This document shows positions 1 to 23,195 of a stretch of 23,195 nucleotides of DNA, one piece after another (positions within the stretch are counted from its first letter, which is position 1; each line of letters begins with the position of its first letter). This stretch comes from a virus (lineage: Duplodnaviria > Heunggongvirae > Uroviricota > Caudoviricetes), in the IMG/VR virus record IMGVR_UViG_2713896904_000008, positions 1-23,195 of that record; one strand, 5' to 3'. The notes under the pieces are model-generated. The model saw nothing but the letters and a program-made list of their open reading frames with translations. It did not search any database and was not told where the DNA came from. A program made the translations under genes and the position numbers.

Positions 1-98
1 AATTTCTATACTAAATACATATGTGAAAGATGTTGATGGTCAACGTCTACGGGGGAGAACATCCCCCGCTAACCTTTTTCTTATTTGAGGATTTACCT

Positions 99-200
99 AT
101 GGTTGAATTTTTGATTTATCTGGCTGTAGGATTAACTATCGTATATTCACTGGCACATATTGGCATTTCTACTTTGTGTAACGCTTTCAAGTATCATTAA
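99..200 (+). CDS. Small hydrophobic peptide (33 aa, MVEFLIYLAVGLTIVYSLAHIGISTLCNAFKYH), putative membrane peptide
   Basis: ATG at 99 preceded by GAGGA (88-92); single predicted TM-like hydrophobic stretch; below the 60-aa ORF-track cutoff, translated by hand. Confidence 0.3.
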   Translation: MVEFLIYLAVGLTIVYSLAHIGISTLCNAFKYH

Positions 201-252
201 TTAAATCGATGAATTGAACTATAGATGATGGTCGTTTTCAAAGAGGATTATC

Positions 253-402
253 TATGGATCTTTTTGTCTACTTTGCTACTCTGCTGTTTTTGACTATCGT
301 CGCTGGCATTAAATTGATTTTTATATCGCTGGTGGTGTTTTTCAAATTTCTAATCGGTACGCCTTACGGCTGGGTATGCTTCTTTTTGTTTATTCTTTTT
401 AG
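253..402 (+). CDS. Small hydrophobic peptide (49 aa, MDLFVYFATLLFLTIVAGIKLIFISLVVFFKFLIGTALRLGMLLFVYSF)
   Basis: ATG at 253 with AGAGGA 7 nt upstream; strongly hydrophobic; hand-translated, stop TAG at 400-402. Confidence 0.3.
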
Positions 403-583
403 TTGCTGTAAAAAGGATACTAAATAATAGTGTAATCTGCCTTTTCTCCTTATGGTTATTAACAGGGGATCTTCTTTGAGGATTCCCGATTAAAAGCCAT
501 AAAACACACTCCAGTACAGTGTTTTCATAGTCAGGATCTATACAACATAAAAACATAACAAGTATAGATTGAGTATTAATCCT

Positions 584-610
584 CCCGCCTCGAAAGAGGC
601 GGTTATTTTT
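584..610 (+). terminator. Rho-independent terminator (ccgcctc-gaaa-gaggcgg + TTATTTTT)
   Basis: 7-bp GC stem, GAAA loop, T-rich tail on + strand. Confidence 0.55.
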
Positions 611-687
611 CTGGCTTTAAAGAATAATGTAGCATTATGTTCATTATAACCTCATCTTTGTTGTGCAAACCTAACCTAAACTTACTA

Positions 688-711
688 GGGACTCTTCGGA
701 GTCCCTTTTTT
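688..711 (+). terminator. Rho-independent terminator with UUCG tetraloop (gggactc-ttcg-gagtccc + TTTTTT)
   Basis: Perfect 7-bp stem, TTCG loop, T6 run; abuts stop of the convergent minus-strand gene. Confidence 0.6.
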
Positions 712-1669
712 ATTGGCAGTAAGAAAAGTTAGTACCGTACATTTCATCATGAAGCATTGCAACATTGCGTTTCTGTTCTTCTTCCTCGTCTACCGCATCA
801 CTAGAAAAATGAGATTTGCCCTTAAAAGAACGAAGCAATTGCAGTGCAGCCATCGGATCACGCATCACATCGATTTTCACTTCTACTTCATCATTTGCGG
901 CCTCATCAGCCGCGTTTTCAACTACTGCCACCGGAGCAACTTCTTTAGTTTTCAGTTCTTCAATCTCAGCTTTCTGGGCTTCGATGATCTGGTCTTTTTC
1001 TTCCAGTGCAGCTTTCAGTTTTTCAATCTCAGCTTTCTGTGCTTCGATGATCTGGTCTTTTTCTTCCAGTGAAGTAAAGCGCGGAGAAACAGCATTCACC
1101 TGTGCTTCCAGTTCCAGGAATGCTTCACAAGATTCAATGCGTTCTTTCAATTCACCTTCATACGCAACCACTTCTACTACTTCTTTCTCAGTAGCGTGGC
1201 TGTTAAAGAATACAGCAAAGTAAGGATTACCGGATTTGGTGAAGTTCAGTTTAGCTTTTCCGGTAACTTCTTTACGACGACCAAAGGTAATGTTGCAATC
1301 AGCGGTATCCTGAAAATCCATGTTAGGAGCGGAAACAATAGCAGTATCACCAGCAATCACCAGGTGGAACAGTTCAGAAGAGTTCTTAACGGTGAAAGTA
1401 ACGATGTGGTCTACTGCAACGTCTTTAGCAGGTTTAACACGGTCGATTGCTTTACGAATGCCGTTAGGCAGTTTACCGTCAACACCAAAGCCAGCCGCGA
1501 TCAGTGCTTCACGATGTGCTTTAAAGCCAGCGAAAGCGGATTTCTGCTGCGCAAAGGAAACATGAGCAACAACTTTCGGCTGAATCTTCTTGTTTGCTTC
1601 GGTGCCAAATTTGATAACTGCTTTAGCGTTGGTTACTTCGTTAGTGAAAAAGTTAGCGGAAAATAACAT
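710..1669 (-). CDS. Hypothetical abundant early protein with central coiled-coil tandem repeat and acidic C-terminus (319 aa)
   Basis: Long ORF with AGGAG RBS 8 nt upstream of ATG; highly biased codon usage; 21-aa repeat LEEKDQIIEAQKAEIEKLKAA x2; plus-strand ORFs 713-1666 are its shadows. Confidence 0.75.
   Translation of the reverse strand: MLFSANFFTNEVTNAKAVIKFGTEANKKIQPKVVAHVSFAQQKSAFAGFKAHREALIAAGFGVDGKLPNGIRKAIDRVKPAKDVAVDHIVTFTVKNSSELFHLVIAGDTAIVSAPNMDFQDTADCNITFGRRKEVTGKAKLNFTKSGNPYFAVFFNSHATEKEVVEVVAYEGELKERIESCEAFLELEAQVNAVSPRFTSLEEKDQIIEAQKAEIEKLKAALEEKDQIIEAQKAEIEELKTKEVAPVAVVENAADEAANDEVEVKIDVMRDPMAALQLLRSFKGKSHFSSDAVDEEEEQKRNVAMLHDEMYGTNFSYCQ
949..1074. repeat. 63-bp perfect-to-near-perfect tandem duplication (x2) inside the 319-aa gene
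   Basis: ttcaatctcagctttctg(g/t)gcttcgatgatctggtctttttcttccagtg repeated with 63-nt offset. Confidence 0.7.
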
Positions 1670-1714
1670 TATAAATACTCCTGTGGAAAGTTAGTTTTAA
1701 TTGTTCATCGCAAA

Positions 1715-1750
1715 AGCCTCCTTGTTGCCGCAAGGGGGCTTTTTTATTTT
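1715..1750 (+). terminator. Intrinsic terminator hairpin, possibly bidirectional
   Basis: agcctccttg-ttgccg-caagggggct stem followed by TTTTTATTTT on + strand; on the minus strand the hairpin is followed by UUUUG. Confidence 0.6.
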
Positions 1751-1783
1751 TAAAGCCATCATATAATTCTCAGTCAAAGTTGA

Positions 1784-1966
1784 TTACCAAACGGTAGCTT
1801 CAATCTTCACTTTAATGTCATACTTCTTTAAAAGTTTGTGGAAGGTTGATTGATCAATACCTTCACCTTTAAACCATTCACCCATCACTACATCAGGTGT
1901 CAGTTCAAAATAACGCTTTGCCATTTCTAAAACGATTTCACGAGTGAACTTAACAGGTCGTGCCAT
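1784..1966 (-). CDS. Small putative HTH DNA-binding protein (60 aa), paralog of 5426..5656
   Basis: Strong RBS AGGAGGA; shares N-motif (R-P-x-K/R-F-T/D-R-E) and C-motif (GI-x-Q/S-x-F-H/Y-K-L/S-L-K/H-K-Y/V-D-I/L-K) with ORFs 5426..5656 and 5685..6287. Confidence 0.6.
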   Translation of the reverse strand: MARPVKFTREIVLEMAKRYFELTPDVVMGEWFKGEGIDQSTFHKLLKKYDIKVKIEATVW

Positions 1967-2031
1967 CTTAAATCCTCCTAAATCTGGATTAATGATTTCT
2001 TAAAAAAAGAGCGTTAACCGCTCACTATTAT

Positions 2032-2060
2032 TTATATGGGGATTGTTTTTAATTTTTCAA
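2032..2060 (-). promoter_or_regulatory. Sigma70-like promoter for the leftward 1966..1784 gene (minus-strand TTGAAA-17-ATATAA) with a 5-bp-arm inverted repeat (2009-2023) at the predicted start site
   Basis: Hexamers read on reverse complement: -35 at 2055-2060, -10 at 2032-2037, 17-nt spacer. Confidence 0.4.
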
Positions 2061-2474
2061 CCCCTCACATTTATCTCTTATATATGTATTTATAACAGAG
2101 ATATGTTAAAATGTTATTTGGATGTTATCAGGCGTGTTAAATGTGTTAAACCACAGCACGAATTGCTAAAGCGAAGAACACGAATTAACCAAATTGATGT
2201 TTATTCAATCAATTTAGAAAATTGCATAGCACTTTTTGCTAAAGCGGTGAGCATTAATTGAGCTATGAATTGTAAAGATTTGTTACAAGATTTTCTCTCA
2301 GATCCAAATCTTCACAGACATATAACAATTTAACAGAAGGATAACAAATGGAAGGAAAATCGGTAAATTTTCACTTTCAATACAAATATTATACCACATT
2401 TTTCTCGAATCGTCAATTATAGCACCGAACCGACATAGTGTCAAGAATGGACTTTCAAACCTACACTATGAAAA

Positions 2475-2640
2475 TTGCCCCTGAATTTTGCCCCCGAATA
2501 AAATCCCCAAGATTCTACTATCCCATTTTTGCCCCTGAAATTCCGGGAAACAGTGATTTTGCCCCTCATTTTTGCCCCTGAAATGCCAATAATTGCCCCT
2601 GAAAATCTAATTTTTGCCCCTGAAATTTGCCCCCGAAAAG
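2475..2640. repeat. Array of 8 direct repeats of TTTTGCCCC(T/C)GAAA (iteron-like)
   Basis: Copies at about 2475, 2486, 2526, 2557, 2569, 2592, 2611 and 2626; same motif forms the left arm of the terminator at 5122-5146. Confidence 0.7.
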
Positions 2641-2773
2641 GATTGGTGAGAAAAACTCTTTATAAAACATTAACTTAGTGATTGGTGAAAGCGGGGGATC
2701 GGGCGTGCATAGATATTATATAACACATTCGCTACGCTCATGTGTAAAACCAAAAATAACCAAAAAGATATTA

Positions 2774-2793
2774 GGAGGGCTTTAGCCCGACTG
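2774..2793. repeat. 20-bp direct repeat ggagggctttagcccgactg, copy 1
   Basis: Exact match to 3164-3183. Confidence 0.7.
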
Positions 2794-3163
2794 CGCGAAG
2801 CGCCAACCAATTGCTTCTAGTAACAACTAATTTAAACTAGATGATACTAGATGGTCTTAGAAGGAATTAACTAGTTTGCTCGCTCGCTTCGCTCACTCTC
2901 AAACGTCTGCGACGCCACTGCGTGGCATCGAGAATCACTTTCGAAAGGATTTTCTTGAAAGGGATTTTAAACTAGTTACTAACTGATTCTAGTAAACGAA
3001 CGAAGTGAGTAACAATCACTTTCTAGAAAGGTATTGGTATCCCTTCGGGATTGCAACCTTCGGTTGCTAAATTGCTTCCTGATTATTATTTCTCCAAAAG
3101 AAAGATTCTTATATTCTAAAGATACTTCTTCGTTTTGGTGATGATTTAATCAAAATCTATGAA

Positions 3164-3183
3164 GGAGGGCTTTAGCCCGACTG
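3164..3183. repeat. 20-bp direct repeat ggagggctttagcccgactg, copy 2
   Basis: Exact match to 2774-2793; the two copies bracket a ~370-bp CTAG-rich, hairpin-rich ORF-free segment. Confidence 0.7.
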
Positions 3184-3271
3184 AATCCAATCACTTCCAA
3201 ATAGATAAAAAATTCTCGTTATAAATACTAGTGTAATTTGTTTGATTCACTTTCTTTTAGAGGATACCACT

Positions 3272-3724
3272 ATGATCAATACTAAAACTCCTTTCGTACT
3301 TCTGGGTCTGAACCATGATGATAATCTGGATATGATGCATGTTTTCGCTAATCGTGGTTATAACATCATTCGTCATTCCGAAGACTCCAATTTCTCAACT
3401 GCTTTCTATGCTCTTAAACGTAATGGTCGCCCTACGGTGATCGTAGACTGCTTTACTGATGAAGGTCGTGAACAATACAACAACATTCCGGCAATTATTG
3501 TTCGTGATGACCTGCCGTTTGATGTTCGTGAATATGACGTTGATTTAGGCTCTTACTATGGGATCGCCGATCTTGACCAGATTATGGCTGATTACGGTAA
3601 ACAACCCGCTCAGGAAGCCCAAGAACACGATGAAGAGGATGAGGAAAACGAAGACTACGCACCAATCTGTTTCTCTTCTCAGAATGGCTTCTACGGTTAC
3701 GATGAAGGCTTAGATATGCTGTAA
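3272..3724 (+). CDS. Hypothetical acidic protein (150 aa from ATG 3272; ORF track starts at TTG 3242)
   Basis: AGAGGA RBS 7 nt before ATG 3272; biased codon usage; C-terminal Asp/Glu-rich tail (QEAQEHDEEDEENEDY). Confidence 0.7.
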   Translation: MINTKTPFVLLGLNHDDNLDMMHVFANRGYNIIRHSEDSNFSTAFYALKRNGRPTVIVDCFTDEGREQYNNIPAIIVRDDLPFDVREYDVDLGSYYGIADLDQIMADYGKQPAQEAQEHDEEDEENEDYAPICFSSQNGFYGYDEGLDML

Positions 3725-3759
3725 GTTAGGTCAACCCTTTGGCGTCTTGTCAAGGGGTG

Positions 3760-3788
3760 TTGACAAAATTTTCTGACTTTTTTATGAT
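3760..3788 (+). promoter_or_regulatory. Strong sigma70-like promoter TTGACA-17-TATGAT overlapping a 7-bp inverted repeat (ttgtcaa 3747-3753 / ttgacaa 3760-3766)
   Basis: -35 at 3760-3765, -10 at 3783-3788, exact 17-nt spacer; a second TTGACA at 3797-3802 with a weaker -10. Confidence 0.6.
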
Positions 3789-3844
3789 TATCGCACTTGA
3801 CAATTTTGAACCTATTTGACCTAGATTTGTAAAGAGGATGTAAC

Positions 3845-4177
3845 ATGAAAGAATTTACCATCACTAAATCCCTGTATGACTGGACTGTTAAAATCTCCGG
3901 CAAAACCGTTTCTGTAAGCCCTAGCCATGTAGAAAATGATTGGGGCGTATCCCGTGAAACTATCTCCCGTAGTATGCATGTTCCGTTTGATCTGATGTCC
4001 TTAACTGGTATTCATGCAATGCTGGAAGTTCGCGAACAATTCGAAGCTGGTAATCACAATGCGACTCCAGTTAGCAATCACCTTCTTACTAATGAAGAAC
4101 GTGAAATCATCGAAAACTGGCGTTATGAATATGCGATTCCTTATTATGAAGAAGATCAGGTAGAAATCGATTGGTAA
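3845..4177 (+). CDS. Hypothetical protein (110 aa)
   Basis: AGAGGA RBS; biased codon usage; immediately downstream of the strong promoter. Confidence 0.7.
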   Translation: MKEFTITKSLYDWTVKISGKTVSVSPSHVENDWGVSRETISRSMHVPFDLMSLTGIHAMLEVREQFEAGNHNATPVSNHLLTNEEREIIENWRYEYAIPYYEEDQVEIDW

Positions 4178-4279
4178 TAAATTTCTATTATAAATAAAAT
4201 TGTTCCGCGCGCCGTTGGCGTGTGGACAGTTAAAAACAGGAGAATCAATCACTAAACCGTTTAAGGGGAATTTTTTACT

Positions 4280-5113
4280 ATGAATACTGTTACTACTATG
4301 AATACTGCTGTTAAAACTGCTTCCGTGTCTCTGGTTGTTGATAACACCAAACCGCTGACCATGTCTTCTCGTCAGATCGCTGAATTTACCGGAAAAGAAC
4401 ACCACAAAGTTAAAGTTGATATAACTAAGATGTTGAATGCTCTAGGTTATGAAGATCACGCGAAGTTTCGCGTCATCTATTTTGACCAATACGGACGCGA
4501 ACAAAACGAATATCAACTAGACGAAGAAATGACTCTGACTCTTGTCACTGGTTACGATGTTAAGCGTCGAATGGTTGTTATTCAGGAATGGAAACGACTG
4601 AAAGAAGAAAATGAAAAACTGCGTTCTCAGCAAGTCAACCCATACGCAAACATGACTAAGCTCGATTGGATTCGTGAGGCAATGGAATTGGAAGCCGCAA
4701 ACGAACAACTGATTCAAGAAAAGAAACAACTGGTTGAATTGCATGTTCGTAAAGCTATCGACACACACAGTCTTAGCCGCTTATTAGGCGAAAAACGAGG
4801 CTCTACGAAGGTACAAATTATTCTGAAAGGTTTATGTGCTGCTGGTGTTCTTGAGCGTCGTCTGGATGCTTCTGGTAAGCCTAAAGGCTATGATCTGCTT
4901 CCTCCTGGCTATATGTTCGCTCGTATGTCGGCACACGGTCAGATCGAGTTCACTGCTGATGCTATTCCGCATCTCGTAAAACTCGGATTGCTTGAAGAAG
5001 AAAAGGCCGCAACTTTGAAATTGCCACAGCCGAATAACTCACGAGCAATCGTCAATAATACTGCTTTGCTGATTCGTCAGAATGCTGGATCACTGGAACA
5101 CTTCGGACTGTGA
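4280..5113 (+). CDS. Rha-family phage regulatory protein / antirepressor-like (277 aa)
   Basis: N-terminal segment LTMSSRQIAEFTGKEHHKVKVDITKML resembles the Phage_pRha domain; C-terminal region resembles antirepressor (Ant/KilAC-like) domains; assignment by motif recall only. Confidence 0.65.
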   Translation: MNTVTTMNTAVKTASVSLVVDNTKPLTMSSRQIAEFTGKEHHKVKVDITKMLNALGYEDHAKFRVIYFDQYGREQNEYQLDEEMTLTLVTGYDVKRRMVVIQEWKRLKEENEKLRSQQVNPYANMTKLDWIREAMELEAANEQLIQEKKQLVELHVRKAIDTHSLSRLLGEKRGSTKVQIILKGLCAAGVLERRLDASGKPKGYDLLPPGYMFARMSAHGQIEFTADAIPHLVKLGLLEEEKAATLKLPQPNNSRAIVNNTALLIRQNAGSLEHFGL

Positions 5114-5121
5114 TAATTTTT

Positions 5122-5146
5122 GCCCCTGAATTTCAGGGGCTTTTTG
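5122..5146 (+). terminator. Rho-independent terminator (gcccctg-aattt-caggggc + TTTTT)
   Basis: Perfect stem and T-run immediately after the Rha-like gene stop. Confidence 0.7.
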
Positions 5147-5187
5147 TATCTGGAGTTTTTCGCCGAAAACCTGCAATACAGAATTTC

Positions 5188-5384
5188 GAAAGAATCAATA
5201 GGTTAGAGATGAGCGCAGTTTTGCGCCGATTGATTCAAGTTTGAATTTCTCGAAAGAATCAACCACTTAGATAGATACGCTGAACTTTAAGCACATCCCC
5301 TCAGTTTTGAGGGCATCTATAGATCAGTCCAAATCTGGACTCATCGGAAGAATCAATGACTTAGAGATGTGCTCAGTTTTGAGC
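5188..5384. repeat. Three copies of a ~40-bp unit (G)GAAAGAATCAA-N4-TTAGAGATG-hairpin, each hairpin with a conserved GTTT loop and covarying stem
   Basis: Hairpins gcgca-gttt-tgcgc (5213-5226), ccctca-gttt-tgaggg (5298-5313), gctca-gttt-tgagc (5371-5384); stems differ but stay complementary. Confidence 0.6.
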
Positions 5385-5390
5385 GGATAT

Positions 5391-5418
5391 AAAAAAGGCC
5401 AACCCCGAAGGATTGGCC
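5391..5418 (-). terminator. Minus-strand rho-independent terminator with UUCG loop for the leftward operon
   Basis: On the reverse complement: ggccaatcc-ttcg-gggttggcc followed by TTTTTT. Confidence 0.6.
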
Positions 5419-5425
5419 TAGAGAA

Positions 5426-5656
5426 TCAAATTCCTGTTGCTTCTACCATTTCACCATCAACCTGAACAAAGAATTTCAAATCAACTTTATGGAGTGATTT
5501 GTAGAATTGAGCGATTGAAATACCGTGTTCACTCAATACTTGCTCTTTTTCGGCTTTACCTTTCGGCGCTTGATAGTACGCTTTTACAATCGCTGCCAGT
5601 TGTTCACGATCAAAACGGCAAGGACGACCGCGAGTAGCTTTAGTAGTCATAGTCAT
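5426..5656 (-). CDS. Small putative HTH DNA-binding protein (76 aa; likely start at the internal ATG 5650)
   Basis: RBS GGAG upstream; N-motif TRGRPCRFDREQLAAIVKAYYQ and C-motif GISIAQFYKSLHKVDLK shared with 1784..1966 and 5685..6287. Confidence 0.6.
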   Translation of the reverse strand: MTMTTKATRGRPCRFDREQLAAIVKAYYQAPKGKAEKEQVLSEHGISIAQFYKSLHKVDLKFFVQVDGEMVEATGI

Positions 5657-5684
5657 TTCTCCAAATTAAAGTGAATGTTCACCT

Positions 5685-6287
5685 TTATTTAGAGGACTTA
5701 CATTTTATCGGAAAAAGTTCTCCATCGTCAATACTCATAAAGAACTCTGCCTTAATCCCGTACTTCTTCAACCGTGAATAGTATGTACCCCGACTTATAT
5801 CAACCTTGCGAAGCACTTCAAAGAACCCTTTAGGATCGTTGTAATAGTGGCTATAACGCACGTTAGCGAGTTCAACGAATAGTTCCCTTGTATCACCATA
5901 GCCTTTCTTGAAAGCCTCGTTACGATAGCGTGTAATTGCGTGATTCAATCTCTTCTGTTTCAACACTTCCCTGATCGGTGTCCACTGCAACCGATAGATA
6001 GGACCGTCATCCACTCGATAATAACGCTTGATATCAAAATCAAACCATTCACGGACTCTCTGGAACTCTGTCTGTGATGTTCGGTGCTTCTTAAAGAAGT
6101 TGTGAATATCTGTATATCCCTGATCGCGATACAACTCTATTAAAATTTGCTTCGCTTCCTCGCGACTAAAGCCGGATGTTGTGTAATCAGTCTTCTTGTG
6201 ATGGTGCTTAACTGGCAAACGATATTCATGATCGGTACAAGACAAGGCTAATTCTAATTCATCTCTTTCTTGCTGATTAATTAGCAT
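5685..6287 (-). CDS. Hypothetical protein (200 aa) carrying both paralog motifs separated by a ~100-aa insert; putative DNA-binding
   Basis: AGGGGG RBS; [16 protein letters not shown] and [17 protein letters not shown] match the motifs of the two small paralogs; divergent from the terminase gene. Confidence 0.65.
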
Positions 6288-6301
6288 ACAACCCCCTTTG
6301 A

Positions 6302-6329
6302 TTAATACCCGTATTTATCAAAATATCAA
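6302..6329 (-). promoter_or_regulatory. Candidate minus-strand promoter (TTGATA-16-TATTAA) for the leftward operon, in the divergent region with the terminase gene
   Basis: Read on reverse complement: -35 at 6324-6329, -10 at 6302-6307. Confidence 0.35.
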
Positions 6330-6372
6330 CAATTTAATAAATACCTTCATATTTCGTAATGAGGGTAATTAC

Positions 6373-8280
6373 ATGAAACTGATTTCGAACAAGGCCAAAT
6401 TAAAAAAGATTCTTAAAAATGCCGCAAAATATATCACTCCACCGCCTAAACTCCTTCCGTCTGAATGGTGCGAAGCGAATATGGTGCTGGTAGATGGTCC
6501 TCAAGCTGGGGATAAAGTTAAATTGTTGTCATTCCAAAAAGGCATGATTGATGCACCTTTCCTTGAGAACAAGAAAAAGTATGTTCTGATGACCAGTGCG
6601 CAGATCGGAAAGACTACCATCCTGAACGGTATCCTGTTTAACCAGATGGCTAACGATCCATGCAATATGATTATCGGACAATCAACCGCTAAAGAAATGT
6701 CTCAATATCTCGCGGGTAAGATCCGACCGTCTATCGAAGCATGTGATGCATTAAAAGACGTGGTTACAGACAAGAATGATCGCAATGCGGTTAACAACAA
6801 TAACCAGCTACAGCTAAAAACGAATCACTTCCTGTACATGGTATCGCTTACCAGTCCATCAACCCTACGTGGTAAGACCGCAAAGGTTGGATTGCTTGAC
6901 GAAATCGATGCTGCTACAGCCTCAGAAGAAGGTGATCCGGTGGCGCTGGCTGCTAACCGTTTAACTACCTTTGGCGATGAAGGTCGATTAGTCGTATCCA
7001 GTACCCCGACCAGTAAGCTCGGAAGCATTAACCAACAATGGTTATCAAGCGATATGCGTATGTTTTTTGTTCCGTGTCCTCATTGCGGTAGACACCAGGT
7101 GATCGAGTGGGAAAACGTTCAATTTGAATGGCGTAACATCGATGGTAAGAATTTACCCGATCCTGATACCGCTCGTTATATTTGCCCCCATTGTAAGAAC
7201 GCATGGACAGAAGGGGAACGAATCAGGGCAGTAGCGCAAGGCGAGTGGAGAGCAACCCGTGAAAGTGAAGTAGCAGGATTCTGGATTAGCCGTCTGTATT
7301 CACCTTTCAGCACGATCCGCGCTTGTGTGGTTGATTTTAGTCATGCGTGGCAATCCTTTGATTTACAATCATTTTATAACACCGTGTTAGGCAAGGTATA
7401 CGATGATCAGGACACGGCAGTAGAAGCAAATGAACTGGAAAAACTCAAAACAGATGTTTCTATCGAGAATATCCCTGATGACGTGATTTTCTTGTGCTCA
7501 GGAATTGACCAGCAATTGGATCGCGCAGAATCTACCATCTTAGGTGTAGCGAAAGATAAGGTTTACATTCTGGATCACCGTAGCTTTTACGATCATAACT
7601 GTGAACGATACGAATCACCTGTATGGGATCGTCTGGTTAACTTCAAGAAAACCAAATTCTATAACGTTAATGGTGAACGTGTGCCAATGCTCGCCAGCTT
7701 CCTCGATACATCAAACGGTCGATTCACTCAAGCCGGATACCGTATTTGTGGTAAGTGGAAGAACCTACACGCTATTAAAGGTAGTTCATCCGGTAATGCT
7801 CCAGTGATTCCGGTTAAACCTACCCGCACAGGTGGTCATGAATTGCTTATGCTGGGCGTTAACGTTGGTAAATCCGCTGTTCGTGAAATGCTGGTTAGAA
7901 ACCTGAAAGATAATCCTCATATTGGCTTAGAAATATCAGAAACCGTTCCTGATGATTATCTCGATCAGCTTTTGAGTGAATCCATCAAGCGTACTACTAC
8001 TGGTGTTCGTTGGGTGAAAAATCCAGGTAGTACCCGAAACGAGGCTCTCGACTGTCTGGTTTATAGCTATGCTGCTTCTCGCTACGTTCTTTCAAAAATG
8101 TCATGGGATAAACTCATTGCAATGAAAGACAGCTTAAACCGTGTTGTCGAAGAATCCGTAGAAGCTCATAAATCGCAATCTGACGAGCAAATCGAAGAAA
8201 CTAAGCCAAACCCACGACCACAGCGTCAAAACATCGCCAGACGTCCAAATAGAGGCCGTAGCTGGGTAACATCGTTCTAA
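6373..8280 (+). CDS. Terminase large subunit (lambda GpA-like), 635 aa from ATG 6373
   Basis: GAGGG RBS 7 nt before ATG 6373 (ORF track starts at 6298); Walker A-like [11 protein letters not shown]; size and position immediately upstream of portal. Confidence 0.85.
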
Positions 8281-8349
8281 TAACTCGCCGTCCTTCGGGG
8301 CGGCATCCCTAAATATTGTTAAACCAATAACAATTAAATAGGGGTAATT

Positions 8350-8844
8350 ATGAGTTTAGAACTAATTCCCTTAGTAATTCGTAAAGGCGAAAAAATCACG
8401 CTGGCGAATGAAGAGGGTGTAACAATTCAGGTAGGAAATAATAAAGGTATCATTTATCAGGTTGATGATTCTCCGGCTAATCACGAGATTAAAACCTTAG
8501 ATTTTGCCGAGGGTAAATATACCATCGTAATAACTTTGGATGATGAACTGGTATCAATGCAGGAATTGACTGTTTTGCCAGTATTCGCCAAACAATCCAA
8601 AAAAGAATATCTGCGGGAAACTATCGCCTTAATCGAGCAAGTTATTTTCGCCCGTTTATCTGGGGACGAAGCCGCATTATCTGCAATGACAATAAAGGGT
8701 AATTCCTTTGCCTATGAGTCATTGGGTGTTCTCCAGCAATTGAAGACTGATTATGAACGTCAGTTATCTAAAGTAATTCAAGCCGAACGACGTAAACAGG
8801 GAATTAGCCCGATTAAAAATATCAAATTACGTCTTACGCGATAA
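8350..8844 (+). CDS. Hypothetical head-morphogenesis protein (164 aa) between terminase and portal
   Basis: GGGGTAA RBS; synteny only, no recognisable motif. Confidence 0.55.
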   Translation: MSLELIPLVIRKGEKITLANEEGVTIQVGNNKGIIYQVDDSPANHEIKTLDFAEGKYTIVITLDDELVSMQELTVLPVFAKQSKKEYLRETIALIEQVIFARLSGDEAALSAMTIKGNSFAYESLGVLQQLKTDYERQLSKVIQAERRKQGISPIKNIKLRLTR

Positions 8845-8854
8845 GGGGTAAATC

Positions 8855-10366
8855 ATGTTTAATCTTTTTCGACGCAAAAAGGCGGTAGAAACTCCAGTTA
8901 AAACTAATCACCGCCAGCAACAACAAAAAATCTTTATCGACAAACAAGTAGAAAAATTCCAGAAAGATTTGTCTAAGCGTTCTTTGGGCTTAGTCGGTGA
9001 TCGCATTGATGGACAGCTTCAACAAGACACCATTACAGGAACCTTCAATAAGGCTCTCAAATCGAACGGTAAGCGCCTTTATGATCAGGGTCGTACTCTG
9101 GCTATAAACAATGCTGTAGGTAAGCGATACAAGCAGTATATCGTTGACCAAGTTGTTGGTACGGGGCTTGATCCGAAACCATCAATCGTTAAATCAAATG
9201 GCAAACTTGACACCGCACTGAATAAGCAGATCGAGAATGCTTTCTGGAAGTGGGCGCAGAGTGCTAAACGCTTCTCTCGCAACGGTCGCTTTAACTTCCG
9301 TGAAATGCTGGCAATGGCAGAATCTGAACGTGTTCAGGGTGGAGAATGCTTCATCGTTTTAACCAAAGAGAACAATGAGTTACAAGTTTCTATTCTGTCT
9401 GCTGATAGGTGCGACTGGTCGCTTAGTCGTGAAATAAGCAAAGAACGTGCGATCTATCAGGGGATTGAGTATGACGTAGACACAATGCGCCCTGTAGCAT
9501 ACTGGTTTAGAAAAATCAATCTACTGACTCAGACCTACACTGGCGAAAATTATCGCGTAGATGCTTCTCAGGTGTGCCACTACTACCAGCCACTGTGCGC
9601 GGAAAGTTTACGTGGTGTGACTGACTTCCTGCCAGTGATTAAGGATATTGCGCATCAAGAAGCGTTCCGCGAAACCGCGATCGTCCAGAAACGTATTGCG
9701 GCTAGTTCTATGGGCTTTATCGAACGTCCTAAAGATTCTGGTGACGATTTTGATACTGGTGAAGAGGATGAACAATATCAAGCGCCGGAAGTAGTACAGG
9801 ACTTTGCACCGGGTACTATTCAGGAATTGCCGGAAGGGGCAACAATCAAGAGCATTCAATCATCGCAAAATGGCGATGACTTTAACAGCTTCAATGATGC
9901 GATGTTCACTAGCGTATCAATGGGCTTAGGCGTGTTTAAACAGGGCTTGACTGGTGATACTAGCCAGATCAACTACTCAGCCGCACGTTTTGGTGATTTA
10001 ACTCAGCGTAACCGTGTTAAAGCACTGCAAAACAAATTAATTGAAACAGTGGTATTGCCAATTTTTGAAGCGTATCTACGCCATTATTCCGCGCGTGGTA
10101 TTGTTCCGATTCGTATTACTGCAATTCCGCATATTATCGATAATACAACTATTATTCGTCCGCGTTTTGAATCCGTCGATCCTATTAAAGACGTAAACGC
10201 CGAGATTGCTTTAATTCAAAATGGTCTTAAATCACGTACTGCCGTTATATTAGAACGTGGTGATGATCCTGAAAAAGTATTCTCAGAGATTCAAGCCGAA
10301 AAGAGCGCACTAAATATTATCGTTAATGGCGAGGGTGAAGAAAAAAATTCCCCAGCCGATCCCTAA
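8855..10366 (+). CDS. Portal protein (503 aa)
   Basis: Size, position after terminase, lambda-type portal-like composition; GGGGTAA RBS. Confidence 0.8.
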   Translation: MFNLFRRKKAVETPVKTNHRQQQQKIFIDKQVEKFQKDLSKRSLGLVGDRIDGQLQQDTITGTFNKALKSNGKRLYDQGRTLAINNAVGKRYKQYIVDQVVGTGLDPKPSIVKSNGKLDTALNKQIENAFWKWAQSAKRFSRNGRFNFREMLAMAESERVQGGECFIVLTKENNELQVSILSADRCDWSLSREISKERAIYQGIEYDVDTMRPVAYWFRKINLLTQTYTGENYRVDASQVCHYYQPLCAESLRGVTDFLPVIKDIAHQEAFRETAIVQKRIAASSMGFIERPKDSGDDFDTGEEDEQYQAPEVVQDFAPGTIQELPEGATIKSIQSSQNGDDFNSFNDAMFTSVSMGLGVFKQGLTGDTSQINYSAARFGDLTQRNRVKALQNKLIETVVLPIFEAYLRHYSARGIVPIRITAIPHIIDNTTIIRPRFESVDPIKDVNAEIALIQNGLKSRTAVILERGDDPEKVFSEIQAEKSALNIIVNGEGEEKNSPADP

Positions 10367-10411
10367 TAACCAACGGGGGCGCAATGCCCCCAATTAATTA
10401 AAGGTGATTAA

Positions 10412-12415
10412 ATGCTTAAATTTCGCCGCGATCTTAACGGTTACGGTGGAGTTATTAACGAAGGGCATAACGATCAATACGAATTTGAAATTGCTTTCTC
10501 AAGTACACAGCCTTATCAGCGCCAATTTTGGGATGAGCAAAATCAAGAAATGGTGGTATTAGATGAAATTCTGGTACATACACCGGAAGCGGTTGATCTG
10601 TCTCGTCTGAATAATAACGCTCCGTTGCTGTTCAATCATAATTTCGATAATCATTTAGGTGTAGTCTGCGACGCTCGAATCGATGCGGATAACGTAGGCC
10701 GTGCTCTGGTTAAATTCTCTAAGCATGGCACTTTGGCTAATGATGTTCGTAATAAAGTCATTGAAGGTACGATGGAAAAAATTTCTGTCGGCTATGACAT
10801 TAAAGAATATCACATCGATTACGCTAAAGGACAATTGATTGTTACTAAGTGGGCACCCTTTGAAATTTCATTTGTGACAGTTCCTGCTGACGATTCGGTC
10901 GGTTTAAATCGCTCTCTAAATACTATCACAGTTAATTTGGAGGCTAAACGCGATATGACTAAAGAACAAATCGAACAAGTTAAAGACGAAGAAAAAGAAG
11001 TCGCTCAGGTTGAAGAAACTCCGGTAGAAGAAAATAAAGAACCGGAAGTAGAAGAAACTCAAGAGCGCCAAGTTGAAGAGAATAAAGAAGATGAAAATCT
11101 CGAAGACGGAAAAGACGCTGAACATCCTGAAAGTGTTGATGATGATAGTTCAACTGTTCGGGAAGCAGAAGAAATAAAAGAAGAACGTGAAGCTGCTCCG
11201 GTTGAAGAAGAAAAAATCGAGGAAGTGGCTGAACGTTCCGAAGAAGACGAATTAGAAATTCGCGAAATTGCACGCGAACTAAATATTGATGACGAAGAAT
11301 TGAAACGCGCATTGGCAAATAAAGAAATGACGCCGGAAGCATTCCGCACTAAGGCACTAAATAACATTACCAATGCTCAACGTAATAACGAACAAATTAA
11401 GGACTCTAAAATGGAAAAAACTTTTGACCTGAACAACGTAATTCGCTCTCTGGTAGATGGTGAAGCTCTGGGTGCTAACGAAGCCGAGTTTTCTGCAATG
11501 GCTGCTACTGCAACTATGCAGCGTGGTCGTGCTGCTCGTGGTGGCTCTGTATTCGTTCCGGCTGCTGCTATGCGTGCTGCTGCTGCTGGTAACACCAAAG
11601 CCGATCTGACTGCTATCACCGACGAAAAACTGATGACTGAATCCTACATCGAAATGCTGATGCCGGAATCTGTTCTGGGTCGTCTGGGTGTGACTGTTTA
11701 CAGTGGCTTGAATGCTCCGACCGCTATTCCAAAAATGACTAAATCCAGCGTTGATGCTTTCGGCTTCGTTGATGAAAACGGTGCTGCGCCAGAAAGCAAA
11801 GCTGAATTTGCGAACGTGAAACTGTCTCCTAAGACTTTCGCTGGTGGCAACCCGATCAGCCGTCAGAGCATTAAAACCGTTCCGGGTATCGCTACCCTGA
11901 TCACTGATCACATCAACCAGGCCGTTCGCATCAAACTGGAACAACTGATTCTGTCTGACAAAGCTAACGATCGTGGTCCGGATGGTCTGGTTAAACAACT
12001 GGTAGACGCTAGCCGTGTTACTAAGAAAGCCGCTTTCAGCTACAAAGACTTCCTGAAAGAAATTGCAGCACTGACTGATGCTGGCGTTCCTGCTCAGGCG
12101 ATCAAGTTTGCAATGAGCGGTGCAACTGCTGCTGAACTGGAATCTACCCTGAAAGATAACGGCGTTTCCGGTTATATCATCGAAAACGGCAAACTGGCTG
12201 GTTACGATGTAGTTACTTCTGGTGTTATTCCGGCAGACCACATCGTTCTGGGTGACTTCTCCGGTATCACTATCGGTGAGTGGGGCGGTCTGGAACTGGA
12301 TATGGACGACACTACCTACCGTGCACAGTCCGCTATCGTTCCGCGTATCTGGGTAGATCTGGATTATGTTGTTACTCAGCCGGAAGCTCTGAAAGTTCTT
12401 CACATCTCCGAATGA
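10412..12415 (+). CDS. Prohead protease - acidic scaffold/delta region - major capsid protein fusion ORF (667 aa)
   Basis: N-terminal ~170 aa with prohead-protease-like LLFNHNFDNHLG ... ISVGY motifs; Glu/Lys-rich acidic middle (res ~190-330); Ala/Gly-rich capsid-like C-terminal domain with extreme codon bias; stop TGA. Confidence 0.8.
   Translation: MLKFRRDLNGYGGVINEGHNDQYEFEIAFSSTQPYQRQFWDEQNQEMVVLDEILVHTPEAVDLSRLNNNAPLLFNHNFDNHLGVVCDARIDADNVGRALVKFSKHGTLANDVRNKVIEGTMEKISVGYDIKEYHIDYAKGQLIVTKWAPFEISFVTVPADDSVGLNRSLNTITVNLEAKRDMTKEQIEQVKDEEKEVAQVEETPVEENKEPEVEETQERQVEENKEDENLEDGKDAEHPESVDDDSSTVREAEEIKEEREAAPVEEEKIEEVAERSEEDELEIREIARELNIDDEELKRALANKEMTPEAFRTKALNNITNAQRNNEQIKDSKMEKTFDLNNVIRSLVDGEALGANEAEFSAMAATATMQRGRAARGGSVFVPAAAMRAAAAGNTKADLTAITDEKLMTESYIEMLMPESVLGRLGVTVYSGLNAPTAIPKMTKSSVDAFGFVDENGAAPESKAEFANVKLSPKTFAGGNPISRQSIKTVPGIATLITDHINQAVRIKLEQLILSDKANDRGPDGLVKQLVDASRVTKKAAFSYKDFLKEIAALTDAGVPAQAIKFAMSGATAAELESTLKDNGVSGYIIENGKLAGYDVVTSGVIPADHIVLGDFSGITIGEWGGLELDMDDTTYRAQSAIVPRIWVDLDYVVTQPEALKVLHISE
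11411..12415 (+). CDS. Major capsid protein translated from an in-frame internal start (334 aa), nested in the fusion ORF
   Basis: AAGGA at 11399-11403, 7 nt before in-frame ATG 11411; codon usage switches to highly-expressed type (ctg, cgt, ggt, gct, ccg) from about this point. Confidence 0.5.
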   Translation: MEKTFDLNNVIRSLVDGEALGANEAEFSAMAATATMQRGRAARGGSVFVPAAAMRAAAAGNTKADLTAITDEKLMTESYIEMLMPESVLGRLGVTVYSGLNAPTAIPKMTKSSVDAFGFVDENGAAPESKAEFANVKLSPKTFAGGNPISRQSIKTVPGIATLITDHINQAVRIKLEQLILSDKANDRGPDGLVKQLVDASRVTKKAAFSYKDFLKEIAALTDAGVPAQAIKFAMSGATAAELESTLKDNGVSGYIIENGKLAGYDVVTSGVIPADHIVLGDFSGITIGEWGGLELDMDDTTYRAQSAIVPRIWVDLDYVVTQPEALKVLHISE

Positions 12416-12553
12416 ACTAACGTAGAACCTTCTGAACCTTCCCCCGATTTGGGGGAAGAAAATCTGATTCCATCTCAGGAAGAAGAATCCCAGACGGTTA
12501 CGGCGAAAGCCACAGCTAAAAAGGCGGGTCGTCCGCCGAAAGCAAAAGAATAA
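12416..12553 (+). other. In-frame open extension after the capsid TGA stop (45 codons: TNVEPSEPSPDLGEENLIPSQEEESQTVTAKATAKKAGRPPKAKE, then TAA TAA); candidate readthrough segment
   Basis: Hand translation in the capsid frame shows no stop until 12551-12553; perfect 8-bp hairpin cttccccc-gattt-gggggaag at 12438-12458. Confidence 0.45.
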
Positions 12554-12558
12554 TAATT

Positions 12559-12586
12559 AGCCCTGCCTAACGGTGGGGCTTTTTTG
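12559..12586 (+). terminator. Rho-independent terminator (agccctgcc-taac-ggtggggct + TTTTT)
   Basis: Stem with G-U pairs and T-run; same terminator family as 18458 and 19731. Confidence 0.75.
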
Positions 12587-12616
12587 TATGTAAATACTCC
12601 ATAAAAGGGGGTAACT

Positions 12617-12907
12617 ATGTTCAAATTATCAGAATCACAATTAAATCGAATGTTTAAGAGTGCTCCTGTTTTTGTCGTGGAAGGTGGTAAATCAATTCGT
12701 GCTTACCATGAAATTACTACTACCGACGAACAAGGGGTATGGACAGAATCAGAATTCTTATTCTGTCGTGAGGGAGATTTAAAGCAAGGTGATATTGTCA
12801 TTGTAGAAAATCAGCGTTTCAAAGTTCAATACATTAAGCGCAATGGTGACAATACCAGTGATTGCTTTATCACTTTAGCAGGGGGTGCTCATGCTCGCTA
12901 CCGTTAA
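12617..12907 (+). CDS. Putative head-completion / head-tail adaptor protein (96 aa)
   Basis: GGGGGTAA RBS; small ORF directly after capsid gene; synteny-based. Confidence 0.5.
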   Translation: MFKLSESQLNRMFKSAPVFVVEGGKSIRAYHEITTTDEQGVWTESEFLFCREGDLKQGDIVIVENQRFKVQYIKRNGDNTSDCFITLAGGAHARYR

Positions 12908-13313
12908 TAATATGCCACGTCTTAAGATTAAACGTGCTTTACAGGATATTATCGAACAAGATCTAGGTCTGGCTTTAAACGTAGAACAAACTCAGCAAGG
13001 CTTTAGTGATGACGTGGTTTGTTGGATCACCGGAATGAATGAGACTTACAATAGGGTCCGTGGCGGTAATGCAATGCAAGCTGAATGCGTTATCGAAATG
13101 CAATTGTATTCTCAGATTCATGAAACCAAAATTCATGAGGGTATTTGCCAGATAATCCAGATTCAGCCAGATAACCCACGTTTTAAAGATTTGGGCTTCG
13201 CTATTTCAGATATCACTCCAGTAGCCTCTAATACCGATTATGACGACGATTCTAGTGATGGGGGTATCGTTGGGACACTTAGCCTTAAATTTTCTTATCT
13301 AGCGCGTTTTTAA
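12891..13313 (+). CDS. Putative head-tail joining / tail completion protein (141 aa from ATG 12891; ORF track starts at GTG 12885)
   Basis: AGGGGG 5 nt before ATG 12891; 17-nt overlap with upstream gene suggests translational coupling; synteny-based. Confidence 0.5.
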   Translation: MLATVNNMPRLKIKRALQDIIEQDLGLALNVEQTQQGFSDDVVCWITGMNETYNRVRGGNAMQAECVIEMQLYSQIHETKIHEGICQIIQIQPDNPRFKDLGFAISDITPVASNTDYDDDSSDGGIVGTLSLKFSYLARF

Positions 13314-13322
13314 GGGGTAATA

Positions 13323-14156
13323 ATGAATATTACGCATGATAACTTAGATATTTTTACGGGATCACATGTTGAAGTGTCGATCTCTAACCAGCTAGACAAT
13401 CAGGTCGACTTTTTCGATCCTAGCTTTAGTTCTATTGAGAACATCGCAGCATTCCCTACTCTAACCGAATCCACAGAGATAGAAACTCTGGAAGAGTATG
13501 ATCATGATGCTACTGGTAAGCTGGCTGGCTATCGCAAACTTGAACCGACTACGCTCACAGTAAACCGTGTTCTGGATGACGAACATCAAGCAATGTTGAT
13601 GAAAGCGGTAGAGGATAAAACACCTTTACGCTTCCGTATGTTCTATGTTGTGAACTCTGGCTATAGTGCTGCTAACACTGGTTACTATGTCATCTATGAT
13701 GCTTACGTCACATCACACAAAACCCGTGGTAGTGATAACAAAGCTGTAACACTGGAATTCAAACTTGAACCAGATGGCGGGATTCTTGCAAGGGGTATAG
13801 CGACCGAGGGAAAACTCATCCGACAAGGGGATTTTGGCGTAGGCTCAGGCGTTAGCCCATTCACCGGACCTATTGATAGTGAATCTCTGACAGGAAACCG
13901 CTTTGTAACCTACAAAGGAACGGCCAGCACTAACCCTTATGGTGCTGATACATCGTTAATTCATCTTCAAGCTAATGAGCATGGCGCATGGCAATTAACG
14001 TGTAATACTTCCGGTGCTCCACGTTTGCGGGTACGAAATATTCAGGACAACGGAAAATCGGAATGGATTAAAGTCTATACAACAAACGAGAAGCCTACGC
14101 CAGCCGAAATTGGCGCAGTGGCTAAGACGGACCGGATCGATTTCGGTGAGTATTAA
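13323..14156 (+). CDS. Tail-tube-fold paralog of the major tail protein with a C-terminal tail-fibre-like domain (277 aa)
   Basis: N-terminal ~150 aa align by eye with ORF 17865..18341 (DIFTG; FP-T; TLTVN; KA-ED-T; YYV; TG-; EF-); C-terminus IKVYTTNEKPTPAEIGA matches tail-fibre segment YKMYHEGDKPTPGEIGA. Confidence 0.65.
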   Translation: MNITHDNLDIFTGSHVEVSISNQLDNQVDFFDPSFSSIENIAAFPTLTESTEIETLEEYDHDATGKLAGYRKLEPTTLTVNRVLDDEHQAMLMKAVEDKTPLRFRMFYVVNSGYSAANTGYYVIYDAYVTSHKTRGSDNKAVTLEFKLEPDGGILARGIATEGKLIRQGDFGVGSGVSPFTGPIDSESLTGNRFVTYKGTASTNPYGADTSLIHLQANEHGAWQLTCNTSGAPRLRVRNIQDNGKSEWIKVYTTNEKPTPAEIGAVAKTDRIDFGEY

Positions 14157-14186
14157 GATTGCGTACCTAAATAAAACATGAACGTT

Positions 14187-14212
14187 GGGAGGTTAACGCC
14201 TCCCTTATTCCT
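14187..14212 (+). terminator. Candidate terminator hairpin (gggagg-ttaacg-cctccc + U-rich tail)
   Basis: 6-bp GC stem followed by ttattcctgtttta. Confidence 0.4.
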
Positions 14213-14233
14213 GTTTTATAGTGAGGTGATTCG

Positions 14234-17200
14234 ATGCAGTCGATCCAATTTAAACGCACACAGACGGCTGGTAAAAAGCCAACGCCGGAACAATTACAGG
14301 TCGGTGAAATCGCTATTCAGATGGCAGACCATGTAATTTATACCAAAGATAAAAATAACGCAGTAGTTCAAGTAAGTGTTTCTCCTGAAAGTCATAATGC
14401 TTTAAACACAAAAGTAGACAATAACAAGAAAACTACTGATGCGACTATCGCGGCAAATAAAACCGAAGCTGCTAACGCTCTGGCTACCGCTAAATCTGAA
14501 CTGAATAACACGATTAACACGAAAGATACAGCGACCAATAAGCGCATTGATGCTACTAACACCACTGTTAGTAACTTAACCCAGACAGTTACGGCAAATA
14601 AAACCGACGCTGACACCAAGATCAATAACCTTACGGGGACAGTTGCATCTAACAAATCAGCTATTGAAACTACAGTAGCTAATAACAAACGAGATGCGGA
14701 CAATAAAATCGCAGCTTTAACCACGACGGTTAATGACAATAACACCGCGATTAACAACAAAGTTAATACCACTAACACCAACGTTAGCAACTTAACTAAA
14801 ACTGTTACTGCAAATAAAACCGATGCAGATAACAAAATTTCTAGCTTAACTAGCACGGTTGCAGCTAACAAAACAGCGATTGAAAAGGTCGTTTCCGACA
14901 ACAAGAAAGATGCTGATACTAAAATCAGTAACCTTACAGGGACGGTGAATAGCAACCATACCGCTATTAACGCAAAGGTTGACAAAAACAAAACTGATAC
15001 TGATTCAGCGATCGCAGCCGCTAACCGTCGAATTGATTCTATTGAAGGTAGTAACGATGCTCTTTACATCAAGAAGAATACCAACACTTATCATCACGGC
15101 TATTTGTTAACCAAAACAGCTAACTATCTGGAAGACCAGACATCACGAGATCTTAACTACTTTGGTGCTTTCCGAACTAATGGACAAGATGGACTCATGG
15201 ATCTAACTCTTAATGTTCCTCATTCTGCCGGTAAAGCGCACGGTCGCGGATTTACTTTCCGTTATGCGTCTGGTGGATCTCGTGTTGAAACCTATGGTTT
15301 TGATAGAGAAGGACAGAAGAACTTTAGCTATAAGATGTATCACGAAGGTGATAAGCCGACTCCTGGCGAAATCGGTGCATACACTAAAGCAGAAGTTGAC
15401 AAGATGTTTGTTAAAAACGTCACTATGTCTGTTCCTAATTCTAGCGAAAACGTATCTGCATATTTCAAATTGGCAACCGCAACAATTCCACAAAACGGGC
15501 GTAGTGTGTTTTTCCGTATTCATGGTGGTAATGGTTACAACGTTACGGCATATGACCAAGTTGATGTAGTAGAAATTCTTCTCCGTAGTGGTAACGATAG
15601 ACCTAAAGGACTTAACGTAATTGCATACCGTAGAAATACAAACAAAGATTTTGAGGTATTTGCTGTCAATACTTCCGGTGATAACTATGATATCTACGTG
15701 AAATATCAGCGTTATACCGATAACGTTATTGTCGAATATGGGAAATCTGTTTATGTAAGTTTGACGGTTTATGATACGCCGGAAGCCACGTTAATTAAAC
15801 CTTCCGTTGGTGTTATCGGTGGTCGCAACGTAACTCTTTTTAACACAGAAAATAAACGTGGTGTGTTGAGTTTTGACGACAATACACAAAACAGCTATGA
15901 CATTGTTCATCTAAGCAATGATAGAGGTACTGGACGGAAATATATTCGTAAATTCCGTAGCAACTATAACGAAATGATCTGGCATGAGACTGTTCAAGGT
16001 AATACATATCGATTGGCAACCGGAACGACTGATGCATCGGAAGTTTTTAGAATTACTAGTCGCACCATGTTTACTGGTAAAGGTGTATTTGATGCCGGAC
16101 AAAACGTTCTTAGATTAGAGCGTCCTAGCAACCAATCAAACTATATTGAATGGCAAGACCGCCGAAATGGTGCTGATGCTCGTCAAGGTTGGATCGGTTT
16201 TGGTGGTGCTGAAACAAATAACTTTCAATGGTATAGCGATCAAGGAAAAAACTCATTCCTGTTGGATGCTAATGGTCAATGCTCTATTATTACTGGTGCA
16301 ACAAAAATTGTATATACCAACGGTGAATATTGCTCTGGCAACTCTAACGCATATCGTATGGCATTTGGTAACTATGGCGCATTCTGGCGTAATGACGGCA
16401 CTAAAGTTTATCTGTTGTCTACTGCTGAAAACGATAAGTTGGGCGGCTGGAATACTTATCGACCATTCATTTATGATTTAACTTCCGGTAACGTTCAATT
16501 AGGCGGTGATGGTAACGAAGATGCATTAACGTTAGAACGTGCTTCTCGTGCCGCTCGCTTTAGTAATGACGTTTACATTAAGAAAGGGCATTTGACTTTC
16601 GACGCTGGACGATTAGGATCTCGTGATTTCTTTAAAATCAACCATTGGGGTGATAGCAATAACGCCCGTGATAACATTTTGCAGTTTGAAGACAGTCAGG
16701 GCGCACATTTTACCACTGAACGTGCTATGGGTACTGGTAACATAACAGCACGTTTTAAAGGCTTTGTTCGTGTTGAGTCTGGTGAGATTGCATTTGATGC
16801 TAATCGGGGGTCGCAGTCTCAATTCACCTTACACACATGGGGTAACGAGCAACGCAAACAGGTTTTTGAATGTAAGGATGCTACAAGTTATCACTGGTAT
16901 ACTGAACGTACTCAGGGTGGCACTGGACCTATTCTGTTCGCTATGGCGGGTAGTCTAAACGTTGCTAGCAATATCACAACAACTGGTGCTGATATTACGT
17001 TTAAACGCGCTGGCAATAAGCACATCTGGTTTAGAGATCCAGACGGTTTAGAGTTAGGCTTGATGTACTGCGATGATGCTGGTGCTATTCGCTTCCGTGG
17101 TCAGAAACAAGCCCAGACGTGGAAACTTGCGGATAAGATGATTCATCTTGAATCTGGTAGCGTCGGCGGGTCTGATAAAGGTTTGATTCGTGGTAACGTT

Positions 17201-17809
17201 TCTGGTGGTAGTTGGGCTAGCTGGCGTGACCGTGCTTCCGGTTTACAAGTTGATTGTCCTCAATCAACCGATTCCGCTCATAACATCTGGAAAGCGACTC
17301 ATTGGGGAAAATATCATATTGCGGCAATGGGTGTGCATGTTCCTGGCGGCACTATAGGTAATGCTATGGCACGTCTAAACGTAAATGACGCCAACTTTGA
17401 CTTTAACGCTGCGGGTGATTTTAGCGCAGGTCGTAACGGTAGCTTTAACGATGTTTATATTCGTTCTGACCGTCGTCTGAAAGTTAATCTGGAAGAATTA
17501 AAAGATGATGCTTTAGAGAAAGTAAACTCCCTGAAAGTCTACTCATACGATAAAGTTAAGTCTCTTAAAGATCGTAGTGTGATTAAACGCGAAGTCGGTA
17601 TTATTGCTCAGGATCTTGAAGAAGTATTGCCGGAAGCAGTAGGTATTCAATCCACCGAAGATCCAGAAAATCCAGAAGCAATTAAGACTATTTCTAACTC
17701 CGCTGTTAATGCCTTGATTATTAAAGCTATTCAGGAAATGGACGCCAAATATAAAGCCCAGATCGAAGCATTACAGAAAGAAATTGCCGAACTCAAAGCA
17801 ACTAAATAA
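14234..17809 (+). CDS. Long tail fibre protein with C-terminal intramolecular chaperone / self-cleaving domain (1191 aa)
   Basis: N-terminal KRTQTAGKKPTPEQLQVGEIAI anchor-like motif; 72-aa tandem repeats; C-terminus SDRRLK ... GIIAQDLEEVLPEAV resembles the chaperone domain of phage T5 L-shaped fibre and endosialidases (Ser-Lys dyad motif). Confidence 0.85.
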   Translation: MQSIQFKRTQTAGKKPTPEQLQVGEIAIQMADHVIYTKDKNNAVVQVSVSPESHNALNTKVDNNKKTTDATIAANKTEAANALATAKSELNNTINTKDTATNKRIDATNTTVSNLTQTVTANKTDADTKINNLTGTVASNKSAIETTVANNKRDADNKIAALTTTVNDNNTAINNKVNTTNTNVSNLTKTVTANKTDADNKISSLTSTVAANKTAIEKVVSDNKKDADTKISNLTGTVNSNHTAINAKVDKNKTDTDSAIAAANRRIDSIEGSNDALYIKKNTNTYHHGYLLTKTANYLEDQTSRDLNYFGAFRTNGQDGLMDLTLNVPHSAGKAHGRGFTFRYASGGSRVETYGFDREGQKNFSYKMYHEGDKPTPGEIGAYTKAEVDKMFVKNVTMSVPNSSENVSAYFKLATATIPQNGRSVFFRIHGGNGYNVTAYDQVDVVEILLRSGNDRPKGLNVIAYRRNTNKDFEVFAVNTSGDNYDIYVKYQRYTDNVIVEYGKSVYVSLTVYDTPEATLIKPSVGVIGGRNVTLFNTENKRGVLSFDDNTQNSYDIVHLSNDRGTGRKYIRKFRSNYNEMIWHETVQGNTYRLATGTTDASEVFRITSRTMFTGKGVFDAGQNVLRLERPSNQSNYIEWQDRRNGADARQGWIGFGGAETNNFQWYSDQGKNSFLLDANGQCSIITGATKIVYTNGEYCSGNSNAYRMAFGNYGAFWRNDGTKVYLLSTAENDKLGGWNTYRPFIYDLTSGNVQLGGDGNEDALTLERASRAARFSNDVYIKKGHLTFDAGRLGSRDFFKINHWGDSNNARDNILQFEDSQGAHFTTERAMGTGNITARFKGFVRVESGEIAFDANRGSQSQFTLHTWGNEQRKQVFECKDATSYHWYTERTQGGTGPILFAMAGSLNVASNITTTGADITFKRAGNKHIWFRDPDGLELGLMYCDDAGAIRFRGQKQAQTWKLADKMIHLESGSVGGSDKGLIRGNVSGGSWASWRDRASGLQVDCPQSTDSAHNIWKATHWGKYHIAAMGVHVPGGTIGNAMARLNVNDANFDFNAAGDFSAGRNGSFNDVYIRSDRRLKVNLEELKDDALEKVNSLKVYSYDKVKSLKDRSVIKREVGIIAQDLEEVLPEAVGIQSTEDPENPEAIKTISNSAVNALIIKAIQEMDAKYKAQIEALQKEIAELKATK
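14558..14990. repeat. Two tandem ~216-bp repeats (72 aa each, with ~14-aa sub-periodicity TVTANKTDADxKIxxLTxTV) in the fibre shaft
   Basis: NTTVSNLTQTVTANKTDADTKI at residue 109 and NTNVSNLTKTVTANKTDADNKI at residue 181. Confidence 0.7.
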
Positions 17810-17864
17810 TAAAAGTCGGGGGACTAGTTCCCCCGTAATAACAATTTAATTAAGGGGTAATTCT

Positions 17865-18341
17865 ATGTCTCAGCAATTTAAAGATATTTTTACTGGTGGT
17901 CTGGTAAGTCTGTTCTATCACGCCGATACCACTAACACCAATCTTGCACATGAAAGCTATGAAGAAATTAAAGAGTGTGCTGGTTTTCCTGAAACTGGTA
18001 TCGAGCGCGGTACTGTAGAAGTTAAATCCTTCTCTTCTCAGTATAACCGTAAACTGGTAGGGAAGCTGAACGTTCCTGATCTGACTCTGACCGTTAACTA
18101 CATCCCAGGCGATGCGGTACATGAAAAACTGATCAAAGCTGCCGAAGACGGTACTCGTATTCAGATTAAAGTAGAATATTACGTTGACGCAGCAAAACAG
18201 ACTGGTATTCGCACCGCTTTCAACGGCTTCATTTCTAAAGTTGCTATGAACGGTGGCGATGAAGAAGTGGTAACTAAAGAGTTTACCTTTGCAGTGGACG
18301 GCAAACCGCTGAAACAGGAAATCTTCAATACTGCCTCTTGA
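17865..18341 (+). CDS. Major tail (tube) protein, 158 aa
   Basis: Position immediately upstream of chaperone/tape-measure genes; strong codon bias; GGGGTAA RBS; stop TGA. Confidence 0.75.
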   Translation: MSQQFKDIFTGGLVSLFYHADTTNTNLAHESYEEIKECAGFPETGIERGTVEVKSFSSQYNRKLVGKLNVPDLTLTVNYIPGDAVHEKLIKAAEDGTRIQIKVEYYVDAAKQTGIRTAFNGFISKVAMNGGDEEVVTKEFTFAVDGKPLKQEIFNTAS

Positions 18342-18452
18342 ACTTTCGAAGAACAACCCCAGCCAATTCAAGATGAACCTACGGTGATTCCAGAATTAGA
18401 GGTTGTTACGGCGAAAGCCACAGCTAAACGAAGCCGCAAGGCTAAAGATTAA
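18342..18452 (+). other. In-frame open extension after the major tail TGA stop (36 codons: TFEEQPQPIQDEPTVIPELEVVTAKATAKRSRKAKD, then TAA); candidate readthrough segment
   Basis: Hand translation; shares the 24-nt block gttacggcgaaagccacagctaaa (peptide VTAKATAK) with the capsid extension. Confidence 0.45.
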
Positions 18453-18457
18453 TTATA

Positions 18458-18486
18458 AGCCCTGCCTTAATGGTGGGGCTTTTTTA
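18458..18486 (+). terminator. Rho-independent terminator (agccctgcc-ttaat-ggtggggct + TTTTT)
   Basis: Same stem sequence as the terminator at 12559. Confidence 0.75.
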
Positions 18487-18500
18487 TTGGAGTAATAAAA

Positions 18501-19007
18501 ATGGCAAATGTCGTTAATAAGCCCGGCTGGGTCGGATCATCGGCTGTTTCTGTAACTGGCAAGAGATGGATGCGTGAGGCTATGCAAGCGTTAAAAGTTG
18601 GTGTTCCTGGTAATATGAGCGCGATGTGTGGTCGTGGTATGGATACGGTTGTAGCTACTGCTGCATGGTCTACTTCATTGGGTAATAACTGGGGTGTAAC
18701 TGCTTCAAACTATCCAGTAACTGACATGCGCGGTAAAGGATCTATGGAGAACCCCGAAAACGTGGGCGTAGGGCGTCTGATTGGCGTTATCGTTGGTCAA
18801 TTCAATGGCGGTACTCCTACTATGGCTGTATATCTCCAGAACGGTAGAGCGGGGAATATAACCGTTAATTTGGGTGGTGCTGCTGTCACTGTTCCTTATA
18901 ACAGTATGCAAAGTGGTTTTCATTACTACTGGTTAAGCAATCCTCCGGCTGCTTTCCTCAATAACATTAAGAAGACTGGCACTAAGCAGACTTTGAAAAT
19001 CTCATAA
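18501..19007 (+). CDS. Hypothetical Gly-rich protein (168 aa); moron-like insertion between major tail gene and tail chaperone
   Basis: Own RBS (GGAG) directly after a terminator; codon usage (aga, ata, tta, gga, ggg, agt) differs from the flanking highly biased structural genes. Confidence 0.55.
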   Translation: MANVVNKPGWVGSSAVSVTGKRWMREAMQALKVGVPGNMSAMCGRGMDTVVATAAWSTSLGNNWGVTASNYPVTDMRGKGSMENPENVGVGRLIGVIVGQFNGGTPTMAVYLQNGRAGNITVNLGGAAVTVPYNSMQSGFHYYWLSNPPAAFLNNIKKTGTKQTLKIS

Positions 19008-19040
19008 ATACACCGCAATCAACTTTATGAGGACTCAAGA

Positions 19041-19349
19041 ATGAATATTAACGAAATGTTAGCCGCTTTAACTCCTGCTCGTAAATCTATTGAAATCAAC
19101 GGTTTTAAATTTTATGCCCGTCCGATGACCGTAGTAGAATTTAACGAGCACATCACCGCAGTAGATAAGAATGGTCGTGATGAACTGACTATTCTCAATT
19201 GTGTACAGGATGAAGACGGCAATCAGATTTTTGAATCAATCGAACAAGTCAACGCTCTTTATACTACCGCTAAACAGAAATTGATTGGTTTGGTTGCTAT
19301 GGCTTCCATCATGCCGGAACCGTCAGAAGTTGAAGAATCGGTAAAGTAA
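19041..19349 (+). CDS. Tail assembly chaperone (G-like), 102 aa
   Basis: Position immediately upstream of tape measure gene; followed by an overlapping -1 frame ORF. Confidence 0.6.
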   Translation: MNINEMLAALTPARKSIEINGFKFYARPMTVVEFNEHITAVDKNGRDELTILNCVQDEDGNQIFESIEQVNALYTTAKQKLIGLVAMASIMPEPSEVEESVK

Positions 19350-19723
19350 ACCCCTTCTTGAAGTTCTATTATCGGCAGATTATGCGTAAAGGGCTTAGTA
19401 AAGATGAAATGCTCACTATGCCGATCACTTTATTCTATAGCCTATACATTTTCGACACGTTCTTAGAACCGCAATCACCTGTATTTCACGATGATCAGAT
19501 GGCGATGCTTCAATATACCATGTATATGACGTCGCCTAACATGACTCGTGATTTTGCTAAAAAGATTAAACCTAGTCAATTCAAATCAATTAGCGACGAA
19601 AAAGTATTCCTTACTAAGAAAGATATTGAGGAAAGGGAACGTAAGAAGCGGGAAGAAAATAAAGCTGCAATGCTTTCTCTGTTCGATCCTGCATTACTCG
19701 ATACTCTCAAGAAGGGTAAATAA
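19334..19723 (+). CDS. Tail assembly chaperone extension (T-like) in the -1 frame; probable G-T frameshift product
   Basis: -1 frame open from 19334, overlapping the last 5 codons of the G ORF; no SD before TTG 19358; candidate slip at A-AAG-UAA (19343-19349). Confidence 0.45.
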   Translation, partial: RIGKVNPFLKFYYRQIMRKGLSKDEMLTMPITLFYSLYIFDTFLEPQSPVFHDDQMAMLQYTMYMTSPNMTRDFAKKIKPSQFKSISDEKVFLTKKDIEERERKKREENKAAMLSLFDPALLDTLKKGK

Positions 19724-19730
19724 TATTGCC

Positions 19731-19758
19731 GCCCTGCCGTTATTGGCGGGGCTTTTTT
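19731..19758 (+). terminator. Rho-independent terminator (gccctgcc-gttatt-ggcggggc + TTTTTT)
   Basis: Third member of the gccctgcc / ggggc terminator family. Confidence 0.75.
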
Positions 19759-19776
19759 GTATAAAGAGAGGTACAC

Positions 19777-22278
19777 ATGGCAAAAACTAAACATGTTTTG
19801 ACGGTTGAAGCCGAAATTAAAGAGGCTCAGAAAAAACTAAAACAATTAGAAGGTCAGATTAATTCCATTTCCGAAAAAGCGGGTAAGGGATTTAAAGTTA
19901 ATGGTGGTATTGGTGGCGGTGGATTCGGTGGTATATCTGAATTGGTAGGAATGGTAAACCGCTTTGCTGGTCCACAGGGGATCGCAGTCGCCGCAGCCGC
20001 AGCCACTAAGAAATTCGCGGATCACATCGCTGGTCTTTCTAGTGAACTAAGACAAGCCTCAGAGATGAGCGGTGTTGGGATTGAAGAATTACAGCGTTTA
20101 ACAGGGGTGATGAAAAACGTTAATTTAACCGCTTCCCAAGCTGCTGATATTCATAAAGACGTTAACGAGAAAATCTATGAAGCCGTTCAATCTGGTACGG
20201 GTGAGATTGCTGGTGTTGCCAAAGAATATAAGCTGAAATTTGAAGAAATCAGCAAGGTAACAGAAAACGGTGGTACTGGTATTGATGCACTCGCTAAGAT
20301 GTATTATATGCTTCGTGAACAAGGACACACAGCAAACGAGGCAGCGAGCGCCATTTCTCGTGTTAGTGATAAAGGTGGTGAACTGGCGAATCAGTTTGAG
20401 AAAATGGGGTCAGAGGCTGAATATTACAAGCAGAAGGCTAGCCAGTCTATTAACATTACCGAAGAGATGGCAAAGAAACACGCTGAATATGAGCAAAAAA
20501 CCAAAGATTTAGGAACTGCCATTGATGGTATTAAGGTAGAAGTATTTCAAGACCTGATCGTTGGTATGACTGACTTTTTTAATCATCTCTATCGGTCATT
20601 AGTTCAGTATAAATCTGATGCTGCTTTAACAGATAATTTTAAAGCACCAAAATTAACTGGCGTAGCAAAAGAACAACAAGAAAAATTACAGCAACAATTT
20701 CATAAAAACAGCACACATAAAACTGGTATAGGTGGATCTACTGGTAATTGGATGGGTAAAGAGCAAGGATTAAGCTATCAAGAAGCATTGATGCTCGTTA
20801 AAATGAATATGGATCCGACCAAGTATTTCAAGCACGCCAATAACCAGATGTACCGCGCCTTGCAAATGGCTCGTGAAGGTAAAAACTTCAATAACTCCGA
20901 TGCTCGCAAGAACTTTAGATTCACGTTCGATGGCAAGGTCTATGACGGCAACTACAACCAGATTGAAATTGCCAAAAAACAGGAAAATGACGGTAAAGGG
21001 CTTAACTCTGGTGGCGGTACTACTTGTTCTAAGTGTGGTGGTAAGAAGCACGAAGGTAACGAGAAATGCCCTGTTGATTTGGCTAAGGAAGCCCAGCAAC
21101 GCCGCGAGAAGGAACAAAAACAGCGAGAGGAGGCACTCAAGAAACTGAATGATCTCGATGTTAAATTGCAAGGACAGACCGCAGCGTCTATCACTTCTCA
21201 AAACAAGCAATTAGAAACCAGCTTAAAAGATCTTGATAATGCTGTTAAGTTGGGGCTTATTTCTCAGGAAGACGCAGCTACTAAACGCCAGCAACTGATC
21301 GACCAGAACGCCGAAAACGTTTATAAGATGGTCTTAGGTGCTGATCCGGTTGATGCTCTGAATGCTTTAACACAATTGCAACAAATCAGGGACAATGAGT
21401 TAGAAAGCCATAAACGGTTACTTGATGGTAAGGCTATCTCCTACGAAGAATATATGCGTCGTGTGAATGATACCGAACAAAGTTATTCGCAGATTGAAGA
21501 TTCTTTGCATGGAATGGATGGTTTTAAATCCAATCAATTAACAGATAGTTTCTCATATCAAGATCCGAATGATCCGTTTGCTGCTTTTAATTCCATTGAT
21601 CAAGAAAAAAGAGAAGCCGAACAAGATTACCAGACTAAGAAACTTGATATTAATAACATCAAAGATCCGAAAGAGCGGTATAAACAGTTAGAAAAACTCA
21701 ACGCTGAACATCAAAAGAAAATGGCAGCTATTGAGAAACAATATTCTGATGCTCGTTTAGGTATTGCTTCCGACATGTATGATGGTATTTCTGGTGCTAT
21801 GGCTCTCTTTGGTGCGGAAAACTCTAAAGCGGCTAAAGCTGCATTTATGGCGCATCAAGCCTACCAGATCGGCGAAGCAACGGTTAGCACTTACGCTGGT
21901 GCTGCTGCTCAGATCGCGAAGCAAAACTATGCTGGTGCGGCTTTGATCGTCGCTCAAGGTTTAGCACAGGTTGCTAAAATCAAATCTGTATCGGTTAGCG
22001 GTATGGCTCATGATGGTATCGATAACATCCCTCGTGAGGGTACATGGTTGCTTGATAAGGGTGAACGAGTAGTTGATCAGCGTACTAACGGTGATTTGAA
22101 AGACTTCTTATCTGCTCAAAAATCAGGTGGTGGTAACTCTCAGCCGATTGAAGTTAATGCGCCTTTGAACATTAACGGCAACGTTAATAGCTCAGACAAG
22201 ATGGTCATGGAAGCTATCAAACGTCATGCTAAGTTAGTTGCTCAGGCGGTAGAAGACGCACAGCGCCGTAAGATGTAA
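19777..22278 (+). CDS. Tail tape measure protein (833 aa)
   Basis: Long helical, Ala/Lys/Glu/Gln-rich protein with Gly-rich segment; canonical position after the chaperone pair. Confidence 0.85.
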   Translation: MAKTKHVLTVEAEIKEAQKKLKQLEGQINSISEKAGKGFKVNGGIGGGGFGGISELVGMVNRFAGPQGIAVAAAAATKKFADHIAGLSSELRQASEMSGVGIEELQRLTGVMKNVNLTASQAADIHKDVNEKIYEAVQSGTGEIAGVAKEYKLKFEEISKVTENGGTGIDALAKMYYMLREQGHTANEAASAISRVSDKGGELANQFEKMGSEAEYYKQKASQSINITEEMAKKHAEYEQKTKDLGTAIDGIKVEVFQDLIVGMTDFFNHLYRSLVQYKSDAALTDNFKAPKLTGVAKEQQEKLQQQFHKNSTHKTGIGGSTGNWMGKEQGLSYQEALMLVKMNMDPTKYFKHANNQMYRALQMAREGKNFNNSDARKNFRFTFDGKVYDGNYNQIEIAKKQENDGKGLNSGGGTTCSKCGGKKHEGNEKCPVDLAKEAQQRREKEQKQREEALKKLNDLDVKLQGQTAASITSQNKQLETSLKDLDNAVKLGLISQEDAATKRQQLIDQNAENVYKMVLGADPVDALNALTQLQQIRDNELESHKRLLDGKAISYEEYMRRVNDTEQSYSQIEDSLHGMDGFKSNQLTDSFSYQDPNDPFAAFNSIDQEKREAEQDYQTKKLDINNIKDPKERYKQLEKLNAEHQKKMAAIEKQYSDARLGIASDMYDGISGAMALFGAENSKAAKAAFMAHQAYQIGEATVSTYAGAAAQIAKQNYAGAALIVAQGLAQVAKIKSVSVSGMAHDGIDNIPREGTWLLDKGERVVDQRTNGDLKDFLSAQKSGGGNSQPIEVNAPLNINGNVNSSDKMVMEAIKRHAKLVAQAVEDAQRRKM

Positions 22279-22283
22279 TTAAA

Positions 22284-22328
22284 AGCCCCCATAGTCATAA
22301 ATAATCATAAAACTATGGGGGCTTTTCT
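22284..22328 (+). terminator. Hairpin with perfect 12-bp stem (agcccccatagt / actatgggggct) and 16-nt AU-rich loop, followed by TTTT
   Basis: Read directly; overlaps the RBS region of the next ORF. Confidence 0.45.
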
Positions 22329-23195
22329 ATGTTCAAATCAAAGAATATTAAAATCACAGATTTTACTCTTAAATCAAAACAGCCTTTCTTTAAGGCGCAA
22401 TCTATCTCCGGTAAGTTCCAGCGTCGCTTTACTGGCATCCATTTTTACGAAGCAGAATTTACCGCGAATTTCATGGCTCAGGATATTAACGAAGTAAAAG
22501 AATTTGTAGCACGTCACCTTTTTGGTCGTCCTTTCAATGTGCCACTGTCTTACTTTTCAAAATATACAGGTGATGTACGCCAGATGGTTACGGCTGCTGC
22601 TGGTACTGCTCGCGGTGGGCGTAAGGTGAGAATCTCCAACTTCACCGGAACACTGAAAGCAGGAACTATCATCCAGTTTGAGAACCACAAGAAAATCTAC
22701 ACGATCACCGAAGACGTGAAATCAGGTGGTGAAATGAAACTCTTCCCTAACTTGCGTCAGAACGTCCTGGCGGGTGAGGTGATCAAGTATCAGAACGTAG
22801 AAGGTGAATTTGTTCTCAAAACTGAAAATATCGATTGGAAGATCGCCCAGATTGGCAACCCAAAGTATCCGGTTGATTTTAAAGCTATTGCTGAGGCCGC
22901 TGCGGAATATCAGGTGGCGCTGGAAATCAATAATTCTTCATTCTTACATTCGCGTAAGGGGAGTGAGGATAACTGCCGTGCGGTTGCTGCTGCTGTACGC
23001 GATGCCGGGGGCTGGGTGGCATTAGGATCGGATTCTCACACTGCATTTACGATGGGGGAATTTGAAGAGTGCCGTAAAATTCTTGACGCAGTAGATTTTC
23101 CACAAGAGCGCATTTTGAATGTTTCTCCGCGCCGCTTGCTGAGTTTCCTTGAATCTCGCGGTATGTCGCCGATTGCGGAATTTGCTGACTTTTAA
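22329..23195 (+). CDS. Chimeric ORF: 3'-truncated minor/distal tail protein (~172 aa, phage codon usage) fused in frame to the C-terminal ~115 aa of a YcdX-like PHP phosphoesterase
   Basis: Abrupt codon-usage change near 22850; C-terminal GNPKY ... [11 protein letters not shown] ... GSDSH ... AEFADF matches, from memory, the C-terminus of E. coli YcdX. Confidence 0.6.
22852..23195 (+). other. ycdX: 3' fragment of a host ycdX-like gene (PHP-family phosphatase); host-phage or chimeric junction at ~22845-22855
   Basis: PHP-domain motifs ALEINNS and GSDSH; host-like codon usage (ggg, agt, tta, gga, tcg); identification by recall, not by search. Confidence 0.55.

Follow-up and report, generated by a model that had tools for sequence, protein, structure and literature searches.

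Genomic setting of the array

The window, by which we mean the whole stretch of 23,195 nucleotides that was analysed, represents a ~33-kb chromosomal prophage belonging to a family (33-36 kb) found in E. coli, Shigella and E. albertii. In the ETEC1717 copy, a 33-kb prophage located within hicB, the gene order from the left end comprises a Nu1-like small terminase gene (phrog_57), two small membrane ORFs, the leftward genes orf319 and orf60, a 1.3-kb non-coding region, orf160, variable genes and terL, followed by the head, tail and lysis genes and, at the right end, a large serine recombinase gene. The repeat array with which this study is concerned lies in the 1.3-kb gene-free control region, with the leftward operon (orf60, orf319) on one side and the structural genes, which read rightward, on the other. 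The features of the window relevant to the analysis are listed below.

710-1669, - strand: orf319, encoding the putative cognate array-binding protein
1712-1743, unstranded: hairpin with a 14-bp stem, between orf60 and orf319
1784-1966, - strand: orf60, small, encoding a probable helix-turn-helix protein; first gene of the leftward operon
2009-2023, - strand: terminator-like hairpin and T-run in the leader, immediately before the orf60 ribosome-binding site
2388-2444, - strand: two overlapping consensus sigma-70 promoters, P1 and P2, firing leftward, away from the array
2432-2444: palindrome TTGACA-N2-4-TGTCAA (in relatives: L025, 4899-4912; L038, 5323-5336; L069, ~5525-5538)
2456-2472, + strand: copy of the class-B motif, CAAACCTACACTATGAA, adjoining the array on its left
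2475-2640, + strand: class-A repeat array, eight direct copies, consensus ATTTTTGCCCCTGAAA
2641-2935, unstranded: class-specific right flank of the array, with a degenerate inverted copy (2680-2691) and the GC-rich GCGGGGGATCGGGCG
5118-5146, + strand: intrinsic terminator of a Rha-like gene, GCCCCTGAA-T-TTCAGGGGC followed by T5 at 5122-5146
5685-6287, - strand: orf200, a conserved leftward gene just upstream of terL
6298-8280: terL, of the lambda gpA type

The portal is also of the lambda family, and the capsid gene encodes a protease-capsid fusion; neither a replication protein nor a CI-type repressor could be recognised in any part of the prophage. The terS gene lies to the left of window position 1 (1722-2276 in the relative L025) and hence ~6 kb from terL, the gap being occupied by oppositely oriented genes as well as by the 1.3-kb non-coding region, an arrangement that is unusual for a lambda-type packaging module. 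With respect to the structural genes, the tail-fibre gene (14234-17809, 1191 aa) has ~80-84% DNA identity over 15113-17740 to gp37 of RB49/JSE-type T-even phages, which points to a recent exchange of receptor-binding genes between the temperate prophage and virulent myoviruses. ARAGORN calls a 91-nt tRNA-Gln at 13078-13168 on the - strand, inside and opposite structural-gene ORFs (12885-13313); this call is probably a false positive.

The non-coding region was matched in 58 of 5426 complete E. coli genomes, and the prophage family is present in ~1% of them; the 62 places in the complete E. coli genomes lie on the chromosome in every case and never on a plasmid. Megablast with the non-coding region gave no match in phage and plasmid records, and a distant blastn search of plasmids with the array was likewise negative. 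No close relative of the prophage family was found among 50,697 phage records, the nearest deposited phage being DCP80 (141 kb, TerL 43% identical), in which the packaging genes are likewise preceded by hairpin-rich non-coding DNA. When scanned with TerS as the anchor, species-representative genomes yielded nothing, and a search of metagenomes for relatives gave close ones only. Matches to the motif pair in viral contigs outside the prophage family look unrelated and were set aside; the one inspected, in contig L018, is a coding tandem repeat (PEPEYVA). The literature held nothing relevant on the motif or on a hicB-integrated prophage.

The repeat array

The array comprises eight TTGCCCC cores starting at 2475, 2488, 2529, 2559, 2572, 2593, 2614 and 2627, all on the + strand, in agreement with a preliminary description, made from the letters of the sequence, of eight same-orientation copies. 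When searched with two or fewer mismatches, the 14-mer TTTTGCCCCYGAAA recovers six array copies and a seventh match at 5118, i.e. seven matches in the window compared with 0.40 expected, a number that none of 100 shuffles attained. The copies at 2475 (AAATTGCCCCTGAA) and 2559 (TTTTGCCCCTCATT) deviate in their flanks alone. Outside the array, the TTGCCCC core occurs on the + strand of the 23 kb scanned only at 5120 and 7182. The long ORF-free region in which the array had been placed is also borne out: the region 1967-3241 holds short ORFs only, to which no homologue or family has been assigned, no ORF with a detected homologue or family match spans the array, and RefSeq annotation is blank under the non-coding region among the E. 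coli matches listed. At the array, no Rfam family reaches its gathering score, the permissive setting (E<=5) giving chance-level matches only, and the tRNA scan gave nothing relevant.

The array had been described as irregularly spaced. Its spacings of 13, 41, 30, 13, 21, 21 and 13 bp are in fact helically phased, and phasing at 10.6-11.2 bp was observed in all five arrays tested, i.e. those of the window and of four relatives, as follows.

Window: R=0.78, period 10.7 bp, p=0.026
L002: R=0.79, period 10.8 bp, p=0.012
L046: R=0.89, period 10.7 bp, p=0.008
L025: R=0.83, period 11.2 bp, p=0.005
L038: R=0.71, period 10.6 bp, p=0.001

Class-A relatives (the classes are defined below) have 6-10 copies, the differences between them being insertions or deletions of whole units. 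The preliminary description also held that the motif has no inverted partner at the array. This applies to the window insofar as only a degenerate copy, GATTGGTGAAAG at 2680-2691, is present there; it does not apply to most relatives, in which an inverted motif copy, GGGGCAAAA, lies ~55 bp to the right of the array. To the right of its array, each class has its own motif in inverted form, as a copy or near-copy, that of class B matching at seven of eight bases. On the left, most class-A relatives have two copies of the class-B motif and the window has one (2456-2472), which is either a relic of exchange within the array or a site for another factor. To the right, similarity to class B and C relatives breaks at 2935.

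The left arm of the terminator at 5122-5146, together with the upstream T residues, equals one array unit, and the terminator as a whole (5118-5146) is a perfect palindrome. Thus, the sequence identity between motif and terminator arm that had been remarked upon is confirmed. A functional link between array and terminator is, however, rejected, since the terminator is present in all classes; in relatives of classes B and C, which have other arrays and other proteins, the same copy precedes TerL. The resemblance, which is one of sequence and is not linked to class, is unexplained.

The right half of the non-coding region has a different character. Window positions 2700-3240 are crowded with short GC hairpins having CTTCGG, GCGAAGC or GTAG loops and with recurring motifs such as CGCT(T/A)CGCTCA, and a 21-nt element, AGGAGGGCTTTAGCCCGACTG, occurs there twice, at 2773 and 3163. 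Similar elements are found upstream of the packaging genes of DCP80 (L001, 350-1290). RNAalifold on seven copies kept the hairpin, with no compensatory changes. The hairpin region may be a structured leader of the late operon or a part of cos.

Promoters and leader of the leftward operon

The two leftward promoters are near-ideal matches to the sigma-70 consensus. P1 consists of TTGACA (2444-2439), a 17-bp spacer and TGcTATAAT (to 2416), i.e. a 12/12 match with an extended -10 element, and P2 of TTGACG (2416-2411), a 17-bp spacer and TGgTATAAT (to 2388), an 11/12 match that also has an extended -10 element; we roughly estimate the expected number of perfect matches in a region this large at ~0.004. 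L046 has a 12/12 promoter at the equivalent position. The leftward promoters are not overlapped by the array, which begins 31 bp upstream of the P1 -35 element, and in classes B-D the leftward promoter lies ~200 bp from the array. No consensus sigma-70 promoter for the late operon was found on the + strand. A partial palindrome, GACA-CTA-TGTC, covers the P1 -35 element, and a palindrome of the form TTGACA-N2-4-TGTCAA covers the leftward -35 element in all classes; it is probably the operator of a class-independent dimeric regulator, perhaps the product of orf60 or of orf200. The latter gene encodes two copies of an orf60-like probable helix-turn-helix domain (BLASTP E=5e-4 and 0.11) and is a candidate for the lysogeny repressor gene.

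The leftward transcript as read from the sequence comprises a ~400-nt leader, the terminator-like hairpin, orf60, the second hairpin and orf319. The T-runs flanking the second hairpin, strong on the + strand and of four T residues on the - strand, make it a possible attenuator before orf319. Within the leader, at 2104-2150, there are five copies of (A/G)TGTTA(A/T), which resemble ArcA-type direct repeats in spacing and sequence; the class B leader has a different repeat, CTGTATGT, at the same place.

Orf319 and its counterparts

Orf319 consists of a divergent ~170-residue N-terminal domain, a coiled coil, an acidic stretch and a short C-terminal tail, the last of which it has in common with class B. 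Comparison of the window protein (710-1669) with its homologues P0001, P0014 and P0023 reveals that the class-A coiled coil contains from one to four tandem 21-residue repeats (EEKDQIIEAQKAEIEKLKAAL) in proteins that are otherwise nearly identical. Across the classes, family members are alike in architecture, i.e. variable N-terminal domain, coiled coil and acidic stretch, and not in sequence. Most end in -AA or -VA, termini that we take to resemble ssrA-type ClpXP tags, and the window copy ends in -FSYCQ. The lambda O protein is an unstable ClpXP substrate.

Searches with Orf319 gave no match in Pfam, PHROGs, NCBIfam, PADLOC, PDB sequences or, by tblastn, phage records, and for Orf319 together with its class B, C and D counterparts the searches of Pfam, PHROGs, NCBIfam and PADLOC returned sub-threshold coiled-coil noise only. 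No helix-turn-helix or other known domain, initiator family or recognisable fold was detected in Orf319. Among 1.8 billion representative proteins, its N-terminal domain has two informative relatives of comparable length, with 56% and 38% identity.

Pairing of arrays and proteins among relatives

Relatives of the prophage were gathered via the motif, TerL, TerS and the recombinase. They fall into at least four classes according to the motif of the array, and the protein encoded at the orf319 position (300-370 aa) differs accordingly.

Class A: motif TTGCCCC, 6-10 copies; Orf319-type protein
Class B: motif (A)AACCTACACT (CCTACAC; CCTACACT), 6-11 copies; unrelated 331-aa protein
Class C: motif TCCCCG, ~13-16 copies; 337-aa protein
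Class D: motifs TCCCCCGGTATTAGG, 7-8 copies, and GATGTACAAGG (TGTACAAG), 14 copies; 371-aa and 363-aa proteins

In every locus holding both, the class of the protein is that of the motif; no mismatch was seen in ~35 distinct contigs, a count obtained from the overlapping sets gathered by motif, TerL and TerS. Thus, at least four alternative specificities occupy one position in related phages. The other components of the prophage do not co-vary with the array: this applies to TerS (with 88-99% identity between classes A and B), TerL (up to 99%), orf60, orf160 and the integrase (recombinase) end. When 18 kb of the window were scanned for class specificity in 300-bp steps against 15 relatives, exactly two class-A-specific blocks emerged, i.e. 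601-1700, which corresponds to orf319, and 2401-2900, which takes in the array together with the flank on its right. The intervening block is common to some class B and C phages and is exchanged independently. L029 and L060 have an orf60 identical to that of the window, yet a class B protein and a class B array, and L009, L016 and L042 have a class A protein and a class A array, yet another orf60 and leader.

L046, the N-terminal domain of which is 56% identical to that of Orf319, has seven copies of ATTTTTGCCCCT, which is retained while the spacers and the 3' GAAA have diverged, and the functional core of the motif is therefore likely to be ~12 bp. Classes C and D have a second, paralogous coiled-coil protein beside the first (333 and 363 aa, with the C terminus RPTLRLVA; L038, 2640-3641, and L069, 2640-3731), and class B has an 80-residue remnant of it only, with the same tail (L025, 2989-3231). 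The two coiled-coil proteins of class D correspond to two different arrays. Among co-resident prophages there are only two pairs, one A plus B pair and one possible A plus A pair, too few to carry weight.

Discussion

The strict pairing of array and protein class, the conservation of the core and the helical phasing together provide good support for a specific protein-DNA complex of Orf319 with the array; on this sequence evidence we consider it probable that such a complex forms, and we infer that the binding is direct. The array and Orf319, which is encoded 800 bp from its presumed docking sites, most likely constitute a specificity module of two parts, located in the control region of what is a minimal temperate phage. 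The preliminary description had proposed that an iteron-like array of this kind marks a replication origin or clustered binding sites for a regulator, a proposal that the class pairing, phasing and core conservation fit; as between origin and regulation, the sequence permits only a weighing of probabilities. GC skew, which had been put forward as a check, has its minimum near 6.3 kb, away from the array, and follows the direction of transcription.

Several functions can be weighed with the same set of observations. Were the repeats debris of slippage or recombination, having no sequence-specific function and travelling with orf319 through physical linkage, the proximity of protein and array (<=1.8 kb apart) and the close relationship of many of the sampled prophages would be accounted for; such debris would not, however, be expected to keep its core in a 56%-identical relative in which the spacers have diverged, to comprise at least four unrelated motifs at the same position, to be helically phased in all the arrays tested or to show zero mismatched pairs across an intervening segment that recombines freely, and we give this explanation very little credence. 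A role in packaging, in which a cosB-like cluster would direct the lambda-type terminase and Orf319 would add specificity as an accessory factor, is suggested by the location of the array between terL (6298-8280) and terS, the end of which lies just outside the window on the left, as well as by the motifs that the right part of the non-coding region has in common with the DCP80 region upstream of the packaging genes. The terminase cannot be reading the array, however, since TerS is 88-99% and TerL up to 99% identical between classes A and B, the arrays of which are entirely different. To our knowledge, no terminase accessory protein of the Orf319 kind has been described, and a packaging role appears very unlikely. 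The same degree of doubt attaches to the proposal that array and protein form a centromere or tether that segregates or anchors the phage DNA, after the manner of parC with ParR or the omega heptads. Short phased direct repeats of variable copy number upstream of the operon for their binding protein would be in keeping with such a role, and a coiled-coil protein could bridge DNA, but no NTPase of the ParA, ParM or TubZ type is encoded, all 62 places in E. coli are chromosomal with no plasmid match, and the element integrates via a large serine recombinase; the lack of an encoded NTPase and the chromosomal location of every copy thus disfavour partition.

A regulatory switch is a more serious contender, albeit one that we regard as improbable overall. 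Here the array would be an operator or enhancer cluster and Orf319 a class-specific transcription regulator, in either of two versions: as an immunity repressor, Orf319 would coat the array and shut off the rightward structural operon, in the manner of the Mu repressor at O1-O3, or, as an early protein, it would activate the late promoter, on the right-hand side of the array. In favour of a switch, the array marks exactly the divide between the leftward operon and the late operon, which reads rightward, class-specific modules of protein plus site are typical of phage immunity regions, the prophage has no other candidate for a CI-type repressor, and on its late-operon side every array is accompanied by a single inverted copy of the motif of its class. 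A late activator is plausible in that the + strand has no consensus sigma-70 promoter for the late operon, and the presumed DNA-binding domain, the coiled coil and the ClpX-tag-like C terminus of Orf319 would, by analogy, recall the Mu repressor. Against this, the array does not overlap the leftward promoters (31 bp from the P1 -35 element; ~200 bp in classes B-D), and the palindrome at the -35 element, which is common to all classes, looks like the real operator, with two other helix-turn-helix candidates, orf60 and orf200, available for promoter control. Further, the perfect consensus promoters that drive orf319 suggest an early lytic gene rather than one for maintenance, and sites linked to promoters do not usually vary in copy number (here 6-16) and in distance, or include foreign motif copies. 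The variation in copy number and in distance from the promoter, and the presence of foreign copies, mean that an architectural element fits better than a promoter-proximal operator.

We tentatively favour an iteron-type replication origin with Orf319 as its initiator, a proposal to which we would assign somewhat less than an even chance. The phage must have an origin and no other candidate for one is apparent, the array and its protein being the only repeat-plus-protein pair found in the parts of the prophage examined. Iteron replicons usually have the order iterons, promoter, rep gene, and the corresponding layout here, together with an easily melted flank of the kind usual for such replicons, argues for this proposal, as does the fact that the separate palindromic operator and orf60 or orf200 can account for control of the promoter. 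With respect to the flank, when 50-mers are ranked by stability over the whole non-coding region, the one adjoining the array comes lowest in classes B and C and second lowest in class D, and it corresponds to a conserved AT-rich element; in the window, the position of this element is occupied by P1 and P2. A single DnaA box is present in the window and absent from L046, the sole relative checked, and there is no exact IHF consensus.

If the array is an origin, induction would lead to expression of orf60 from P1/P2 and then, past the hairpin attenuator, of Orf319, the variable N-terminal domain of which would sit on the phased repeats along one helical face. Orf319 protomers would be held together by the coiled coil, and the complex so formed would unwind the easily melted AT-rich DNA beside it, onto which the host helicase and replisome would load. 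The timing of expression, the local melting and the start of replication at the array are inferred parts of this model. A more far-reaching extension, which we consider doubtful, is that the Orf319 types constitute a new class of sequence-specific DNA-binding protein, with a beta-rich N-terminal domain whose fold matches none known, a coiled coil that varies in length and a protease-tag-like C terminus, each type reading its own phased array, and that the array and its protein would be the complete replication system of a phage family with no further replication gene, i.e. a plasmid-style iteron replicon with an unrelated initiator, the classes being replication or incompatibility types.

Phased repeat arrays that are read by a neighbouring protein are in themselves an already known kind of feature. 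No description was found, in the libraries and literature searched, of the Orf319-type family with its at least four specificities or of the prophage family that hosts it. None of the control genes of this family is annotated, and the array-protein pairing provides a concrete and cheap entry to either the replication or the lysogeny-lysis decision of a stripped-down phage. A DNA-binding family with no known fold and with at least four natural specificities, if the assignment made here is correct, may also provide material for studies on the evolution of protein-DNA recognition.

Comparison with known systems

Compared with lambda cosB and Nu1, the prophage has a gpA-type TerL, a Nu1-like TerS and a lambda-family portal, as well as repeated sites in non-coding DNA upstream of terL. 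It is unlike lambda in that its TerS does not co-vary with the array and in that there are eight or more direct copies, compared with three R sites in lambda.

The ParR/parC system of R1 and the omega heptads of pSM19035, as generally known, likewise employ direct repeats of 7-12 bp with ~11-bp phasing, located upstream of the operon of the binder, and binding in these systems is cooperative and filament-like. Unlike them, the present system has no partition NTPase, resides in an integrated prophage and involves a protein that is around three times larger, with a long coiled coil.

The Mu repressor (c) and its O1-O3 region are similar in having many short sites, spread over ~200 bp, that separate a leftward regulator gene from a rightward lytic operon, and the Mu protein, to which the layout of Orf319 may be likened, binds DNA via its N-terminal domain, oligomerises via a coiled coil and has a C terminus that governs ClpXP sensitivity. 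Orf319 does not, however, have sequence or fold similarity to the Mu repressor, its presumed sites are of a single orientation but for one and do not overlap mapped promoter elements, and orf319 is driven by perfect consensus promoters behind two hairpins.

With respect to iteron origins, including P1 oriR with RepA, F ori2 with RepE, lambda ori with O and SaPI ori with Rep, the differences are that Orf319 has no Rep_3, winged-helix, O-like or helicase signature, that there is no conserved cluster of DnaA boxes, that the core is only 7-12 bp, that some relatives have two proteins and two arrays, and that the origin role proposed here derives from sequence. The similarities extend to the helix-phased repeats of the same orientation, the pairing of specificity with an adjacent protein, the AT-rich, easily melted flank (in most classes), the layout of repeats, promoter and gene, the tolerated variation in copy number and the exchange of initiator-origin pairs as modules between related phages.

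Follow-up and report, generated by a model that had tools for sequence, protein, structure and literature searches.

A hairpin-rich, mosaic non-coding segment in a common Escherichia prophage: a candidate early control region with an element shared with RB49-like phages

Background

What is the role of about 370 bp of phage DNA that contains no open reading frame and is bracketed by two perfect copies of a 20-mer? The segment lies at positions 2774–3183 of a 23,195-nucleotide stretch of the Caudoviricetes record IMGVR_UViG_2713896904_000008 (the whole stretch is referred to here as the window), and a sequence-only reading had proposed that it could be either a small structured RNA gene or a miniature inserted element with duplicated flanks.

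The window is part of a roughly 35-kb temperate Escherichia prophage that is undescribed but common. It encodes a lambda-type gpA large terminase (TerL, 6298–8280), a lambda-family portal, a protease–capsid fusion and tail genes, and the closest phage terminase, that of DCP80, is 43% identical. The tail-fiber gene at 15113–17740, with 78–89% identity to gp37 of RB49-like Krischvirus, is the sole megablast match of the window among 50,697 phage records; nothing outside this gene was matched in that collection. The region 2300–3700 was found in 58 of 5426 complete E. coli chromosomes and in no plasmids, and further relatives are present on about 40 IMG/VR contigs, many of them about 35 kb long. 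In the one genome traced end to end, that of E. coli ETEC1717, a 33-kb prophage interrupts hicB and carries a large serine recombinase gene at its far end. The large terminase gene of this prophage is truncated, a small-terminase-like gene is located about 5.5 kb upstream of the large terminase position in intact relatives, and no replication gene is recognizable.

The segment belongs to a non-coding gap of about 1.3 kb (1967–3271) that divides a leftward pair of genes, coding for 60 and 319 aa, from a rightward operon with a 150-aa gene, a 110-aa gene and a Rha-family regulator gene, in this order. PGAP annotated no gene in the equivalent gap DNA of four E. coli genomes. The first downstream gene (3272–3724, plus strand) has no assigned function, and its 150-aa product has no homologue in the 50,697 phage records. 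A box TATAAATA at 3220–3227 on the plus strand, 44 nt upstream of the ATG, is invariant in every relative. The Rha gene is preceded by a similar layout of a box followed by a GC hairpin (TATAAATA, then CCGCGCGCC-GTT-GGCGTGTGG), which we count in favor of reading such units as leader cassettes.

The 20-mer as a hairpin between constant flanks

The 20-mer, GGAGGGCTTTAGCCCGACTG, holds up as a perfect direct repeat. It occurs exactly twice in the window, at 2774–2793 (copy 1) and 3164–3183 (copy 2), both on the plus strand, and no third copy was found there even when 3 mismatches were allowed (chance expectation 0). A longer degenerate unit around the 20-mer was considered and rejected, as the flanks yield a local-alignment score of 17 compared to 17–18 after shuffling; the repeat is sharply bounded. 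Copy 1 consists of GGAG, a hairpin formed by GGGC (2777–2780), the loop TTTA and GCCC (2785–2788), and GACTG, and the corresponding hairpin of copy 2 is at 3167–3178.

We compared the copies in an alignment of 31 non-redundant relatives, which carry four allelic left modules designated A (the window's own) to D. Copy 2 is present in 31 of 31, always directly after ...TTTAATCAAA(N)ATGAA, and its GGAG and GACTG flanks are constant, with the single exception of GACAG in one relative. Between them the hairpin appears as GGGC-TTTA-GCCC, GGGC-TTT-GCCC, GGGC-TAT-GCCC, GGC-GAA-GCC or GGGCTAGCCC. Copy 1 with GGAG and GACTG flanks occurs only with the A-type left module, where it usually reads GGAGGGC-GTA/TTT-GCCCGACTG, that is, GGGC-GTA-GCCC or GGGC-TTT-GCCC. 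The shared flanks were not found at this position in B-, C- or D-type relatives, and the B-type relatives have CGGC-GTA-GCCG there, without flanks and with the outer G:C pair changed to C:G. Because the flanks do not vary and pairing in the stem is kept, we read the 20-mer from this alignment as a hairpin, with a paired stem and a free loop, set between sequence-constrained flanks. A small ORF starting from ATG 3159 or CTG 3181 was tried as well; both frames are disrupted in relatives by the 1- and 3-nt indels of the hairpin.

Since copies 1 and 2 are unlike each other in most genomes (with loops GTA, TTT, TTTA and GAA), their perfect identity is private to the window genome and probably arose by short-patch conversion; compared with the TTT form, copy 1 of the window has one inserted A. 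Identical pairs occur only in the window (TTTA/TTTA) and in relatives L028/L063 (TTT/TTT), and the fact that each has identical copies of a different variant fits concerted evolution. RB49-like genomes do not contain the GGAGG-hairpin-GACTG motif. When 185,579 species genomes were scanned for GAAGGAGG-N4-10-CCGACTGAAT, 70 matches resulted, all in unrelated taxa and of the same order as the approximately 10^2 that we estimate for chance, and no extra enterobacterial relatives emerged.

Non-coding, hairpin-dense DNA between the repeats

The DNA between the repeats had been described as ORF-free, CTAG-rich and structured, and this description is borne out. No reading frame of at least 60 aa is present, only TTG frames of 35–36 aa. 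CTAG occurs 7 times in 2794–3163 compared with 1.4 expected, a count reached in none of 2000 dinucleotide shuffles, and the window as a whole is CTAG-depleted (35 observed compared with 61 expected). The GC hairpins are all there, with GCCAC-TGC-GTGGC at 2914–2926, one base to the left of the position first assigned to it. The 23-kb window contains 11 perfect GC-rich hairpins with 3-nt loops and stems of 4 bp or more, and 5 of them fall within the 416 bp from 2770 to 3185, where 0.22 would be expected. The predicted folding of the segment is also far more stable than that of shuffled sequences on both strands (z of −5.3 and −6.2). ORF, CTAG, hairpin and folding results thus agree that the bracketed DNA is non-coding, unusually structured and non-random.

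Each of the five 3-nt-loop hairpins in 2770–3185 has the form C(GNA)G on one of the two strands, with GNA on the plus strand in the left hairpins and on the minus strand in the right ones, and the words GCGAAGC and CCGAAGG, both known as mini-hairpin words, are among them. The leftmost, GCGC-GAA-GCGC (2793–2803, plus strand), abuts copy 1, holds GCGAAGC and is found as GCGC-GAA/GTA-GCGC in A- and B-type relatives. The hairpin at 2914–2926 has an extended stem (2904–2933) and is predicted to be steadier on the minus strand (−16.5 compared to −12.6 kcal/mol on the plus strand) because G.U takes the place of C.A. On the right, ATCCC-TTC-GGGAT (3039–3051) and GCAACC-TTC-GGTTGC (3053–3067) form an adjacent pair (3039–3067), with C-GAA-G on the minus strand. 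No U-run was found after any of the hairpins, which are therefore not canonical intrinsic terminators.

The excess of CTAG is accounted for by recurring words that contain it, namely ACTAGATG, ACTAGTT and TTCTAGT. A direct repeat of ACTAGATG with 10-bp spacing (2836–2853) contributes two of the CTAGs, and one of its copies is gone by a 10-bp deletion in L017/L065. Other words recur as well: AATCAC(T), and GAAAGG(G/T)ATT, which starts at 2944, 2958 and 3026, with the looser forms aAAAGGATT at 2635 and GAAGGAATT at 2860. Two operator-like palindromes are present, AATCACTTTC|GAAAGGATT at 2933–2951, where a block conserved in A- and B-type relatives (2930–2992) starts, and AATCACTTTC-TA-GAAAGGTATT at 3014–3035. 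By their sequence, these words and palindromes look like regulator binding sites.

Exchangeable blocks and the left module

The interior is a mosaic of short, independently reassorting blocks. Breakpoints of blastn homology are located near 2036, 2347, 2935 and 3080, and the identity to the window ranges from 9 to 100% and varies independently from segment to segment. Relative L049 has a foreign left half, yet 98–99% identity in 3031–3163, whereas L009 shares the left half of the window, yet is only 61% identical in 3071–3163. In L003 and L024 the homology to the window begins at 3081–3082, which is the left edge of the RB49-like element discussed below. The mean identity of this element among relatives is 92%, and a few have a replacement (61–71%); a variable block at 2993–3030 exists among relatives in two alternative versions; and the downstream 150-aa gene is only 56–64% identical in many relatives.

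Hairpins are replaced along with the blocks. The place of GCCAC-TGC-GTGGC at 2914–2926 is taken by ACGCC-TAC-GGCGT in B-type and by GCGCCC-TGCG-GGGCGC in C- and D-type relatives, and the pair at 3039–3067 is substituted in L003 and L024 by TGC-TTC-GCA plus GACGCTC-AGG-GAGCGTC. The filling of fixed hairpin positions by unrelated stems in other module types argues that the hairpin structures themselves may be under selection. Applied to 14 sequences, RNAalifold recovered local hairpins only, with hardly any covariation over long distances; the alternative hairpins replace one another, and MAFFT puts them in different columns.

The exchangeable left module that includes copy 1 also carries an iteron array, TTGCCCCTGAA repeated five times at 2475–2637 on the plus strand, which in relatives is replaced by arrays of CCTACAC, ATGTACAA or TCCCCG. 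The 319-aa protein, encoded at 710–1669 on the minus strand and a putative cognate iteron binder, is found only in relatives with TTGCCCCTGAA iterons; E. albertii has an identical copy of it. The other iteron types are accompanied by different proteins of the same build, in which a coiled coil and an acidic tail follow an N-terminal domain of about 170 aa; the B-type protein has 333 aa. Between the 319-aa-class gene and the repeats lies the 60-aa gene, which is not exchanged with the iteron type. Iteron type and 319-aa-class protein thus co-vary over four allelic types while the intervening gene does not, and we interpret this pattern as the signature of a cognate pair, presumably repressor and operator or initiator and iteron. 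The 60-aa HTH-like protein was also considered as the iteron binder and was rejected, as it does not co-vary with the iterons and L007 has an identical protein with different iterons. The 319-aa protein has no similarity to initiators, and its fold was uninformative. DnaA boxes are not enriched. An AT-rich block with 26–29% GC (2000–2400) adjoins the iteron array.

An element shared with RB49-like phages

At the right end of the segment, positions 3079–3163 on the plus strand form an AT-rich element of about 85 bp, and homologous DNA is found in RB49-like Krischvirus as an intergenic repeat. The element matches 59 Krischvirus records with about 78% identity and an E-value of about 1e-8 in 2.3 Gb. 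In RB49 itself the repeat has four copies (62809–62889, 97540–97612, 97689–97772 and, in complementary orientation, 150074–150000), which are 76–78% identical to the element over 75–85 bp; the element is present once in the window and once in each relative. Two mini-hairpins with 3-nt loops (such as GTCGC-TTT-GCGAC and GTGCC-GTA-GGCAC) stand in front of every RB49 copy, the same layout as at 3039–3067 in the window. As far as we could find, this four-copy Krischvirus repeat has not been described.

The element and the RB49 repeat share conserved hexamers of the form TTG(G/A)T(N)-17-TAT(A/T/G)(A/T)(A/T), which in relatives of the window read TTGATG or TTGCTG and (T/C)ATGAA. The best promoter-like register in the window is TTGGTG (3136–3141)-17-TATGAA (3158–3163), which matches the consensus at 3 of 6 and 4 of 6 positions, lacks the T at −7 and is not among the sites listed by a sigma70 consensus scan. 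Because copy 2 of the 20-mer follows this −10-like box immediately, a transcript from the element would open with the copy-2 hairpin. The isolated gene RB49ORF130w has one RB49 copy directly in front of it, oriented as the gene is and with no other annotated feature in between. Against the notion of a leader, the other three of the four RB49 copies point away from or against neighboring genes, and the candidate −10, TATGAA (CATGAA in some relatives), is without the conserved final T. Nolan et al. (PMC1524935 supplement) do not list the RB49 repeat among their predicted early promoters of RB49, and the 3' end of one of its copies coincides with the position of a predicted RB49 late promoter (PMC1524935 supplement).

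Other promoter-like sites are present in the gap. The sequence-only reading had pointed out a candidate sigma70 promoter, TTGAAA (2955–2960)-16-TACTAA (2977–2982) on the plus strand. The site is where it was reported to be, but it is weak: it lacks the final T of the −10, is not listed by the promoter scan of the window, and its −35 is not conserved, with relatives having TTAGAA or TCGAAA. The variable block at 2993–3030 includes a minus-strand promoter-like site, TTGTTA-18-TAGAAT (3015–2986). The same scan identified two near-consensus sigma70 promoter-like sites, TTGACA-17-TATAAT and TTGACG-17-TATAAT, on the minus strand at 2388–2444, beside the iteron array and pointing left.

A candidate early control region

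The feature is real and non-random; it is of an ordinary sort, although its setting is unusual. We propose that the segment is the central piece of a hairpin- and operator-rich early control region composed of promoter, operator and stem-loop cassettes that act in a PeSL-like manner, a proposal to which we assign about an even chance of being correct. Starting from the anatomy, conservation and mosaicism described above, the RB49 homology and the lack of empty sites, we infer where transcription would start, what the RNA might do and where proteins might bind. The control region would extend over about 1.3 kb from the leftward operon (60-aa HTH-like and 319-aa proteins) to the early operon that runs rightward (150-aa, 110-aa and Rha-family proteins), and its cassettes would comprise operator-like palindromes and words, small GC hairpins whose loops mostly have 3 nt, and the single RB49-shared AT-rich promoter-like element. 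The 20-mer would be one such cassette hairpin, a 3–4-bp G/C stem with a free loop, set between a strong Shine–Dalgarno-like GGAGG and GACTG. With transcription predicted to start at about 3168–3170, inside GGAGG|GC, the copy-2 hairpin would be 5'-terminal, and copy 2 could serve as a 5'-leader stem-loop and ribosome-binding decoy that stabilizes or insulates the early mRNA. The remaining hairpins may attenuate or stabilize read-through transcripts, and the repeated words are candidate regulator binding sites. Copy 1 would represent the homologous first hairpin of the exchangeable left module, made identical to copy 2 by local homogenization (short-patch gene conversion or a 1-nt indel) and not by target-site duplication.

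The closest parallel is provided by the PeSL cassettes of RB49 and phi1, composite promoter and stem-loop units that mediate modular shuffling and bound exchangeable genes (PMC2839356). PeSLs of RB49/phi1 and other T4-like phages (Arbiol et al. 2010, PMC2839356; Comeau et al. 2014, PMC4122927) and the window unit are both composite intergenic units of about 100 bp, in which a GC stem-loop, an AT-rich stretch and hexamers resembling a promoter come before a Shine–Dalgarno sequence and a gene. In both, the stem-loop may precede the −35 or follow closely on the −10, and both are located at borders of exchangeable modules, where they mark mosaic breakpoints. In the window the AT-rich stretch 3050–3149 has 30% GC, stem-loops adjoin the RB49-like element on both sides (the pair at 3039–3067 upstream and the copy-2 hairpin at 3167–3178 just after the −10-like box), and the homology of L003 and L024 starts at the left edge of the element. 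The two differ in that TTGGTG-17-TATGAA falls short of the near-consensus sigma70 boxes of PeSLs, and in that PeSLs are present in many copies in hyperplastic regions (about 50) whereas the window unit occurs once per prophage. Moreover, the host of the window unit is a temperate siphovirus-type prophage and not a T4-like phage, and neither mini-circles nor indel polymorphism have been seen for the unit. Membership among the canonical PeSLs was considered and rejected, as the 17 canonical PeSLs of RB49 share nothing with 3079–3163; their sequence, aaaaagttgTTGACAggggatc..gatccccTATAAT...GGAGAATCAAAATG, is not that of the four-copy RB49 repeat that the window matches. Judging from its sequence, the element may work like a PeSL, yet we do not file it as one. 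The four-copy RB49 repeat resembles the window arrangement in that two of its copies are in tandem within an ORF-free 413-bp gap and in its mini-hairpin loops (GTA, TTC and TTT); it differs in lacking GGAGG-hairpin-GACTG downstream and in its mixed orientation relative to neighboring genes.

Known 5'-UTR mRNA stabilizers include the ompA-type 5'-terminal stem-loop with a ribosome-binding segment and the STAB-SD of Bacillus cryIIIA. The window motif resembles them in having a GC hairpin at or close to the predicted 5' end and a strong Shine–Dalgarno-like GGAGG with no usable start codon behind it; it differs from the ompA leader in being far shorter. There is also a likeness to lambda nut and HK022 put, where a short motif with a hairpin is present twice per genome in early leaders and varies between related phages. 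Unlike in those systems, the loop in the window is not conserved, the copies are on the same strand 390 bp apart, and there is neither a boxA nor an N-like protein.

Alternative explanations

Considering first the readings that give the segment a function at the level of DNA or RNA, the region could be a replication origin, in which the iterons, the 319-aa protein and the AT-rich stretch would be accompanied by mini-hairpins that extrude in single-stranded DNA as priming or primosome-loading signals. Extrusion would involve hp1 and hp2 on the plus strand and hp3, hpA and hpB on the minus strand, by analogy with RSF1010 ssiA/ssiB or the G4 origin hairpin. We consider this unlikely, while the co-variation of iteron type and 319-aa-class protein over four allelic types, the ETEC1717 prophage without a recognizable replication gene, the AT-rich block at 2000–2400 and the C(GNA)G type of five of five 3-nt-loop hairpins, with left GNA on plus and right on minus, are all in its favor. 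C(GNA)G loops are best known for their stability in single-stranded DNA, and they fit a DNA-level role at least as well as an RNA-level one. Mini-hairpins of this kind are reported to be frequent in phage replication-initiation regions, in ssiA and in N4 promoters (review, PMC13037366). The window shares with the ssi and mini-hairpin DNA of the G4 origin, RSF1010 ssiA/ssiB and the N4 vRNAP promoters (PMC13037366) the words GCGAAGC, CCGAAGG and GCGTAGC and stems of 4–6 bp with 3-nt loops, here clustered beside iterons; it differs in lacking a dedicated primase or virion RNA polymerase and the conserved ssi flanks. A role of the segment in RNA, as one structured RNA gene, had been suggested at the outset, and this does not agree with a mosaic interior that folds by RNAalifold into local hairpins only, or with the covariance-model search, in which no Rfam 15 family, C4 antisense RNA included, was matched at its gathering score. 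A variant with one or more small regulatory RNAs between the repeats, for example a processed leader RNA that controls the Rha/antirepressor operon with the repeats as targets, would be analogous to P1 c4 and the P4 CI RNA. In P4, direct repeats flank the immunity RNA. The strong predicted folding on both strands, the conserved hairpins, the minus-strand promoter-like site at 3015–2986, the greater steadiness of hp3 on the minus strand and the Ant/Rha-type gene downstream would suit such an RNA. However, the best Rfam match, snoZ103, scores 24 bits compared to a threshold of 44 and represents noise, and the interior contains nothing complementary to the repeats at more than chance level (RNAduplex −27.2/−23.3 kcal/mol compared to −23.2/−22.8 for shuffled sequences, with sd about 2.6, a difference of at most about 1.5 sd). 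In addition, the interior is mosaic and indel-rich with only local covariation, and the shared copy-1 flanks are missing in the B, C and D types. We give this possibility little credence.

The other explanations turn on movement or deletion of the segment. A perfect 20-bp direct repeat around 370 bp of ORF-free DNA, with a hairpin inside each repeat as at the ends of IS200/IS605 derivatives, is what one would expect of a miniature mobile element (either a MITE or a PATE of the IS200/IS605 type, which has subterminal hairpins) that inserted together with the repeats or between them. The insertion proposed in the sequence-only reading called for relatives without the segment, and among the 31 non-redundant relatives there are none; no empty site was seen, the copies mostly differ, and the interior has breakpoints of its own. 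A synthetic excised junction, in which copy 1 is joined to the DNA after copy 2, gave no contiguous match in the 42 matching E. coli genomes, and in all 26 genomes that cover the whole junction query its halves are about 390–490 bp apart (the pieces span about 830–930 bp). Neither the window nor RB49 contains another copy of the repeat or the interior, and matches in the 185,579 species genomes are at chance level. Relatives with other left modules keep a homologous interior without GGAG/GACTG at copy 1, and the conserved hairpin of the repeat is homologous to a hairpin in relatives that lack the repeat flanks, which speaks against a target duplication. A mobile element is extremely unlikely in view of these comparisons. 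Barely credible is the notion that the repeats are sites for a site-specific recombinase, such as the serine recombinase of the prophage, which would delete the interior as a genetic switch. The direct repeats do have an internal palindrome, GGGCT-TT-AGCCC, and the prophage encodes a large serine recombinase, but the center of the site varies (3 or 4 nt, with the stem shortened in some cases), even between the two copies of one genome, and the excised-junction search detected the deletion product in no E. coli genome.

Implications

If the proposed control region is the right reading, modular promoter and stem-loop cassettes, which have been suggested to drive shuffling in T4-like phages, extend beyond these phages, and in a temperate prophage family they would organize the control region and also be swapped in and out of it. 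E. coli, E. albertii and Shigella commonly carry this family, of which no phage has ever been isolated or described. It would also follow that non-coding regulatory DNA, together with a tail-fiber gene, has passed between a temperate siphovirus-type element and a lineage of lytic myoviruses.

The RB49 connection leads us to a further speculation, which we regard as very unlikely, that the control region serves as a point of contact with RB49-like (Krischvirus) phages when these superinfect; their T4-type machinery would switch on the early genes and perhaps replication, with the prophage acting as a hitch-hiker or as a defence. This notion is based on the lack of recognizable replication genes, the RB49-type tail-fiber gene (78–89%), the RB49-type element with its mini-hairpins and the invariant TATAAATA boxes ahead of the first genes, at 3220 and 4189, which correspond to the T4 late promoter. 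To us, the most interesting aspects of the locus are the non-coding element shared with RB49 together with the tail-fiber gene and the TATAAATA boxes, and the allelic repeat/protein modules. The region represents a compact natural set of four allelic types of repeat/protein pairs and of C(GNA)G mini-hairpins that may act as RNA stabilizers, attenuators or single-stranded DNA signals.

Prophage family and relation to RB49-like phages

The window belongs to a family of prophages of ~33–36 kb, one copy of which, the ETEC1717 prophage (NZ_CP122876, 2569020–2602335; loci L030 and L031), was examined end to end. This prophage is inserted in hicB and encodes a large serine recombinase, together with two T5orf172/GIY-YIG-like endonucleases and a protein resembling the T4 'inhibitor of prohead protease'; a small-terminase-like gene precedes the position of the large terminase by ~5.5 kb. 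No recognisable replication gene was found along its length, and the collection of 50,697 phage records includes no isolated phage of this family.

The tail-fibre gene of the window (15113–17740) shares 78–89% nucleotide identity with gp37 from RB49-like Krischvirus, and outside this gene the window had no megablast match in the phage collection. RB49 itself carries further copies of the 80-bp element that it shares with the window (3079–3163). Two tandem copies, accompanied by mini-hairpins, occupy an ORF-free gap of 413 bp (RB49 97435–97847), and another lies on the opposite strand between genes 35 and 36 (within 149953–150155); Nolan et al. (2006) predicted a late promoter, Pl:150021, that coincides with its 3' end. 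We found no description of this RB49 repeat.

Of the terminases in the phage collection, that of phage DCP80 (PQ671644) comes closest, at 43%; it belongs to a 141-kb record filed under Straboviridae/Gaprivervirus. Despite this label, the first genes of the record are a gpA terminase of lambda type and lambda-like head genes, which suggests that it is either chimeric or oddly classified.

Repeats and promoter-like motifs around the control region

Five copies of the iteron TTGCCCCTGAA are found at 2475–2637, the last three phased at 21 bp, and the same word makes up the palindromic terminator GCCCCTGAATTTCAGGGGC that follows the Rha gene (5120–5140). In relatives the array is exchanged for arrays of CCTACAC, ATGTACAA or TCCCCG. 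The 319-aa protein (gene at 710–1669, minus strand) co-varies with the type of array, its substitutes being unrelated proteins of 328–339 aa with the same domain build, and the 60-aa gene located between the two is not exchanged when array and protein change. Inside the 319-aa gene, a 63-bp tandem duplication (947–1072, 94% identity) encodes a coiled-coil unit of 21 residues (LEEKDQIIEAQKAEIEKLKAA), and the 63-bp unit is present in one to four copies among close relatives.

Two overlapping leftward promoter-like sites of near-consensus sigma70 type, TTGACA-17-TATAAT (with TG) and TTGACG-17-TATAAT, are located at 2388–2444 on the minus strand and precede the 60-aa gene by ~420 nt. The T4 late-promoter consensus TATAAATA occurs five times in the window, at 3220, 4189 and 1670 on the plus strand and at 2036 and 2094 on the minus strand; all five boxes fall in the first 4.2 kb, with none in the other 19 kb, and three or four are correctly oriented 44–130 nt 5' of gene starts. 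The box at 3220, unchanged in 31 relatives, has a possible −35 element at a spacing of 19 nt, which is poor for sigma70.

Upstream of the Rha gene, GGAGAATCAA (4238–4247) is the same as the Shine–Dalgarno block closing the canonical promoter-early stem-loop cassettes of RB49 (…GGAGAATCAAAATG). It lies ~35 nt ahead of the real Rha start, which has a separate Shine–Dalgarno sequence. The gap after the Rha gene contains a TCGAAAGAATCAATAGGTTAGAGATGAGCGCAGTTTTGCGCCGAT-like repeat unit of ~45 nt (5186–5388), with two clear copies (5186–5230 and 5344–5388, 82%), a third, looser copy around 5236–5271, and a small hairpin at the end of each.

Other features of the window

ARAGORN called a 91-nt tRNA-Gln at 13078–13168 on the minus strand, inside the plus-strand ORF 12885–13313; this call is probably spurious. 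Terminator-like blocks (GCCCTGCCT..GGTGGGGCTTTTTT) recur at 12539–12585, 18438–18484, 19745–19762 and 1734–1754, and such blocks lie 3' of several structural genes.

Follow-up and report, generated by a model that had tools for sequence, protein, structure and literature searches.

The window analysed here is the whole stretch of 23,195 nucleotides from a Caudoviricetes virus record, and it forms part of a prophage of about 35 kb that is present in approximately 1% of complete Escherichia coli genomes (55 of 5426); in strain PD23 this prophage is inserted beside a truncated hicB, and no close relative was found among deposited phages. A plus-strand gene for a Rha-family regulator or antirepressor (4280..5113; Pfam Phage_pRha, 2.6e-11; PHROG anti-repressor families) lies immediately upstream of the repeat array that is the subject of this study. 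The gene order from there is rha (plus strand), a terminator, the array, a second terminator, two minus-strand genes for proteins of 76 and 200 amino acids, the large terminase, the portal and a protease-capsid fusion. The array is bordered on the left by an intrinsic-terminator-like hairpin at the end of the rha operon (5122..5145, plus strand; GCCCCTGAATTTCAGGGGC followed by a T-run) and on the right by one at the end of the 200aa-76aa operon (5396..5419, minus strand, likewise with a T-run). Convergent flanking terminators were part of the original prediction, and the consensus matches at 5122-5140 on the plus strand and 5419-5396 on the minus strand, with a T-run after each, bear it out. 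Because the terminator scan reported only these two and no hairpin of the array, the idea that the array hairpins are themselves intrinsic terminators was dropped. The array is non-coding, starting at least 33 nt past the rha stop and beyond the rha terminator, and a promoter scan found no promoter-like site within it. The arms of the 5122..5145 terminator are identical to the iteron TGCCCCTGAA of a cluster at 2476-2637, and terminator type and iteron type showed no co-variation across relatives.

The large terminase belongs to the lambda gpA type (Pfam GpA_ATPase, 4.4e-56, and GpA_nuclease, 2.5e-44) and the portal is lambda-type. The start of terL, previously placed at 6298, is corrected to the ATG at 6373, behind a GAGGG Shine-Dalgarno sequence, so that the gene spans 6373-8280, and no small terminase gene is recognisable, as had been noted. 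Between the array and terL lie the right-hand terminator and the two minus-strand genes (5426-6287), whose products have no match in Pfam, PHROG or PDB and were for that reason rejected as candidate small terminase or repeat-binding proteins; the search gave a single PA0613-family match that is not significant (E about 0.1), and a scan of genome contigs with the 200-aa protein returned no match.

Three units make up the array (5186-5230, 5250-5319 and 5344-5388). As originally described, each has a shared linear part, GAATCAA-N4-TTAGA (also given as TCGRAAGAATCAA-N4-TTAGA), followed by a hairpin with a GTTT loop and a stem that differs between units but is complementary in each (5213-5226, 5298-5313 and 5371-5384). 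The count of three holds for the GTTT hairpins and has to be extended by others at 5233-5246 and 5326-5341 and by a decayed one at 5279-5292, which sits between the linear part and the GTTT hairpin of unit 2 and makes that unit irregular. Read along the plus strand, the palindromes are GCGCA gttt TGCGC (5213..5226, a Rha box of what we call the D class, the term being explained below); ATTCA agtt TGAAT (5233..5246, the start of the unit 2 copy); the decayed GCTGA actt TAAGC (5279..5292), which has one stem mismatch and is common to relatives; and the Rha boxes CCCTCA gttt TGAGGG (5298..5313, N class, continuing into CATCTAT as in rha ORFs), AGTCCA aatc TGGACT (5326..5341, H class, with GATC/CATC feet) and GCTCA gttt TGAGC (5371..5384, N class). 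The arms GCGCA, CCCTCA, GCTCA, AGTCCA and ATTCA are thus unlike one another. The 250-nt spacer holds five perfect hairpins with a stem of at least 5 and a loop of 4, against 0.29 in shuffled sequence (maximum 3 in 2000 shuffles). Across the 19 arrays of the window and its relatives, a CA..TG top is present in 12 of the 14 distinct hairpins, and feet of the form GAT[GC]/[GC]ATC are partly kept. Several familiar identities were considered and set aside at this level: a lambdoid nut site, there being no boxA-like match (CGCTCTT(T)A) on either strand of 5101-5430 and the region lying beyond the terminators; a CRISPR-like mini-array, since the stems vary while the linear parts are conserved, the opposite of a repeat/spacer pattern; and a resemblance to Cas12a repeats (GTAGAT), in which no conserved repeat was found.

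In all three units the linear part fits the E. coli IHF consensus WATCAANNNNTTR exactly, giving plus-strand sites at 5193..5205 (AATCAATAGGTTA), 5257..5269 (AATCAACCACTTA) and 5351..5363 (AATCAATGACTTA). Three of the seven consensus matches of the window fall in this way within 170 bp, and seven matches compare with 2.1 expected, a number that none of 100 shuffles attained. Among eight distinct IHF units collected from relatives, the nine consensus positions are invariant in all eight and all four N positions are variable. The sites of the array are spaced by 64 and 94 bp, or approximately 6.1 and 9.0 helical turns, and IHF would be expected to bend the array DNA at three points separated by these distances.

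The distribution of the array was followed in sibling prophages drawn from viral contigs, 29 of them found via the 200-aa protein and 21 via TerL. Both of these proteins are 87-99% identical among the siblings despite the variation of the spacer, which measures only 14-15 nt between the terminators in 12 of the sibling sequences compared (L003, L004, L005, L010, L011, L016, L017, L018, L028 and L030 among them). Two of these, L003 and L005, have a TerL 99% identical to that of the window and 14 nt between the terminators, and L002, whose TerL is also 99% identical, has a 64-nt array that lacks an IHF unit. The remaining siblings carry from one to six hairpins in differing combinations, all three IHF units being found only in L007 and L025. 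An exact-unit scan of viral contigs had as its sole match a 96.5% identical sibling, L001, in which, as in L007, the box of unit 3 reads GCGCA/TGCGC in place of the GCTCA/TGAGC of the window. The array is missing from about a third of relatives and reshuffled in others; it is hypervariable and dispensable, and turns over quickly by duplication, deletion and conversion. With many relatives devoid of it, any function of the array has to be an accessory one.

These comparisons dispose of the cos/pac identity that had been put forward, in which three repeats would be bound by a small terminase in the manner of lambda cosB. In its favour are the position of the three repeats, about 1 kb from terL, the IHF sites among them, the gpA type of the terminase and the lack of a recognisable small terminase gene; nevertheless we regard it as exceedingly unlikely, as a site needed for packaging could not be missing from some phages and present in others with the same terminase, and the array is absent or reduced in siblings with 99% identical TerL. 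A terminator and two genes on the opposite strand intervene before terL, the cores of the repeats, in contrast to R sites, are not of one sequence, and the units can be demonstrated to derive from rha ORFs, as described below. The array, in our model, would be without any role in DNA packaging, and for annotation one false cos candidate is removed; the iteron cluster at 2476-2637 is a better candidate location for an origin or packaging site.

That the unit might recur elsewhere in the genomes was not borne out either. The rha-76aa-200aa-terL module is present in 55 complete E. coli genomes and array-like DNA in only 23 of the 5426, with a median of one place per genome that is always this prophage (BLAST in distant mode). 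This bears on the possibility that a host-wide dispersed repeat, whether REP/BIME, RIP-like or a MITE, has landed in the prophage: the architecture does recall BIME-1 or RIP elements, with an IHF site flanked by palindromes, in extragenic DNA between convergent genes, yet the confinement to about one place in each of 23 genomes refutes such a repeat for E. coli and makes the origin barely credible, and pattern scans of viral contigs found arrays of this kind only in this prophage family. A scan with the foot-junction pattern CATCTATAGATS... gave chance coding matches, with the exception of a Firmicute-type phage (L162) in which hairpins lie upstream of an rha gene. The array region has no match among 50,697 phage records by megablast or distant blastn, and Rfam returned no relevant match for the whole window at the gathering score or for 1600-5500 at E<=1.

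The source of the units became apparent from their similarity to protein-coding DNA. When the hairpins of units 1 and 3 with their 5' flanks were used to scan viral contigs, some 20 of the 24 matches fell inside Rha-family coding sequence, in genes of very different phages, where the palindrome has arms of 12 nt (TAGATGTGCTCA gttt TGAGCACATCTA) and codes for ..LDVLSFEHIY... Within the prophage family the correspondence is close and piecemeal. The linear part of unit 1 (5163..5206, plus strand), which includes IHF site 1 and a decayed palindrome, CTGCAATACAG, copies a segment of an rha ORF (..IRKPATQNFEKINNLG..) in non-coding form, being identical at 38 of 44 positions to the allele-iv ORF of sibling L002, and units 2 (5235-5282; 37 of 45) and 3 (40 of 51) resemble the allele-ii ORF (..DQLKTEFVERINNLGY..). 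The boxes have matches of their own among the intragenic boxes of other rha alleles: 5207-5229 with L006 (coding DERNFAPI; 21 of 23), 5321-5345 with L014 (22 of 25) and 5364-5384 with L023/L061 (21 of 21). The linear parts are also identical to a stretch of P22 rha at 20-25 of 24-30 nt. In the protein, the homologous rha/roi segment corresponds to the part that links the recognition helix to the wing. By these alignments the array is shown to consist of tandem copies of a cis element that normally lies within the coding sequence of Rha/Roi-family antirepressors, this element being a palindrome with arms of 10-12 bp, a 4-bp centre, feet GAT[GC]/[GC]ATC and a CA..TG top.

The rha gene of the window has such an element at 4454..4477 (plus strand; GATC ACGCGA agtt TCGCGT CATC, coding DHAKFRVI), which belongs to the K class, with the helix GKEHHKVKVD; its amino acids differ from those of other alleles and the palindrome is kept. 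In kind the array units go back to this element, which serves as their reference. In P22 rha the palindrome GAGCGCA tttt TGCGTT continues directly into GAAAAAATCAATAACTTAGGG, with AATCAATAACTTA directly 3' of the hairpin, the arrangement being GAGCGCAttttTGCGTT and then GAAAAAATCAATAACTTAGGG. In HK022 roi a palindrome, CTGCATTGCAG, is followed 16 nt later by the exact IHF consensus AATCAATGATTTA; the Roi protein combines an ANT domain with a weak full-length match to Phage_pRha and is homologous to allele iv of the prophage family. The possibility that the array serves as a silent-cassette, gene-conversion source for rha is unlikely, as the codon for the specificity residue precedes the box by about 20 codons and is absent from the array units.

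IHF site 3 of the array is identical at 12 of 13 positions to the IINDL-coding site in HK022 roi and is the same as the IHF site of P22-group rha ORFs; in sibling rha alleles the site corresponds to the nucleotides that code for (K/I)IN(N/D)L. The codons ATC-AAY-RAC-TTA are kept in all 27 distinct P22-like ORFs, where the leucine of INDL/INNL is always TTA and the isoleucine always ATC, while the neighbouring glycine uses four codons. Fixed ATC and TTA codons beside a free glycine codon indicate, at synonymous sites, that the IHF consensus has been under selection. In P22- and Roi-type alleles, then, a predicted IHF-binding site adjoins the palindrome and is encoded as (K/I)IN(N/D)L; conservation of the IHF sites in the array could stem from this coding constraint in the source ORFs and not from selection in the array itself.

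We explored the conservation of the element among Rha genes at large. Peptide patterns retrieved 80 Rha loci, in which the site has the same length throughout and occurs in 58 distinct versions; in these the intragenic palindrome has the form GATG-N6-NNTT-N6'-CATC. Across the 58 sites 86.5% of cells pair (columns 14-25 with 30-41), double-sided changes number 95 as against 34 +/- 5.9 in shuffles (none of 500 reached 95), and the covariation score is 0.363, compared with 0.150 when shuffled and at most 0.135 with slid partners. The pair 23-32 is UA in 26 sites, CG in 20 and GC in 12, and is never unpaired. Coupled changes of the two arms alter the protein, as in Leu CTC/Glu GAG, Ser AGC/Ala GCT, Ser TCC/Gly GGA, Ala GCG/Arg CGC and Pro CCC/Gly GGG, and codon choice is fixed at two places: the foot Asp is GAT in 58 of 58, whereas the next Asp is GAC in 47 of 58, and the Phe is TTT in 58 of 58. 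The palindrome occupies the same place in Rha genes of E. coli phage P13374, Aeromonas LPM4, Vibrio ICP1, Bacillus BCP6, Paenibacillus Willow, Bacteroides vB_BfrS_23 and Latilactobacillus P1, and is absent from the Rha gene of Pseudomonas D14L. No Rfam family matches it, and no description of an rha hairpin or palindrome was found in the literature searched, which did not extend to the texts of the 1995 rha and 1996 roi papers. Judged from the alignments, the intragenic palindrome is real and is conserved, with strong covariation, in Rha genes across bacterial phyla.

What reads the palindrome is suggested by the protein sequence upstream of it. The four arm bases beside the centre track a single residue, located two places after the invariant His of GK.H..V: N pairs with CTCA, CTGA or TTGA in 28 of 33 cases, H with TCCA or CCCA in 23 of 28, D with CGCA or AGCA in 20 of 27 and K with GCGA or GCCA in 4 of 5, and it is these pairings that the class letters denote. 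The classical helix-turn-helix register puts such a residue at the start of the recognition helix, which is where the tracking residue would lie in the predicted domain. Nearly identical E. coli alleles display the pattern as HKNV with CTCA/CTGA, HKHV with TCCA, HKDV with GCGCA and HHKV with GCGA, and it recurs on unrelated backbones, including the LDREHTDCLLTGYS group, P22 Rha (HADV with GCGCA), Paenibacillus and ICP1 (D with CGCA) and Bacillus and Bacteroides (K with GCCA). The association is inflated by phylogeny, because only about 25 codons separate the residue from the site and linkage between the two is tight. There nevertheless appears to be a simple code that relates the residue in the Rha helix to the half-site of the intragenic operator. 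On the basis of these data, the palindrome is most likely an operator, predicted to be that of the Rha DNA-binding domain, and we infer that the covariation stems from the two-fold symmetry of the operator, each half-site evolving in step with the dimeric protein that reads it. The Rha winged-helix domain would bind it as a dimer, as a double-stranded operator. This fits the case of HK022, whose Roi protein reportedly binds a site within its own gene beside an IHF site, with IHF stabilising the complex (work that is attributed to Clerget and Boccard, 1996). To our knowledge, next to nothing has been reported on the DNA targets of Rha beyond what two papers from the 1990s say about roi and rha.

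An alternative is that the elements are recognised by structure, as folded single strands of RNA or of extruded or single-stranded DNA, by a reader that relies on the NNTT loop, the CA/TG top and the feet and is indifferent to the sequence in mid-stem. They might then act in mRNA processing or stability, or be hairpins that a recombinase or nuclease targets. The boxes within one phage have differing arms and are each symmetric, which fits a hairpin or cruciform reader as well: seven such palindromes keep their complementarity here, and the NNTT orientation of the loop, defined on the rha sense strand, is mostly retained in the non-coding copies. The array also has a fold z-score of -4.55 as single-stranded DNA (-2.66 as RNA), and the intragenic hairpin of the window scored as terminator-like in the scan. 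Against this, the non-Watson-Crick cells of the 58 sites comprise 22 G.T and 28 A.C, and this lack of a sense-strand bias favours a double-stranded palindrome read by protein over an RNA hairpin; the array lies beyond strong terminators on both sides, with no promoter-like site found inside, and Rfam offers no family. Furthermore, a reader of structure alone would have no need for arm sequences that track a recognition-helix residue, and the palindromes of Roi-type alleles, which have centres of 1 or 3 nt, are unable to form hairpins. We consider a purely structural element to be very unlikely.

If the intragenic palindrome is an operator, the array may be regarded as an operator cluster. The original prediction had also offered regulator-binding sites as an interpretation, and that idea is probably right in its general form: the units being copies of a module of Rha/Roi palindrome and IHF site, IHF and Rha-type winged-helix proteins are the likely binders. 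The 76-aa and 200-aa helix-turn-helix proteins named at the time are unlikely candidates, since relatives devoid of the array have them at 87-98% identity. The resident Rha is probably not the user either. Its box, ACGCGA, occurs only inside its own gene, and neither the array nor the rest of the window has another box of its class, which speaks against the array serving this protein; P22 likewise has no clear extra box outside the intragenic one. The array boxes are of the D, N and H classes, as carried by sibling alleles, and the resident Rha is of the K class. The readers of the array, if any, would accordingly be Rha proteins of other phages, and the array would otherwise be a relic of past alleles.

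On balance, and by a small margin of confidence, we lean towards the view that the array is a functional binding platform, which would serve titration, sensing or the insulation of convergent operons. In mechanistic terms, operators for Rha proteins, mostly of classes unlike that of the resident Rha, would be clustered with IHF sites and form an accessory nucleoprotein platform that titrates or senses Rha-type proteins or else insulates the two convergent operons. The main rival, which we find doubtful, is that the array is neutral recombination debris. Short pieces from the recombination-prone N-terminal region of one rha allele after another would have piled up in a tolerated spacer between terminators, joined through microhomology at GATG/CATC, TTAGA and ATCTAT and then duplicated in tandem, and the palindromes and IHF sites would look conserved merely through recent copying from ORFs under selection. 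The units are homologous to ORF fragments of at least four different alleles, and the N-domain alleles of rha are highly mosaic in this prophage family. The loss of the array in about a third of relatives and its reshuffling in the rest also agree with such an origin, as does the lack of a box of the resident class. Visibly decaying copies, namely 5279-5292 and the CTGCAATACAG of unit 1 (the ORF has CTGCAACGCAG), are as expected of non-functional fragments. In addition, a single odd ORF, in L057, contains two in-frame box fragments, so that the segment seems duplication-prone elsewhere too.

Other features speak against debris. The window and its relatives together provide 19 arrays, in which 39 hairpins are perfect where 2.4 are expected, and some array boxes are better palindromes than the nearest box in an ORF, as with AGTCCA/TGGACT compared with GATCAGCTCAAAACTGA of allele ii. 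The IHF consensus is intact in each of the eight distinct units while flanks and N positions vary, and both IHF spacings are near whole helical turns. Moreover, no known mechanism drops ORF pieces of 20-60 nt at a place 650 nt downstream of their source. A more specific proposal is that the array presents decoy or sensor operators to the Rha-type antirepressors of other phages, each operator coupled to a stabilising IHF site; this we rate as unlikely. Were it true, the lysogen would sequester, or eavesdrop on, the antirepressor DNA-binding domains of incoming or co-resident phages, and the array would constitute a heritable and rapidly reshuffled record of rival alleles.

Better supported than the decoy is the proposal that Rha domains across bacterial phyla carry their own predicted operator in the codons that follow the recognition helix. 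The Rha family is among the commonest of phage regulators: hundreds of phages, with Gram-negative and Gram-positive hosts, have members under the annotation "antirepressor" or "Rha regulator". Should the palindrome prove to be the operator, one could read the target of any Rha protein from the gene that encodes it, and the one-residue code (N, H, D and K against CTCA, TCCA, CGCA and GCCA) would be directly testable. The IHF dependence of rha and roi would at the same time gain a physical basis, an IHF site in the INNL/INDL codons; rha of phi80 and P22 is reported to block growth only in IHF-deficient hosts (Henthorn and Friedman, 1995; stated also in PMC4936722). The operator-like palindrome of Rha genes, found across phyla, is a by-product of larger interest than the array itself.

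Known systems resemble the array in part. Lambda cosB (R3-I1-R2-R1) likewise combines three repeats with IHF consensus sites, and lambda, too, has a terminase of the gpA type, whereas the array is neither adjacent to nor co-oriented with the terminase genes, is not conserved with the terminase and has unconserved cores. The BIME-1/RIP elements of E. coli share with it the extragenic location between convergent units, the variable copy number and the IHF site flanked by palindromes, a disposition seen in the array at 5233-5292 and 5326-5384; the array differs in being undispersed in the chromosome, in having no similarity to REP and in deriving from phage ORFs, and its palindromes, 14-16 nt long, are unlike each other. 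P22 rha has the same succession of hairpin and IHF site, in a gene that lies upstream of the packaging genes as in the window, but there the element is single and coding, and no array follows the gene. In the summary given in PMC4936722, rha of P22 and phi80 is presented as a late-region gene that is regulated by IHF and harmful in IHF-deficient hosts. HK022 roi offers the same combination of a palindrome and an exact IHF consensus, the latter nearly that of site 3; it has one site, inside the gene, and the array consists of three to six copies outside, beyond a terminator, with several classes of box and an optional presence among close relatives. The closest known case is the Roi/IHF site in HK022 roi, together with the IHF-regulated rha of P22 and phi80.

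The original prediction had proposed a packaging or regulatory role for the array of IHF sites and hairpins at 5188-5384. A cluster of iterons at 2476-2637, inside an ORF-free gap (1966-3242), is a better candidate than this array, whether as an origin, as a site recognized in packaging or as a site bound by a regulator. In the cluster, TTGCCCCTGAA is repeated directly seven to eight times, with the copies spaced 13, 41, 43, 21, 21 and 13 nt apart. With at most one mismatch allowed, this unit has nine matches in the whole window, compared with 0.93 expected, and outside the cluster it is found only in both arms of the terminator at 5121-5141. Iterons of different types, AAACCTACACTA and GATGTACAAGG, occupy the corresponding place in sibling prophages. 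The same non-coding gap contains a perfect 21-nt direct repeat, AGGAGGGCTTTAGCCCGACTG, whose two copies (2773-2793 and 3163-3183) lie 390 nt apart and each include a small hairpin, GGGC-TTTA-GCCC.

The large terminase gene, terL, starts at ATG 6373 and not at TTG 6298, which leaves an 85-bp AT-rich divergent region (6288-6372) between it and the gene for a 200-aa protein. In line with the original prediction, which saw no canonical small terminase gene upstream of terL, none is recognizable anywhere near it. The two minus-strand genes between the array and terL encode proteins of 76 aa (5426-5656) and 200 aa (5685-6287); a repeated motif, ..S..[FY]Y..L.K..IK..FF...DGE.., is common to the former and to two segments of the latter. 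Both proteins give the same weak, non-significant match to the PA0613 family (E ~0.1), beyond which no family or PDB match was found for either.

At positions 4648-5200 of locus L167, from E. coli PD23 (CP074052), the prophage's left end adjoins a hicB antitoxin gene that is truncated, its annotation noting the loss of the C-terminus, and the prophage therefore appears to have been inserted into the hicAB locus; there is no integrase at this end. The tRNA-Gln (anticodon TTG) called by ARAGORN on the minus strand at 13078-13168 is 91 nt long and falls within a plus-strand ORF (12885-13313), a length and location that suggest a false positive.

Within rha (4280-5113), which encodes a Rha-family regulator or antirepressor, lies the palindrome GATC ACGCGA agtt TCGCGT CATC (4454-4477). 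Rha-family genes in phages infecting Proteobacteria, Firmicutes and Bacteroidetes retain palindromes of this type, or Rha boxes, in a conserved form with covarying arms, and these arms track one residue of the predicted recognition helix. No description of Rha boxes turned up in the papers searched or in Rfam. In the AT-rich viral contig L057, the Rha box segment occurs twice in frame within an unusual ORF of 151 codons (11550-12002), once as ..AELNLDMSKFAHIYTDN.. and once as ..AEFEIDALSFEHIYLDT.., both of them palindromes with 12-bp arms; the segment is therefore duplicated elsewhere too. In a Firmicute-type phage contig (L162, ~4600-5000), several short hairpins with AAAT/ATTT-type loops, one of them preceded by CATCTATAGATG, are located immediately upstream of a rha-family gene.

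Among the sibling prophages L002-L030, which are otherwise 90-99% identical, the DNA-binding N-domain of rha is strongly mosaic in the region homologous to window positions 4340-4560. At least 10 alleles occur, and P22-like, Roi-like and LSFE-type domains are among them; every allele has the same leader, MNTVT..SLVVDNTKPLTMS, and the C-terminal halves are similar.

What the first reader, a model, noticed from the sequence alone, without database searches (positions are those of the whole stretch)
5426..6287. Family of three paralogous HTH-like proteins on the leftward strand (including 1784..1966)
Proteins of 60, 76 and 200 aa share an N-terminal motif (R-x-x-K/R-F-T/D/S-R-E-x-x-x-x-I-x-x-x-Y) and a C-terminal HTH-like motif (GI-S/D-x-x-T/Q-F/Y-H/Y-K/S-L/R-L-K/H-K-Y/V-D/G-I/L-K). 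The 200-aa member looks like a small paralog with a ~100-aa insertion. Triplicated small DNA-binding proteins in an early region, one divergent from the terminase gene, may be regulators or a divergently encoded small-terminase-like function.
Basis: seen in the sequence. Interest (0 to 1): 0.45.

Follow-up and report, generated by a model that had tools for sequence, protein, structure and literature searches.

The report
Three paralogous prophage helix-turn-helix proteins
Three small genes in the control region of an E. coli prophage encode a previously unnamed family of helix-turn-helix proteins, one of them an internal duplication, that most likely act as the phage's own gene regulators and not as a DNA-packaging subunit.

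Summary
The ORFs at 1784-1966 (A, 60 aa), 5426-5650 (B, 74 aa) and 5685-6287 (C, 200 aa), all on the minus strand, are real genes under purifying selection, and they are homologous.

One correction: C is not a small paralog with a 100-aa insertion. It is a tandem duplication of the whole domain, so there are four domain copies in three proteins. Each copy is predicted as three helices plus a beta-hairpin. A and B also carry an N-terminal R-(G)-R-P arm.

The family reaches no Pfam, PHROG, NCBIfam, PADLOC or PDB threshold. An exhaustive profile search links it only remotely to Hin/resolvase and IS3-OrfA-type HTH domains (HTH_7, HTH_23, HTH_Tnp_1).

The genes sit at fixed positions in about 35-kb Enterobacterales prophages:
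- C then B, divergent from the gpA-type large terminase.
- A, heading the operon of a 319-aa coiled-coil protein.

The small-terminase idea is not supported. A Nu1-like small terminase (phrog_57) lies just left of the window. The iteron array at 2475-2637 co-varies with the 319-aa protein, not with A. The repeats at 5186-5388 are accessory.

Best reading: lineage-specific DNA-binding transcription regulators with unknown targets. This is a new member of a known kind, of modest interest.

The parts
1784..1966 (-). Gene A, 60 aa. One domain copy: an MARPVKF-TRE arm, three helices, and a short C-terminal strand with the hairpin tip missing. It is the first gene of the leftward operon that continues into the 319-aa coiled-coil protein (710-1669).
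   Evidence: AGGAGG 7 nt upstream of the ATG; fixed position in 31 loci; dN/dS 0.20.
5426..5650 (-). Gene B, 74 aa. The ORF reaches 5656, but homologs and the SD spacing favour the ATG at 5650. It has an RGRP arm, helices at 15-27, 32-42 and 46-55, and a beta-hairpin at 61-70.
   Evidence: AF2 pLDDT 77; dN/dS 0.065.
5685..6287 (-). Gene C, 200 aa. It has a conserved N-terminal helix (residues 3-16, low confidence) followed by two tandem copies of the domain. It is transcribed divergently from the large terminase gene (start 6373).
   Evidence: AF2 pLDDT 75 overall, 83-91 within the domains; dN/dS 0.18.
5988..6200 (-). C domain copy 1 (residues 30-100): helices at 42-56, 61-67 and 72-82, strands at 86-92 and 97-99.
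   Evidence: hhalign 95-96% to the A and B families; HMM domain i-E 2e-22; this sequence was itself in the model.
5703..5942 (-). C domain copy 2 (residues 116-195): helices at 134-147, 152-161 and 166-175, a strand at 180-186 and a short return strand.
5396..5419 (-). Intrinsic-terminator-like hairpin plus T-run directly after B. It probably ends the C-B transcript.
   Evidence: B-allele-specific 12-mers extend into it.
5702..5731 (-). Promoter-like site (TTGACG-18-TAAAAT) inside the 3' end of C. It could give B its own transcript.
   Evidence: consensus match only. This fits B and C alleles assorting independently.
6288..6372 (.). 85-bp divergent control region between C and TerL. It holds a 24-bp inverted repeat, TTGATTAATAcccgTATTTATCAA (6298-6321), over the putative -10/spacer of the C promoter. 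The core TAATACCCGTATTTAT is conserved in relatives. It is a candidate operator and is untested.
   Evidence: unique in the window; 0 of 100 shuffles; the left arm is not conserved in most loci, and there is no covariation with the B allele.
2009..2037 (-). Promoter-like motif ATATAAATAATAGTGA (2022-2037), 56 nt upstream of A, followed by the hairpin GAGCGgttaaCGCTC plus T7 (2009-2023).

Best explanation
A, B and C are sequence-specific DNA-binding proteins of a lineage-specific helix-turn-helix family. They most likely serve as transcription regulators of this temperate siphovirus.

Each domain is a three-helix bundle. Helices 2 and 3 form the HTH (G-I-S/D-x-x-T/Q-F/Y-x-K-L-x-K-Y), and a C-terminal beta-hairpin follows. 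In A and B an N-terminal R-(G)-R-P arm precedes the domain. This resembles the minor-groove arm of Hin-type domains; that comparison rests on my own knowledge.

By inference, A and B bind as single domains or as dimers. C carries two copies in one chain and would contact two adjacent or asymmetric half-sites, like a covalent pseudo-dimer, as paired, Tc3 and CENP-B type bipartite domains do.

A heads, and probably controls, the leftward early operon that encodes the iteron-matched 319-aa protein. C and B are transcribed back to back with the late (terminase and structural) operon. They probably act on the shared 85-bp control region or on other promoters of the 6-kb control module.

Shown here: homology, the duplication, the fold class, purifying selection, fixed synteny, and the absence of other recognisable regulators except Rha.

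Inferred: DNA binding, the targets, and the direction of regulation.
For: - Homology and duplication.
- Remote family link: an exhaustive HMM search of 1.84 billion representatives finds, outside the family, only proteins built of HTH_23/HTH_28/HTH_Tnp_1/HTH_7 repeats. Sub-threshold hits recur to HTH_Tnp_1 (9 of 35 members) and HTH_7 (5 of 35).
- Charge: all three are basic, pI 9.0-9.3.
- Context: in all 31 related loci with enough flank, exactly three members occupy the same positions. The roughly 6-kb module between TerS and TerL, and the rest of a 35-kb prophage, contain no CI/Cro/Q-type or other recognisable regulator except a Rha-family protein.
- Mosaicism: B, C and A alleles assort independently. 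L001 has C 95.5% and TerL 98.9% but B 69%. L006 has B 96% but C 46%. On general knowledge of temperate-phage mosaicism, this pattern is typical of specificity-determining regulators.
- Selection: purifying.
Against: - No member reaches the curated threshold of any HTH family.
- No DNA site was found that co-varies with the A or B allele.
- C lacks the RGRP arm.
- DNA binding is not demonstrated. Three-helix bundles can also serve protein-protein contacts.
Confidence: 0.55

Rival explanations
1. C, alone or with B, is a DNA-recognition subunit of the packaging machine: a small-terminase-like or cos-binding accessory factor, encoded divergently from TerL.
For: - C lies immediately next to the gpA-type TerL in every relative.
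- Its size (200 aa) and HTH content resemble small terminases.
- C divergence roughly tracks TerL divergence.
- Some small-terminase Pfam families share this HTH type (one search lists Sf6_terminase and Phage_terminase among the HTH hits of the repeat proteins).
Against: - A full-length Nu1-like small terminase (181-186 aa, phrog_57 E 3e-16 to 3e-19, plus a weak Phage_Nu1 hit in L001) is present on the TerL strand 5-6.5 kb upstream in three lineages, preceded in L001 by a GC-rich cos-like stretch.
- A, B and C match no terminase profile.
- The AF2 model shows no oligomerisation core.
- C is on the opposite strand to the late operon.
- B alleles do not co-vary with C or TerL.
Confidence: 0.07
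2. A (and perhaps its paralogs) is the iteron-binding protein of a replication origin or partition site, as the first reader suggested by proposing binding assays against the array at 2475-2640.
For: - A lies about 500 bp from an array of eight TTGCCCCTGAA iterons.
- It is co-oriented with a conserved 319-aa partner.
- Related phages also carry 11-bp-period iterons at this place.
Against: - Across 33 loci, iteron type matches the allele of the 319-aa protein: N1 (plus one divergent N7 allele) with TTCAGGGGC, N4 with TAGTGTAGG, and N2, N3 and N6 each with its own iteron.
- The A1 allele occurs with two iteron types, and L030 has an A identical to the window's but different iterons.
- The specificity determinant is therefore the 319-aa protein, even though A lies between it and the iterons.
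Confidence: 0.07
3. One or more of the three are recombination directionality factors or architectural proteins for the large serine recombinase at the other prophage end.
For: - Small basic proteins of 60-75 aa are common directionality factors (general knowledge).
- In the circular phage genome the recombinase and attP adjoin this control region.
Against: - Known directionality factors of serine integrases act by binding the integrase and are unrelated to this family (general knowledge).
- The three genes are 2-7 kb from the attachment site.
- Three paralogs plus a fused one are not expected for this role.
- There is no similarity to Xis/AlpA/HTH_17 profiles.
Confidence: 0.06
4. The domains are protein-binding modules, not DNA binders. 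They might act as anti-repressors, or as modulators of host RNA polymerase or host defence.
For: - No significant match to any DNA-binding family.
- No co-varying DNA site was found.
- C lacks the basic arm.
- They are neighbours of a Rha/anti-repressor-like gene.
Against: - The conserved HTH signature (G-I-S-x-x-T-F-Y-K-L-x-K-Y) and the RGRP arm are typical of DNA readers.
- All three have a basic pI.
- The only remote relatives are canonical HTH repeats.
- There are no hits to defence models.
Confidence: 0.15

Closest known systems
Hin/resolvase-type and IS3 OrfA-type tri-helical HTH domains (Pfam HTH_7 PF02796, HTH_23 PF13384, HTH_28 PF13518, HTH_Tnp_1 PF01527)
   Same: - Three-helix domain with the HTH in helices 2-3.
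- A basic G-R-P arm before helix 1 in A and B.
- A recognition-helix pattern of the type S-x-x-T-hydrophobic-Y-K/R.
- The family profile retrieves proteins made of these domains, and sub-threshold hits recur.
   Different: - No member passes a gathering score (best E 0.017).
- An extra C-terminal beta-hairpin is present.
- The proteins are free-standing or tandem, with no recombinase or transposase catalytic domain.
- They are confined to one prophage lineage of Enterobacterales.
Bipartite two-HTH DNA-binding domains (Tc3 transposase 1u78, CENP-B 1hlv, Myb R2R3)
Lambda Nu1-type small terminase
   Different: There is no profile match. The strand is opposite. No assembly domain is predicted. A real Nu1-like gene exists elsewhere in the same prophages.
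Mu Mor/C paralogous activators
   Same: These are paralogous small HTH proteins of one phage, placed at the heads of successive transcription units. The analogy is one of logic only.

Membership tests
HTH clan, Hin/resolvase and IS3-OrfA type (HTH_7, HTH_23, HTH_28, HTH_Tnp_1) | Match to a family HMM at its curated gathering score | tested here: not met
   The best hit is HTH_Tnp_1 at E 0.017-0.13 (13 bits against a cut-off of 24.1). HTH_7 reaches E 0.035.
HTH clan, Hin/resolvase and IS3-OrfA type (HTH_7, HTH_23, HTH_28, HTH_Tnp_1) | Three-helix bundle with helix 2-turn-helix 3 | tested here: met
   AF2 models of C (two copies) and B. Structural neighbours are tri-helical DNA binders, but the scores are weak.
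HTH clan, Hin/resolvase and IS3-OrfA type (HTH_7, HTH_23, HTH_28, HTH_Tnp_1) | Profile-level relatedness to bona fide members | tested here: met
   hmmsearch of 1.84 billion proteins gives hits at E 2e-12 to 9e-4 to proteins that Pfam assigns to HTH_23/28/Tnp_1/7 repeats. Their scores are summed over several repeats, so each single match is modest.
HTH clan, Hin/resolvase and IS3-OrfA type (HTH_7, HTH_23, HTH_28, HTH_Tnp_1) | Sequence-specific DNA binding | not testable with these tools
   Needs EMSA, DAP-seq or ChIP-seq.
Small terminase (Nu1/TerS) | Match to a TerS profile | tested here: not met
   A, B and C have no terminase hit in Pfam or PHROGs. The 186-aa gene left of the window has one.
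Small terminase (Nu1/TerS) | Co-oriented with TerL and upstream of it in the packaging operon | tested here: not met
   C and B are on the opposite strand in all relatives.
Small terminase (Nu1/TerS) | Oligomerisation core after the DNA-binding domain | tested here: inconclusive
   The monomer AF2 model shows only two HTH-hairpin units and a low-confidence N-terminal helix. No multimer prediction was possible.
Cro/CI-type (HTH_3) or Xis/AlpA-type (HTH_17, Phage_AlpA) phage regulators | Profile match | tested here: not met
   No hits at E up to 1 for any of 63 family members.
Mor/C late activators (PF08765) | Profile or fold match | tested here: not met

The most novel reading that the evidence does not exclude
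The three paralogs, including a covalently duplicated one, together form the whole lysis-lysogeny and late-gene control circuit of a compact temperate siphovirus lineage. This lineage has no CI, Cro or Q analogues, and its control and replication module is wedged between the small and large terminase genes. On this reading, the module is a self-contained regulatory cascade built by duplication of one orphan HTH domain.
Probability: 0.2. Interest if true: 0.5.

Novelty: new member of a known kind. Interest (0 to 1): 0.3.

Why it matters
These prophages occur in about 1% of complete E. coli genomes (63 of 5426) and also in Salmonella, Proteus and Edwardsiella. Almost none of their control region is annotated.

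Recognising A, B and C as one HTH family, with C as a fused double domain, gives the first candidates for the regulators of this phage group. It also provides a small natural example of a regulator family diversifying by duplication and fusion inside a single genome.

The analysis also removes a tempting mis-annotation of C as the small terminase. And it assigns the iterons to the 319-aa protein, not to A.

Tried and rejected
1. Pfam, PHROGs, NCBIfam, PADLOC and PDB sequence searches with single proteins and with family profiles found nothing at threshold. Two weak hits to NF051483 (PA0613 family) on the same profile region were not pursued.
3. The small-terminase idea was rejected after the Nu1-like gene was found left of the window. 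The 164-aa gene after TerL is a head-tail joining protein. The closest phage TerL (DCP80, 43% identity) has unrelated small upstream genes.
4. Tests for co-variation of DNA sites with protein alleles:
 - Iterons against A: negative. The iterons follow the 319-aa protein.
 - B-allele-specific 12-mers map only inside B and its terminator.
 - The hairpin at 2009-2023 varies independently of A.
 - Variants of the C/TerL inverted repeat are independent of B.
5. The repeats at 5186-5388 as a conserved binding array were rejected, because they occur in only 5 of 41 loci.
6. Rfam found nothing credible in 1-6500.
7. A literature search for a ycdX prophage found nothing relevant.
8. A homolog search for the 319-aa protein returned only hypothetical proteins.

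Full report
**Where the window comes from**

The first 8.3 kb match chromosomal prophages in 63 of 5426 complete E. coli genomes at 80-99% identity. They match nothing in the plasmid set. In the phage set only a tail-fibre segment matches.

In E. coli UTME-8 the element is about 35 kb and is inserted in ycdX. A large serine recombinase and lysis genes lie at one end. The window's region lies at the other end.

The window carries these features, in order:
- a leftward operon of A (1784-1966) and a 319-aa coiled-coil protein (710-1669);
- about 1.3 kb without long ORFs, containing an iteron array;
- a rightward operon of a 150/160-aa gene, a 110-aa gene and a Rha-family protein;
- the leftward pair C (5685-6287) and B (5426-5650);
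- the rightward late operon, starting with a gpA-type large terminase (6373-8280), then a head-tail joining protein, the portal and a protease-capsid fusion.

**Check of the observation**

The three ORFs are real, and each has a strong ribosome-binding site. B most likely starts at 5650 and is 74 aa, as in nearly all database homologs.

Pairwise local alignments are far above shuffled controls. A-B gives z=9.7, A-C(113-200) gives z=7.0 and B-C(113-200) gives z=8.0. None of 2000 shuffles reached the observed scores (BLASTP).

I collected homologs for each protein: 43 for C, and 45 for A plus B. All are 'hypothetical', and all come from E. coli, Shigella, Salmonella, Proteus, Edwardsiella or metagenomes.

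Family profile-profile comparison (hhalign) gives:

| Pair | Probability |
|---|---|
| A ~ B | 97% |
| A ~ C(30-112) | 96% |
| A ~ C(113-200) | 95% |
| B ~ C(30-112) | 95.5% |
| B ~ C(113-200) | 94% |
| C(30-112) ~ C(113-200) | 77% (E 2e-5) |

C therefore contains two complete copies of the domain. The '100-aa insertion' is really a tandem duplication. The duplication is present in all 28 aligned C homologs, down to 41% identity.

An HMM of the domain finds exactly these three genes, and no others, in the whole window and in a complete related prophage. Median dN/dS is 0.18 for C, 0.065 for B and 0.20 for A.

**What the domain is**

AlphaFold2 with the family alignments gives the following.
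- For C: mean pLDDT 75, and 83-91 inside the domains. It predicts two units of three helices plus a beta-hairpin, and a low-confidence N-terminal helix.
- For B: pLDDT 77, one such unit.

The similarity searches gave little.
- Neither sequence profiles against the PDB nor Pfam, PHROGs, NCBIfam or PADLOC give a hit at threshold.
- An exhaustive HMMER search of 1.84 billion representative proteins found only 23 hits at E up to 0.001. Beyond the family itself, these are proteins with 4-7 matched stretches. Pfam assigns them to arrays of HTH_23, HTH_28, HTH_Tnp_1 and HTH_7.
- Sub-threshold hits of individual members recur to HTH_Tnp_1 (9 of 35) and HTH_7 (5 of 35).

The domain is therefore a remote, unnamed offshoot of the Hin/resolvase and IS3-OrfA type HTH, with an added hairpin. 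A and B keep an R-(G)-R-P arm ahead of helix 1. From my own knowledge, this is the minor-groove arm motif of Hin-type domains. Both copies in C have lost it. All three proteins are basic, with pI 9.0-9.3.

**Context and conservation**

In metagenomic and Salmonella relatives the order is the same: TerL <-> C, B; then Rha or a 68-aa gene; then a 150-163-aa gene; then 1.3-1.4 kb non-coding; then an A-like gene; then a 319-330-aa coiled-coil protein. In these relatives C is only 41-46% identical.

Thirty-three IMG/VR loci confirm this. Every locus with enough flank has exactly three family genes at these positions.

At the A position, some Salmonella-type phages carry a much more divergent member, MGRPVKITEE...FGITRRTFSRLAHRY.

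Alleles assort independently (identity to the window):

| Locus | C | TerL | B | A |
|---|---|---|---|---|
| L001 | 95.5% | 98.9% | 69% | 83% |
| L006 | 46% | 56% | 96% | no tblastn hit |

B and C are thus separate modules. They are unlikely to need an allele-specific partnership.

**The small-terminase idea**

The gene just left of the window in UTME-8 (L001:19431-19991) is 186 aa and lies on the same strand as TerL. It matches phrog_57 'terminase small subunit' over its full length (E 2.8e-16) and weakly matches Pfam Phage_Nu1 (E 0.017).

The equivalent 181-183-aa genes in the two distant lineages also match phrog_57, at E 3e-19 and 2.5e-15. A GC-rich, cos-like stretch precedes the gene in L001.

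The phage therefore has an ordinary Nu1-like subunit, oddly separated from TerL by the roughly 6.3-kb control module. C is not needed as a small terminase. It also has no terminase profile match, sits on the wrong strand, and shows no predicted assembly core.

**The proposed DNA targets**

*Iterons.* The array at 2475-2637 consists of eight TTGCCCCTGAA repeats with at most 2 mismatches. A ninth copy sits in the Rha terminator at 5120. Relatives have arrays with an 11-bp period at the same place but with different sequences.

Across 33 loci the iteron type follows the allele of the 319-aa protein:
- N1 (plus one divergent N7 allele) with TTCAGGGGC;
- N4 with TAGTGTAGG;
- N2, N3 and N6 each with its own iteron.

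It does not follow A. Allele A1 occurs with two iteron types, and L030 has an A identical to the window's together with the other iteron and N4. A lies between the iterons and the 319-aa gene, so this coupling is functional and not mere linkage. The 319-aa protein is the likely iteron reader, and A is not.

*Repeats at 5186-5388.* They lie between two convergent terminators. They occur in only 5 of 41 loci, so they cannot be the obligate target of B or C.

*Hairpin at 2009-2023.* It is conserved as a hairpin plus T-run. Its stems vary by compensatory changes, and its loop is either GAAA or GTTAA. This variation is unrelated to the A allele. It behaves as a terminator or a 5' stem-loop, not as an A operator.

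*C/TerL control region.* The 85-bp region holds a 24-bp inverted repeat at 6298-6321. It is unique in the window and absent from shuffles. Its core is conserved even where C and TerL are about 50% identical. Its left arm is not conserved in most loci, and its variants do not follow the B allele. It remains only a candidate operator.

*B-allele-specific 12-mers.* They lie only inside B and its terminator.

**Conclusion**

The finding is real, and the paralogy is significant. The most likely function is sequence-specific DNA binding in transcription control (confidence about 0.55).
- A would act at the head of the operon for the iteron-matched protein.
- C and B would act next to the late operon.
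- C would act as a fused double domain.

The rivals each have low support: packaging factor, iteron binder, directionality factor, and protein adaptor.

The family is new as a named family, but it belongs to the best-known class of DNA-binding domains. Novelty is 'new member of a known kind' and interest is modest.

Noticed in passing
Just left of window position 1 (L001:19431-19991; L004:7737-8282; L006:14320-14871) relative to TerL at window 6373-8280: A Nu1-like small terminase (phrog_57, E 3e-16 to 3e-19) and the gpA-type large terminase are separated by the whole ~6.3-kb regulatory and replication-like module, part of which is on the opposite strand. A GC-rich cos-like stretch lies upstream of the small subunit. 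Split terminase genes of this kind are unusual for lambda-like packaging modules.
   Followed up: partly
window 2475-2637 (iterons) and 710-1669 (319-aa protein, minus strand): Eight TTGCCCCTGAA iterons. Relatives have different iterons with an 11-bp period at the same site. Iteron type co-varies with the allele of the 319-aa coiled-coil protein across 33 loci, even though gene A lies between them. The protein has no known domain and may be a new iteron-binding initiator or partition protein.
   Followed up: partly
window 5186-5388: Three ~45-nt repeats (TCGRAAGAATCAA...TTAGA...) lie between two convergent terminators. Each ends in a small hairpin with the same loop (AGTTTT) but compensatory stem changes: GCGC/GCGC, CCCTC/GAGGG and GCTC/GAGC. 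They are present in only 5 of 41 related loci, so they form an accessory element of unknown nature.
   Followed up: partly
window 2009-2444, minus strand: A perfect sigma-70 consensus promoter (TTGACA-17-TATAAT with TG; 2444-2416) points towards the hairpin plus T7 at 2023-2009, about 400 nt away. No convincing ORF lies between them, so this may be an untranslated RNA. There is no credible Rfam match.
   Followed up: no
window 2773-2793 and 3163-3183: An exact 21-nt direct repeat, AGGAGGGCTTTAGCCCGACTG, contains a GGGC/GCCC hairpin. The two copies are 390 nt apart inside the long non-coding region.
   Followed up: no
window 418-433, 1669-1684, 2022-2037 (minus strand), 3219-3234, 4188-4203: A recurrent motif, TTATAAATAMTAKTGT, resembles a -10 region with conserved flanks. 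Copies lie 40-80 nt upstream of A, the 150-aa gene and the Rha gene (5 matches against 1.6 expected). A related TAATAAATAC lies upstream of TerL.
   Followed up: partly
window 3747-3788: The inverted repeat TTGTCAAggggtgTTGACAA overlaps the -35 of a near-consensus promoter (TTGACA-17-TATGAT) upstream of the 110-aa gene. It is operator-like.
   Followed up: no
window 15113-17740 (inside the 1191-aa ORF 14234-17809): Part of the tail-fibre gene of this siphovirus-like prophage is 78-84% identical in DNA to the distal long-tail-fibre gene (gp37) of RB49/JSE/Phi1-like T-even phages. This suggests recent exchange of a host-range determinant.
   Followed up: no
window 947-1072: A 63-nt tandem duplication (94% identical) lies inside the coiled-coil segment of the 319-aa gene. 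Homologs vary in length from 297 to 361 aa.
   Followed up: no
window 4280-5650 compared with L001 and L006: Rha (59% and 58%) and B (69% and 96%) are replaced independently of their 93-99% identical neighbours. This marks a mosaic hot spot of the kind seen at phage immunity regions.
   Followed up: partly
P0090-P0095, P0101 (representative library; unknown organisms): Proteins of 258-981 aa built of 4-7 or more tandem HTH_23/HTH_Tnp_1/HTH_7 units turned up as the only remote relatives of the family. These are unusual architectures and were not examined further.
   Followed up: no

Follow-up and report, generated by a model that had tools for sequence, protein, structure and literature searches.

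Does the TGA codon at the end of a prophage major capsid gene stop every ribosome, or does it let a small share pass into the open frame behind it? The textbook case of phage stop-codon readthrough is the ssRNA phage Qβ, and the minor extended capsid and tail proteins known from tailed phages arise by frameshifting. The question is raised by a stretch of 23,195 nucleotides from a tailed virus (Caudoviricetes; IMG/VR record IMGVR_UViG_2713896904_000008, positions 1 to 23,195), hereafter called the window, in which the first-pass annotation proposed that programmed UGA readthrough extends the major capsid protein by 45 residues. All coordinates below are those of the window, and all features lie on its plus strand.

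The gene at 10412-12415 encodes an HK97-type major capsid protein fused to an S78 prohead protease and a scaffold (667 aa). Pfam places Peptidase_S78 at residues 40-162 (E = 8.2e-11) and Phage_capsid at residues 410-664 (E = 6.7e-26), both passing curated cutoffs, and the closest solved structure is that of the major capsid protein of roseophage R4C (8gta). The ORF ends in TGA (12413-12415), followed by ACT as the first of 45 in-frame sense codons (12416-12550) that translate to TNVEPSEPSPDLGEENLIPSQEEESQTVTAKATAKKAGRPPKAKE. This candidate extension runs from an acidic, proline-rich linker through a VTAKATAK core (GTT ACG GCG AAA GCC ACA GCT AAA; 12497-12520) to a basic tip and is closed by tandem strong stops in the same frame, TAA TAA (12551-12556), which are kept in relatives save for a few that carry TGA TAA. 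An intrinsic terminator of the form GCCCTGCC-loop-GGTGGGGC-T6 follows at 12560-12585. The positions and sequence originally described for this arrangement, from the TGA to the terminator, checked out. The accompanying claim that TAA dominates among the stops, with the capsid and major tail genes as exceptions, was roughly right: 16 of the 19 plus-strand candidate ORFs in the window end in TAA, and the three that end in TGA are ORF 4280-5113, where TAA follows the TGA directly, the capsid gene, and the gene at 17865-18341. At the base composition of the window, a run of 45 open codons occurs in ~11% of shuffles and one of 36 open codons, the length of the extension behind the tail gene, in ~14%. 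Because the capsid frame would stand open by chance in about 11% of cases, the window sequence taken alone is weak evidence.

That the major tail gene shares the stop context of the capsid gene was the strongest point of the first-pass annotation, and a homologous cassette was found there. Gene 17865-18341 (158 aa) is identified by a Pfam match and a predicted structure as a lambda-like tail tube protein gene: Phage_TTP_11 scored 28.9 bits against a cutoff of 28.4, and the AlphaFold model returned lambda gpV as its top Foldseek match (7t4f, 7t2e, and 8k36; E 2e-7 to 3e-7). Its TGA (18339-18341) is followed by ACT and a 36-codon in-frame extension, TFEEQPQPIQDEPTVIPELEVVTAKATAKRSRKAKD (18342-18449), whose counterparts in relatives have 36, 39, or 41 codons and are all in frame. 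TAA (18450-18452) and a second terminator copy, GCCCTGCC-TTAATGG-TGGGGC-T6 (18459-18485), come next. The order of elements (TGA-ACT, acidic/proline linker, VTAKATAK, basic tip, TAA, terminator) is the one seen behind the capsid gene. In the model of the fused tail tube form, residues 159-198 have pLDDT values below 50 and are predicted to be disordered. The frequency of optimal codons (Fop) falls from 0.83 before to 0.64 after the capsid TGA and from 0.72 to 0.42 across the tail tube TGA, and the lower values after both stops fit a much reduced ribosome flux downstream.

Comparison with related loci carried most of the argument. The stop is TGA followed by A in every related gene compared, 45 for the capsid and 25 for the tail tube (70 of 70 together); it reads TGA-ACT or TGA-AAT in the capsid genes and always TGA-ACT in the tail tube genes. 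In none of the relatives is the TGA replaced by a sense codon. The codon before the capsid TGA varies (GAA, GAG, or GAC), as do the codons after it. Elsewhere, the choice of stop goes with the cassette. In mosaic E. coli prophages that have other alleles of the tail tube gene, this gene closes with TAA TAA just ahead of the terminator, while the capsid gene of the same prophages retains TGA and the cassette; Salmonella, Hafnia, and ~40%-identical relatives that lack the cassette stop at TAA. The cassette is also joined in frame to a second, divergent C-terminal allele of the capsid gene. These observations show that a stop of the leaky type and its 3' context are conserved, as would be required of selected readthrough of the Qβ A1 type.

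The lengths of the extensions point the same way. Capsid extensions among relatives comprise 27, 28, 33, 42, 43, 44, or 45 codons, with 93, 96, 111, 138, 141, 144, or 147 nt between TGA and terminator, and the corresponding distances in the tail gene are 120, 129, and 135 nt, so that all 10 length classes are multiples of 3. In contrast, the spacer beyond the terminator differs between relatives by 1-2 nt. By our own count, indels of a multiple of 3 versus any other length number 9 versus 0 in the extensions and 0 versus 6 in the spacers (Fisher p = 2e-4). Frame 0 of the extensions is free of stops in every relative, whereas frames +1 and +2 contain 1-7 stops per sequence, and while each of those two frames has 8 substitutions that create or destroy a stop codon, frame 0 has none.

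The substitutions within the extensions also look codon-like, although less strongly than those of the genes upstream. Of the single-step substitutions, 27 of 61 (44%) are synonymous when read in frame 0, and the share drops to 24% and 21% in the two alternative frames (binomial p = 1.3e-4); the upstream genes reach 71-87% by the same measure. The extension value implies an omega of roughly 0.35, as would be expected for a disordered linker. Changes fall on the three codon positions 26, 29, and 36 times, a weak third-position bias, and in the VTAKATAK core they are mostly non-synonymous. The basic tips (KKAGRPPKAKE, KQRKTKE, KERKTKAK, KRGRKPKE, and RSRKAKD) are encoded by unrelated nucleotide strings that are rich in Lys and Arg in frame 0 only. 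In-frame conservation and a codon-like substitution pattern among relatives had been named beforehand as a test of the readthrough proposal, and both were found; in none of the 45 capsid and 25 tail tube genes was the block shifted out of frame or broken by a stop. The extension thereby bears the protein-coding evolutionary signature that selected readthrough of the Qβ A1 type requires. It is this pattern across relatives, rather than the single sequence, that lifts the open frame above chance.

Taken together, the evolution of these sequences supports the readthrough interpretation first offered for the capsid UGA, and we consider it probable that selected low-level UGA readthrough produces minor extended forms of both the capsid and the tail tube protein, as in Qβ A1. 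The properties of the codon itself would suit such a mechanism: of the stops in E. coli, UGA leaks most, and highly expressed genes avoid it (PMC4989110), the UGAA context is bound relatively weakly by RF2 (PMC5373646), and the Qβ A1 protein results from misincorporation of Trp at the UGA of the coat gene (PMC6526423). A cassette of ~110-170 nt lies at the 3' end of the two most abundant virion genes, those for the major capsid and tail tube proteins, and comprises UGA-A, a linker rich in acidic residues and proline, the VTAKATAK core, a tip rich in Lys and Arg, UAA, and an intrinsic terminator, in that order. In the model that we propose, most ribosomes would terminate at the UGA through RF2, while a small share would decode it by a near-cognate tRNA (as in Qβ, most likely tRNA-Trp) and translate another 27-45 codons before stopping at a strong UAA or UAA-UAA. 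With Trp at the UGA, the capsid peptide spanning the stop would read VLHISE-W-TNVEPSEPSPDLGEENLIPSQEEESQTVTAK. The outcome would be a few subunits of capsid and tail tube protein per virion that bear a disordered C-terminal tail, made of an extended Glu/Pro spacer and a basic tip. That readthrough occurs is what we infer from sequence evolution; by analogy with basal UGA leakiness, its efficiency is probably ~1%, and it may be very low in natural hosts.

The alternative that survives best, although we regard it as unlikely, is that the block is an untranslated, structured 3'-UTR/terminator cassette, duplicated behind two highly expressed genes and acting at the RNA level (3'-end stability or a 3'-UTR-derived small RNA), with an open frame that is incidental. 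Several features of the RNA are in keeping with this. The 24-nt core and the terminator are nucleotide-identical in both copies (12497-12520 and 18405-18428 for the core), the third-position bias is weak overall with mainly non-synonymous changes in the core, and the capsid extension folds far better than shuffled sequences (z = -4.2 and -5.1). The perfect 8-bp hairpin reported previously behind the capsid UGA, CTTCCCCC-GATTT-GGGGGAAG (12438-12458), is real and present in the minimum free energy fold, and it starts 22 nt after the stop. Its arms are invariant in the 30 long-variant sequences, where only the loop varies. A few pairs in the extension show compensatory changes. A small hairpin, GGCGG-GTCGT-CCGCC (12523-12537), was predicted by folding within the codons of the basic tip; one of its base pairs covaries in relatives (GCG..CCG versus GTG..CCA), and it is missing from the QRKTKE and ERKTKAK variants. 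Because the core and terminator are identical at the nucleotide level in both copies and the capsid extension is structured with some compensatory pairs, these comparisons indicate that selection at the RNA level also acts on the cassette.

A purely RNA-level role accounts poorly for the remaining evidence. Each of the 9 indels inferred for the block has a length divisible by 3, whereas the adjoining spacer has 1-2-nt indels only; frame 0 is stop-free over the 10 length classes and over several unrelated versions of linker and tip; the synonymous excess is confined to frame 0; and the stop is TGA whenever the block follows and TAA whenever it is missing. Furthermore, the variants share no single RNA structure, folding of the tail copy does not differ significantly from that of shuffled sequence (z = -1.1 to -1.5), and the cassette matches no Rfam family. 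The position and distribution of the 8-bp hairpin also led us to reject it as a general stimulator of readthrough, as it lies 22 nt after the stop and is missing from the 27- and 28-codon capsid variants and from the tail gene, where the fold is no better than that of shuffles.

A second alternative grants that the UGA is read through but holds this to be unselected leakage, with the frame kept merely harmless (hydrophilic, disordered, and soon terminated) and the extended proteins without function. Basal leakiness of UGA in E. coli is well documented (PMC4989110; PMC5373646), and the extension is predicted to be disordered and evolves fast (omega ~0.35). Nonetheless, the simplest cures of any burden, a change of TGA to TAA or an early in-frame stop, occur in 0 of the 70 sequences, and where these phages have an allele of the same gene that lacks the cassette, it stops at TAA or TAA TAA. 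The architecture is moreover kept on two genes and two capsid alleles, and the basic tip has been re-invented several times. On this evidence we think it quite improbable that leakage without selection explains the cassette.

Specific decoding of the UGA, whether as selenocysteine via a SECIS element, by a phage suppressor tRNA, or under an alternative code, appears very improbable. A hairpin does lie 3' of the capsid UGA, but the hairpins of the different variants are non-homologous, differing in sequence and in spacing from the stop (10 versus 22 nt), the tail gene has none, and a search of the cassette against Rfam, SECIS included, gave no match even at E <= 10; we therefore set selenocysteine recoding aside. 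Neither the window nor the 32 related loci contain a suppressor tRNA or tRNA(UCA). Reassignment of the codon was rejected as well: other genes have no in-frame TGA, and ORF 4280-5113 ends at an ordinary TGA (5111-5113). One metagenome protein, P0003 (198 aa), comprises the tail tube protein and its extension with Trp at the TGA, which might suggest specific decoding or a natural Trp fusion; the underlying DNA still reads TGA, and the Trp is therefore a gene-caller artefact. Just as improbable is an independent small gene with a start codon of its own, or access to the extension by a frameshift or ribosome hop. Although TTG or GTG occurs inside some variants (e.g., TTG at codon 12 of the extension in the window), these positions differ by variant, the TTG is TCG in L033 and L161, no start codon or Shine-Dalgarno sequence is conserved among relatives, and no gene caller called such an ORF. 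The extension lies in frame 0 directly after the stop, frames +1 and +2 close after a few codons, and the freely varying codon ahead of the TGA leaves no slippery site.

The tip of the capsid extension had been likened to an AT-hook, a reading that fails because GRP is not conserved: the GRPP segment gives way to QRKTKE, ERKTKAK, RGRKPKE, or RSRKAKD in relatives. In the window itself, AGRPPKAK lacks the RGRP core, and no Pfam match supports the motif. Basic charge is the sole property that the tips conserve, and the nucleic-acid-binding role suggested along with the AT-hook is likewise unsupported. An Ig-like or other folded decoration domain was likewise rejected, as the extensions have 27-45 residues, pLDDT values below 50 throughout, and no Pfam family.

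Searches of databases placed the cassette in a narrow lineage. Among 50,697 phage records, megablast and blastn found no close relative; the phage relatives found by tblastn reach ~40% identity at most and lack the cassette, and these searches returned no isolated or characterised phage above ~40% identity. None of 5.8 billion database proteins has a word in common with the 45-aa extension. A scan of IMG/VR with the core pattern matched this prophage lineage only, a scan of species-representative genomes gave only 7 chance matches in unrelated taxa, and neither scan revealed a third type of gene with the cassette. Within the limited open-access literature that we covered, in which absence is not proof, no case of readthrough in a tailed-phage capsid or tail gene was described.

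Among known systems, Qβ (Allolevivirus) offers a close parallel. Its coat gene ends in a leaky UGA that is sometimes read as Trp, so that a virion contains a few coat subunits with a longer C-terminus; this requires no dedicated stimulatory structure, and the first part of the extension is a proline-rich extended segment (PMC6526423). Unlike the prophage, Qβ is an ssRNA phage whose 196-residue folded read-through domain is essential for infectivity; here, a tailed dsDNA phage would add a disordered peptide of 27-45 residues from the same cassette to both capsid and tail tube. The E. coli genes nudL and pheL are also similar in that near-cognate tRNAs read an in-frame UGA without SECIS, the pheL stop being UGAA, but their authors consider these products to be by-products of the weak RF2 of K-12 and claim no conserved downstream coding signature (PMC5373646). 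In the prophage lineage, by contrast, the downstream frame is conserved and evolves with its frame preserved.

Extended minor forms of both a capsid and a tail protein have precedents in other tailed phages. The capsid extension of T7 is surface-exposed and is the basis of T7 display. In T7 (gp10A/gp10B) and T3, a minor capsid form with a short, dispensable C-terminal extension is co-assembled (PMC5009743), although these podoviruses make it by a -1 frameshift and have no matching tail-protein cassette. In Listeria phages A118, A500, and PSA and Lactobacillus phage A2, recoding near the 3' end of both the major capsid and the major tail gene yields, besides the main product, a minor one that is longer at its C-terminus (PMC5009743). 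These phages recode by frameshifting in the -1 or +1 direction at slippery or proline codons, and the extensions, often Ig-like, lie in another frame, whereas the cassette described here lies in frame 0 behind a UGA, with no slippery site and no folded domain.

The comparison with lambda gpV bears on where the tail extension would sit. The tube domain of gpV matches the tail tube core, and the extension begins where gpV runs on into its outward-facing C-terminal domain. That domain and other dispensable surface domains of capsids and tails decorate the virion surface as accessories, which is the role proposed for the cassette peptide; the gpV domain differs in being folded and present on every subunit without recoding, while the peptide here would be disordered, charged, and restricted to a small share of subunits. 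We also infer that the extension is exposed on the outer surface. Since other phages carry dispensable surface domains, the function that we favour by analogy is weak electrostatic adhesion to anionic polymers of the cell surface or of mucus.

The carriers of the cassette are a group of E. coli prophages; it occurs in 54 E. coli genomes, and the strains FDAARGOS_1267, KSC64, and OkiPb01713 are examples of lysogens. Selected stop-codon readthrough is considered rare in bacteria relative to frameshifting (PMC5373646). With somewhat less assurance than for readthrough itself, we lean toward the view that the cassette is portable, able to attach by recombination to any major virion gene at its 3' end and thereby to display the same peptide substoichiometrically on head and tail, with the capsid hairpins perhaps tuning efficiency; it would then represent the first selected readthrough in tailed-phage structural genes and one of very few in bacteria. 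If the readthrough is borne out, tailed dsDNA phages would also fix a low ratio of decorated to plain subunits through leaky termination at UGA, and signal and peptide would travel jointly as a small recombination module common to head and tail genes. Annotation would systematically miss such products; the peptide is in none of the 5.8 billion proteins. The cassette would finally offer a natural minimal scaffold for low-copy peptide display in E. coli phages.

The fused S78 prohead protease/HK97-type major capsid protein ORF identified by Pfam (plus strand, 10412-12415) stops at TGA (12413-12415) and is followed on the same strand by 45 open codons in frame 0 (12416-12550), TAA TAA after position 12550, and an intrinsic terminator (12560-12585). 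The first-pass annotation, which had proposed programmed UGA readthrough at this site, described these elements accurately, including a perfect 8-bp hairpin (plus strand, 12438-12458) that is present on folding. Taken alone, this open frame is not remarkable, since 45 codons remain open in about 11% of shuffles with the base composition of the window. We also observed that codon bias and GC content shift abruptly within this single ORF, with a breakpoint near 11400 separating the protease/scaffold part (Fop, 0.59; GC, 0.40) from the capsid domain beginning at ATG 11411 with AAGGA upstream (Fop, 0.83; GC, 0.50). A separate capsid protein is probably produced from this internal start as well, and the full-length protease-capsid fusion would then be a minor product.

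TAA ends 16 of the 19 plus-strand ORFs in the window, and TGA ends the remaining three: the gene at 4280-5113, which has a TAA directly after its TGA, the capsid gene, and the plus-strand ORF at 17865-18341. This last ORF scored barely over the cutoff for Pfam Phage_TTP_11, and its AlphaFold model matched lambda gpV structures (E about 1e-7), identifying it as a lambda-like tail tube protein. The similar stop context noted for this gene in the first-pass annotation proved to consist of TGA-ACT, 36 open codons (TFEEQPQPIQDEPTVIPELEVVTAKATAKRSRKAKD; 18342-18449), TAA, and the same terminator as that of the capsid gene. Judged by sequence, the capsid and tail blocks are homologous cassettes that share TGA-A(C/A)T, a Glu/Pro-rich linker, a 24-nt core (GTT ACG GCG AAA GCC ACA GCT AAA, at 12497-12520 and 18405-18428), a Lys/Arg-rich tip, TAA, and the terminator. 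Structure prediction points to a disordered extension, and by the structure match the tail extension begins where gpV runs on into its outward-facing C-terminal domain.

Other genes in this region deserve mention. A 277-aa protein (13323-14156), encoded upstream of the 1191-aa fibre gene (14234-17809) and lacking any Pfam match, resembles the tail tube protein in tblastn (about 28% over roughly 150 residues) and may be a tail-tube paralogue. Directly after the tail cassette terminator lies a gene (18501-19007) whose 168-aa product has the N-terminal domain of the T4 Gp38 adhesin (Pfam Gp38_N, E = 3.6e-15), placing the tail tube gene between this gene and the fibre gene. The Gp38_N gene is also next in most relatives carrying the cassette on the tail tube gene, with one locus, L150, having a different N-terminus; in relatives without the tail cassette, a chaperone gene comes straight after the tail tube gene.

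No close sequenced phage isolate was found, but 54-55 of 5,426 complete E. coli genomes carry the region in prophages (85-97% identity), and it also occurs in many IMG/VR contigs. We compared 45 capsid gene ends, with 27 distinct extension sequences among them, and 25 tail tube gene ends, and TGA followed by A was present in every one. The codons on either side of the stop vary, with GAA, GAG, or GAC preceding it in capsid genes and GGA, GGT, TCT, or GCT in tail genes. Some related loci contain extra genes between structural genes (L002, 918-1940 and 5890-6927; L151, 1-666), namely a GIY-YIG nuclease gene after the 277-aa gene and, between the portal and capsid genes, an ORF of roughly 340 aa; these look like homing-endonuclease-type insertions. 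Another locus, PQ671644.1 (Escherichia phage DCP80), is a 141-kb record classed as T4-like Straboviridae that holds at 4000-16000 a lambda-type portal, protease-capsid fusion, and tail tube module with about 40% identity to the window prophage, which suggests a chimeric assembly or record.

Across these relatives, the extensions evolve like coding sequence in frame 0. From TGA to the terminator there are 93, 96, 111, 138, 141, 144, or 147 nt in the capsid gene and 120, 129, or 135 nt in the tail gene, all ten values being multiples of 3, whereas the non-coding spacer from the terminator to the next start codon differs by 1 or 2 nt. At least nine indels in extensions were all multiples of 3, compared to none of at least six in spacers (Fisher p = 2e-4). 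Every extension runs free of frame-0 stops to the same terminal TAA, while frames +1 and +2 contain one to seven stops per sequence; substitutions creating or removing stop codons numbered zero in frame 0 and eight in each other frame. Single-step substitutions in frame 0 were 44% synonymous (27 synonymous and 34 non-synonymous), against 24% and 21% in the other frames (p = 1.3e-4) and 71-87% in upstream coding regions, and the corresponding omega, about 0.35, is in keeping with a disordered linker. Furthermore, unrelated nucleotide strings encode basic tips (KKAGRPPKAKE, KQRKTKE, KERKTKAK, KRGRKPKE, and RSRKAKD) that are Lys/Arg-rich in frame 0 only. The first-pass annotation had itself proposed in-frame conservation and codon-like substitution among relatives as the comparison to make; with that comparison passed, its interpretation is well supported by comparative genomics and the finding is real. 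We consider it probable, though well short of certain, that selected UGA readthrough leads to translation of the extension.

The serious rival is that the block functions as RNA rather than being translated. The core and terminator are nucleotide-identical in both copies, the capsid extension folds far more stably than shuffles (z = -4.2 and -5.1), and the hairpin arms are invariant, with compensatory change in a few pairs. However, the 8-bp hairpin, 22 nt after the UGA, is restricted to long capsid variants; short variants have an unrelated hairpin at 10 nt, and neither the extensions with QRKTKE or ERKTKAK tips nor the tail copy (z = -1.1 to -1.5) has these structures. Nor can RNA structure account for evolution that preserves the frame, or for the association of TGA with the cassette. 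It may be an additional layer but is not what all copies have in common.

Other routes past the stop fared worse. No suppressor tRNA was found in the window or 32 related loci, and no known RNA family, including SECIS, matched in Rfam even at E <= 10. An ARAGORN call of a 91-nt tRNA-Gln(ttg) on the minus strand (13078-13168), inside the gene at 12885-13313, recurs in relatives as Gln or Glu, but Rfam detected no tRNA there and the call is probably a false positive. Frameshifting was rejected because both other frames run into stops within a few codons and a slippery site is absent, an internal start because no start codon is conserved, and stop-codon reassignment because other genes lack in-frame TGA. 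Tested in turn for frameshift, SECIS, AT-hook, and Ig-domain features, the extension matched none; this includes the tail earlier described as AT-hook-like, and tip sequences differ among relatives. A database protein, P0003 (198 aa; L150, ENA contig k141_243218, 41-637), joins the tail tube protein, Trp, and the extension, but its source DNA still reads TGA, and it is not a natural fusion: the TGA was translated as Trp by a gene caller run on a metagenome. Further readthrough candidates could be sought by mining calls of this kind.

Natural controls accompany the cassette. Other tail tube alleles (58-72% identity) in mosaic E. coli prophages have TAA TAA or TAA directly before a terminator, while the capsid gene of the same prophages retains TGA and the cassette. 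TAA is likewise the stop in relatives that lack the cassette (Salmonella, Hafnia, and others about 40% identical), some of which directly encode short basic C-terminal ends (..SKAK, ..GLRK, and ..ARSK). In an Edwardsiella tail tube protein, the directly encoded tail ..NVIPEAVAAKEK bears a likeness to the cassette's VVIPEVEEVTAKATAK that is weak and only suggestive. A second, divergent capsid C-terminal allele (..MDHSALTVVQKKVD) also carries the cassette in frame, with nucleotide similarity beginning 3 nt before TGA; the cassette thus behaves in these alignments as a recombination module starting at the stop codon. Among distant relatives, the Edwardsiella capsid gene (L157, 1787-1819) has TGA and then nine open codons, and that of Hafnia (L158, 3996-4016) has TAA, in-frame AKSKD, and TAA TTA, resembling the E. 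coli tail cassette end GCT AAA GAT TAA TTA; both are possibly remnants of the cassette arrangement.

Readthrough of UGA is plausible because UGA is the leakiest E. coli stop, one that highly expressed genes avoid (PMC4989110), RF2 binds UGAA relatively weakly (PMC5373646), and the Qβ A1 protein is made by UGA readthrough with Trp inserted (PMC6526423), although Qβ is an ssRNA phage. A like outcome is seen in Listeria phages A118, A500, and PSA, Lactobacillus phage A2, and T7 and T3, whose minor extended forms of capsid and tail proteins all arise by frameshifting (PMC5009743); for capsid or tail genes of tailed phages, no report of readthrough was found in a literature library of limited coverage. 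In our model, RF2 would terminate most ribosomes at the UGA, consistent with the fall in Fop at the stop (capsid gene, 0.83 to 0.64; tail gene, 0.72 to 0.42), and a small share would decode UGA with a near-cognate tRNA and run to the strong UAA or UAA-UAA. Readthrough efficiency may be low in hosts with an efficient form of RF2. A few subunits in each head and tail would then display the Glu/Pro spacer and basic tip on their surface, where such tails could possibly provide weak adhesion to anionic surfaces.

Follow-up and report, generated by a model that had tools for sequence, protein, structure and literature searches.

Organization of the fused protease-capsid locus

The analysed window is a 23,195-nucleotide stretch of tailed-phage DNA (IMG/VR record IMGVR_UViG_2713896904_000008), in which a single uninterrupted ORF of 667 codons, located 3' of the portal gene in an Escherichia prophage context, encodes both a protease domain and a capsid domain (Table 1). 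Its full-length product has a computed mass of 73.6 kDa, and an identical protein has been recorded from Escherichia albertii (P0001). The gene order terL, portal, fused ORF is common to DCP80 and the E. coli prophages.

Table 1. Features of the fused ORF and its immediate surroundings
Feature	Position	Strand	Remarks
Shine-Dalgarno (SD) AAGGTGAT of the first start, ATG 10412	10401..10408	+	read from sequence
Fused ORF: protease, acidic linker and capsid precursor	10412..12415	+	667 codons, ATG start
Peptidase_S78 domain (HK97-type prohead serine protease)	10529..10897	+	aa 40-162, Pfam match
Candidate catalytic residue His76	10637-10639	+	family alignment
Candidate catalytic residue Ser125	10784-10786	+	family alignment
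Acidic linker, scaffold-like region	10937..11410	+	aa 176-333
Site A: GGAGG (10939-10943), 11 nt, in-frame ATG 10955	10939..10957	+	codon 182, protease/linker boundary
Family-conserved linker motif EIREIARELNIDDEELKRALANKEMTPEAFRTKAL	11255-11359		
Site B: AAGGA (11399-11403), 7 nt, in-frame ATG 11411-11413	11399..11413	+	codon 334, linker/capsid boundary
Predicted propeptide, ~65 aa	11411..11605	+	aa 334-398; from R4C homology, cleavage inferred
FDLNNVIRSL-type motif in the predicted propeptide	11423-11452		conserved across the family
HK97-fold capsid protein core	11606..12412	+	aa ~399-667, ~28.7 kDa
Intrinsic-terminator-like hairpin and T run	12559..12590	+	~150 nt 3' of the ORF, directly before the next gene

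By the curated Pfam threshold, residues 40-162 constitute a Peptidase S78 domain (E=8e-11; score 42.8 bits, threshold 21), for which a proteolytic role on capsid and scaffold is predicted. His76 and Ser125 are invariant in an alignment of 22 diverse family members, and by analogy with HK97 gp4 we take them to be the catalytic residues of this domain. The linker that follows is composed for 36% of Asp and Glu, with a computed pI of 4.26. The C-terminal domain is an HK97-fold major capsid protein, as identified by its profile match (Phage_capsid, PF05065; aa 410-664, E=7e-26; score 91.7 bits, threshold 24.2) and by homology with a solved structure, and its predicted role is in the shell. Over its full length the protein also matches phrog_617 (E=5e-92, with aa 23-663 aligned to profile positions 26-621 of 626). 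The ORF itself, the Pfam matches and the acidic composition of the linker thus bear out the original prediction of protease-like, acidic and capsid-like parts within one 667-codon ORF.

This architecture is already known and is not new: it is found in PHROG 617/4523, in PAJU2, in the Rhodobacter RcC cluster and in small-genome actinophages (PMC7302621; PMC8601537; PMC8306868), and the "capsid polyprotein" of Pseudomonas phage PAJU2 is such a fusion, as cited in PMC8306868. In these papers the fusions are described as single polyproteins and an internal start is not mentioned. In IMG/VR alone, at least 576 annotated protease-capsid "polyprotein" genes were confirmed. Searched by megablast, the phage collection contained no match to the ORF, its relatives being found at the protein level only.

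The terminator-like hairpin 3' of the ORF could raise the level of the capsid mRNA above that of the downstream genes. No Rfam family was matched in the window.

Two candidate internal start sites

The original prediction named one internal start, an AAGGA followed by an in-frame ATG at 11399-11413. This site was confirmed as codon 334, with a gap of 7 nt (site B), and a second SD with an in-frame ATG, at codon 182, had been overlooked (site A). Initiation at site B would give a 334-aa capsid precursor with a computed mass of 35.3 kDa and the N-terminal peptide (f)MEKTFDLNNVIR, and initiation at site A a linker-capsid product of 486 aa and 53 kDa (computed). Only three of the 12 internal in-frame ATGs (codons 182, 334 and 631) are preceded by an SD-like duplex that reaches -5 kcal/mol. 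As too short an anti-SD sequence makes the first start look weak, the extended 16S 3' end was used to calculate the duplexes, which gave -10.8 kcal/mol for ATG 10412, -9.3 kcal/mol for ATG 10955 and -5.8 kcal/mol for ATG 11411. SD strength alone does not single out ATG 11411, since pairing with the 16S 3' end is stronger at the first start. The site of ATG 11411 is the least structured among the in-frame ATGs of the ORF (MFE -2.7 kcal/mol over 71 nt, mean probability of being unpaired 0.67). By a rough estimate, one of the three ATGs with an SD-like duplex would lie only a few codons from the change point in codon usage by chance with a probability of about 5%.

A step in codon usage at the linker/capsid boundary

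The predicted switch at ATG 11411 from ordinary to strongly biased codon usage was recovered both from the codon adaptation index (CAI) and by a reference-free change-point test. Codons 1-333 have an E. coli CAI of 0.363, compared with 0.739 from codon 334 to codon 667; when Glu and Lys are left out, the protease, the linker and the capsid part have values of 0.28, 0.28 and 0.73, respectively. The CAI weights are taken after the Sharp and Li table, and the change-point test is independent of them. Its optimum lies at codons 330-340, with values at most 1 unit below the maximum spanning codons 326-340, and its log-likelihood ratio (LLR) of 69.9 compares with a mean of 29.8 (sd 3.8, maximum 41.5) in 300 synonymous-codon shuffles. 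Preferred codons, in counts that depend on our own choice of which codons are preferred, account for 125 of 247 (51%) 5' of ATG 11411 and for 241 of 282 (85%) 3' of it (Fisher P=2e-18), and the share of CTG among the Leu codons is 5/21 before and 25/27 after this ATG. At codon 182 a step is absent in the lineage of the window, the CAI being 0.28 on both sides.

The only other structural gene of the window with a high CAI (0.60) is the tail tube gene at 17865-18341 (Phage_TTP_11), compared with 0.31-0.36 for the portal, terminase, tape measure and fibre genes. A high CAI shared with the tail tube gene indicates that codon bias tracks protein abundance in this phage. A single start would have ribosomes read all codons of the ORF at the same rate, and the differing codon selection between its halves would therefore be left unexplained. 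Taken as a proxy, the step at codon 334 and the value of the tail tube gene fit an excess of the short product over the long one.

Conservation among close relatives

Met182 and Met334 are each present in 120 of 120 close homologues. In the window and in 10 closely related E. coli prophage copies (L002, L004-L011), AAGGA is located exactly 7 nt 5' of the ATG of site B, despite differences in the peptide encoded at this SD (IKDSK-M, INKEQI-M). Two of the copies, L002 and L011, have a swapped protease module and lack the site-A ATG, while site B and its codon step are retained. The locus is thus mosaic, and given this mosaicism part of the compositional contrast along the ORF may be historical. 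Contrary to expectation, synonymous divergence (pS) among the prophage copies is higher in the strongly biased capsid part (0.33) than elsewhere (0.09-0.18), which can be attributed to the mosaic structure of the locus and makes the comparison uninformative.

Fused homologues across the family

The family was represented by 74 fused homologues from viral contigs, forming 56 clusters at 60% identity. In-frame ATGs preceded by an SD occur at 22-24 per 1000 codons in the zone from +15 to +45, counted from the protease motif, while the background rate is about 3, which corresponds to an approximately 8-fold enrichment at the protease/linker boundary; within this zone 61% of the ATGs have an SD, versus about 15% elsewhere. 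Such an SD-ATG is found in the zone at 53 of the 74 loci and in 44 of the 56 clusters, compared with 7-8 clusters in control windows. Site A occupies this position, where an SD-ATG is conserved family-wide, and a weaker second peak at +150 to +180 coincides with the position of ATG 11411. This pattern suggests that most members of the fusion family have nested starts.

Significant change points in codon usage, present in only 25 of the 74 homologues (about one third), are located at a median distance of 14 codons from an SD-ATG, where 86 would be expected (P=0.002). A family-wide test of linker codon use against the presence of an SD-ATG at site A gave no association (P=0.63). In DCP80 (43% identical), the step lies at codon ~177-179 and adjoins an AAGGA and ATG (Met at codon 179-180), a second AAGGA with ATG is present at codon 321, and the CAI of the three successive parts is 0.27, 0.48-0.51 and 0.65-0.66. 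ECOO78, Arya and Persinger have an SD and ATG at codons 215-217, close to their change points. No capsid relative known from outside fused ORFs is closer in protein-level comparison, so the difference in bias is long-standing inside fused genes rather than recently imported.

Candidate unfused capsid genes starting at the position of site B (matches of 341-349 aa) could not be verified and were dropped as evidence. Among them, P0171 probably results from a gene call that was truncated or internal, its 73%-identical relatives being fused ORFs of 636 aa, the relatives of P0196 match the fused phages ECOO78, Arya and Persinger, and a search for the loci of P0212 and P0255 found none.

A putative propeptide and its probable removal during maturation

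Among solved structures, the capsid of roseophage vB_DshS-R4C (PDB 8gta) is the sole relative detected by sequence (E=1.1e-24, aa 409-661). The R4C gene likewise encodes a fusion, of 629 aa and about 29% identical to the ORF product of the window, of which the virion chain covers residues 362-629 only; this chain begins at a position matching residue ~399 of the 667-aa protein. The R4C gene has a strong SD and ATG at codon 189, corresponding to site A, and no SD-ATG at the position of site B. Its capsid has T=7 symmetry, 415 copies and a canonical HK97 fold (PMC10276861), in a paper in which the protease part and the mode of gene expression are not discussed.

From this homology, a propeptide of about 65 aa is probably removed during maturation, leaving the mature N-terminus near residue 399. 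While the abundant 334-aa product of the original prediction is itself supported, it would accordingly be a precursor and not the mature form of the capsid protein. Given such probable processing, a mature N-terminus made by proteolysis elsewhere would fit both nested initiation and a single polyprotein.

Proposed nested starts and alternative explanations

Computational evidence throughout makes it fairly likely, in our judgement, that in-frame nested starts give a minor 73.6-kDa fusion and a major 35.3-kDa capsid precursor. An abundant 334-aa protein beside a minor full-length fusion, as first proposed from the sequence, is supported by the change point, the preserved spacing of ATG and SD, the open RNA, the CAI of the tail tube gene and the relatives. 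In the scheme that we infer for the use of the internal start, the ratio of products, co-assembly and the cleavage sites, ribosomes at ATG 10412 would make the 667-aa fusion, which would be the sole source of protease as the frame has no stop after the protease domain, and many more ribosomes at ATG 11411 would make the capsid precursor, with ATG 10955 possibly yielding a third, linker-capsid product. The long and short forms would co-assemble through their common capsid domain. As the N-termini of HK97-fold subunits face inwards, a few long subunits would bring protease and linker into the procapsid, where the protease would then excise itself together with the linker and the ~65-residue propeptide from all subunits to leave a mature capsid protein of ~269 aa. 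The literature searched describes the fusion and the nesting of protease and scaffold genes, but gave no account of a fused protease-capsid gene with internal initiation.

The usual, published reading of PAJU2-type fusions (PMC8306868) and of actinophage fusions (PMC7302621) is that of a single polyprotein. Applied to the window, translation of all subunits would begin at ATG 10412 and yield a 667-aa fusion that undergoes autocatalytic cleavage, ATG 11411 would be unused, and the codon step would be a relic of a formerly separate, highly expressed capsid gene or a by-product of recombination. The mosaic locus, with the protease module swapped in L002 and L011 and pS uneven along the gene, is in line with such a history, as are the GC contents of the ORF halves (0.40 versus 0.50), and the strongest SD belongs to the first start. 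A relic should, however, have decayed, whereas the bias step is retained in homologues that are 40-43% identical and all fused; the SD spacing is constant although the peptide changes, and the enrichment of SD-ATGs at domain boundaries extends over 56 independent clusters. Even a relic ribosome-binding site would still be expected to initiate when placed in an unstructured stretch, and 415 copies of an internal part of ~44 kDa would, by our estimate, take up about half of the volume of a T=7 procapsid. We therefore regard a single polyprotein as unlikely.

Improbable to a greater degree is that site A is the main internal start. ATG 10955 would then give the major product, a linker-capsid protein of 486 aa that resembles HK97 gp5 including its delta domain, and ATG 11411 would add little. 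The family-wide conservation of its position, its GGAGG with the second strongest of the three duplexes and the presence of Met182 in all 120 close homologues speak for site A, but in the lineage of the window the codon-bias step is at 334 and not at 182, the 11-nt SD spacing is long, and L002 and L011 have site B without the site-A ATG. We give slightly less weight still to control at the RNA level, by which an internal promoter or processing site would produce a short mRNA from the linker that is translated from ATG 11411. The terminator 3' of the capsid ORF fits this proposal, and herpesvirus UL26.5 is transcribed from its own promoter; against it, a crude consensus scan of the + strand from 10000 to 12800 gave no sigma-70-like promoter. 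As initiation at ATG 11411 would still be needed, an RNA-level mechanism modifies nested initiation and does not replace it.

If nested initiation holds, it would explain how a fused gene avoids placing protease and scaffold on each of ~415 subunits in a large class of tailed phages, and it would offer a simple packaging route for the capsid-maturation protease, carried in on a few capsid subunits. Fused genes would then need two to three coding features in annotation instead of one "major capsid protein", and a codon-bias step within an ORF, together with an SD and ATG, can flag nested genes from sequence alone. Plausible, although we lean slightly against it, is the broader proposal that most "polyprotein" genes are nested genes with two to three products, in which the choice of start sets the protease:scaffold:capsid ratio and the dominant start has shifted in evolution. 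The dominant start would then lie at the protease/linker boundary in most lineages and at the linker/capsid boundary in the Escherichia lineage of the window, whose shell would consist mainly of subunits without a scaffold domain, aided by a minority of long ones.

Comparison with known systems

In lambda C/Nu3 and in UL26/UL26.5 of HSV-1, one reading frame encodes a minor long product with the protease and, from an internal in-frame start, a major short one. Minor long and major short products in one frame were also found by ribosome profiling for gp17/17.5 of the haloarchaeal virus HFTV1 (10.64898/2026.09.13.751334). In all three systems the shared C-terminal part directs the protease into the procapsid, as proposed here for the fused ORF; it is a scaffold, however, and the capsid protein is encoded by a separate gene. 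The ORF of the window resembles C/Nu3 in its working, with an in-frame start and ribosome-binding site within a longer ORF, but it is not a strict member of this class: its frame continues through the capsid domain without a stop, and the main internal start is proposed at the linker/capsid boundary. The uninterrupted frame agrees with the idea of a C/Nu3-like nesting extended into the capsid gene, and what would be new here is this variant with a capsid precursor as the abundant nested product.

With HK97 gp4/gp5 the ORF shares the protease family, the capsid fold and, as proposed, an N-terminal part removed by the protease. HK97 uses two genes and packages its protease via a C-terminal targeting tail, whereas no stop separates the two parts in the window. 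The delta domain of HK97 comprises 103 aa, compared with ~65 aa for the putative propeptide of the major product of the ORF.

The lambda literature of the 1970s reportedly described X1 and X2 as covalent gpC-gpE fusion products present at a few per prohead, their fusion being said to be post-translational, which was later questioned. A scarce fusion of protease and capsid protein in the prohead would be common to lambda and the phage of the window, with the difference that in the latter the fusion is encoded by the gene.

Organization of the fused protease-capsid gene

The window comes from an Escherichia prophage, in which ORF 10412-12415 encodes a 667-aa protein matched at full identity by an E. 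albertii record. Among 5426 complete E. coli genomes, approximately 55-60 carry chromosomal copies displaying 80-95% nucleotide identity. Genes for the large terminase, a small head-tail protein and a lambda-type portal precede the ORF, and head-tail and tail genes follow it. His76 and Ser125 of its protease show no variation across 22 aligned, diverse relatives. Since PHROG 617 aligns with the ORF over its whole length, and PHROG 4523 ('major head and protease protein') matches it as well, the protease-capsid fusion is an already known architecture, which was described in Rhodobacter RcC phages (PMC8601537) and, as a 'protease-scaffold-capsid fusion', in small actinophages (PMC7302621); for PAJU2 an autocatalytically cleaved capsid polyprotein is cited in PMC8306868. 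Nesting of protease and scaffold is on record for lambda, HSV-1 and HFTV1, and nested initiation in fused protease-capsid genes was not found in a literature search that had most subscription journals outside its reach. A scan for sigma-70-like promoters returned none inside the ORF.

Features of the fused capsid gene and of the tail module (window coordinates unless stated)
Feature	Position	Strand	Remark
GC-rich hairpin GGGGGCGCAATGCCCCC	10374-10392		between portal gene and capsid ORF, ~10 nt 5' of its SD
Peptidase_S78 (HK97 gp4-type) domain	aa 40-162 of ORF 10412-12415	+	Pfam, well over threshold
Inter-domain linker of ORF 10412-12415	158 residues	+	Asp+Glu = 36%
Phage_capsid domain	aa 410-664 of ORF 10412-12415	+	Pfam, well over threshold
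Site A	ATG 10955	+	GGAGG, 11 nt, in-frame ATG
Site B	AAGGA 11399-11403, ATG 11411	+	7-nt spacing, in-frame ATG, codon 334
Hairpin	~12440-12460		in 200-nt spacer 3' of capsid ORF (12416-12616)
Terminator-like hairpin	12559-12580	+	in spacer 3' of ORF 10412-12415
Tube/fibre ORF	13323-14156		tube-like N-terminal domain, fibre-like C-terminal part
gp37-like ORF	14234-17809		~84% DNA identity (over 15113-17740) to gp37 of RB49-like phages
Tail tube gene	17865-18341		lambda-like tail tube protein
gp38-like adhesin ORF	18501-19007		PF21721

Codon-usage step at the proposed internal start

The original prediction that an SD and in-frame ATG coincide with a switch in codon usage was confirmed. With E. 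coli weights (after the Sharp and Li table), the CAI is 0.36 before codon 334 and 0.74 after it. When Glu and Lys, in which preferred and AT-rich codons coincide, were left out, the values were 0.28 for the protease, 0.28 for the linker and 0.73 for the capsid part. A likelihood change-point analysis, which requires no reference codon set, peaked at codons 330-340 with an LLR of 69.9, compared with 29.8±3.8 (never above 41.5) for synonymous-codon shuffles of the ORF. The share of preferred codons is 51% before ATG 11411 and 85% after it (P=2e-18), and that of CTG among Leu codons goes from 5/21 to 25/27. No such step is found at site A, the SD-ATG of the protease/linker boundary.

Genes in the window mostly have a CAI of 0.22-0.45, and besides the capsid part the stand-out structural gene is that of the tail tube (0.60). 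Among structural genes, the strongest bias thus falls on the two that encode the most abundant virion proteins; given this match, a step within the ORF is difficult to reconcile with equally frequent translation of all 667 codons. A 318-aa ORF on the minus strand (710-1669; CAI 0.62), with no Pfam or PHROG family and only a weak coiled-coil-like match, could be an accessory gene with strong expression.

Nowhere in the ORF is structure lower than around ATG 11411 (MFE -2.7 kcal/mol over 71 nt), and the mean unpaired probability at this ATG (0.67) is the highest among the 13 in-frame ATGs scored. Of the three candidate starts it has the weakest SD duplex, at -5.8 kcal/mol versus -10.8 for ATG 10412 and -9.3 for ATG 10955. 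Met334 is present in 120/120 close homologues, behind four different upstream peptides, and ten closely related prophage DNA copies keep AAGGA at the 7-nt spacing with both peptide variants, attAAGGActctaaaATG and aatAAGGAacaaatcATG. The locus is mosaic, and its capsid part has a higher synonymous divergence than the rest, not a lower one. Follow-up of seemingly unfused capsid genes with a start at site B confirmed none of them.

In eight prophage copies, the acidic codons ~201-260 (11012-11191) display a pS of 0-0.05, versus up to 0.1-0.4 in the flanks, with a pN/pS of 0.60 for the linker overall; a recent sweep, recombination or nucleotide-level constraint could account for the low pS.

Candidate nested starts in related phages and prophages

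Two E. coli prophages, in ETEC1718 (L002, 2440-4458) and CFSAN061761 (L011, 412-2424), combine a clearly different protease module with the same linker/capsid part. They lack an ATG at the protease/linker boundary, whereas at site B both the ATG with its AAGGA and the codon-bias step are retained. Their junction lies at the protease/linker boundary (~codon 180), which indicates that domains are swapped as modules within one ORF. Among relatives with E. coli-type hosts, Escherichia phage DCP80 (43% identical) has its change point at codon ~177-179, adjoining an AAGGA followed after 6 nt by an ATG (Met 179 or 180 by count); a second AAGGA and ATG occur at codon 321, and the CAI increases twice along the gene (0.27, then 0.48-0.51, then 0.65-0.66). 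In ECOO78, Arya and Persinger, an SD and ATG mark the protease/linker boundary at codons 215-217, near the change points of these phages. The 141-kb DCP80 record (PQ671644) is filed under Straboviridae/Gaprivervirus, has a window-like terL-portal-fused capsid module at its left end (1-13765), and may be chimeric. Another relative encodes a fused ORF of 841 aa (L100, 1995-4520) in which an extra ~250-residue N-terminal domain precedes the protease, so that the single-frame module can grow further.

We surveyed 74 complete fused homologues from IMG/VR (80 fetched out of 576 confirmed). In-frame ATGs with an SD-like duplex before them occur at 22-24 per 1000 codons in the zone 15-45 codons past the protease VPAD motif versus ~3 elsewhere, and 61% of the ATGs in this zone have an SD versus ~15% elsewhere. 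After clustering at 60% identity, 44/56 clusters possess an SD-ATG there, compared with 7-8 in equally sized control windows. A second, smaller peak at +150 to +180, the position of 11411, comprises 27/74 loci (20/56 clusters). A significant change point was obtained for 25 loci, of which 22 contain at least one SD-ATG in the ORF; the median distance from change point to SD-ATG is 14 codons versus 86 expected (P=0.002). Linker codon use and the presence of a site-A SD-ATG were not correlated across the family. Based on the enrichment and the change-point proximity, nested starts look like a property of the fused protease-capsid family, of which the window's lineage looks like a variant with a dominant downstream site.

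Nature of the predicted 334-aa product

Among solved structures, the sole relative by sequence is the capsid protein of roseophage R4C (8gta, E=1e-24), whose gene encodes a 629-aa fusion and whose virion chain comprises residues 362-629 only, in a T=7 capsid of 415 copies (PMC10276861). From this alignment the mature N-terminus would lie near residue 399, so that the Met334 product would carry a propeptide of ~65 residues, a region that contains a family-conserved motif. The 334-aa product is therefore probably trimmed itself, and proteolysis at another site is expected whether the capsid protein derives from internal initiation or from the full-length product, which makes such cleavage uninformative between the two. 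The codon step, the conservation of site B and the SD-ATGs of the family lend indirect support to the predicted pair of products, an abundant one from 11411 and a minor full-length fusion, and nested starts are, in our judgement, probably the best explanation of these sequence features. Initiation would be rare at 10412 and frequent at 11411, and the long and short products would co-assemble via their common capsid domain. Since the N-termini of HK97-fold proteins point inwards, the long subunits would bring protease and linker inside, where the protease would then trim every subunit; both this cleavage and the product ratio are predicted.

Tail module

A T-even-type long tail fibre set lies within the siphovirus tail module (13323-19007), and the actual tail tube gene sits between the gp37-like and gp38-like ORFs. 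ARAGORN calls a 91-nt tRNA-Gln on the minus strand (13078-13168), inside the opposite-strand ORF 12885-13313; both the length and the location of this call suggest that it is probably a false positive.

Follow-up and report, generated by a model that had tools for sequence, protein, structure and literature searches.

Results

Gene content of the window

The DNA analysed in this work, referred to below as the window, is a stretch of 23,195 nt which holds the structural module of a siphovirus-type Enterobacterales prophage (Table 1). We focus on a gene between those of the tail terminator protein and of a long fibre, FIB, which we call PARA, since its product is a paralog of the major tail-tube protein (TUBE) encoded further downstream. 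The reading frame begins with ATG, is preceded by the Shine-Dalgarno sequence AAGGGG (13312-17) and encodes a protein listed as a hypothetical protein in every database which we checked.

Table 1. Features of the window and the subdivision of the PARA and FIB genes
Feature	Position	Strand	Remarks
Terminase	6298-8280		
Portal	8855-10366		
Protease-capsid fusion	10412-12415		
Strong terminator-like hairpin	12559-12580		3' of the capsid gene
Small gpFII-like protein	12617-12907		
Tail terminator protein, 140 aa	12891..13313	+	9 nt upstream of PARA; terminator fold
Ribosome-binding context of PARA	13311-13321		
PARA, 277-aa tube paralog with fibre-connector extension	13323..14156	+	whole CDS including stop codon
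PARA, tail-tube-fold domain, aa 1-160	13323..13802	+	
PARA, glycine-rich linker, aa 161-208	13803..13946	+	GDFGVGSG...GNRF
PARA, gp36-like fibre module, aa 209-277	13947..14153	+	KPTPAEIGA motif; tail IDFGEY (14136-14153)
Weak hairpin between PARA and FIB	14187..14204	+	GGGAGGTTAACGCCTCCC, then a poor T run
FIB, 1191-aa fibre, gp37-type distal half-fibre	14234..17809	+	Pfam and PHROG matches
FIB, docking N-terminus, aa 1-60	14234-14413		
FIB, distal two thirds of the gene (~2.6 kb)	15101-17740		gp37-like DNA
Ribosome-binding context of TUBE	17851-17861		
TUBE, standalone 158-aa major tail-tube protein	17865..18341	+	Pfam Phage_TTP_11, PHROG 158
Strong terminator-like hairpin	18457-18481		3' of TUBE
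gp38-like adhesin for the fibre tip	18501..19007	+	Pfam Gp38_N 3.6e-15; PHROG 1121 1.5e-33
Tail assembly chaperones	between gp38-like adhesin and tape measure		
Tape measure protein, 833 aa	19777-22278		
Distal-tail-protein-like ORF	22329 onward		phage homology ends inside

The module is also present, at 88-95% DNA identity, in 54 of the 5426 complete E. coli genomes (~1%). In the window the homology to phages stops inside the distal-tail-protein-like ORF (22329-23195, with the junction near 22858) and continues as ycdX-like host sequence. This stop means that the prophage is truncated and is without tail-tip genes, and the PARA/FIB system of this particular prophage is therefore probably not functional. 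The ycdX-like part shares no more than 80-90% identity with E. coli, so that a host other than E. coli proper is probable. A relative of the prophage which is intact lies at 2769454-2803253 of E. coli ETEC1738 (NZ_CP122768), where PARA is WP_149449191.1.

Two further features of the window concern gene expression. Two near-identical strong terminator-like hairpins (AGCCCTGCC...GGTGGGGCT, then a T run) lie directly 3' of the genes for the capsid protein and TUBE, presumably the two most abundant virion proteins, and they probably tune the transcript levels of these genes; no such hairpin follows PARA. The ribosome-binding context TAAGGGGTAAT stands before both PARA and TUBE and may be a relic of duplication. 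With the two ribosome-binding sites nearly identical, a low copy number of PARA is not evident from the sequence.

The N-terminal domain of PARA is a paralog of the tail-tube protein

The original prediction for this locus held that the N-terminal part of PARA is paralogous to the 158-aa tube protein, and this was borne out at several levels. BLASTP pairs PARA aa 9-159 with TUBE aa 7-153 (30% identity over 152 aa, 6 gaps, E=7e-14), and a profile of the N-terminal domain made from 20 family members matches TUBE at E=4e-23. PHROG 158, annotated as 'major tail protein', is matched by TUBE (2.1e-21), by PARA (5.4e-9, aa 10-154) and by 20 of 20 PARA family members; TUBE also matches the Pfam family Phage_TTP_11 (PF16460), with a score of 28.9, just above the cut-off of 28.4. 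Structure prediction followed by fold comparison, a check which had been suggested together with the prediction, confirmed the tube fold of the PARA N-terminus, in which all the secondary-structure elements of TUBE and its N-terminal DIF.G arm motif are retained. We also considered whether PARA might be the tail terminator (lambda gpU / T5 p142 type) and rejected this, as PARA does not have the terminator fold; that fold belongs to the 140-aa product of the upstream gene, and the role is already taken.

The two proteins have diverged unequally. PARA and TUBE of one locus share 21-32% identity, and in comparisons between subfamilies the TUBE proteins are 37% identical and the PARA proteins 23%. 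TUBE is the better-conserved ortholog across loci, which points to an old duplication with PARA as the faster-evolving copy.

The remainder of PARA is an extension of 117 aa beyond the tube domain. PARA has no match in Pfam or NCBIfam, a lenient Pfam scan of its C-terminal half was also empty, and a profile search of PDB sequences returned only chance matches to ribosomal protein L16. All three parts of the protein are under constraint. The alignment contains 46 columns which are invariant from E. coli to Proteus, and dN/dS is ~0.1 (0.07-0.13 across all three parts), with values of 0.04-0.16 for the C-terminal module, indicating strong purifying selection. The linker motif GD[FY]G[VI]G.G ... 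GN[RSA]F is the best-conserved piece of the whole family, including the distant subfamily described below, and residues G169, D170, G172, G174, G176, G182, D185, G191, N192 and R193 are invariant in the family alignment. In a single-chain prediction the linker is disordered in the monomer (pLDDT <50); it probably becomes ordered only once the ring or trimer has assembled. The C-terminal module was modelled at low confidence (pLDDT 56-71).

The C-terminal module resembles the distal end of gp36

The motif IKVYTTNEKPTPAEIGA of PARA had been said to match the segment YKMYHEGDKPTPGEIGA inside the long fibre. The match is real but short, 36% identity over 42 aa with E=7e-4 in a single comparison, and the PARA module is also found in FIB by profile (i-E=2e-4). 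A supposed echo of the same motif at the N-terminus of the fibre (KKPTPEQLQVGEIA) did not hold: its E value of 1.4 is not significant, and that part of FIB is a different domain, a gp37-type N-terminus. When the whole family was used, the profile matched long fibre proteins with 3-10 copies of the module at E values down to 1e-18, and at the family level the C-terminal module is, by such profile matches, clearly a fibre module. No Ig-like or FN3 match to the extension was found in Pfam; it is fibre families that were matched instead.

The very end of PARA resembles that of the T-even fibre protein gp36. PARA aa 239-277 align collinearly and with no overhang with aa 461-496 of the 496-aa gp36 of Krischvirus (38% identity, E=1e-4), so that the two proteins end together, PARA in ...ELYHEGHKPTPDDVGAVPLNAVIDFGTF and gp36 in ...KVYTTNEKPTPAEIGAVAKTDRIDFGEY. 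PARA aa 207-276 also match, weakly (E=0.009), positions 426-495 of 496 in PHROG 16472, which is the Krischvirus gp36 family (1090 bits); this PHROG is matched by 8 of 20 family members, the best of them at E=7.9e-24, and longer members carry Pfam Phage_T4_gp36 and PHROG 1425. The C-terminus of T4 gp36 itself reads ...KDSVQDFGYY, and all close relatives of PARA, whatever their length, terminate in [IVL]D[FLA]G.[FYL]. The case for a gp36 end is stronger for the family than for PARA of the window alone, where the pairwise match covers 39 aa. PARA showed no alignment with the N-terminal region of gp36 (residues 1-30). As its own N-terminus is a tube domain and not the gp36 N-terminal domain, PARA carries the distal end of gp36 and is not a gp36 ortholog.

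FIB begins as gp37 does

The fibre encoded next to PARA contains a Gp34_trimer domain and a C-terminal S74 intramolecular chaperone (Pfam). Its first 112 residues match aa 4-104 of T4 gp37 (E=1e-11), and aa 1-48 are ~50% matching to the gp37 N-terminus in 1183 records of T4-like phages. A lenient Pfam scan of the N-terminus gave no match, and a likeness to the N-terminal domain of Mtd was considered and dropped as unconfirmed. Among relatives the first 60 aa of FIB are 63-85% identical and the next 180 aa fall to 8-25%, the pattern usually left by an exchangeable fibre whose attachment end is conserved.

At the DNA level the distal two thirds of the FIB gene share 78-89% identity with gp37 of the RB49/JSE-type T4-like myoviruses (Krischvirus), which suggests that a temperate siphovirus and virulent myoviruses have recently exchanged this sequence. 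The gp38-like gene is separated from FIB by TUBE in the window and stands directly after the fibre gene in seven other loci (L043-L046, L049, L059 and L062).

Distribution of the family and gene order

Close homologs of PARA were found only in Enterobacterales, namely in E. coli, Shigella, Salmonella, Providencia, Edwardsiella, Proteus and Enterobacter. A search of 1.84 billion representative proteins (50%-identity representatives) with the family profile gave 313 matches at E up to 0.001, a number which includes standalone tube proteins and fibre proteins sharing only the C-terminal module. PARA of the window is among the shortest forms of its family, the longer ones having 342-1209 aa, and the usual form consists of the tube domain, the linker and a whole fibre. 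In 113 of the 158 family sequences examined the tube domain is followed by more than 300 aa, and in 95 by more than 600 aa; in 63 of these 95 the C-terminus is an S74 chaperone, a homolog of the one in FIB.

The gene order is similarly conserved. In ~60 viral contigs found with the close-family profile it runs portal, capsid, gpFII-like protein, terminator, PARA, FIB, (gp38), TUBE, chaperones and tape measure, and it holds down to 35% identity, with PARA of 277-583 aa and FIB always directly after it. In these close loci the DFG tail of PARA is always paired with an adjacent fibre which starts in the gp37-type motif. In 80 contigs of a distant subfamily the gene of a fusion protein of 415-1351 aa stands before that of a standalone tube protein of 147-173 aa, the latter gene usually beginning within 70 nt; sometimes fibre-chaperone-like or extra fibre ORFs lie between the two. 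Altogether 116 loci hold both a PARA-type gene and a downstream standalone tube gene. With a narrower alignment, a genome scan for the distant subfamily found loci only in Phytobacter and Yersinia. The standalone tube protein is itself longer in some loci (251-264 aa in L044-L046, L049 and L061-L063), owing to a C-terminal extension of ~100 aa.

Neither the relatives of the capsid protein (Dinoroseobacter phage R4C and the RcCronus group) nor those of the tube protein (Vibrio phages henriette 12B8 and V6Aob) have a paralog or a fibre between the terminator and tube genes, and the module is therefore not a general trait of the R4C/RcCronus and Vibrio phage groups. Among records of cultured phages the PARA family was found only in GenBank PQ671644 (our locus L001), 'Escherichia phage DCP80', a 141-kb record filed under Gaprivervirus (Straboviridae), on which we found no paper. 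Its positions 1-17000 are a siphovirus structural module of the same lineage as that of the window, which encodes a tube-fibre fusion of 699 aa, a fibre of 745 aa and a tube protein of 164 aa, and the record is probably chimeric or misclassified.

Discussion

In this work we have asked what a second tube-fold protein with a fibre-like end might do beside a fibre gene. Our preferred reading, to which we give a probability of roughly two in three on the evidence of sequence comparison and structure prediction, is that PARA is a specialised tail-tube subunit which forms an in-line ring and anchors the T-even-type distal half-fibre FIB. Three observations support the idea of an anchor. The end of PARA is homologous to the end of gp36, as the start of FIB is to the start of gp37; most relatives have the tube domain and a complete S74-terminated fibre in a single chain; and the order terminator, paralog, fibre, tube is kept in the ~60 close loci even at low identity. 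Judged by the two protein ends which would meet there, the PARA-FIB junction is probably of the gp36-gp37 type. It had originally been proposed that PARA could be a collar or an adaptor for the fibre. The adaptor part is supported by the gp36/gp37-type ends, the fused forms and the synteny, whereas the collar fits less well, because a tube-fold ring has the same bore as the tube and has to be part of its stack rather than encircle it.

How might such an anchor be built? Residues 1-160 of PARA would form a ring with an ordinary tube bore and ordinary contacts, stacking in line with its neighbours and built into the tube. From the wall of the ring the linker of ~48 residues would exit and lead to the gp36-type module ending in ...IDFGEY; three such modules would join into a gp36-like stub, to which the gp37-type N-terminus of the trimeric 1191-aa FIB would bind. 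The gp38-type adhesin would sit at the tip of FIB once the S74 domain had been removed. The result would be a T-even-type distal half-fibre mounted straight on a non-contractile tail, with the tube domain in place of the gp34/gp35 attachment of T4. One ring of six PARA chains would give two trimeric stubs and hence two fibres, and a hexamer feeding trimers would need a break of symmetry.

More questions are raised by the position of this ring along the tail. By analogy with T5 we infer that it is tip-proximal, next to the distal tail protein: the tube paralog p140 of T5 sits there, under a fibre-bearing collar, and the assembly of the tail begins at the tip. The dimensions favour the same place. 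By the usual length rules a processed fibre of ~1075 aa is ~70 nm long and an 833-aa tape measure gives a tail of ~125 nm, and a half-fibre of this length at the neck could not reach the cell and act together with the tip. It should be noted that the PARA gene adjoins the terminator gene and is not beside the baseplate genes, and a ring near the neck could be read from this just as well. PARA might then have the same adaptor role but in a head-proximal ring just under the terminator, carrying neck fibres like the T4 whiskers or the lactococcal neck passage structure. The order of tail genes in siphophages often mirrors the order of parts in the virion, and PARA, 9 nt past the terminator gene, is upstream of TUBE; a tandem duplication of the tube gene would also explain this order. 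A ring at the neck would, moreover, have to be added last to a tail which grows from its tip, with no obvious signal for its timing. Together with the fibre length and the place of T5 p140, this leads us to regard the neck position as unlikely.

Slightly less probable still, in our opinion, are two readings which separate PARA from the docking of FIB. In the first, PARA would be a minor, decorated subunit of the tube, present here and there over the full length of the tail, with a weakly adhesive C-terminus, and the long fibre would dock elsewhere. The extension is a gp36-type connector end, however, and not an Ig-like or FN3 domain, and in most relatives the same tube domain bears a fibre of 600-1350 aa with S74 which must trimerise, an implausible load for every ring. 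Strong terminator hairpins, furthermore, follow the capsid and TUBE genes but not PARA. In the second, the PARA ring would bear short knobs or stubs of its own, unrelated to FIB, the gp36-like end being a leftover and FIB being attached to the tail tip via another protein. The longer PARA forms do resemble complete fibres, and DCP80 has both its 699-aa PARA and its 745-aa fibre. On the other hand, a leftover would hardly account for the strong purifying selection on the C-terminal module, nor for the DFG tail which every close PARA keeps, directly followed by a fibre with a gp37-type N-terminus as in the gp36/gp37 joint. The notion of PARA as a tube-gene duplicate in decay, or as an artefact of annotation, for which one could cite its lack of a Pfam or NCBIfam match, its 'hypothetical protein' label and the truncation of the prophage, is effectively refuted by the conservation data, namely a full-length protein conserved from E. 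coli to Proteus, a dN/dS of about 0.1, its presence in dozens of complete E. coli genomes and its pairing with a tube gene in more than a hundred loci.

A ring of PARA which anchors FIB would bear on more than this one prophage. We searched the literature for a fibre fused to, or anchored by, a tube-fold domain and found no description of one, a paper on the Alishewanella phage LSH1 proving irrelevant; the PARA family, likewise, is covered by none of the Pfam or NCBIfam models, by no solved structure and by no well-characterised cultured phage that we could find. Tentatively, and with rather less than even confidence, we suggest that PARA represents a widespread unnamed family of side fibres anchored as part of the tube wall, in which a six-subunit ring has linkers joining three and three into two trimeric fibres, and which in the present lineage offers two gp36-like sockets for an exchangeable T-even distal half-fibre. 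For very few siphophages has the attachment of side fibres to flexible tails been worked out at the level of structure; those which we found, T5/DT57C and Ur-lambda, use a collar around the tube. PARA suggests another solution, apparently a common one, in which the fibre or a fibre socket is fused to a tube paralog. If true, side fibres would have a third way of attaching to non-contractile tails, one which differs in structure from the collars of T5 and of lambda Stf and which would at the same time provide an existing adaptor by which T4-type receptor-binding fibres can be moved onto siphovirus tails. Reuse of the T-even gp36/gp37 joint on a siphovirus is relevant to the movement of host-range modules between widely differing phages and could possibly guide the swapping of fibres in engineered phages or tailocins. 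Naming the family would also improve the annotation of prophages.

Comparison with known systems

The closest known systems each share a part of the proposed arrangement. In T5 a ring of the tube paralog p140 lies by the distal tail protein and a separate collar of p132 holds the pb1 side fibres (PMC10038345). Like PARA, p140 is a tube-fold paralog of the phage's own tube protein. However, p140 is undecorated and leaves the holding of the fibres to the 12-mer Ig-like p132 collar, whereas PARA bears a fibre stub itself; we saw no obvious candidate for a separate collar-protein gene in 12400-23195. The two also differ in build, as p140 has two domains, makes a pseudo-hexamer and shares only 9% identity with pb6, while PARA has one tube domain which is 30% identical to TUBE. 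Distal tail proteins (Dit), for example ORF15 of the lactococcal phage p2, are likewise counted among the closest systems.

A second likeness is to the tail fibres of T4, in which trimeric gp36 has been reported to bind the N-terminal region of gp37 (Leiman et al., PMC3004832). PARA matches gp36 at its end, DFG.Y tail included, and FIB matches gp37 at its start, and, as in T4-like phages, a gp38-type adhesin is also encoded in the PARA/FIB locus. The difference lies at the proximal side, where the N-terminal region of gp36 faces gp35/gp34 and PARA has a tube domain and a linker. T4, moreover, has a contractile tail with a baseplate, whereas the particle to which PARA would belong has a siphovirus-type tail.

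The Stf fibre of Ur-lambda has an N-terminal collar domain, and flexible linkers join the ring domains three by three for each trimeric fibre (PMC12617516). This resembles PARA in that the fibre protein brings its own ring-forming N-terminal domain and the linkers resolve the mismatch between the symmetries of the ring and the trimer. The Stf domain is, however, a six-strand sheet which forms a 12-mer collar outside the tube at the gpV/gpM junction, while the domain of PARA is the tube fold itself; the linker of PARA is long and highly conserved, and its six chains would give two fibres where Ur-lambda Stf gives four. Lastly, lambda gpV, SPP1 gp17.1* and T5 pb6 have, like PARA, a tube fold followed by an outward-facing C-terminal domain. 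These are major subunits or their frameshift variants, with Ig-like or FN3 domains on all or many rings, whereas PARA is a separate, faster-evolving paralog whose extension is a fibre connector or, in its relatives, a whole fibre. PARA would combine a role like that of T5 p140 together with p132 and a distal joint like that of T4 gp36, and is a member of neither family.

Follow-up and report, generated by a model that had tools for sequence, protein, structure and literature searches.

How is a long fibre carried by a phage whose fibre gene lies between the head-completion genes and the major tail gene? The question is raised by a 23,195-nucleotide stretch of viral DNA (the window), in which the original prediction had placed a fibre of 1191 amino acids (aa) at that position, flanked by a paralogue of the tail tube protein (here tubeP). 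We confirmed this gene order and propose that the gene probably encodes a lateral fibre with which a temperate lambda-like siphovirus adsorbs reversibly; the fibre would be constructed like the distal half-fibre of a T-even phage and mounted on the tail-tube paralogue. To our knowledge, the anchoring of side fibres is structurally known among siphoviruses for T5 only.

The locus lies in a widespread prophage lineage

The window is part of a temperate siphovirus prophage of about 36 kb that is present in about 1% of complete Escherichia coli genomes. The lineage, common across Shigella and Salmonella as well as E. coli, has further relatives in Proteus, Enterobacter, Leclercia, Serratia and Pantoea, and is widespread in E. 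coli yet unstudied. When the whole window was compared by megablast with 50,697 phage records, a block resembling the T-even fibre protein gp37 was the sole part with any match; with matches confined to that block, the prophage therefore has no cultured close relative. The nearest cultured phage is DCP80, at about 40% aa identity, and a literature search found no publications on it. Relatives were drawn from complete E. coli genomes and IMG/VR; a query of genome contigs with tubeP gave no confirmed locus. The genes around the fibre are as follows.

12617–12907: FII-like gene, upstream of the fibre gene
12885–13313, plus strand: tail terminator, gpU-like, 142 aa, a canonical terminator
13323–14156, plus strand: tubeP, 277 aa, with a tube-fold domain, a conserved Gly-rich linker and a stub
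14234–17809, plus strand: lateral tail fibre, 1191 aa (predicted mature form 1077 aa), matching PHROG 1699 'long tail fiber protein distal subunit' (E = 4e-144)
17865–18341, plus strand: major tail tube protein, 158 aa, matching PF16460 Phage_TTP_11 and PHROG 158 (E = 2e-21)
18501–19007, plus strand: gp38-type tail-fibre tip adhesin, 168 aa, matching PF21721 Gp38_N (E = 3.6e-15) and PHROG 1121 'tail fiber adhesin' (E = 1.5e-33)

Every complete related locus that was examined, from E. coli, Proteus, Enterobacter or Leclercia, keeps the order terminator, tubeP, fibre and tube, as does phage DCP80. The tube gene immediately precedes the genes for the G/T chaperone and the tape measure, the stretch from terminator to tape-measure gene contains no sheath gene, and Dit is encoded by a separate gene (PHROG 1302 match). 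The same hairpin and in-frame extension come after both the major tube and the major capsid gene. A 91-nucleotide (nt) tRNA-Gln called by ARAGORN on the minus strand (13078–13168) was discarded as a false positive, antisense within the terminator gene. Roseophage R4C, which has been solved and whose capsid ranks next in closeness (29% identity), has neither a tube paralogue nor a fibre in the corresponding position and was uninformative here.

The fibre is a mosaic containing a gp37 block

The fibre open reading frame (ORF) starts with an ATG 6 nt behind GAGGTGA and, judged by its sequence, is a mosaic of a gp37-type N terminus (aa 1–53), a probable coiled coil (aa 55–276) and a gp37 block (aa 294–1169), ending in a chaperone.

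14234–14392, plus strand: gp37-type N-terminal 'plug', aa 1–53, MQSIQFKRT...GEIAIQMADHVIYTKD..., by gp37 homology
14396–15061, plus strand: probable α-helical coiled-coil shaft, aa 55–276, rich in T, N, A, K and D and holding both 72-aa repeats
15101–17740, plus strand: block near-identical by megablast to gp37 of Krischvirus (RB49/JSE/Phi1-like) myoviruses
17465–17806, plus strand: intramolecular chaperone Peptidase_S74 (PF13884), aa 1078–1191

At the nt level the block is 78–89% identical to more than 60 T-even genomes (megablast), and fibre residues 294–1169 share 76.9% aa identity with JSE gp37 residues 71–967. A PF21446 Gp34_trimer domain lies within the fibre at aa 647–747 (16172–16474). 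The plug is 37% identical to JSE gp37 residues 4–54 (E = 3e-8) and 52–56% identical to N termini encoded by T-even fibre genes, several of which carry a gp37 annotation. Homology to gp37 thus covers both the N-terminal domain and the tip; unlike Krischvirus gp37, the window fibre has about 220 aa of coiled-coil shaft with 72-aa repeats inserted behind the plug. With JSE gp35 as query, no match was found in the window or in a complete prophage of the family (L068), and JSE gp36 matched only short C-terminal segments in both; judged by these two queries, the locus does not encode a four-protein hinged fibre (gp34, gp35, gp36 and gp37) on a contractile-tail baseplate.

Hydrophobic residues in the shaft recur with a periodicity of 3.6 residues (power 3.28 against a maximum of 2.25 among 500 shuffles). 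The ORF and its 72-aa tandem repeats were borne out: two units, aa 105–176 (14546–14761) and aa 177–248 (14762–14977), share 49 of 72 residues. At the nt level, a BLAST self-comparison aligned gene positions 314–522 with 530–738 (window 14547–14755 and 14763–14971) at 71% identity (E = 2e-25); Tandem Repeats Finder reported no repeats in this region. The repeats had also been proposed as a hotspot of shaft-length variation. The region is indeed length-polymorphic among relatives, with a YIKK landmark at residue 278, 250 or 231 in fibres of the window type and at 273 or 218 in a second fibre type, but the indels measure 28, 47 and 55 aa and are not whole 72-aa units. The gp37 near-copy over two-thirds of the gene, the gp38 adhesin and a gp36-type stub on tubeP were absent from the original prediction.

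A T-even block in a prophage could be decaying cargo, a non-functional gene remnant in a cryptic element. Some copies are disrupted, by an IS element in the fibre gene of one relative (L033) and by ISKpn26 in one E. coli genome. Against decay, intact fibre ORFs of 1121–1207 aa occur in more than 30 divergent loci with the plug, chaperone motif and partner genes conserved, the whole structural module is intact, and the copy in ETEC1738 has recombinase and lysis genes. We regard decay as very improbable.

A predicted self-cleaving chaperone and a candidate gp38-type tip adhesin

A C-terminal intramolecular chaperone of the T5 pb1 and endosialidase type had been predicted, and the evidence supports it: PF13884 matches aa 1078–1136 at 57.9 bits (E = 1.2e-15; gathering cut-off 22), and both motifs cited for it, IR-SDRRLK (aa 1076–1083) and LEEVLPEAV, are present. 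The S-D-x-R-x-K catalytic Ser...Lys motif stands at the start of the domain (Ser1078 ... Lys1083). Cleavage before the Ser of SDRRLK, as first suggested, is also what we predict: DVYIR^SDRRLK would be cut between Arg1077 (17462–17464) and Ser1078 (17465–17467), giving a predicted mature chain of 1077 aa and a fragment of 114 aa. The site aligns with those of phage S16 (DLNVS^SDRRIKK) and the fPS phages (DVYIR^SDGRLKI), in which cleavage lays bare the gp38 docking site (PMC7917993).

A candidate partner for such a site is encoded two genes downstream of the fibre, past the tube gene and a terminator-like hairpin. Its N-terminal attachment domain is:

18510–18626, plus strand: adhesin aa 4–42, with Trp10 and Trp23

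The adhesin is 44% identical to Stx-phage adhesins, and its residues 7–48 are 64% identical to RB49 gp38. It is found in all relatives of the window type, directly behind the fibre gene in the Enterobacter relative, and is missing from the second fibre type. At 168 aa it is short for a gp38 and, past the N-terminal domain, departs from T2/S16 gp38 and resembles the Stx-phage adhesins. We infer that this protein completes a tip of the T2/S16 type.

The tube paralogue ends in a putative gp36-type socket

In T-even fibres, gp37 is joined to gp36, and a gp37-type plug on the window fibre leads to the protein encoded just upstream, which comprises these parts.

13347–13799, plus strand: tube-fold domain of tubeP, aa 9–159
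13860–14153, plus strand: fibre-like stub of tubeP, aa ~180–277
14055–14153, plus strand: gp36-type C-terminal 'socket' of tubeP, aa 245–277, ending ...KVYTTNEKPTPAEIGAVAKTDRIDFGEY-COOH, from hhalign against gp36

TubeP has a tail-tube fold and shares 30% identity with the major tube protein of 158 aa (E = 7e-14); since the terminator and Dit are encoded separately, its sequence marks it as a minor tube-fold protein. An hhalign comparison of the tubeP family with Krischvirus gp36 (E = 7e-7, probability 91.9%) paired the final 33 residues of one with those of the other over their whole length. Two further matches are marginal: tblastn placed JSE gp36 residues 396–496 on 13860–14153 (E = 0.002), and the stub matched positions 425–495 of the 496 in PHROG 16472 (E = 0.001), a family to which JSE gp36 aligns along its entire length (1167 bits). 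The socket homology to gp36 spans only about 33 residues. JSE gp36 and P0215, a long tube-domain fusion, both have the PF03903 Phage_T4_gp36 domain. TubeP gave no match to it at any E value up to 10, so it resembles gp36 at its end without being a gp36 itself. The model of the tubeP C terminus had a pLDDT of 30–45 and is uninformative; such values are to be expected when a trimeric stub is modelled as a monomer.

Socket and plug recur together, and tube domain and fibre also occur in one chain

The two fibre types of the family share a block conserved at about 90% in nt; homology extends across tubeP and fibre codons 1–53 and breaks at 14394. Socket is followed by plug in JSE (gp36 then gp37), in the window, in the second E. 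coli fibre type, in Proteus and in DCP80. The plug motif opens each gene that follows a socket in the relatives, with a divergent plug in Enterobacter, where the socket is kept. The Proteus chain consists of tubeP, a 198-aa segment ending MDFGTF and a 675-aa fibre starting IQFKR.

The tubeP profile also matches the N termini of many proteins of 600–1500 aa, of which four of the eight scanned end in Peptidase_S74. The 1349-aa Leclercia protein P0281 (tubeP match aa 4–241, E = 4e-16) has fibre modules and a chaperone in common with the window fibre; as a single polypeptide it combines the tube domain with fibre and chaperone, and it fills the exact terminator-to-tube slot. The lineage thus shows both a fused state, in one chain, and a split, plug-in state.

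These fusions bear on the reading that tubeP is merely a decorated tube variant co-polymerising along the tail (like SPP1 gp17.1*), with the fibre attached elsewhere, for example to Dit or to the J-like tip protein, and the C-terminal motif a generic one of fibre ends. Tube proteins of many siphoviruses do carry C-terminal decoration domains, and the socket region also matches internal parts of several fibre PHROGs. However, single-chain fusions of tube domain, fibre and S74 chaperone occupy the same genomic slot, socket precedes plug at every junction examined, the alignment with gp36 runs C terminus to C terminus, and a tubeP in every ring would put fibres along the whole tail. A decorated variant therefore seems improbable to us.

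A proposed route from tube ring to receptor

In the mounting that we propose, ring formation, docking, cleavage and adhesin binding would proceed as follows. TubeP would join the tail as a specialised tube-fold ring, its stub ending in the motif of about 33 residues from T-even gp36. The gp37-type plug of the fibre would dock on the tubeP stub as gp37 does on gp36. The fibre would trimerise with the help of its S74 chaperone, which would then cut itself off between Arg1077 and Ser1078. The bared tip could bind the gp38-type adhesin, which would recognise the receptor, and the irreversible step would be left to a separate J-like tip protein. Such a protein is present in L068, where nothing downstream of its gene encodes a fibre. 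Two points sit awkwardly with this mounting: a hexameric ring has six chains and would carry two trimers, a poor fit with 3-fold or 6-fold tail tips, and many copies lie in prophages that may be defective.

Neck or tip

Read at the sequence level, the evidence ties the fibre to tubeP and not to a place on the tail. The original prediction likened its placement to neck-passage or collar-whisker modules and suggested a neck- or collar-attached fibre. In this reading tubeP would form the last, head-proximal ring under the terminator, with fibres hanging like T4 whiskers or the neck-passage structures of Gram-positive phages. The neighbourhood beside the head-completion and terminator genes stands; searches of Pfam, PHROGs and PDB sequences found no similarity of fibre or tubeP to fibritin, neck-passage or collar-whisker proteins. 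A match to the XM1 'collar spike' was not significant (E = 0.22), and a PDB match to a 'putative neck whiskers protein gp24' of Sf11 was rejected as neck evidence, that protein being the Sf11 tube protein. In favour of the neck, the order terminator, tubeP, fibre, tube holds in every relative examined and phage gene order often mirrors virion order, an argument by which p140 of T5 was itself placed (PMC10038345). Where family types differ by an exchange of the tube, chaperone and tape-measure genes, tubeP also stays with the conserved head/neck block. On the other side, one relative (L019) has a terminator only 46% identical and a tubeP 90% identical, so terminator and tubeP do not always travel together. 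Further, by rough inferred lengths, a fibre of about 75–80 nm on a tail of about 125 nm (833-aa tape measure) would fall short of the tail tip if hung from the neck, and the ring is distal in T5, where alone the anchoring of side fibres by a tube paralogue has been solved. We consider neck attachment possible but less likely than not.

Alternatively, the tubeP ring may have the Dit ring on one side and the first tube ring on the other, like T5 p140, and carry ordinary tip-proximal side fibres. This placement has the only solved analogue, the T5 p140/p132 collar, and suits the same rough lengths. Against it, the window genes lie between the terminator and tube genes, whereas the T5 anchoring genes are among the baseplate genes; no p132-like collar protein was evident in general Pfam and PHROG scans of neighbouring genes; and no sequence feature specifies affinity for Dit. 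To us a distal collar has a little less than an even chance. A fibre-bearing ring elsewhere than next to Dit or under the terminator is unlikely. Natural chimeras (head/neck swaps in L005, L020 and L019, and two tail types) are compatible with neck and distal rings alike.

Comparison with known systems

For fibre anchors built on a tube domain, a literature search turned up the work on T5 alone, in which a ring of the tube paralogue p140, the collar p132 and the L-shaped fibre pb1 with its S74 chaperone form the attachment. In T5 the connection between p140 and the fibre is made by a distinct collar, the Ig-like dodecamer p132, whereas in the window tubeP itself bears the predicted docking stub. 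The authors of that work described p140 and p132 as confined to T5-like phages and reasoned that other siphoviruses must anchor side fibres differently (PMC10038345). The prophage lineage would offer a second, genetically simple anchor, a tube copy that bears the fibre either fused or through a gp36/gp37 joint. With T4 fibritin whiskers and the lactococcal neck-passage and collar-whisker structures, the window shares only gene neighbourhood.

Lambda Stf/Tfa and the window fibre are both dispensable-type lateral fibres of temperate E. coli siphoviruses, with regions exchangeable with T-even gp37/gp38; such exchange is established for the lambda side fibre. They differ in that lambda stf/tfa lie downstream of J and rely on a separate chaperone, Tfa, whereas the window fibre lies upstream of the tube gene and has its own.

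A further parallel is the T-even gp36–gp37 joint. In both, the upstream protein ends in the gp36 C-terminal motif (...KPTPxExGAV....IDFG[ET][YF]-COOH), the fibre starts with the gp37 N-terminal motif, and socket gene precedes plug gene. Whereas the gp36 shaft joins the gp35 knee, tubeP holds only the last ~33–100 residues of gp36, fused to a tail-tube domain, and by the JSE gp35 and gp36 queries the window is without gp35 and a full gp36; no gp34 is evident either. Because the joint is of T-even type, whole gp37 modules should be exchangeable with virulent Krischvirus phages, and such an exchange has happened here. The shared joint would account for a 2.6-kb receptor-binding module about 80–89% identical in nt between a temperate siphovirus and virulent Krischvirus; this sharing points to prophages as a reservoir of T-even host-range variation, and the socket/plug pair suggests a portable part for fibre engineering across phage morphotypes. 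We give an even chance to the broader proposal that tubeP with its gp36-type socket is an undescribed fibre mounting on a non-contractile tail, possibly head-proximal, and a universal adapter through which temperate siphovirus prophages and T-even myoviruses trade gp37 or gp37/gp38 host-range modules. With the tips of T2/S16 type and of RB49/JSE, the window shares the gp37 block, the gp37-like plug, the cleavage motif and a nearby gp38 with a Trp-bearing N-terminal domain, gene 38 being unlinked from gene 37 in RB49 as in the window; the T-even tips, however, belong to virulent myoviruses, and the window virion is that of a temperate siphovirus.

Gene content of the window

On its + strand the window (23.2 kb; G+C about 41%) has a late operon of lambda-like type:

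6298–8280, +, large terminase, gpA type
8350–8844, +, head–tail joining protein, 164 aa
8855–10366, +, portal, lambda family
10412–12415, +, prohead protease–capsid fusion
12617–12907, +, FII-like protein
12885–13313, +, tail terminator (gpU-like), 142 aa
13323–14156, +, tube-like protein, 277 aa (tubeP)
14234–17809, +, fibre, 1191 aa
17865–18341, +, tube protein, 158 aa
18501–19007, +, gp38-like protein
19041–19349 and 19358–19723, +, G and T chaperone genes
19777–22278, +, tape measure, 833 aa
from 22329, +, distal tail protein

The 158-aa product is the predicted major tube protein, an assignment supported in three ways, because its gene lies upstream of G and T, it matches Pfam TTP_11, and a hairpin and an extension are common to its gene and the capsid gene. 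Its paralogy with tubeP, beside the fibre gene, is genuine, as had been proposed (30% identity, E 7e-14). A 91-nt tRNA-Gln called by ARAGORN (13078–13168, −) lies inside the terminator coding sequence on the opposite strand and is probably a false positive.

A mosaic, self-chaperoned fibre

The fibre open reading frame has the length and start originally claimed for it, with an ATG 6 nt 3′ of GAGGTGA. The C-terminal chaperone read from two motifs is borne out by a Peptidase_S74 domain (PF13884; aa 1078–1136, E 1.2e-15), and both motifs are found. The two 72-aa units are also real (71% nucleotide identity, E 2e-25; 49 of 72 residues identical); Tandem Repeats Finder (TRF) did not detect them. 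They sit in a T/N/A/K/D-rich stretch (aa 55–276) that we read as a probable α-helical coiled coil because hydrophobic residues recur every 3.6 positions, a periodicity stronger than in any of 500 shuffles. The original prediction of a shaft-length hotspot at these repeats stands in part: the region is length-polymorphic among relatives, but not by whole 72-aa units. Differences are of 28, 47 or 55 residues. In window-type fibres a YIKK landmark falls at position 278, 250 or 231; in a second type it falls at 273 or 218.

Most of the remaining fibre resembles T-even gp37. Over nucleotides 15101–17740 the gene shares 78–89% identity with Krischvirus gene 37 (phages RB49, JSE, Phi1 and others), and fibre aa 290–1188 share 76.9% identity with aa 71–967 of JSE gp37. 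The first ~50 residues are likewise similar to T-even gp37 N termini (37% to JSE, 52–56% to others). The coiled-coil shaft, placed between this N-terminal plug (aa 1–53) and the gp37-like core, has no counterpart in JSE gp37. Between the two fibre types, homology of about 90% at the nucleotide level is unbroken from the head genes as far as fibre codon 53, tubeP included, ends at 14394 and returns only at 21081, within the tape-measure gene. The plug can therefore be counted with the conserved scaffold of the virion, all that lies distal to it being open to exchange.

A probable gp36-type socket on tubeP

The C-terminal ~100 residues of tubeP match the C-terminal end of Krischvirus gp36 (tblastn, E 0.002) and positions 425–495 of 496 in PHROG 16472, a family matched by full-length JSE gp36. 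In profile–profile comparison, the 33 C-terminal residues of tubeP-family proteins (aa 245–277 in the window, the socket) align end to end with the 33 at the end of gp36 (probability 91.9%, E 7e-7). These three signals are concordant in pointing to a gp36-like C terminus. The C terminus of gp36 reportedly abuts the N terminus of gp37. In every case compared, the upstream partner ends in ...KPTP..(G/N)A(V/I)....(I/M)D(F/L)G(E/T)(F/Y)-COOH, and the following gene usually starts with M..IQFKR..G.KP...L..GE.AIN..D..(I/L)(Y/F)TKD. This socket-then-plug pattern holds from JSE gp36 to gp37, in the window, in the second E. coli fibre type, in phage DCP80 and in a Proteus relative, whose two-piece fibre shows the pattern at both junctions (tubeP to a 198-aa piece ending MDFGTF, and from that to a 675-aa piece). 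An Enterobacter relative retains the socket and has a divergent plug sequence. The T-even distal rod is (gp36)3–(gp37)3 (PMC5537660; bioRxiv 10.64898/2026.03.06.709160). From these sequence patterns, together with the fusions described below, we consider it likely that tubeP carries the fibre through a gp36/gp37-type joint.

Tube domains fused to fibres

A search of 1.8 billion representative proteins with the tubeP profile gave 155 clusters at E ≤ 1e-10. Among the matches listed, many are proteins of 600–1500 aa in which the N terminus aligns with the profile. Domain scans of eight of these long proteins found a C-terminal Peptidase_S74 domain in four, one of which also has a gp37 trimerisation region, a C-terminal Phage_tail_C_2 domain ('pyocin knob' in one source's name) in two, a tail-collar domain in one and a Phage_T4_gp36 domain in one. 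The hosts of such proteins (P0215–P0358) are Enterobacterales; cluster records looked up for eight of them include Leclercia, Pantoea, Serratia, Kluyvera and Rouxiella. The class appears to have gone undescribed so far. One member, a 1349-aa Leclercia prophage protein, aligns with tubeP over aa 4–241 (E 4e-16) and also with the shaft modules and chaperone of the window fibre; its gene fills the exact terminator-to-tube slot in an otherwise collinear prophage. Such a fusion in the corresponding slot argues strongly that tube domain and fibre belong to a single physical assembly.

Position of the tubeP ring on the tail

The original prediction was of a fibre that may be attached at the neck or collar. 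A head-proximal tubeP ring would fit the order terminator, tubeP, fibre, tube, which is invariant among the relatives examined. It would also fit the type swap, in which tubeP is kept together with the block of head and neck genes. However, the natural chimera L019 pairs a terminator only 46% identical with a tubeP 90% identical, so the argument from co-inheritance is weaker, and we regard a neck position as possible but rather doubtful. A ring near the tail tip is quite conceivable, if short of probable. The sole solved precedent is distal: T5 p140, a duplicate of the tube gene, forms one ring beside Dit, and a p132 collar around p140 holds the side fibres (PMC10038345). A receptor-binding fibre would also be most useful close to the tip, and rough inferred lengths, ~33 nm of coiled coil plus a ~45-nm gp37-like rod against a tail of ~125 nm (estimated from the 833-aa tape measure), favour the distal site. 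The ring poses a symmetry problem, in that six tubeP chains would give two trimeric stubs.

Maturation and tip adhesin

The fibre sequence DVYIR^SDRRLK matches reported cleavage sites in S16 gp37 (DLNVS^SDRRIKK) and fPS phages (DVYIR^SDGRLKI), in which loss of the last ~113 residues uncovers the gp38 docking surface (PMC7917993); by the predicted cleavage the window fibre would lose 114 residues. The 168-aa product of 18501–19007 has a gp38 N-terminal attachment domain (PF21721) with two tryptophans, W10 and W23. Its aa 7–48 share 64% identity with RB49 gp38; taken whole, the protein most resembles Stx-phage adhesins (44%). The Enterobacter relative encodes a full-size gp38 (PF21721 and PF05268) immediately 3′ of its fibre gene; in RB49 and JSE, as in the window, gene 38 is unlinked from gene 37.

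A widespread prophage family

Of 5426 complete E. coli genomes, 55 contain DNA related to the window (85–91% identity), in each case in the chromosome. IMG/VR has at least 35 related contigs. The copy in E. coli ETEC1738 (NZ_CP122768, 2.77–2.80 Mb) is a ~36-kb prophage inserted at hicB. Besides lysis genes it encodes a J-like tip protein of 1258 aa and a large serine recombinase of 559 aa, with no fibre gene 3′ of J. The insertion splits the hicB antitoxin gene of the hicAB toxin–antitoxin locus (7127–7438 and 43278–43397 in the numbering of locus L068, this copy); the right end of the prophage has an IS1 and a gene for a DEAD-box helicase.

Megablast of the window against 50,697 phage genomes gave no match outside the fibre gene. 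The closest cultured phage is DCP80, with ~40% protein identity and identical gene order. This sole cultured relative is a 141-kb record (PQ671644) classified as Straboviridae/Gaprivervirus, with a lambda-like siphovirus structural module in its first 23 kb and a 698-aa tubeP bearing several repeats of a gp36-like motif; either the classification is wrong or the record is a hybrid or chimeric assembly.

Within the E. coli family, window-type fibres are 65–86% identical to that of the window and accompanied by gp38, whereas second-type fibres share 36–41% identity with it, end in S74, lack gp38 and are separated from the tube gene by three small ORFs. These ORFs (98–111, 101 and 100 aa; 14357–15263 in L025, 14420–15365 in L027) match no Pfam family and PHROGs only marginally, and may encode fibre accessory or assembly proteins.

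In four loci (L005, L006, L019, L020) the same tail-side genes follow a different head module, with a portal 52% and a capsid 39% identical. The two parts meet after the terminator gene in L019 and after the capsid gene in the others; mosaicism at gene boundaries is therefore pronounced in this family. The window G/T genes (19041–19723) share just 54–68% protein identity with those of every related locus examined, against 90–100% for the flanking tube and gp38 genes in window-type relatives, so this segment is present in the window as a third allele. Nor does the window tape-measure gene have a close match over its first ~430 codons. An IS3-type transposase pair cuts one fibre to 975 aa (L033, 13893–15046), and ISKpn26 lies in or beside the fibre gene in the complete genome of E. 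coli PRO_A-1412-6M-A; some prophage copies are therefore decaying.

Putative UGA read-through extensions of capsid and tube genes

Both the capsid and the 158-aa tube gene stop at TGA, followed in frame by open stretches of 45 codons (12416–12556) and 36 codons (18342–18452), respectively. These extensions have similar acidic-then-basic tails, ...VTAKATAKKAGRPPKAKE and ...VTAKATAKRSRKAKD, and near-identical terminator-like hairpins, AGCCCTGCC...GGTGGGGCT-T(n), lie 3′ of both. Hairpins occur at:

12559–12580, hairpin
18457–18481, hairpin
19731–19752, hairpin

Among relatives, all 36 capsid genes and all 19 window-type tube genes stop at TGA, with extensions (28–44 and 36–41 codons) that differ by in-frame indels only; second-type tube genes have a TAA stop and no extension. 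The pattern looks like programmed UGA read-through, which would yield extended minor forms of both proteins.

Comparison with known systems

Horizontal exchange of fibre genes is already well known, as are gp38 adhesins and fibres with their own chaperone. In the searchable literature we found no description of a gp37-compatible, socket-bearing or fibre-fused tube paralogue in the terminator–tube slot. What is new is a tube-protein paralogue that has a probable gp36-type socket of its own, or else continues into a whole fibre, its conserved terminator–tube placement in a widespread, unstudied Enterobacterales prophage lineage and the predicted direct compatibility with T-even gp37 modules that results.

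Follow-up and report, generated by a model that had tools for sequence, protein, structure and literature searches.

The 3′ ends of the tail-tube and capsid genes

The stretch of DNA analysed here, termed the window in the following, comprises 23,195 nucleotides and is part of a siphovirus-type prophage of E. coli with a length of about 37 kb. It contains the gene of the major tail tube protein (17865–18341 including the stop codon), which precedes the genes of the tail assembly chaperones and the tape measure protein. This gene ends in TGA followed by ACT. Behind the stop codon, 36 codons including ACT stay open in the same frame (18342–18449) and read TFEEQPQPIQDEPTVIPELEVVTAKATAKRSRKAKD. 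An earlier note on this DNA had described the TGA-ACT end and the 36-codon extension, and both its coordinates and its sequence proved to be exact. The features of the gene and its 3′ end are as follows.

17865–18338, plus strand: coding region of the major tail tube protein, 158 aa (Pfam Phage_TTP_11, 1.1e-6, and Phage_TTP_12; PHROG 158 'major tail protein', 2e-21)
18339–18344, plus strand: putative leaky stop, TGA (18339–18341) followed by ACT (18342–18344), with A at +4
18342–18410, plus strand: acidic Pro/Glu/Gln-rich linker of the extension, TFEEQPQPIQDEPTVIPELEVVT, net charge -6
18411–18449, plus strand: basic end of the extension, AKATAKRSRKAKD, net charge +5
18450–18452, plus strand: TAA closing the extension, 4 nt before the terminator stem
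18457–18487, plus strand: intrinsic terminator, AAGCCCTGCC..GGTGGGGCTT (hairpin 18457–18481) with a T run behind it; belongs to the duplicated cassette described below

The capsid gene, which lies farther upstream, has a 3′ end of the same layout, with TGA-ACT, in-frame codons, TAA and a terminator.

10412–12412, plus strand: fusion protein of prohead protease, scaffold and major capsid protein, 667 aa (Pfam Peptidase_S78 and Phage_capsid; PHROG 617, 5e-92)
12413–12418, plus strand: TGA (12413–12415) followed by ACT; relatives have TGA-ACT or TGA-AAT
12416–12550, plus strand: capsid extension, 45 codons, TNVEPSEPSPDLGEENLIPSQEEESQTVTAKATAKKAGRPPKAKE
12438–12458, plus strand: 8-bp hairpin CTTCCCCCGATTTGGGGGAAG within the long capsid extension
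12551–12586, plus strand: TAATAA and the capsid terminator (stem 12559–12580)

In the capsid extension a Pro-rich linker with a net charge of -8 precedes a basic end with a net charge of +5. Pro/Glu-rich linkers had been claimed for both extensions, and both are indeed of this kind and acidic. Among relatives, the tail extension ends in AKATAKRGRKAKN or AKATAKRSRKAKD. The tail terminator is homologous to the terminators at 12559–12580 and 19731–19752 (families D8 and D17).

A related copy of the prophage, also of about 37 kb, is found in E. coli 14EC007, where it interrupts ycdX and adjoins a large serine recombinase. Among 5426 complete E. coli genomes, the capsid cassette is present in 54 and the tail cassette in 22. 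No match to the window at the DNA level was found in GenBank phage records or in plasmids, and a scan of species-representative genomes revealed no relative. The nearest phage isolate, DCP80, shows a protein identity of only 38–44% and is without an in-frame extension. A metagenome scan with an 18-nt block returned one family member among the 120 matches listed, the rest being almost all chance matches. The only tRNA call in the window is a doubtful tRNA-Gln of 91 nt inside a gene.

Shared block, reading frame and stop codons

The two extensions have a block of 24 nt in common, GTTACGGCGAAAGCCACAGCTAAA, which encodes the peptide VTAKATAK. The window contains exactly two copies of it, both on the plus strand, at 12497–12520 behind the capsid gene and at 18405–18428 behind the tail-tube gene. 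In 100 shuffles of the window no match was obtained, even with three mismatches allowed. Both copies are in frame, at distances of 81 nt (capsid) and 63 nt (tail) from the first codon of the extension. The identity and the common frame of the block, as previously reported, are thereby corroborated. The same note had named occurrences of the block in other frames or in non-coding contexts as a point to be checked. IMG/VR was scanned with a core of 18 nt taken from the block, and none were found within the phage family, where the core is present only in frame behind TGA-A after a capsid or a tube gene; outside the family, the core matched unrelated sequences. Two further IMG/VR matches (L074 and L075), in which AKATAKKQRK stands in another context, have unrelated flanks and were rejected as chance matches.

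An alignment of the capsid and tail gene ends, from the window and from a related genome, shows homology that begins at the TGA and extends through the block, the final stop and the terminator (TGAA[C/A]T..CG.AGAA…). Upstream of the TGA no similarity is present in the same alignment. Judging by this alignment, the capsid and tail copies are one duplicated cassette, which includes both the stop codon and the terminator. Since stop, block and terminator are all covered by the homology, the frame common to both copies is inherited. The earlier note had relied on two independent in-frame occurrences. This argument is invalid, because both copies derive from one cassette. Furthermore, one capsid variant ends in the manner characteristic of the tail copy, and this speaks for an exchange between the capsid and tail cassettes.

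About 60 prophage copies were compared, which are closely related to one another and hence do not represent 60 independent tests. For the tail, the comparison covered 23 IMG/VR loci and the E. coli genome copies L025, L241 and L242. In all of these the gene ends in TGA-ACT and the extension stays open over 36, 39 or 41 codons, with a linker whose length differs among relatives, always in frame. All capsid cassettes compared consist of TGA-A(C/A)T and 28, 33, 42, 43, 44 or 45 open codons. The capsid cassette is kept even with a capsid body that is just 39–42% identical (L009, L015, L016 and L091). In these genomes the similarity to the window starts at the stop: with the TGA at position 264 of the query, the matches H83–H88 begin at 261 or 273. 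Frame 0 is free of stops in every distinct variant, and frames +1 and +2 carry one to six stops each. The lengths from the TGA to the final stop differ by whole codons only, with the caveat that some of these indels lie in hexanucleotide PEPEP repeats, where replication slippage keeps the frame anyway.

Codon usage gives a similar picture. In frame 0, the log-likelihood per codon is -3.92 for the tail extension and -3.85 for the capsid extension, and real genes read in frame score -3.85 ± 0.13. Off-frame reading yields -4.7 to -4.8 and non-coding DNA -4.53, so that a gene-like score is obtained in frame 0 only. Because the extensions are T-poor, frame 0 also stays open in 18% (tail) and 22% (capsid) of dinucleotide shuffles. 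The open frame in the window alone is only suggestive; the relatives provide the stronger evidence. An excess of variation at third codon positions, used as a further coding test, gave no signal, as the variable sites are evenly distributed over the three codon positions.

The choice of stop codon follows the presence of the extension. Every other structural gene in the window ends in TAA, often in TAATAA, and TGA followed by A is found only at the capsid and tail-tube genes. L025, a complete related prophage, has 38 annotated genes, of which 33 end in TAA and five in TGA. There, TGA serves as a normal end of other genes, and TGA-A followed by a long open frame exists only at capsid and tail tube. 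Relatives with a tube protein of 57–60% identity are without the extension and have TAA directly before the terminator, and the same contigs keep the capsid TGA cassette. TGA-A is present where an extension follows, and TAA where none does. In bacteria, highly expressed genes favour UAA. A UGA with A at +4 is reported to be misread particularly easily by tRNA-Trp in E. coli (PMC5289835). The TGA-A at the capsid and tail-tube ends is the reverse of the usual pattern. This leak-prone context was found in all copies compared.

Peptide character, predicted mechanism and alternative explanations

The basic end of the extension is kept despite differing DNA, with the variants KKVGRPPKAK, KKQRKTKE, KKERKTKAK, KRGRKPKE, KRSRKAKD and KRGRKAKN. 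In more distant relatives, comparable tails are encoded directly. The Edwardsiella-type tube protein ends in …NVIPEAVAAKEK without an intervening stop, and at the DNA level it can be aligned to the VIPE…AK portion of the extension. Tube proteins of Salmonella and Providencia end in …GLRK, …MGRK or …SARK, and the Hafnia-type capsid protein ends in …GVEAKSKA, seven residues past the common end. The persistence of basic ends through differing DNA, together with these directly encoded tails, hints that the peptide itself matters.

The constraint on the amino acid sequence of the extensions is weak. The pN/pS ratio of the tail extension is 0.42 and that of the capsid extension 0.69, compared with 0.18 and 0.26 for the gene bodies. 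Synonymous divergence within the extensions is 0.16–0.21, about half of the value of the gene bodies (0.34). This low divergence suggests either a constraint at the nucleotide level or a recent spread and homogenisation of the cassette. The weak amino acid constraint in combination with conserved synonymous sites leaves room for a function at the RNA level.

With 28–45 residues of low complexity, the extensions match no Pfam or PHROG family save for a sub-threshold AT_hook, and a folded domain was not detected. The AT_hook match (PF02178) falls on the GRPPKAK end of the capsid extension and reaches 14.7 and 14.2 bits versus a cutoff of 17.4. It is confined to capsid variants with GRPPKAK and is absent from the tail extension and from KKQRKTKE variants. 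A sequence search of the PDB gave no match, and a single-sequence structure model was uninformative (pLDDT 35). A single database protein, P0003 with 198 aa, contains the extension in fused form with W at the stop position. This fusion may be artificial, a consequence of genes having been called with genetic code 4, and was counted as no evidence. An independent small gene inside the extension was also considered and rejected, as reading of the sequence revealed no plausible start codon with a ribosome-binding site.

From these observations we consider it probable, with a rough probability of 0.65, that programmed readthrough yields extended capsid and tail-tube proteins that are under selection. 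Of the interpretation put forward earlier, the TGA-gated in-frame extension common to capsid and tail is backed by conservation, codon usage and the co-occurrence of TGA, whereas the independence argument is lost. The cassette at the ends of the capsid and tail-tube genes, the two most abundant virion genes, comprises UGA-A, 28–45 in-frame codons, UAA and an intrinsic terminator. According to the proposed mechanism, most ribosomes would stop at the UGA via RF2. A minor fraction would decode it with near-cognate Trp-tRNA, helped by the A at +4, and continue to the UAA. By analogy with phage Q-beta and E. coli reporters, this fraction would presumably amount to a few percent. Wild E. coli with a more active RF2 variant may leak less. 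In a K-12 reporter, UGA readthrough was 2–4% (PMC10570021), and the A1 protein of Q-beta is made by approximately 5% UGA readthrough (PMC7026636).

A stimulatory RNA structure 3′ of the stop that is common to both contexts was not found; some readthrough systems possess such a structure, but not all require it. The hairpin CTTCCCCCGATTTGGGGGAAG, which begins 22 nt past the capsid stop, can be excluded as a common signal for readthrough, because neither the short capsid extension nor the tail extension contains it. Folding of the tail extension was not superior to that of shuffled sequence (z = -1.6), and Rfam contains no matching family. Since neither a shared structure nor an Rfam match nor a suppressor tRNA was detected, the simplest mechanism would be a context-dependent leakiness of UGA-A, in which Trp-tRNA competes with RF2.

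The products would be minor, longer forms of the capsid and tube proteins with the same kind of disordered tail, i.e. an acidic Pro/Glu-rich spacer followed by a K/R-rich end (…VTAKATAK and RSRKAKD or KAGRPPKAKE). At readthrough rates of a few percent, each particle would presumably bear only a handful of extended subunits. The tube protein gpV of phage lambda carries an accessory Ig domain at its C-terminus. Where capsid proteins of the HK97 fold or lambda-like tube proteins bear C-terminal additions, as in T7 10B, the extensions of PSA and A118 and the gpV Ig domain, these face outward; by analogy, the tag is most likely displayed outward at low copy number on the surfaces of head and tail. 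As the most economical guess, its polycationic nature could make it 'sticky' towards nucleic acid or anionic polymers on surfaces.

Two alternative explanations dispense with a role for the peptide. The cassette might be a non-coding 3′ UTR composed of a spacer and a terminator, in which the 24-nt block acts as RNA and translation past the TGA is irrelevant. The block could then be the seed of a 3′-UTR-derived small RNA or a processing or stability site. The synonymous sites, which are more conserved in the extensions than in the gene bodies, agree with this, and so does the near invariance of the block at the nucleotide level in both contexts. The terminator belongs to the duplicated unit, and a small hairpin at 12523–12537 contains one compensatory pair (GGTGG/CCACC in relatives, GGCGG/CCGCC in the window). 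The conserved block sits 29–39 nt upstream of the terminator stem. However, an RNA role explains neither why frame 0 alone is free of stops, nor the length changes by whole codons, the gene-like codons and the distribution of TGA and TAA. The Rfam result and the folding of the tail extension (again z = -1.6) also speak against it, and the window holds no further copy and no antisense match of the block. As a replacement for readthrough an RNA role is therefore unlikely, but both could coexist. Alternatively, readthrough may be real and the peptide a by-product. A ribosome reaching the UAA would occlude the terminator hairpin and RNA polymerase would continue downstream, so that the cassette would set the ratio of capsid or tube mRNA to downstream mRNA. 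Such a function would fit the distance of only 4–5 nt between the extension stop and the terminator stem in both cassettes. It would also fit a frame that has to stay open while its amino acid sequence is weakly constrained, and the joint transfer of stop, open frame and terminator as one unit. Relatives without the extension, however, have TAA equally near the terminator, which makes this proximity a general feature of these genomes. Moreover, the acidic-then-basic composition and the directly encoded basic tails of the distant relatives are left unexplained, and we regard occlusion as the sole purpose of the cassette as quite improbable.

The extensions could also be functionless, decaying remnants of longer proteins that were truncated by nonsense mutations. 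The coding-like codon usage and the relaxed amino acid constraint agree with such remnants. However, two different genes share a fixed TGA-A, and this holds for every copy compared, including capsid types that are only approximately 40% identical. The length has changed several times, yet neither an indel that breaks the frame nor an internal stop has arisen, and the phage otherwise favours TAA, often in tandem. Hence, decay is a very improbable explanation. Even less probable, to the point of being negligible, is true recoding of the TGA in place of leakiness, with selenocysteine inserted or with a suppressor tRNA of the phage reading the codon. The TGA is in frame, and a hairpin is located downstream of the stop in the long capsid extension, but its position 22 nt past the stop and its restriction to this extension do not correspond to a shared SECIS-like element, and none was found, nor any Rfam match. 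A suppressor tRNA is present neither in the window nor in the whole related prophage, L025, which has no tRNA.

The preferred reading, programmed readthrough with a selected product, can be extended to a more specific proposal, which we put forward only tentatively. The portable recoding cassette, consisting of UGA-A, an acidic, disordered linker, a basic and partly AT-hook-like end, UAA and the terminator, would have been copied between the capsid and tube genes and kept similar by recombination. In this way, it would place the same low-copy polycationic tag on head and tail. Occlusion of the terminator by ribosomes may in addition tune its efficiency. In more distant relatives, a -1 slip at A-AAG or a directly encoded sequence may lead to an equivalent basic tail.

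Relation to known recoding systems

Longer virion proteins produced by recoding are already known from tailed phages, where they arise by frameshifting, and from the RNA phage Q-beta, where they arise by readthrough. In our literature search, the coverage of which is incomplete, no account of a tailed phage with readthrough at a capsid or tail gene was found. If the proposed mechanism is true, the prophage would be the first tailed dsDNA phage found to use programmed stop-codon readthrough in its structural genes, with the novelty being provisional. The sequence features expected for programmed readthrough, a leak-prone stop and a conserved in-frame open frame, are both present, and the constraint is weak (pN/pS as given above).

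The closest parallel in mechanism is the A1 protein of Q-beta. There, a leaky UGA ends the gene of a major virion protein, a near-cognate tRNA reads it at a few percent, and the extended form is part of the particle (PMC7026636). The host species of Q-beta is the same as that of the prophage. However, Q-beta is a small ssRNA phage with a folded extension of approximately 195 aa that is needed for infectivity. In contrast, the prophage belongs to a dsDNA tailed phage with a disordered extension of 28–45 aa and one cassette on two structural genes, and its readthrough is only predicted. If confirmed, stop-codon readthrough would be a further means of particle decoration in dsDNA phages.

The Listeria phages PSA, A118 and A500 resemble the prophage in that the capsid (Cps) and the tail protein (Tsh) both receive a recoded C-terminal extension, with two products per gene (PMC5009743); for the prophage these products are only predicted. 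The Listeria phages infect Gram-positive hosts and use +1 or -1 frameshifts, e.g. at CCC_UGA, instead of in-frame readthrough. A peptide common to head and tail was not found to be reported for them. For the prophage, confirmation would mean that a recoding signal and its terminator can be transferred jointly, as a cassette, from one gene to another.

A similar comparison applies to proteins 10A and 10B of T7 and T3, where recoding near the gene end gives a minor capsid species with a surface-exposed C-terminal segment (PMC5009743). The recoding event in these phages is a -1 frameshift, and the extensions of T3 and others are folded Ig-like domains, whereas the prophage shows neither a frameshift nor a domain. 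Its extension lies in frame 0, and frames +1 and +2 hold stops. Confirmation would show that the payload can be a short, disordered, charged tag instead of a folded domain. The prophage system would resemble the frameshift family in its outcome and Q-beta A1 in its mechanism, and by mechanism it does not belong to the frameshift family.

Gut phages that reassign stop codons under alternative genetic codes also read a stop as sense in late structural genes. In these phages many in-frame stops are scattered through the genes, and suppressor tRNAs are encoded by the phage. In contrast, the prophage has a single TGA at a normal gene end and no suppressor tRNA, and TGA is used for the regular termination of other genes.

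The cassette would also lend itself naturally to displaying a peptide at low copy number on head and tail alike. In the NCBI (PGAP) annotation both genes are stopped at the TGA and the extensions appear as unannotated gaps; if confirmed, they would flag a class of products that is missed by standard annotation.

Possible frameshift sites in the chaperone pair and at distant capsid ends

The in-frame capsid extension is absent from two distant relatives, locus L114 (capsid end, 2772) and Escherichia phage DCP80 (L001; capsid end, 3565). In both, an A-AAG motif lies two to three codons 5' of the capsid stop (GTA AAG CAA GGG TGA in L114 and GAA AAG ACA GCA TAA in DCP80). From A-AAG the -1 frame is open as far as the terminator, and the resulting ends are basic (…EEVSVKSGRKPKTDN and …DAAPVKKSKSASG). 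These relatives may reach a tail analogous to the in-frame extension via a -1 frameshift.

An A-AAG is also found in the window, directly 5' of the stop of the first of two tail assembly chaperone ORFs:

19041-19349 and 19358-19723: tail assembly chaperone pair (PHROG 344)

Relative to the first ORF, the second lies in frame -1. The likely G/GT frameshift site of the pair is GTA AAG TAA (19341-19349), from which a -1 slip would lead into an open frame continuing into 19358-19723.

Terminators and receptor-binding genes of the late operon

12559-12580, 18457-18481 and 19731-19752: intrinsic terminators of almost identical sequence (GCCCTGCC…GGGGCTTTTTT)
12523-12537: small hairpin (GGCGG-GTCGT-CCGCC) inside the capsid extension

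The three terminators, located 3' of the capsid, tail-tube and chaperone genes, respectively, are one repeated family punctuating the late operon. The hairpin codes for the GRPP portion of the capsid extension; in relatives its arms read GGTGG…CCACC, a compensatory pair. With the T run that comes after it on the minus strand, the hairpin resembles a terminator of antisense transcription.

13323-14156: second tube-like protein (277 aa), with a match to PHROG 158 'major tail protein' (5e-9) in its N-terminal half
14234-17809: long tail fibre that combines a trimerisation domain resembling that of T4 gp34 with an endosialidase-type chaperone domain
18501-19007: T4 gp38-like adhesin gene

The tail-tube gene is flanked by the fibre gene on one side and the adhesin gene on the other. 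For a siphovirus-type late operon, this placement of receptor-binding genes is unusual. The C-terminal part of the second tube-like protein weakly matches tail-fibre families. Since its gene lies directly upstream of that of the fibre (1191 aa), this protein may serve as a fibre anchor.

Database records and a tRNA call

DCP80 (PQ671644.1, 141 kb) is classed as a T4-like Gaprivervirus. Yet the genes encoded in the region compared here are those of a lambda-type portal, a fusion of protease and capsid, and a siphovirus tube with relationship to the prophage. Either the assembly of the record or its classification looks questionable.

The database protein P0003 (198 aa; ENA, 842-bp contig) consists of tail tube, W and extension. 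It is essentially identical to contig L018, which has TGA where P0003 has W, and probably stems from gene calling with genetic code 4. Readthrough-type extensions can thus be masked or falsely created by automated pipelines.

ARAGORN called a 91-nt tRNA-Gln(ttg) on the minus strand (13078-13168), within a coding region (12885-13313). As no tRNA was called in the related complete E. coli prophage (L025), it is probably a false positive.

Repeats in the first third of the window

947-1072: 63-nt tandem duplication (94% identical) inside the minus-strand gene 710-1669
2475-2637: about seven copies of TTGCCCCTGAA(A/T)TT within 160 bp of a non-coding stretch
5186-5388: TCGAAAGAATCAA…TTAGA in three copies, 3' of the gene for a Rha-like regulator (4280-5113)

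The duplication yields a 21-aa repeat in the encoded 319-aa protein. The TTGCCCCTGAA(A/T)TT repeats, of which one further copy is located at 5111-5133, have the look of an iteron or operator array. After each TCGAAAGAATCAA…TTAGA copy comes either GCGCAGTTTTGCGC or GCTCAGTTTTGAGC, both inverted-repeat-like.

Follow-up and report, generated by a model that had tools for sequence, protein, structure and literature searches.

Cryptic prophages of Escherichia coli K-12, such as e14 (in icd), Rac, DLP12, and Qin, have decayed by deletion and are fixed in place. The element described here, a prophage remnant of Escherichia albertii, resembles them in that it lies in or next to a host gene, is truncated by deletion, is bordered by partial ORFs, and is devoid of genes for excision, lysis, and virion completion. 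It differs from them in that its deletion is apparently the sole lesion, suggesting that the remnant is young, and in that this deletion took the recombinase end and made a long in-frame phage-host ORF. More similar still are the prophages integrated in ycdX of E. coli, including the one in PSJ-22, which share with this element the integration site, the attL sequence, ~90% nucleotide identity, and the same order of genes (183-aa left-end gene, terminase, portal, capsid, fibre-like protein, tube, tape measure, and distal tail protein, or Dit). In contrast to this element, which has lost all three, the E. coli prophages retain a 186-aa Dit, a 13.4-kb right arm, and a normal attR. A prophage of Cronobacter sakazakii at ycdX appears as a table entry in PMC3680222, and literature searches on the accession numbers and on ycdX as a site of attachment returned nothing further.

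The window, i.e., the whole 23,195-nucleotide stretch of DNA that was analyzed, corresponds to bases 76515–99709 of GenBank contig BBVR01000008.1. Its final ORF joins parts of two otherwise separate proteins. As in other siphoviruses, where the nearest Dit named in Pfam is pb9 of phage T5, the Dit encoded here follows the tape measure, but its last 10 residues are replaced. Compared to YcdX, a PHP-family phosphatase with a trinuclear zinc site (PDB 1m65, 1m68, and 1pb0), the ORF holds a gene fragment without the PHP fold. The initial annotation, made from the letters of the sequence, had described this ORF as a phage minor-tail gene fused in frame to the 3′ end of a host ycdX-like gene, and homology searches of both halves confirmed that it is a phage Dit gene joined in frame to the 3′ end of host ycdX. 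The features on which the following analysis is based are, in window coordinates:

1–22858, plus strand: portion of the prophage remnant lying within the window, homologous to the ycdX prophages of E. coli
19777–22278, plus strand: gene of the tape measure protein (833 aa), immediately 5′ of the chimeric ORF, matching tape-measure PHROGs
22329–23195, plus strand: chimeric ORF, 288 open codons, with a TAA stop at the last base of the window
22329–22856, plus strand: Dit-derived part, codons 1–176 of a 186-codon distal tail protein gene, matching PHROG 1302
22857–23195, plus strand: host ycdX 3′ remnant, codons N134–F245 plus stop, the B′ side of the former attR
22854–22858, no strand assigned: deletion junction GGCAA, common to the Dit gene (GGC AAG) and the attR of relatives (GG[C/G]-AA); the last base with phage homology is 22858, and identity to ycdX starts at 22860

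The first half of the ORF matches PHROG 1302 ("distal tail protein") with an E-value of 2.8e-16, and its gene adjoins the 3′ side of the tape-measure gene, whose product belongs to tape-measure PHROG families (best E-value, 7.9e-43). The earlier expectation of a tail protein following the tape measure was thus borne out, and the protein can be named as Dit. Against the B domain of T5 pb9 in Pfam, the match was weak, scoring 18 bits relative to a curated cut-off of 27. Residues 1–176 of the ORF are ~98% identical to a 186-aa protein encoded right after the tape-measure gene in E. coli prophages, the C-terminus of which reads ...IAQIGKMKFELVENV followed by the stop. The alignment to the PSJ-22 gene is near-identical as far as ...CAGATTGGCAA, and the last 10 residues present in the 186-aa homologues are missing. 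Between the tape-measure gene and Dit (22281–22327), the DNA encodes a perfect 15-bp hairpin (dG of −25.6 kcal/mol; z of −6.3), followed by UUUUCU abutting the Dit AUG. This hairpin is kept in E. coli PSJ-22, and a GGGGG run in its 3′ arm is the sole Shine-Dalgarno-like run; it may act as a terminator or as a translational gate between the two genes.

For the second half, residues 172–287 of the ORF align to residues 129–244 of E. coli YcdX (PDB 1m65) with an E-value of 3e-63 in a phmmer search against PDB, and residues 177–288 are homologous to YcdX residues 134–245. The host-derived part comprises 112 aa (N134–F245) instead of the 115 aa first estimated, just as the junction, first placed near 22850, was found at 22854–22858 (GGCAA). 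At the DNA level, positions 22860–23195 have a single mismatch to the intact 245-codon ycdX of the E. albertii type strain NBRC 107761, compared to 85–87% identity to ycdX of E. coli. Over the whole ycdX part, there are two differences from the type-strain gene, namely, C22859 (T in native genes) and one G/C change. In a scan of one genome per species, the YcdX part showed 99% protein identity to E. albertii NBRC 107761 and at most 92% identity in other Escherichia species. Given these E-values and the near-identity to the gene of the host species itself, the likeness to YcdX is not due to chance. A switch from phage-type to chromosomal codon usage, which the initial annotation had also reported at the junction, could not be seen in GC3, with values of 0.455 (Dit part) and 0.429 (ycdX part); total GC alone rises (from 0.43 to 0.49). 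The suggestion that the PHP domain is incomplete was upheld, as only codons 134–245 are present, which leaves 112 residues (46% of the 245) from the C-terminal side of a barrel formed by a single domain, and the ORF gets no score from PF02811, the Pfam model for PHP. The 1m65 structure paper reportedly places seven of the nine metal ligands of YcdX before residue 134.

An exact-protein look-up located the 288-aa product on the 165-kb contig BBVR01000008.1 of E. albertii assembly GCA_001514825.1. The Logan assemblies of runs DRR017193 and DRR017194 also carry it, and the exact protein was found on four contigs in total, all from one lineage. Both borders of the window are gene borders: the left border is the stop of a 183-aa phage gene, and the right one is the stop of ycdX, the TAA of which is indeed the last base of the window, as had been pointed out. 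Downstream of the chimeric ORF lie ycdY, ycdZ, and csgGFED, the native neighbours of ycdX as in E. coli. The 5′ part of ycdX, proposed earlier as a check at the other end of the element, was recovered there: upstream on the same contig are ghrA, then ycdX codons 1–133, and then phage DNA. The remnant starts at a canonical attL (CATCCAGGA-AA-CCCGAACGTAGTC / CATCCAGGA-AA-CCCGAACGTAGTCAACCCCCAATAAC), located 916 bp upstream of window base 1 and like that of E. coli lysogens in form. Because the attL at this far end is canonical, the phage appears to have integrated normally, with damage at the right end only.

The attL-side ORF of ycdX (L007 12565–12990, minus strand) consists of 141 codons, 133 of which are native and are followed by NPNVVNPQ and a stop. 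This ORF carries the PF02811 hit and sits 24 kb from the 3′ part of the gene. Since it ends in NPNVVNPQ and a stop, the phage brings no replacement 3′ end and lysogeny inactivates ycdX; integration by this family splits the gene without restoring it.

To place the remnant among related elements, the whole window was compared by megablast to 5,426 complete E. coli genomes. Approximately 35 of these genomes carry prophages that align to the window at 87–91% identity, with alignments that start at window base 1–419 and all stop at 22858. Prophages of ~37 kb integrated in ycdX were found in 27 of the 5,426 genomes, with both attL and attR present in 27/27. In PSJ-22 (NZ_AP027634.1, ~1,178,000–1,214,900), the prophage inside ycdX measures 36,896 bp from attL to attR, and 83% of window positions 12–22858 align to it at 90.5% identity. 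Its Dit gene is followed by genes for a 217-aa hub-like protein, a DUF6950 protein, and a 1258-aa tip protein (GpJ C-terminal and tail-tip domains), as well as small ORFs; further right are an M15 peptidase, a UvsW-like helicase, a CapR/GIY-YIG protein, a 558-aa recombinase, and three small ORFs, and the right end is formed by attR, the ycdX 3′ remnant, and ycdY. The 558-aa recombinase contains Resolvase, Recombinase, and Zn_ribbon_recom domains, and its gene is located 1.3 kb from attR in the relatives.

In the window genome, the ~13.4 kb that separates Dit from the ycdX 3′ remnant in intact relatives is absent, and the Dit frame runs straight into the ycdX remnant. The next gene after the ORF is ycdY, with no hub, DUF6950, or tip gene. 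What remains is a Rha regulator, a GpA-type terminase, portal, a protease-capsid fusion, a 1191-aa fibre-like protein, tail tube, chaperones, tape measure, and the truncated Dit; the lengths of the remaining window phage genes match those of PSJ-22 one for one. Because these genes keep the lengths of their intact relatives, the deletion is probably recent, and it looks to be the sole lesion of the remnant. Among the interpretations offered initially, that of a structural gene interrupted by a prophage/host junction, with the element thereby truncated and defective, is the one to which the missing ~13.4 kb points. An illegitimate-recombination remnant, offered there as a separate possibility, is the same event seen otherwise, and is compatible with the 5-bp microhomology at the junction. 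The full-length Dit of 186–187 aa is taken to be ancestral, since neither attL nor attR is missing from any of the 27 lysogens and the full-coverage Dit homologues listed are all of this length. This element probably belongs among the serine-recombinase prophages, judging by homology of its remaining 24 kb; the recombinase and the attR P arm are deleted here.

Taken with the demonstrated identity of both halves, the intact relatives, the missing genes, the far-end attL, and the reproducibility of the junction in three assemblies, these comparisons make it very probable that the prophage integrated normally and then lost its right third by deletion, with the chimeric ORF arising as a by-product. 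The order of events, the exact parental attR, and the manner of deletion are inferred as follows. A ~37-kb temperate siphovirus with a large serine recombinase would have integrated into ycdX of an E. albertii strain. Later, a single deletion of ~13.4 kb would have removed everything from Dit codon 177 through the attR core, i.e., the last 10 Dit codons, the baseplate hub, the DUF6950 protein, the GpJ-like tip protein, and small ORFs, together with the M15 endolysin, the UvsW-like helicase, the CapR/GIY-YIG protein, the recombinase, and the P arm of attR. The ends would have been joined at GGCAA, such that the Dit frame continues into ycdX codons 134–245 to give the 288-aa ORF. With no recombinase, attR, or lysis genes, the remnant would be locked in the chromosome and ycdX would remain split; judged by its gene content, the element is predicted to be incapable of building a tail, lysing the cell, or excising. 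Two other orders of events were considered. Primary integration via the Dit site is ruled out by the canonical attL and by a gene order equal to that of normal lysogens. Integration of an already deleted phage genome was also rejected, as it fits this attL and gene order no better and such a molecule would be without the P arm and the recombinase.

To define the attachment site, native, attL, and attR sequences were compared. In native ycdX, both E. coli and two E. albertii sequences have GGA-AA-TCC; attL in three lysogens reads GGA-AA-CCC, and attR in four lysogens reads GG(C/G)-AA-TCC, with GGG-AA in three of the four and GGC-AA in PSJ-22. Thus, strand exchange falls in AA, which would be the crossover dinucleotide of the serine recombinase, placing integration between ycdX codons G133 and N134. 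The reconstructed attP is GTTATTGTGGGTACATGATATTAGG[C/G]-AA-CCCGAACGTAGTCAACCCCCAATAAC, the 26-nt arms of which form inverted repeats at 17 of 26 positions around AA. Inverted-repeat arms centred on a dinucleotide are expected for the site of a large serine recombinase. A search of IMG/VR with a 31-nt pattern gave no match to a free-phage attP.

At the junction, the window reads CAGATTGGC-AA-CCCAAAGTATCC, whereas the Dit gene of the relatives reads CAGATTGGCAAGATG at the matching site (GGC AAG). The junction AA (22857–22858) coincides with the inferred attR crossover dinucleotide. The codon phase of GGN-AAN is the same in Dit (G176–K177) and ycdX (G133–N134), and because of this equal phase the fusion is in frame. 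Position 22859 is C in the window, whereas native E. albertii ycdX (L008 and L091) and every attR site of E. coli have T. A phage-derived C stands at the equivalent position in the attL of the window genome. Across enterobacterial species, ycdX codon 134 is AAT in 45 and AAC in 35, and it is plausible that C22859 represents a synonymous AAC allele carried by the ycdX of this strain, as the deletion model needs. A metagenome scan for the native/attR core returned one native E. albertii-like ycdX, which has AAT and leaves C22859 unexplained.

That the two halves were joined by the assembler or in a construct, and are not contiguous in a real genome, had been raised initially and is now very improbable. 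The exact coincidence of the window end with the ycdX stop looks artificial, and the support for the junction is at the level of assemblies; however, the window borders are merely gene borders, and the 165-kb contig carries on into the ycdY-csg region. The GenBank contig and both Logan assemblies share an identical junction, and the Logan assemblies cross it with different contig ends. Over 10.9, 10.0, and 4.6 kb, the three match the window at 100% identity, and downstream they do not differ from one another, although they possibly represent one strain or even one read set and so probe the behaviour of assemblers, not independent inheritance. Loci spanning the junction contain 4.5–10 kb of phage DNA upstream and 6.5–10 kb of host DNA downstream, and a k-mer assembler is not misled by a 5-bp overlap. 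In addition, the missing genes, e.g., the recombinase, are not located beside ycdY, and the far-end attL fits a real integration. It is equally hard to credit that the fusion has been selected as a tail or other protein with an acquired YcdX-derived C-terminal module. The ORF is intact and in frame, and it is preceded by a conserved hairpin and start context, but joining in frame has a 1-in-3 chance, the tail genes that a Dit needs are gone, and YcdX contributes under half of its single-domain barrel, with no score for the Pfam PHP model. Both halves occur together in none of 485 homologues: the listed Dit relatives with this coverage are 186–187 aa (with one exception, P0013), YcdX relatives are ~245 aa or else fragments or internally deleted forms of YcdX, and the exact protein is confined to one lineage. 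From its composition, the fusion protein is almost certainly non-functional. The exception, P0013, comes from a 621-bp ENA contig. In this ORF, Dit residues 1–134 are joined to the C-terminus of the tape measure through a KSGG motif common to both, probably because a short metagenome contig was misassembled; it has no relation to the window junction.

For the deletion itself, two routes both fit, and the choice between them is about even. The phage serine recombinase may have made or started the deletion, a route that falls just short of an even chance. In one variant, attR would have recombined with a pseudo-site X-AA-X′ inside Dit, yielding X-AA-B′ in the chromosome and a lost circle; in another, a cut at the AA of attR would have left a broken B′ end, which would then have been ligated to a resected end finishing in ...GGCAA. 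This route would account for the position of the right deletion end, which lies within 5 bp that hold the inferred attR crossover AA, whereas a random end point in the 340-bp ycdX remnant would do so in only ~1–2% of cases. The Dit site has the required AA, and if the parental P arm was GGG-AA (as in 3/4 relatives), the sole exact overlap is the crossover AA. As with the pseudo-attB and pseudo-attP sites of phiC31, one partner of the junction here is a real att site, joined exactly at its central dinucleotide, and the other partner has the same dinucleotide. Documented pseudo-sites of serine integrases, however, resemble the true site clearly better than chance, whereas the Dit site is a poor att mimic, with 10/26 matches to the B arm and 7/26 to the P′ arm; when 3,977 AA sites of the PSJ-22 prophage were scored versus the B, P, B′, and P′ arms, it ranked no better than the top 10–15%, so that specific recognition is not supported by the sequence. 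Moreover, serine integrases of the phiC31 and Bxb1 types are strict about their partner sites and need a directionality factor for attR reactions, and a comparable deletion was seen in none of 27 E. coli lysogens. A more specific form, in which the recombinase acted on attR and a near-random site sharing only AA, or made an abortive double-strand cut at attR, is put forward tentatively and with rather less than even probability. If correct, it would be a natural case in which a serine integrase cut short its own prophage and fixed it permanently in the chromosome, and integrase errors would constitute a route to prophage domestication.

The same junction could have formed by recombinase-independent illegitimate recombination, i.e., by replication slippage or by the joining of ends at two GGCAA pentamers separated by 13.4 kb, and we regard this as slightly under an even bet as well. 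The overlap with the attR core would then be coincidental, leaving the exact match of the right end to the recombinase crossover unexplained. Deletion between short repeats is the usual route of prophage decay, and potential partners are plentiful, with 51 GGCAA on this strand of the prophage; the dissimilarity of the Dit site to an att site also favours this route. The extent of the repeat depends on the parental allele: a parent with GGC-AA, like PSJ-22, would supply a 5-bp direct repeat at the junction, but the microhomology would be only 2 bp if the parent had GGG-AA, as in three of four relatives. The case is one of ordinary prophage decay by deletion, a familiar process, and the coincidence of the deletion end with the recombinase crossover provides a small, testable hint on how such prophages decay.

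Both the parental attR and the gene content of the deleted segment were reconstructed from E. coli relatives, which have ~90% identity. A look-up of the exact tape-measure protein, used to find an E. albertii parent with intact Dit, returned the deleted lineage only. Among isolated phages, a megablast of window positions 19777–23195 against INPHARED gave no match, and tblastn with the Dit part gave a single distant match (phage DCP80, 45% identity). Since isolated phages provided no intact reference, the E. coli prophages served as reference. The phage family is mostly known from prophages and is poorly represented among isolated phages; close homologues of its Dit protein occur in Salmonella genomes. 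When the sets of genomes with attL and with attR were compared, no other deletion derivative was found among the 27 E. coli lysogens. The sole apparent attL/attR mismatch, FXCREC043, has an attR that differs in sequence yet is complete. This prophage (L093, NZ_CP195866.1 2055000–2100000) has an IS1 in its protease-capsid gene and a truncated fibre gene, lesions that are a different decay route.

These results bear on annotation: the 288-aa ORF is best treated as a pseudogene or junction artefact, neither tail protein nor phosphatase, and the 24-kb element as a defective prophage. They also identify ycdX as the attachment site of a siphovirus family with a serine recombinase, not only in E. coli but also in E. 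albertii.

Two further observations concern the remaining phage portion of the window. The 1191-aa protein (14234–17809) has T4 gp34-trimer and S74 chaperone domains and is long-tail-fibre-like; its gene sits between the head genes and the tail tube gene, an unusual place for a fibre gene, and a truncated homologue in one E. coli relative is annotated in RefSeq as "phage head spike fiber." Near the left end, positions 2462–2637 contain approximately nine copies of an 11–13-nt motif, TTGCCCCTGAA, at spacings of 13–71 nt. The array lies in an ORF-poor gap (1966–3242; 1.3 kb with almost no ORFs), a gap of 1.4 kb without annotation occupies the same position in the PSJ-22 prophage (L003 7890–9280), and the array could be an iteron-type origin or an operator array.
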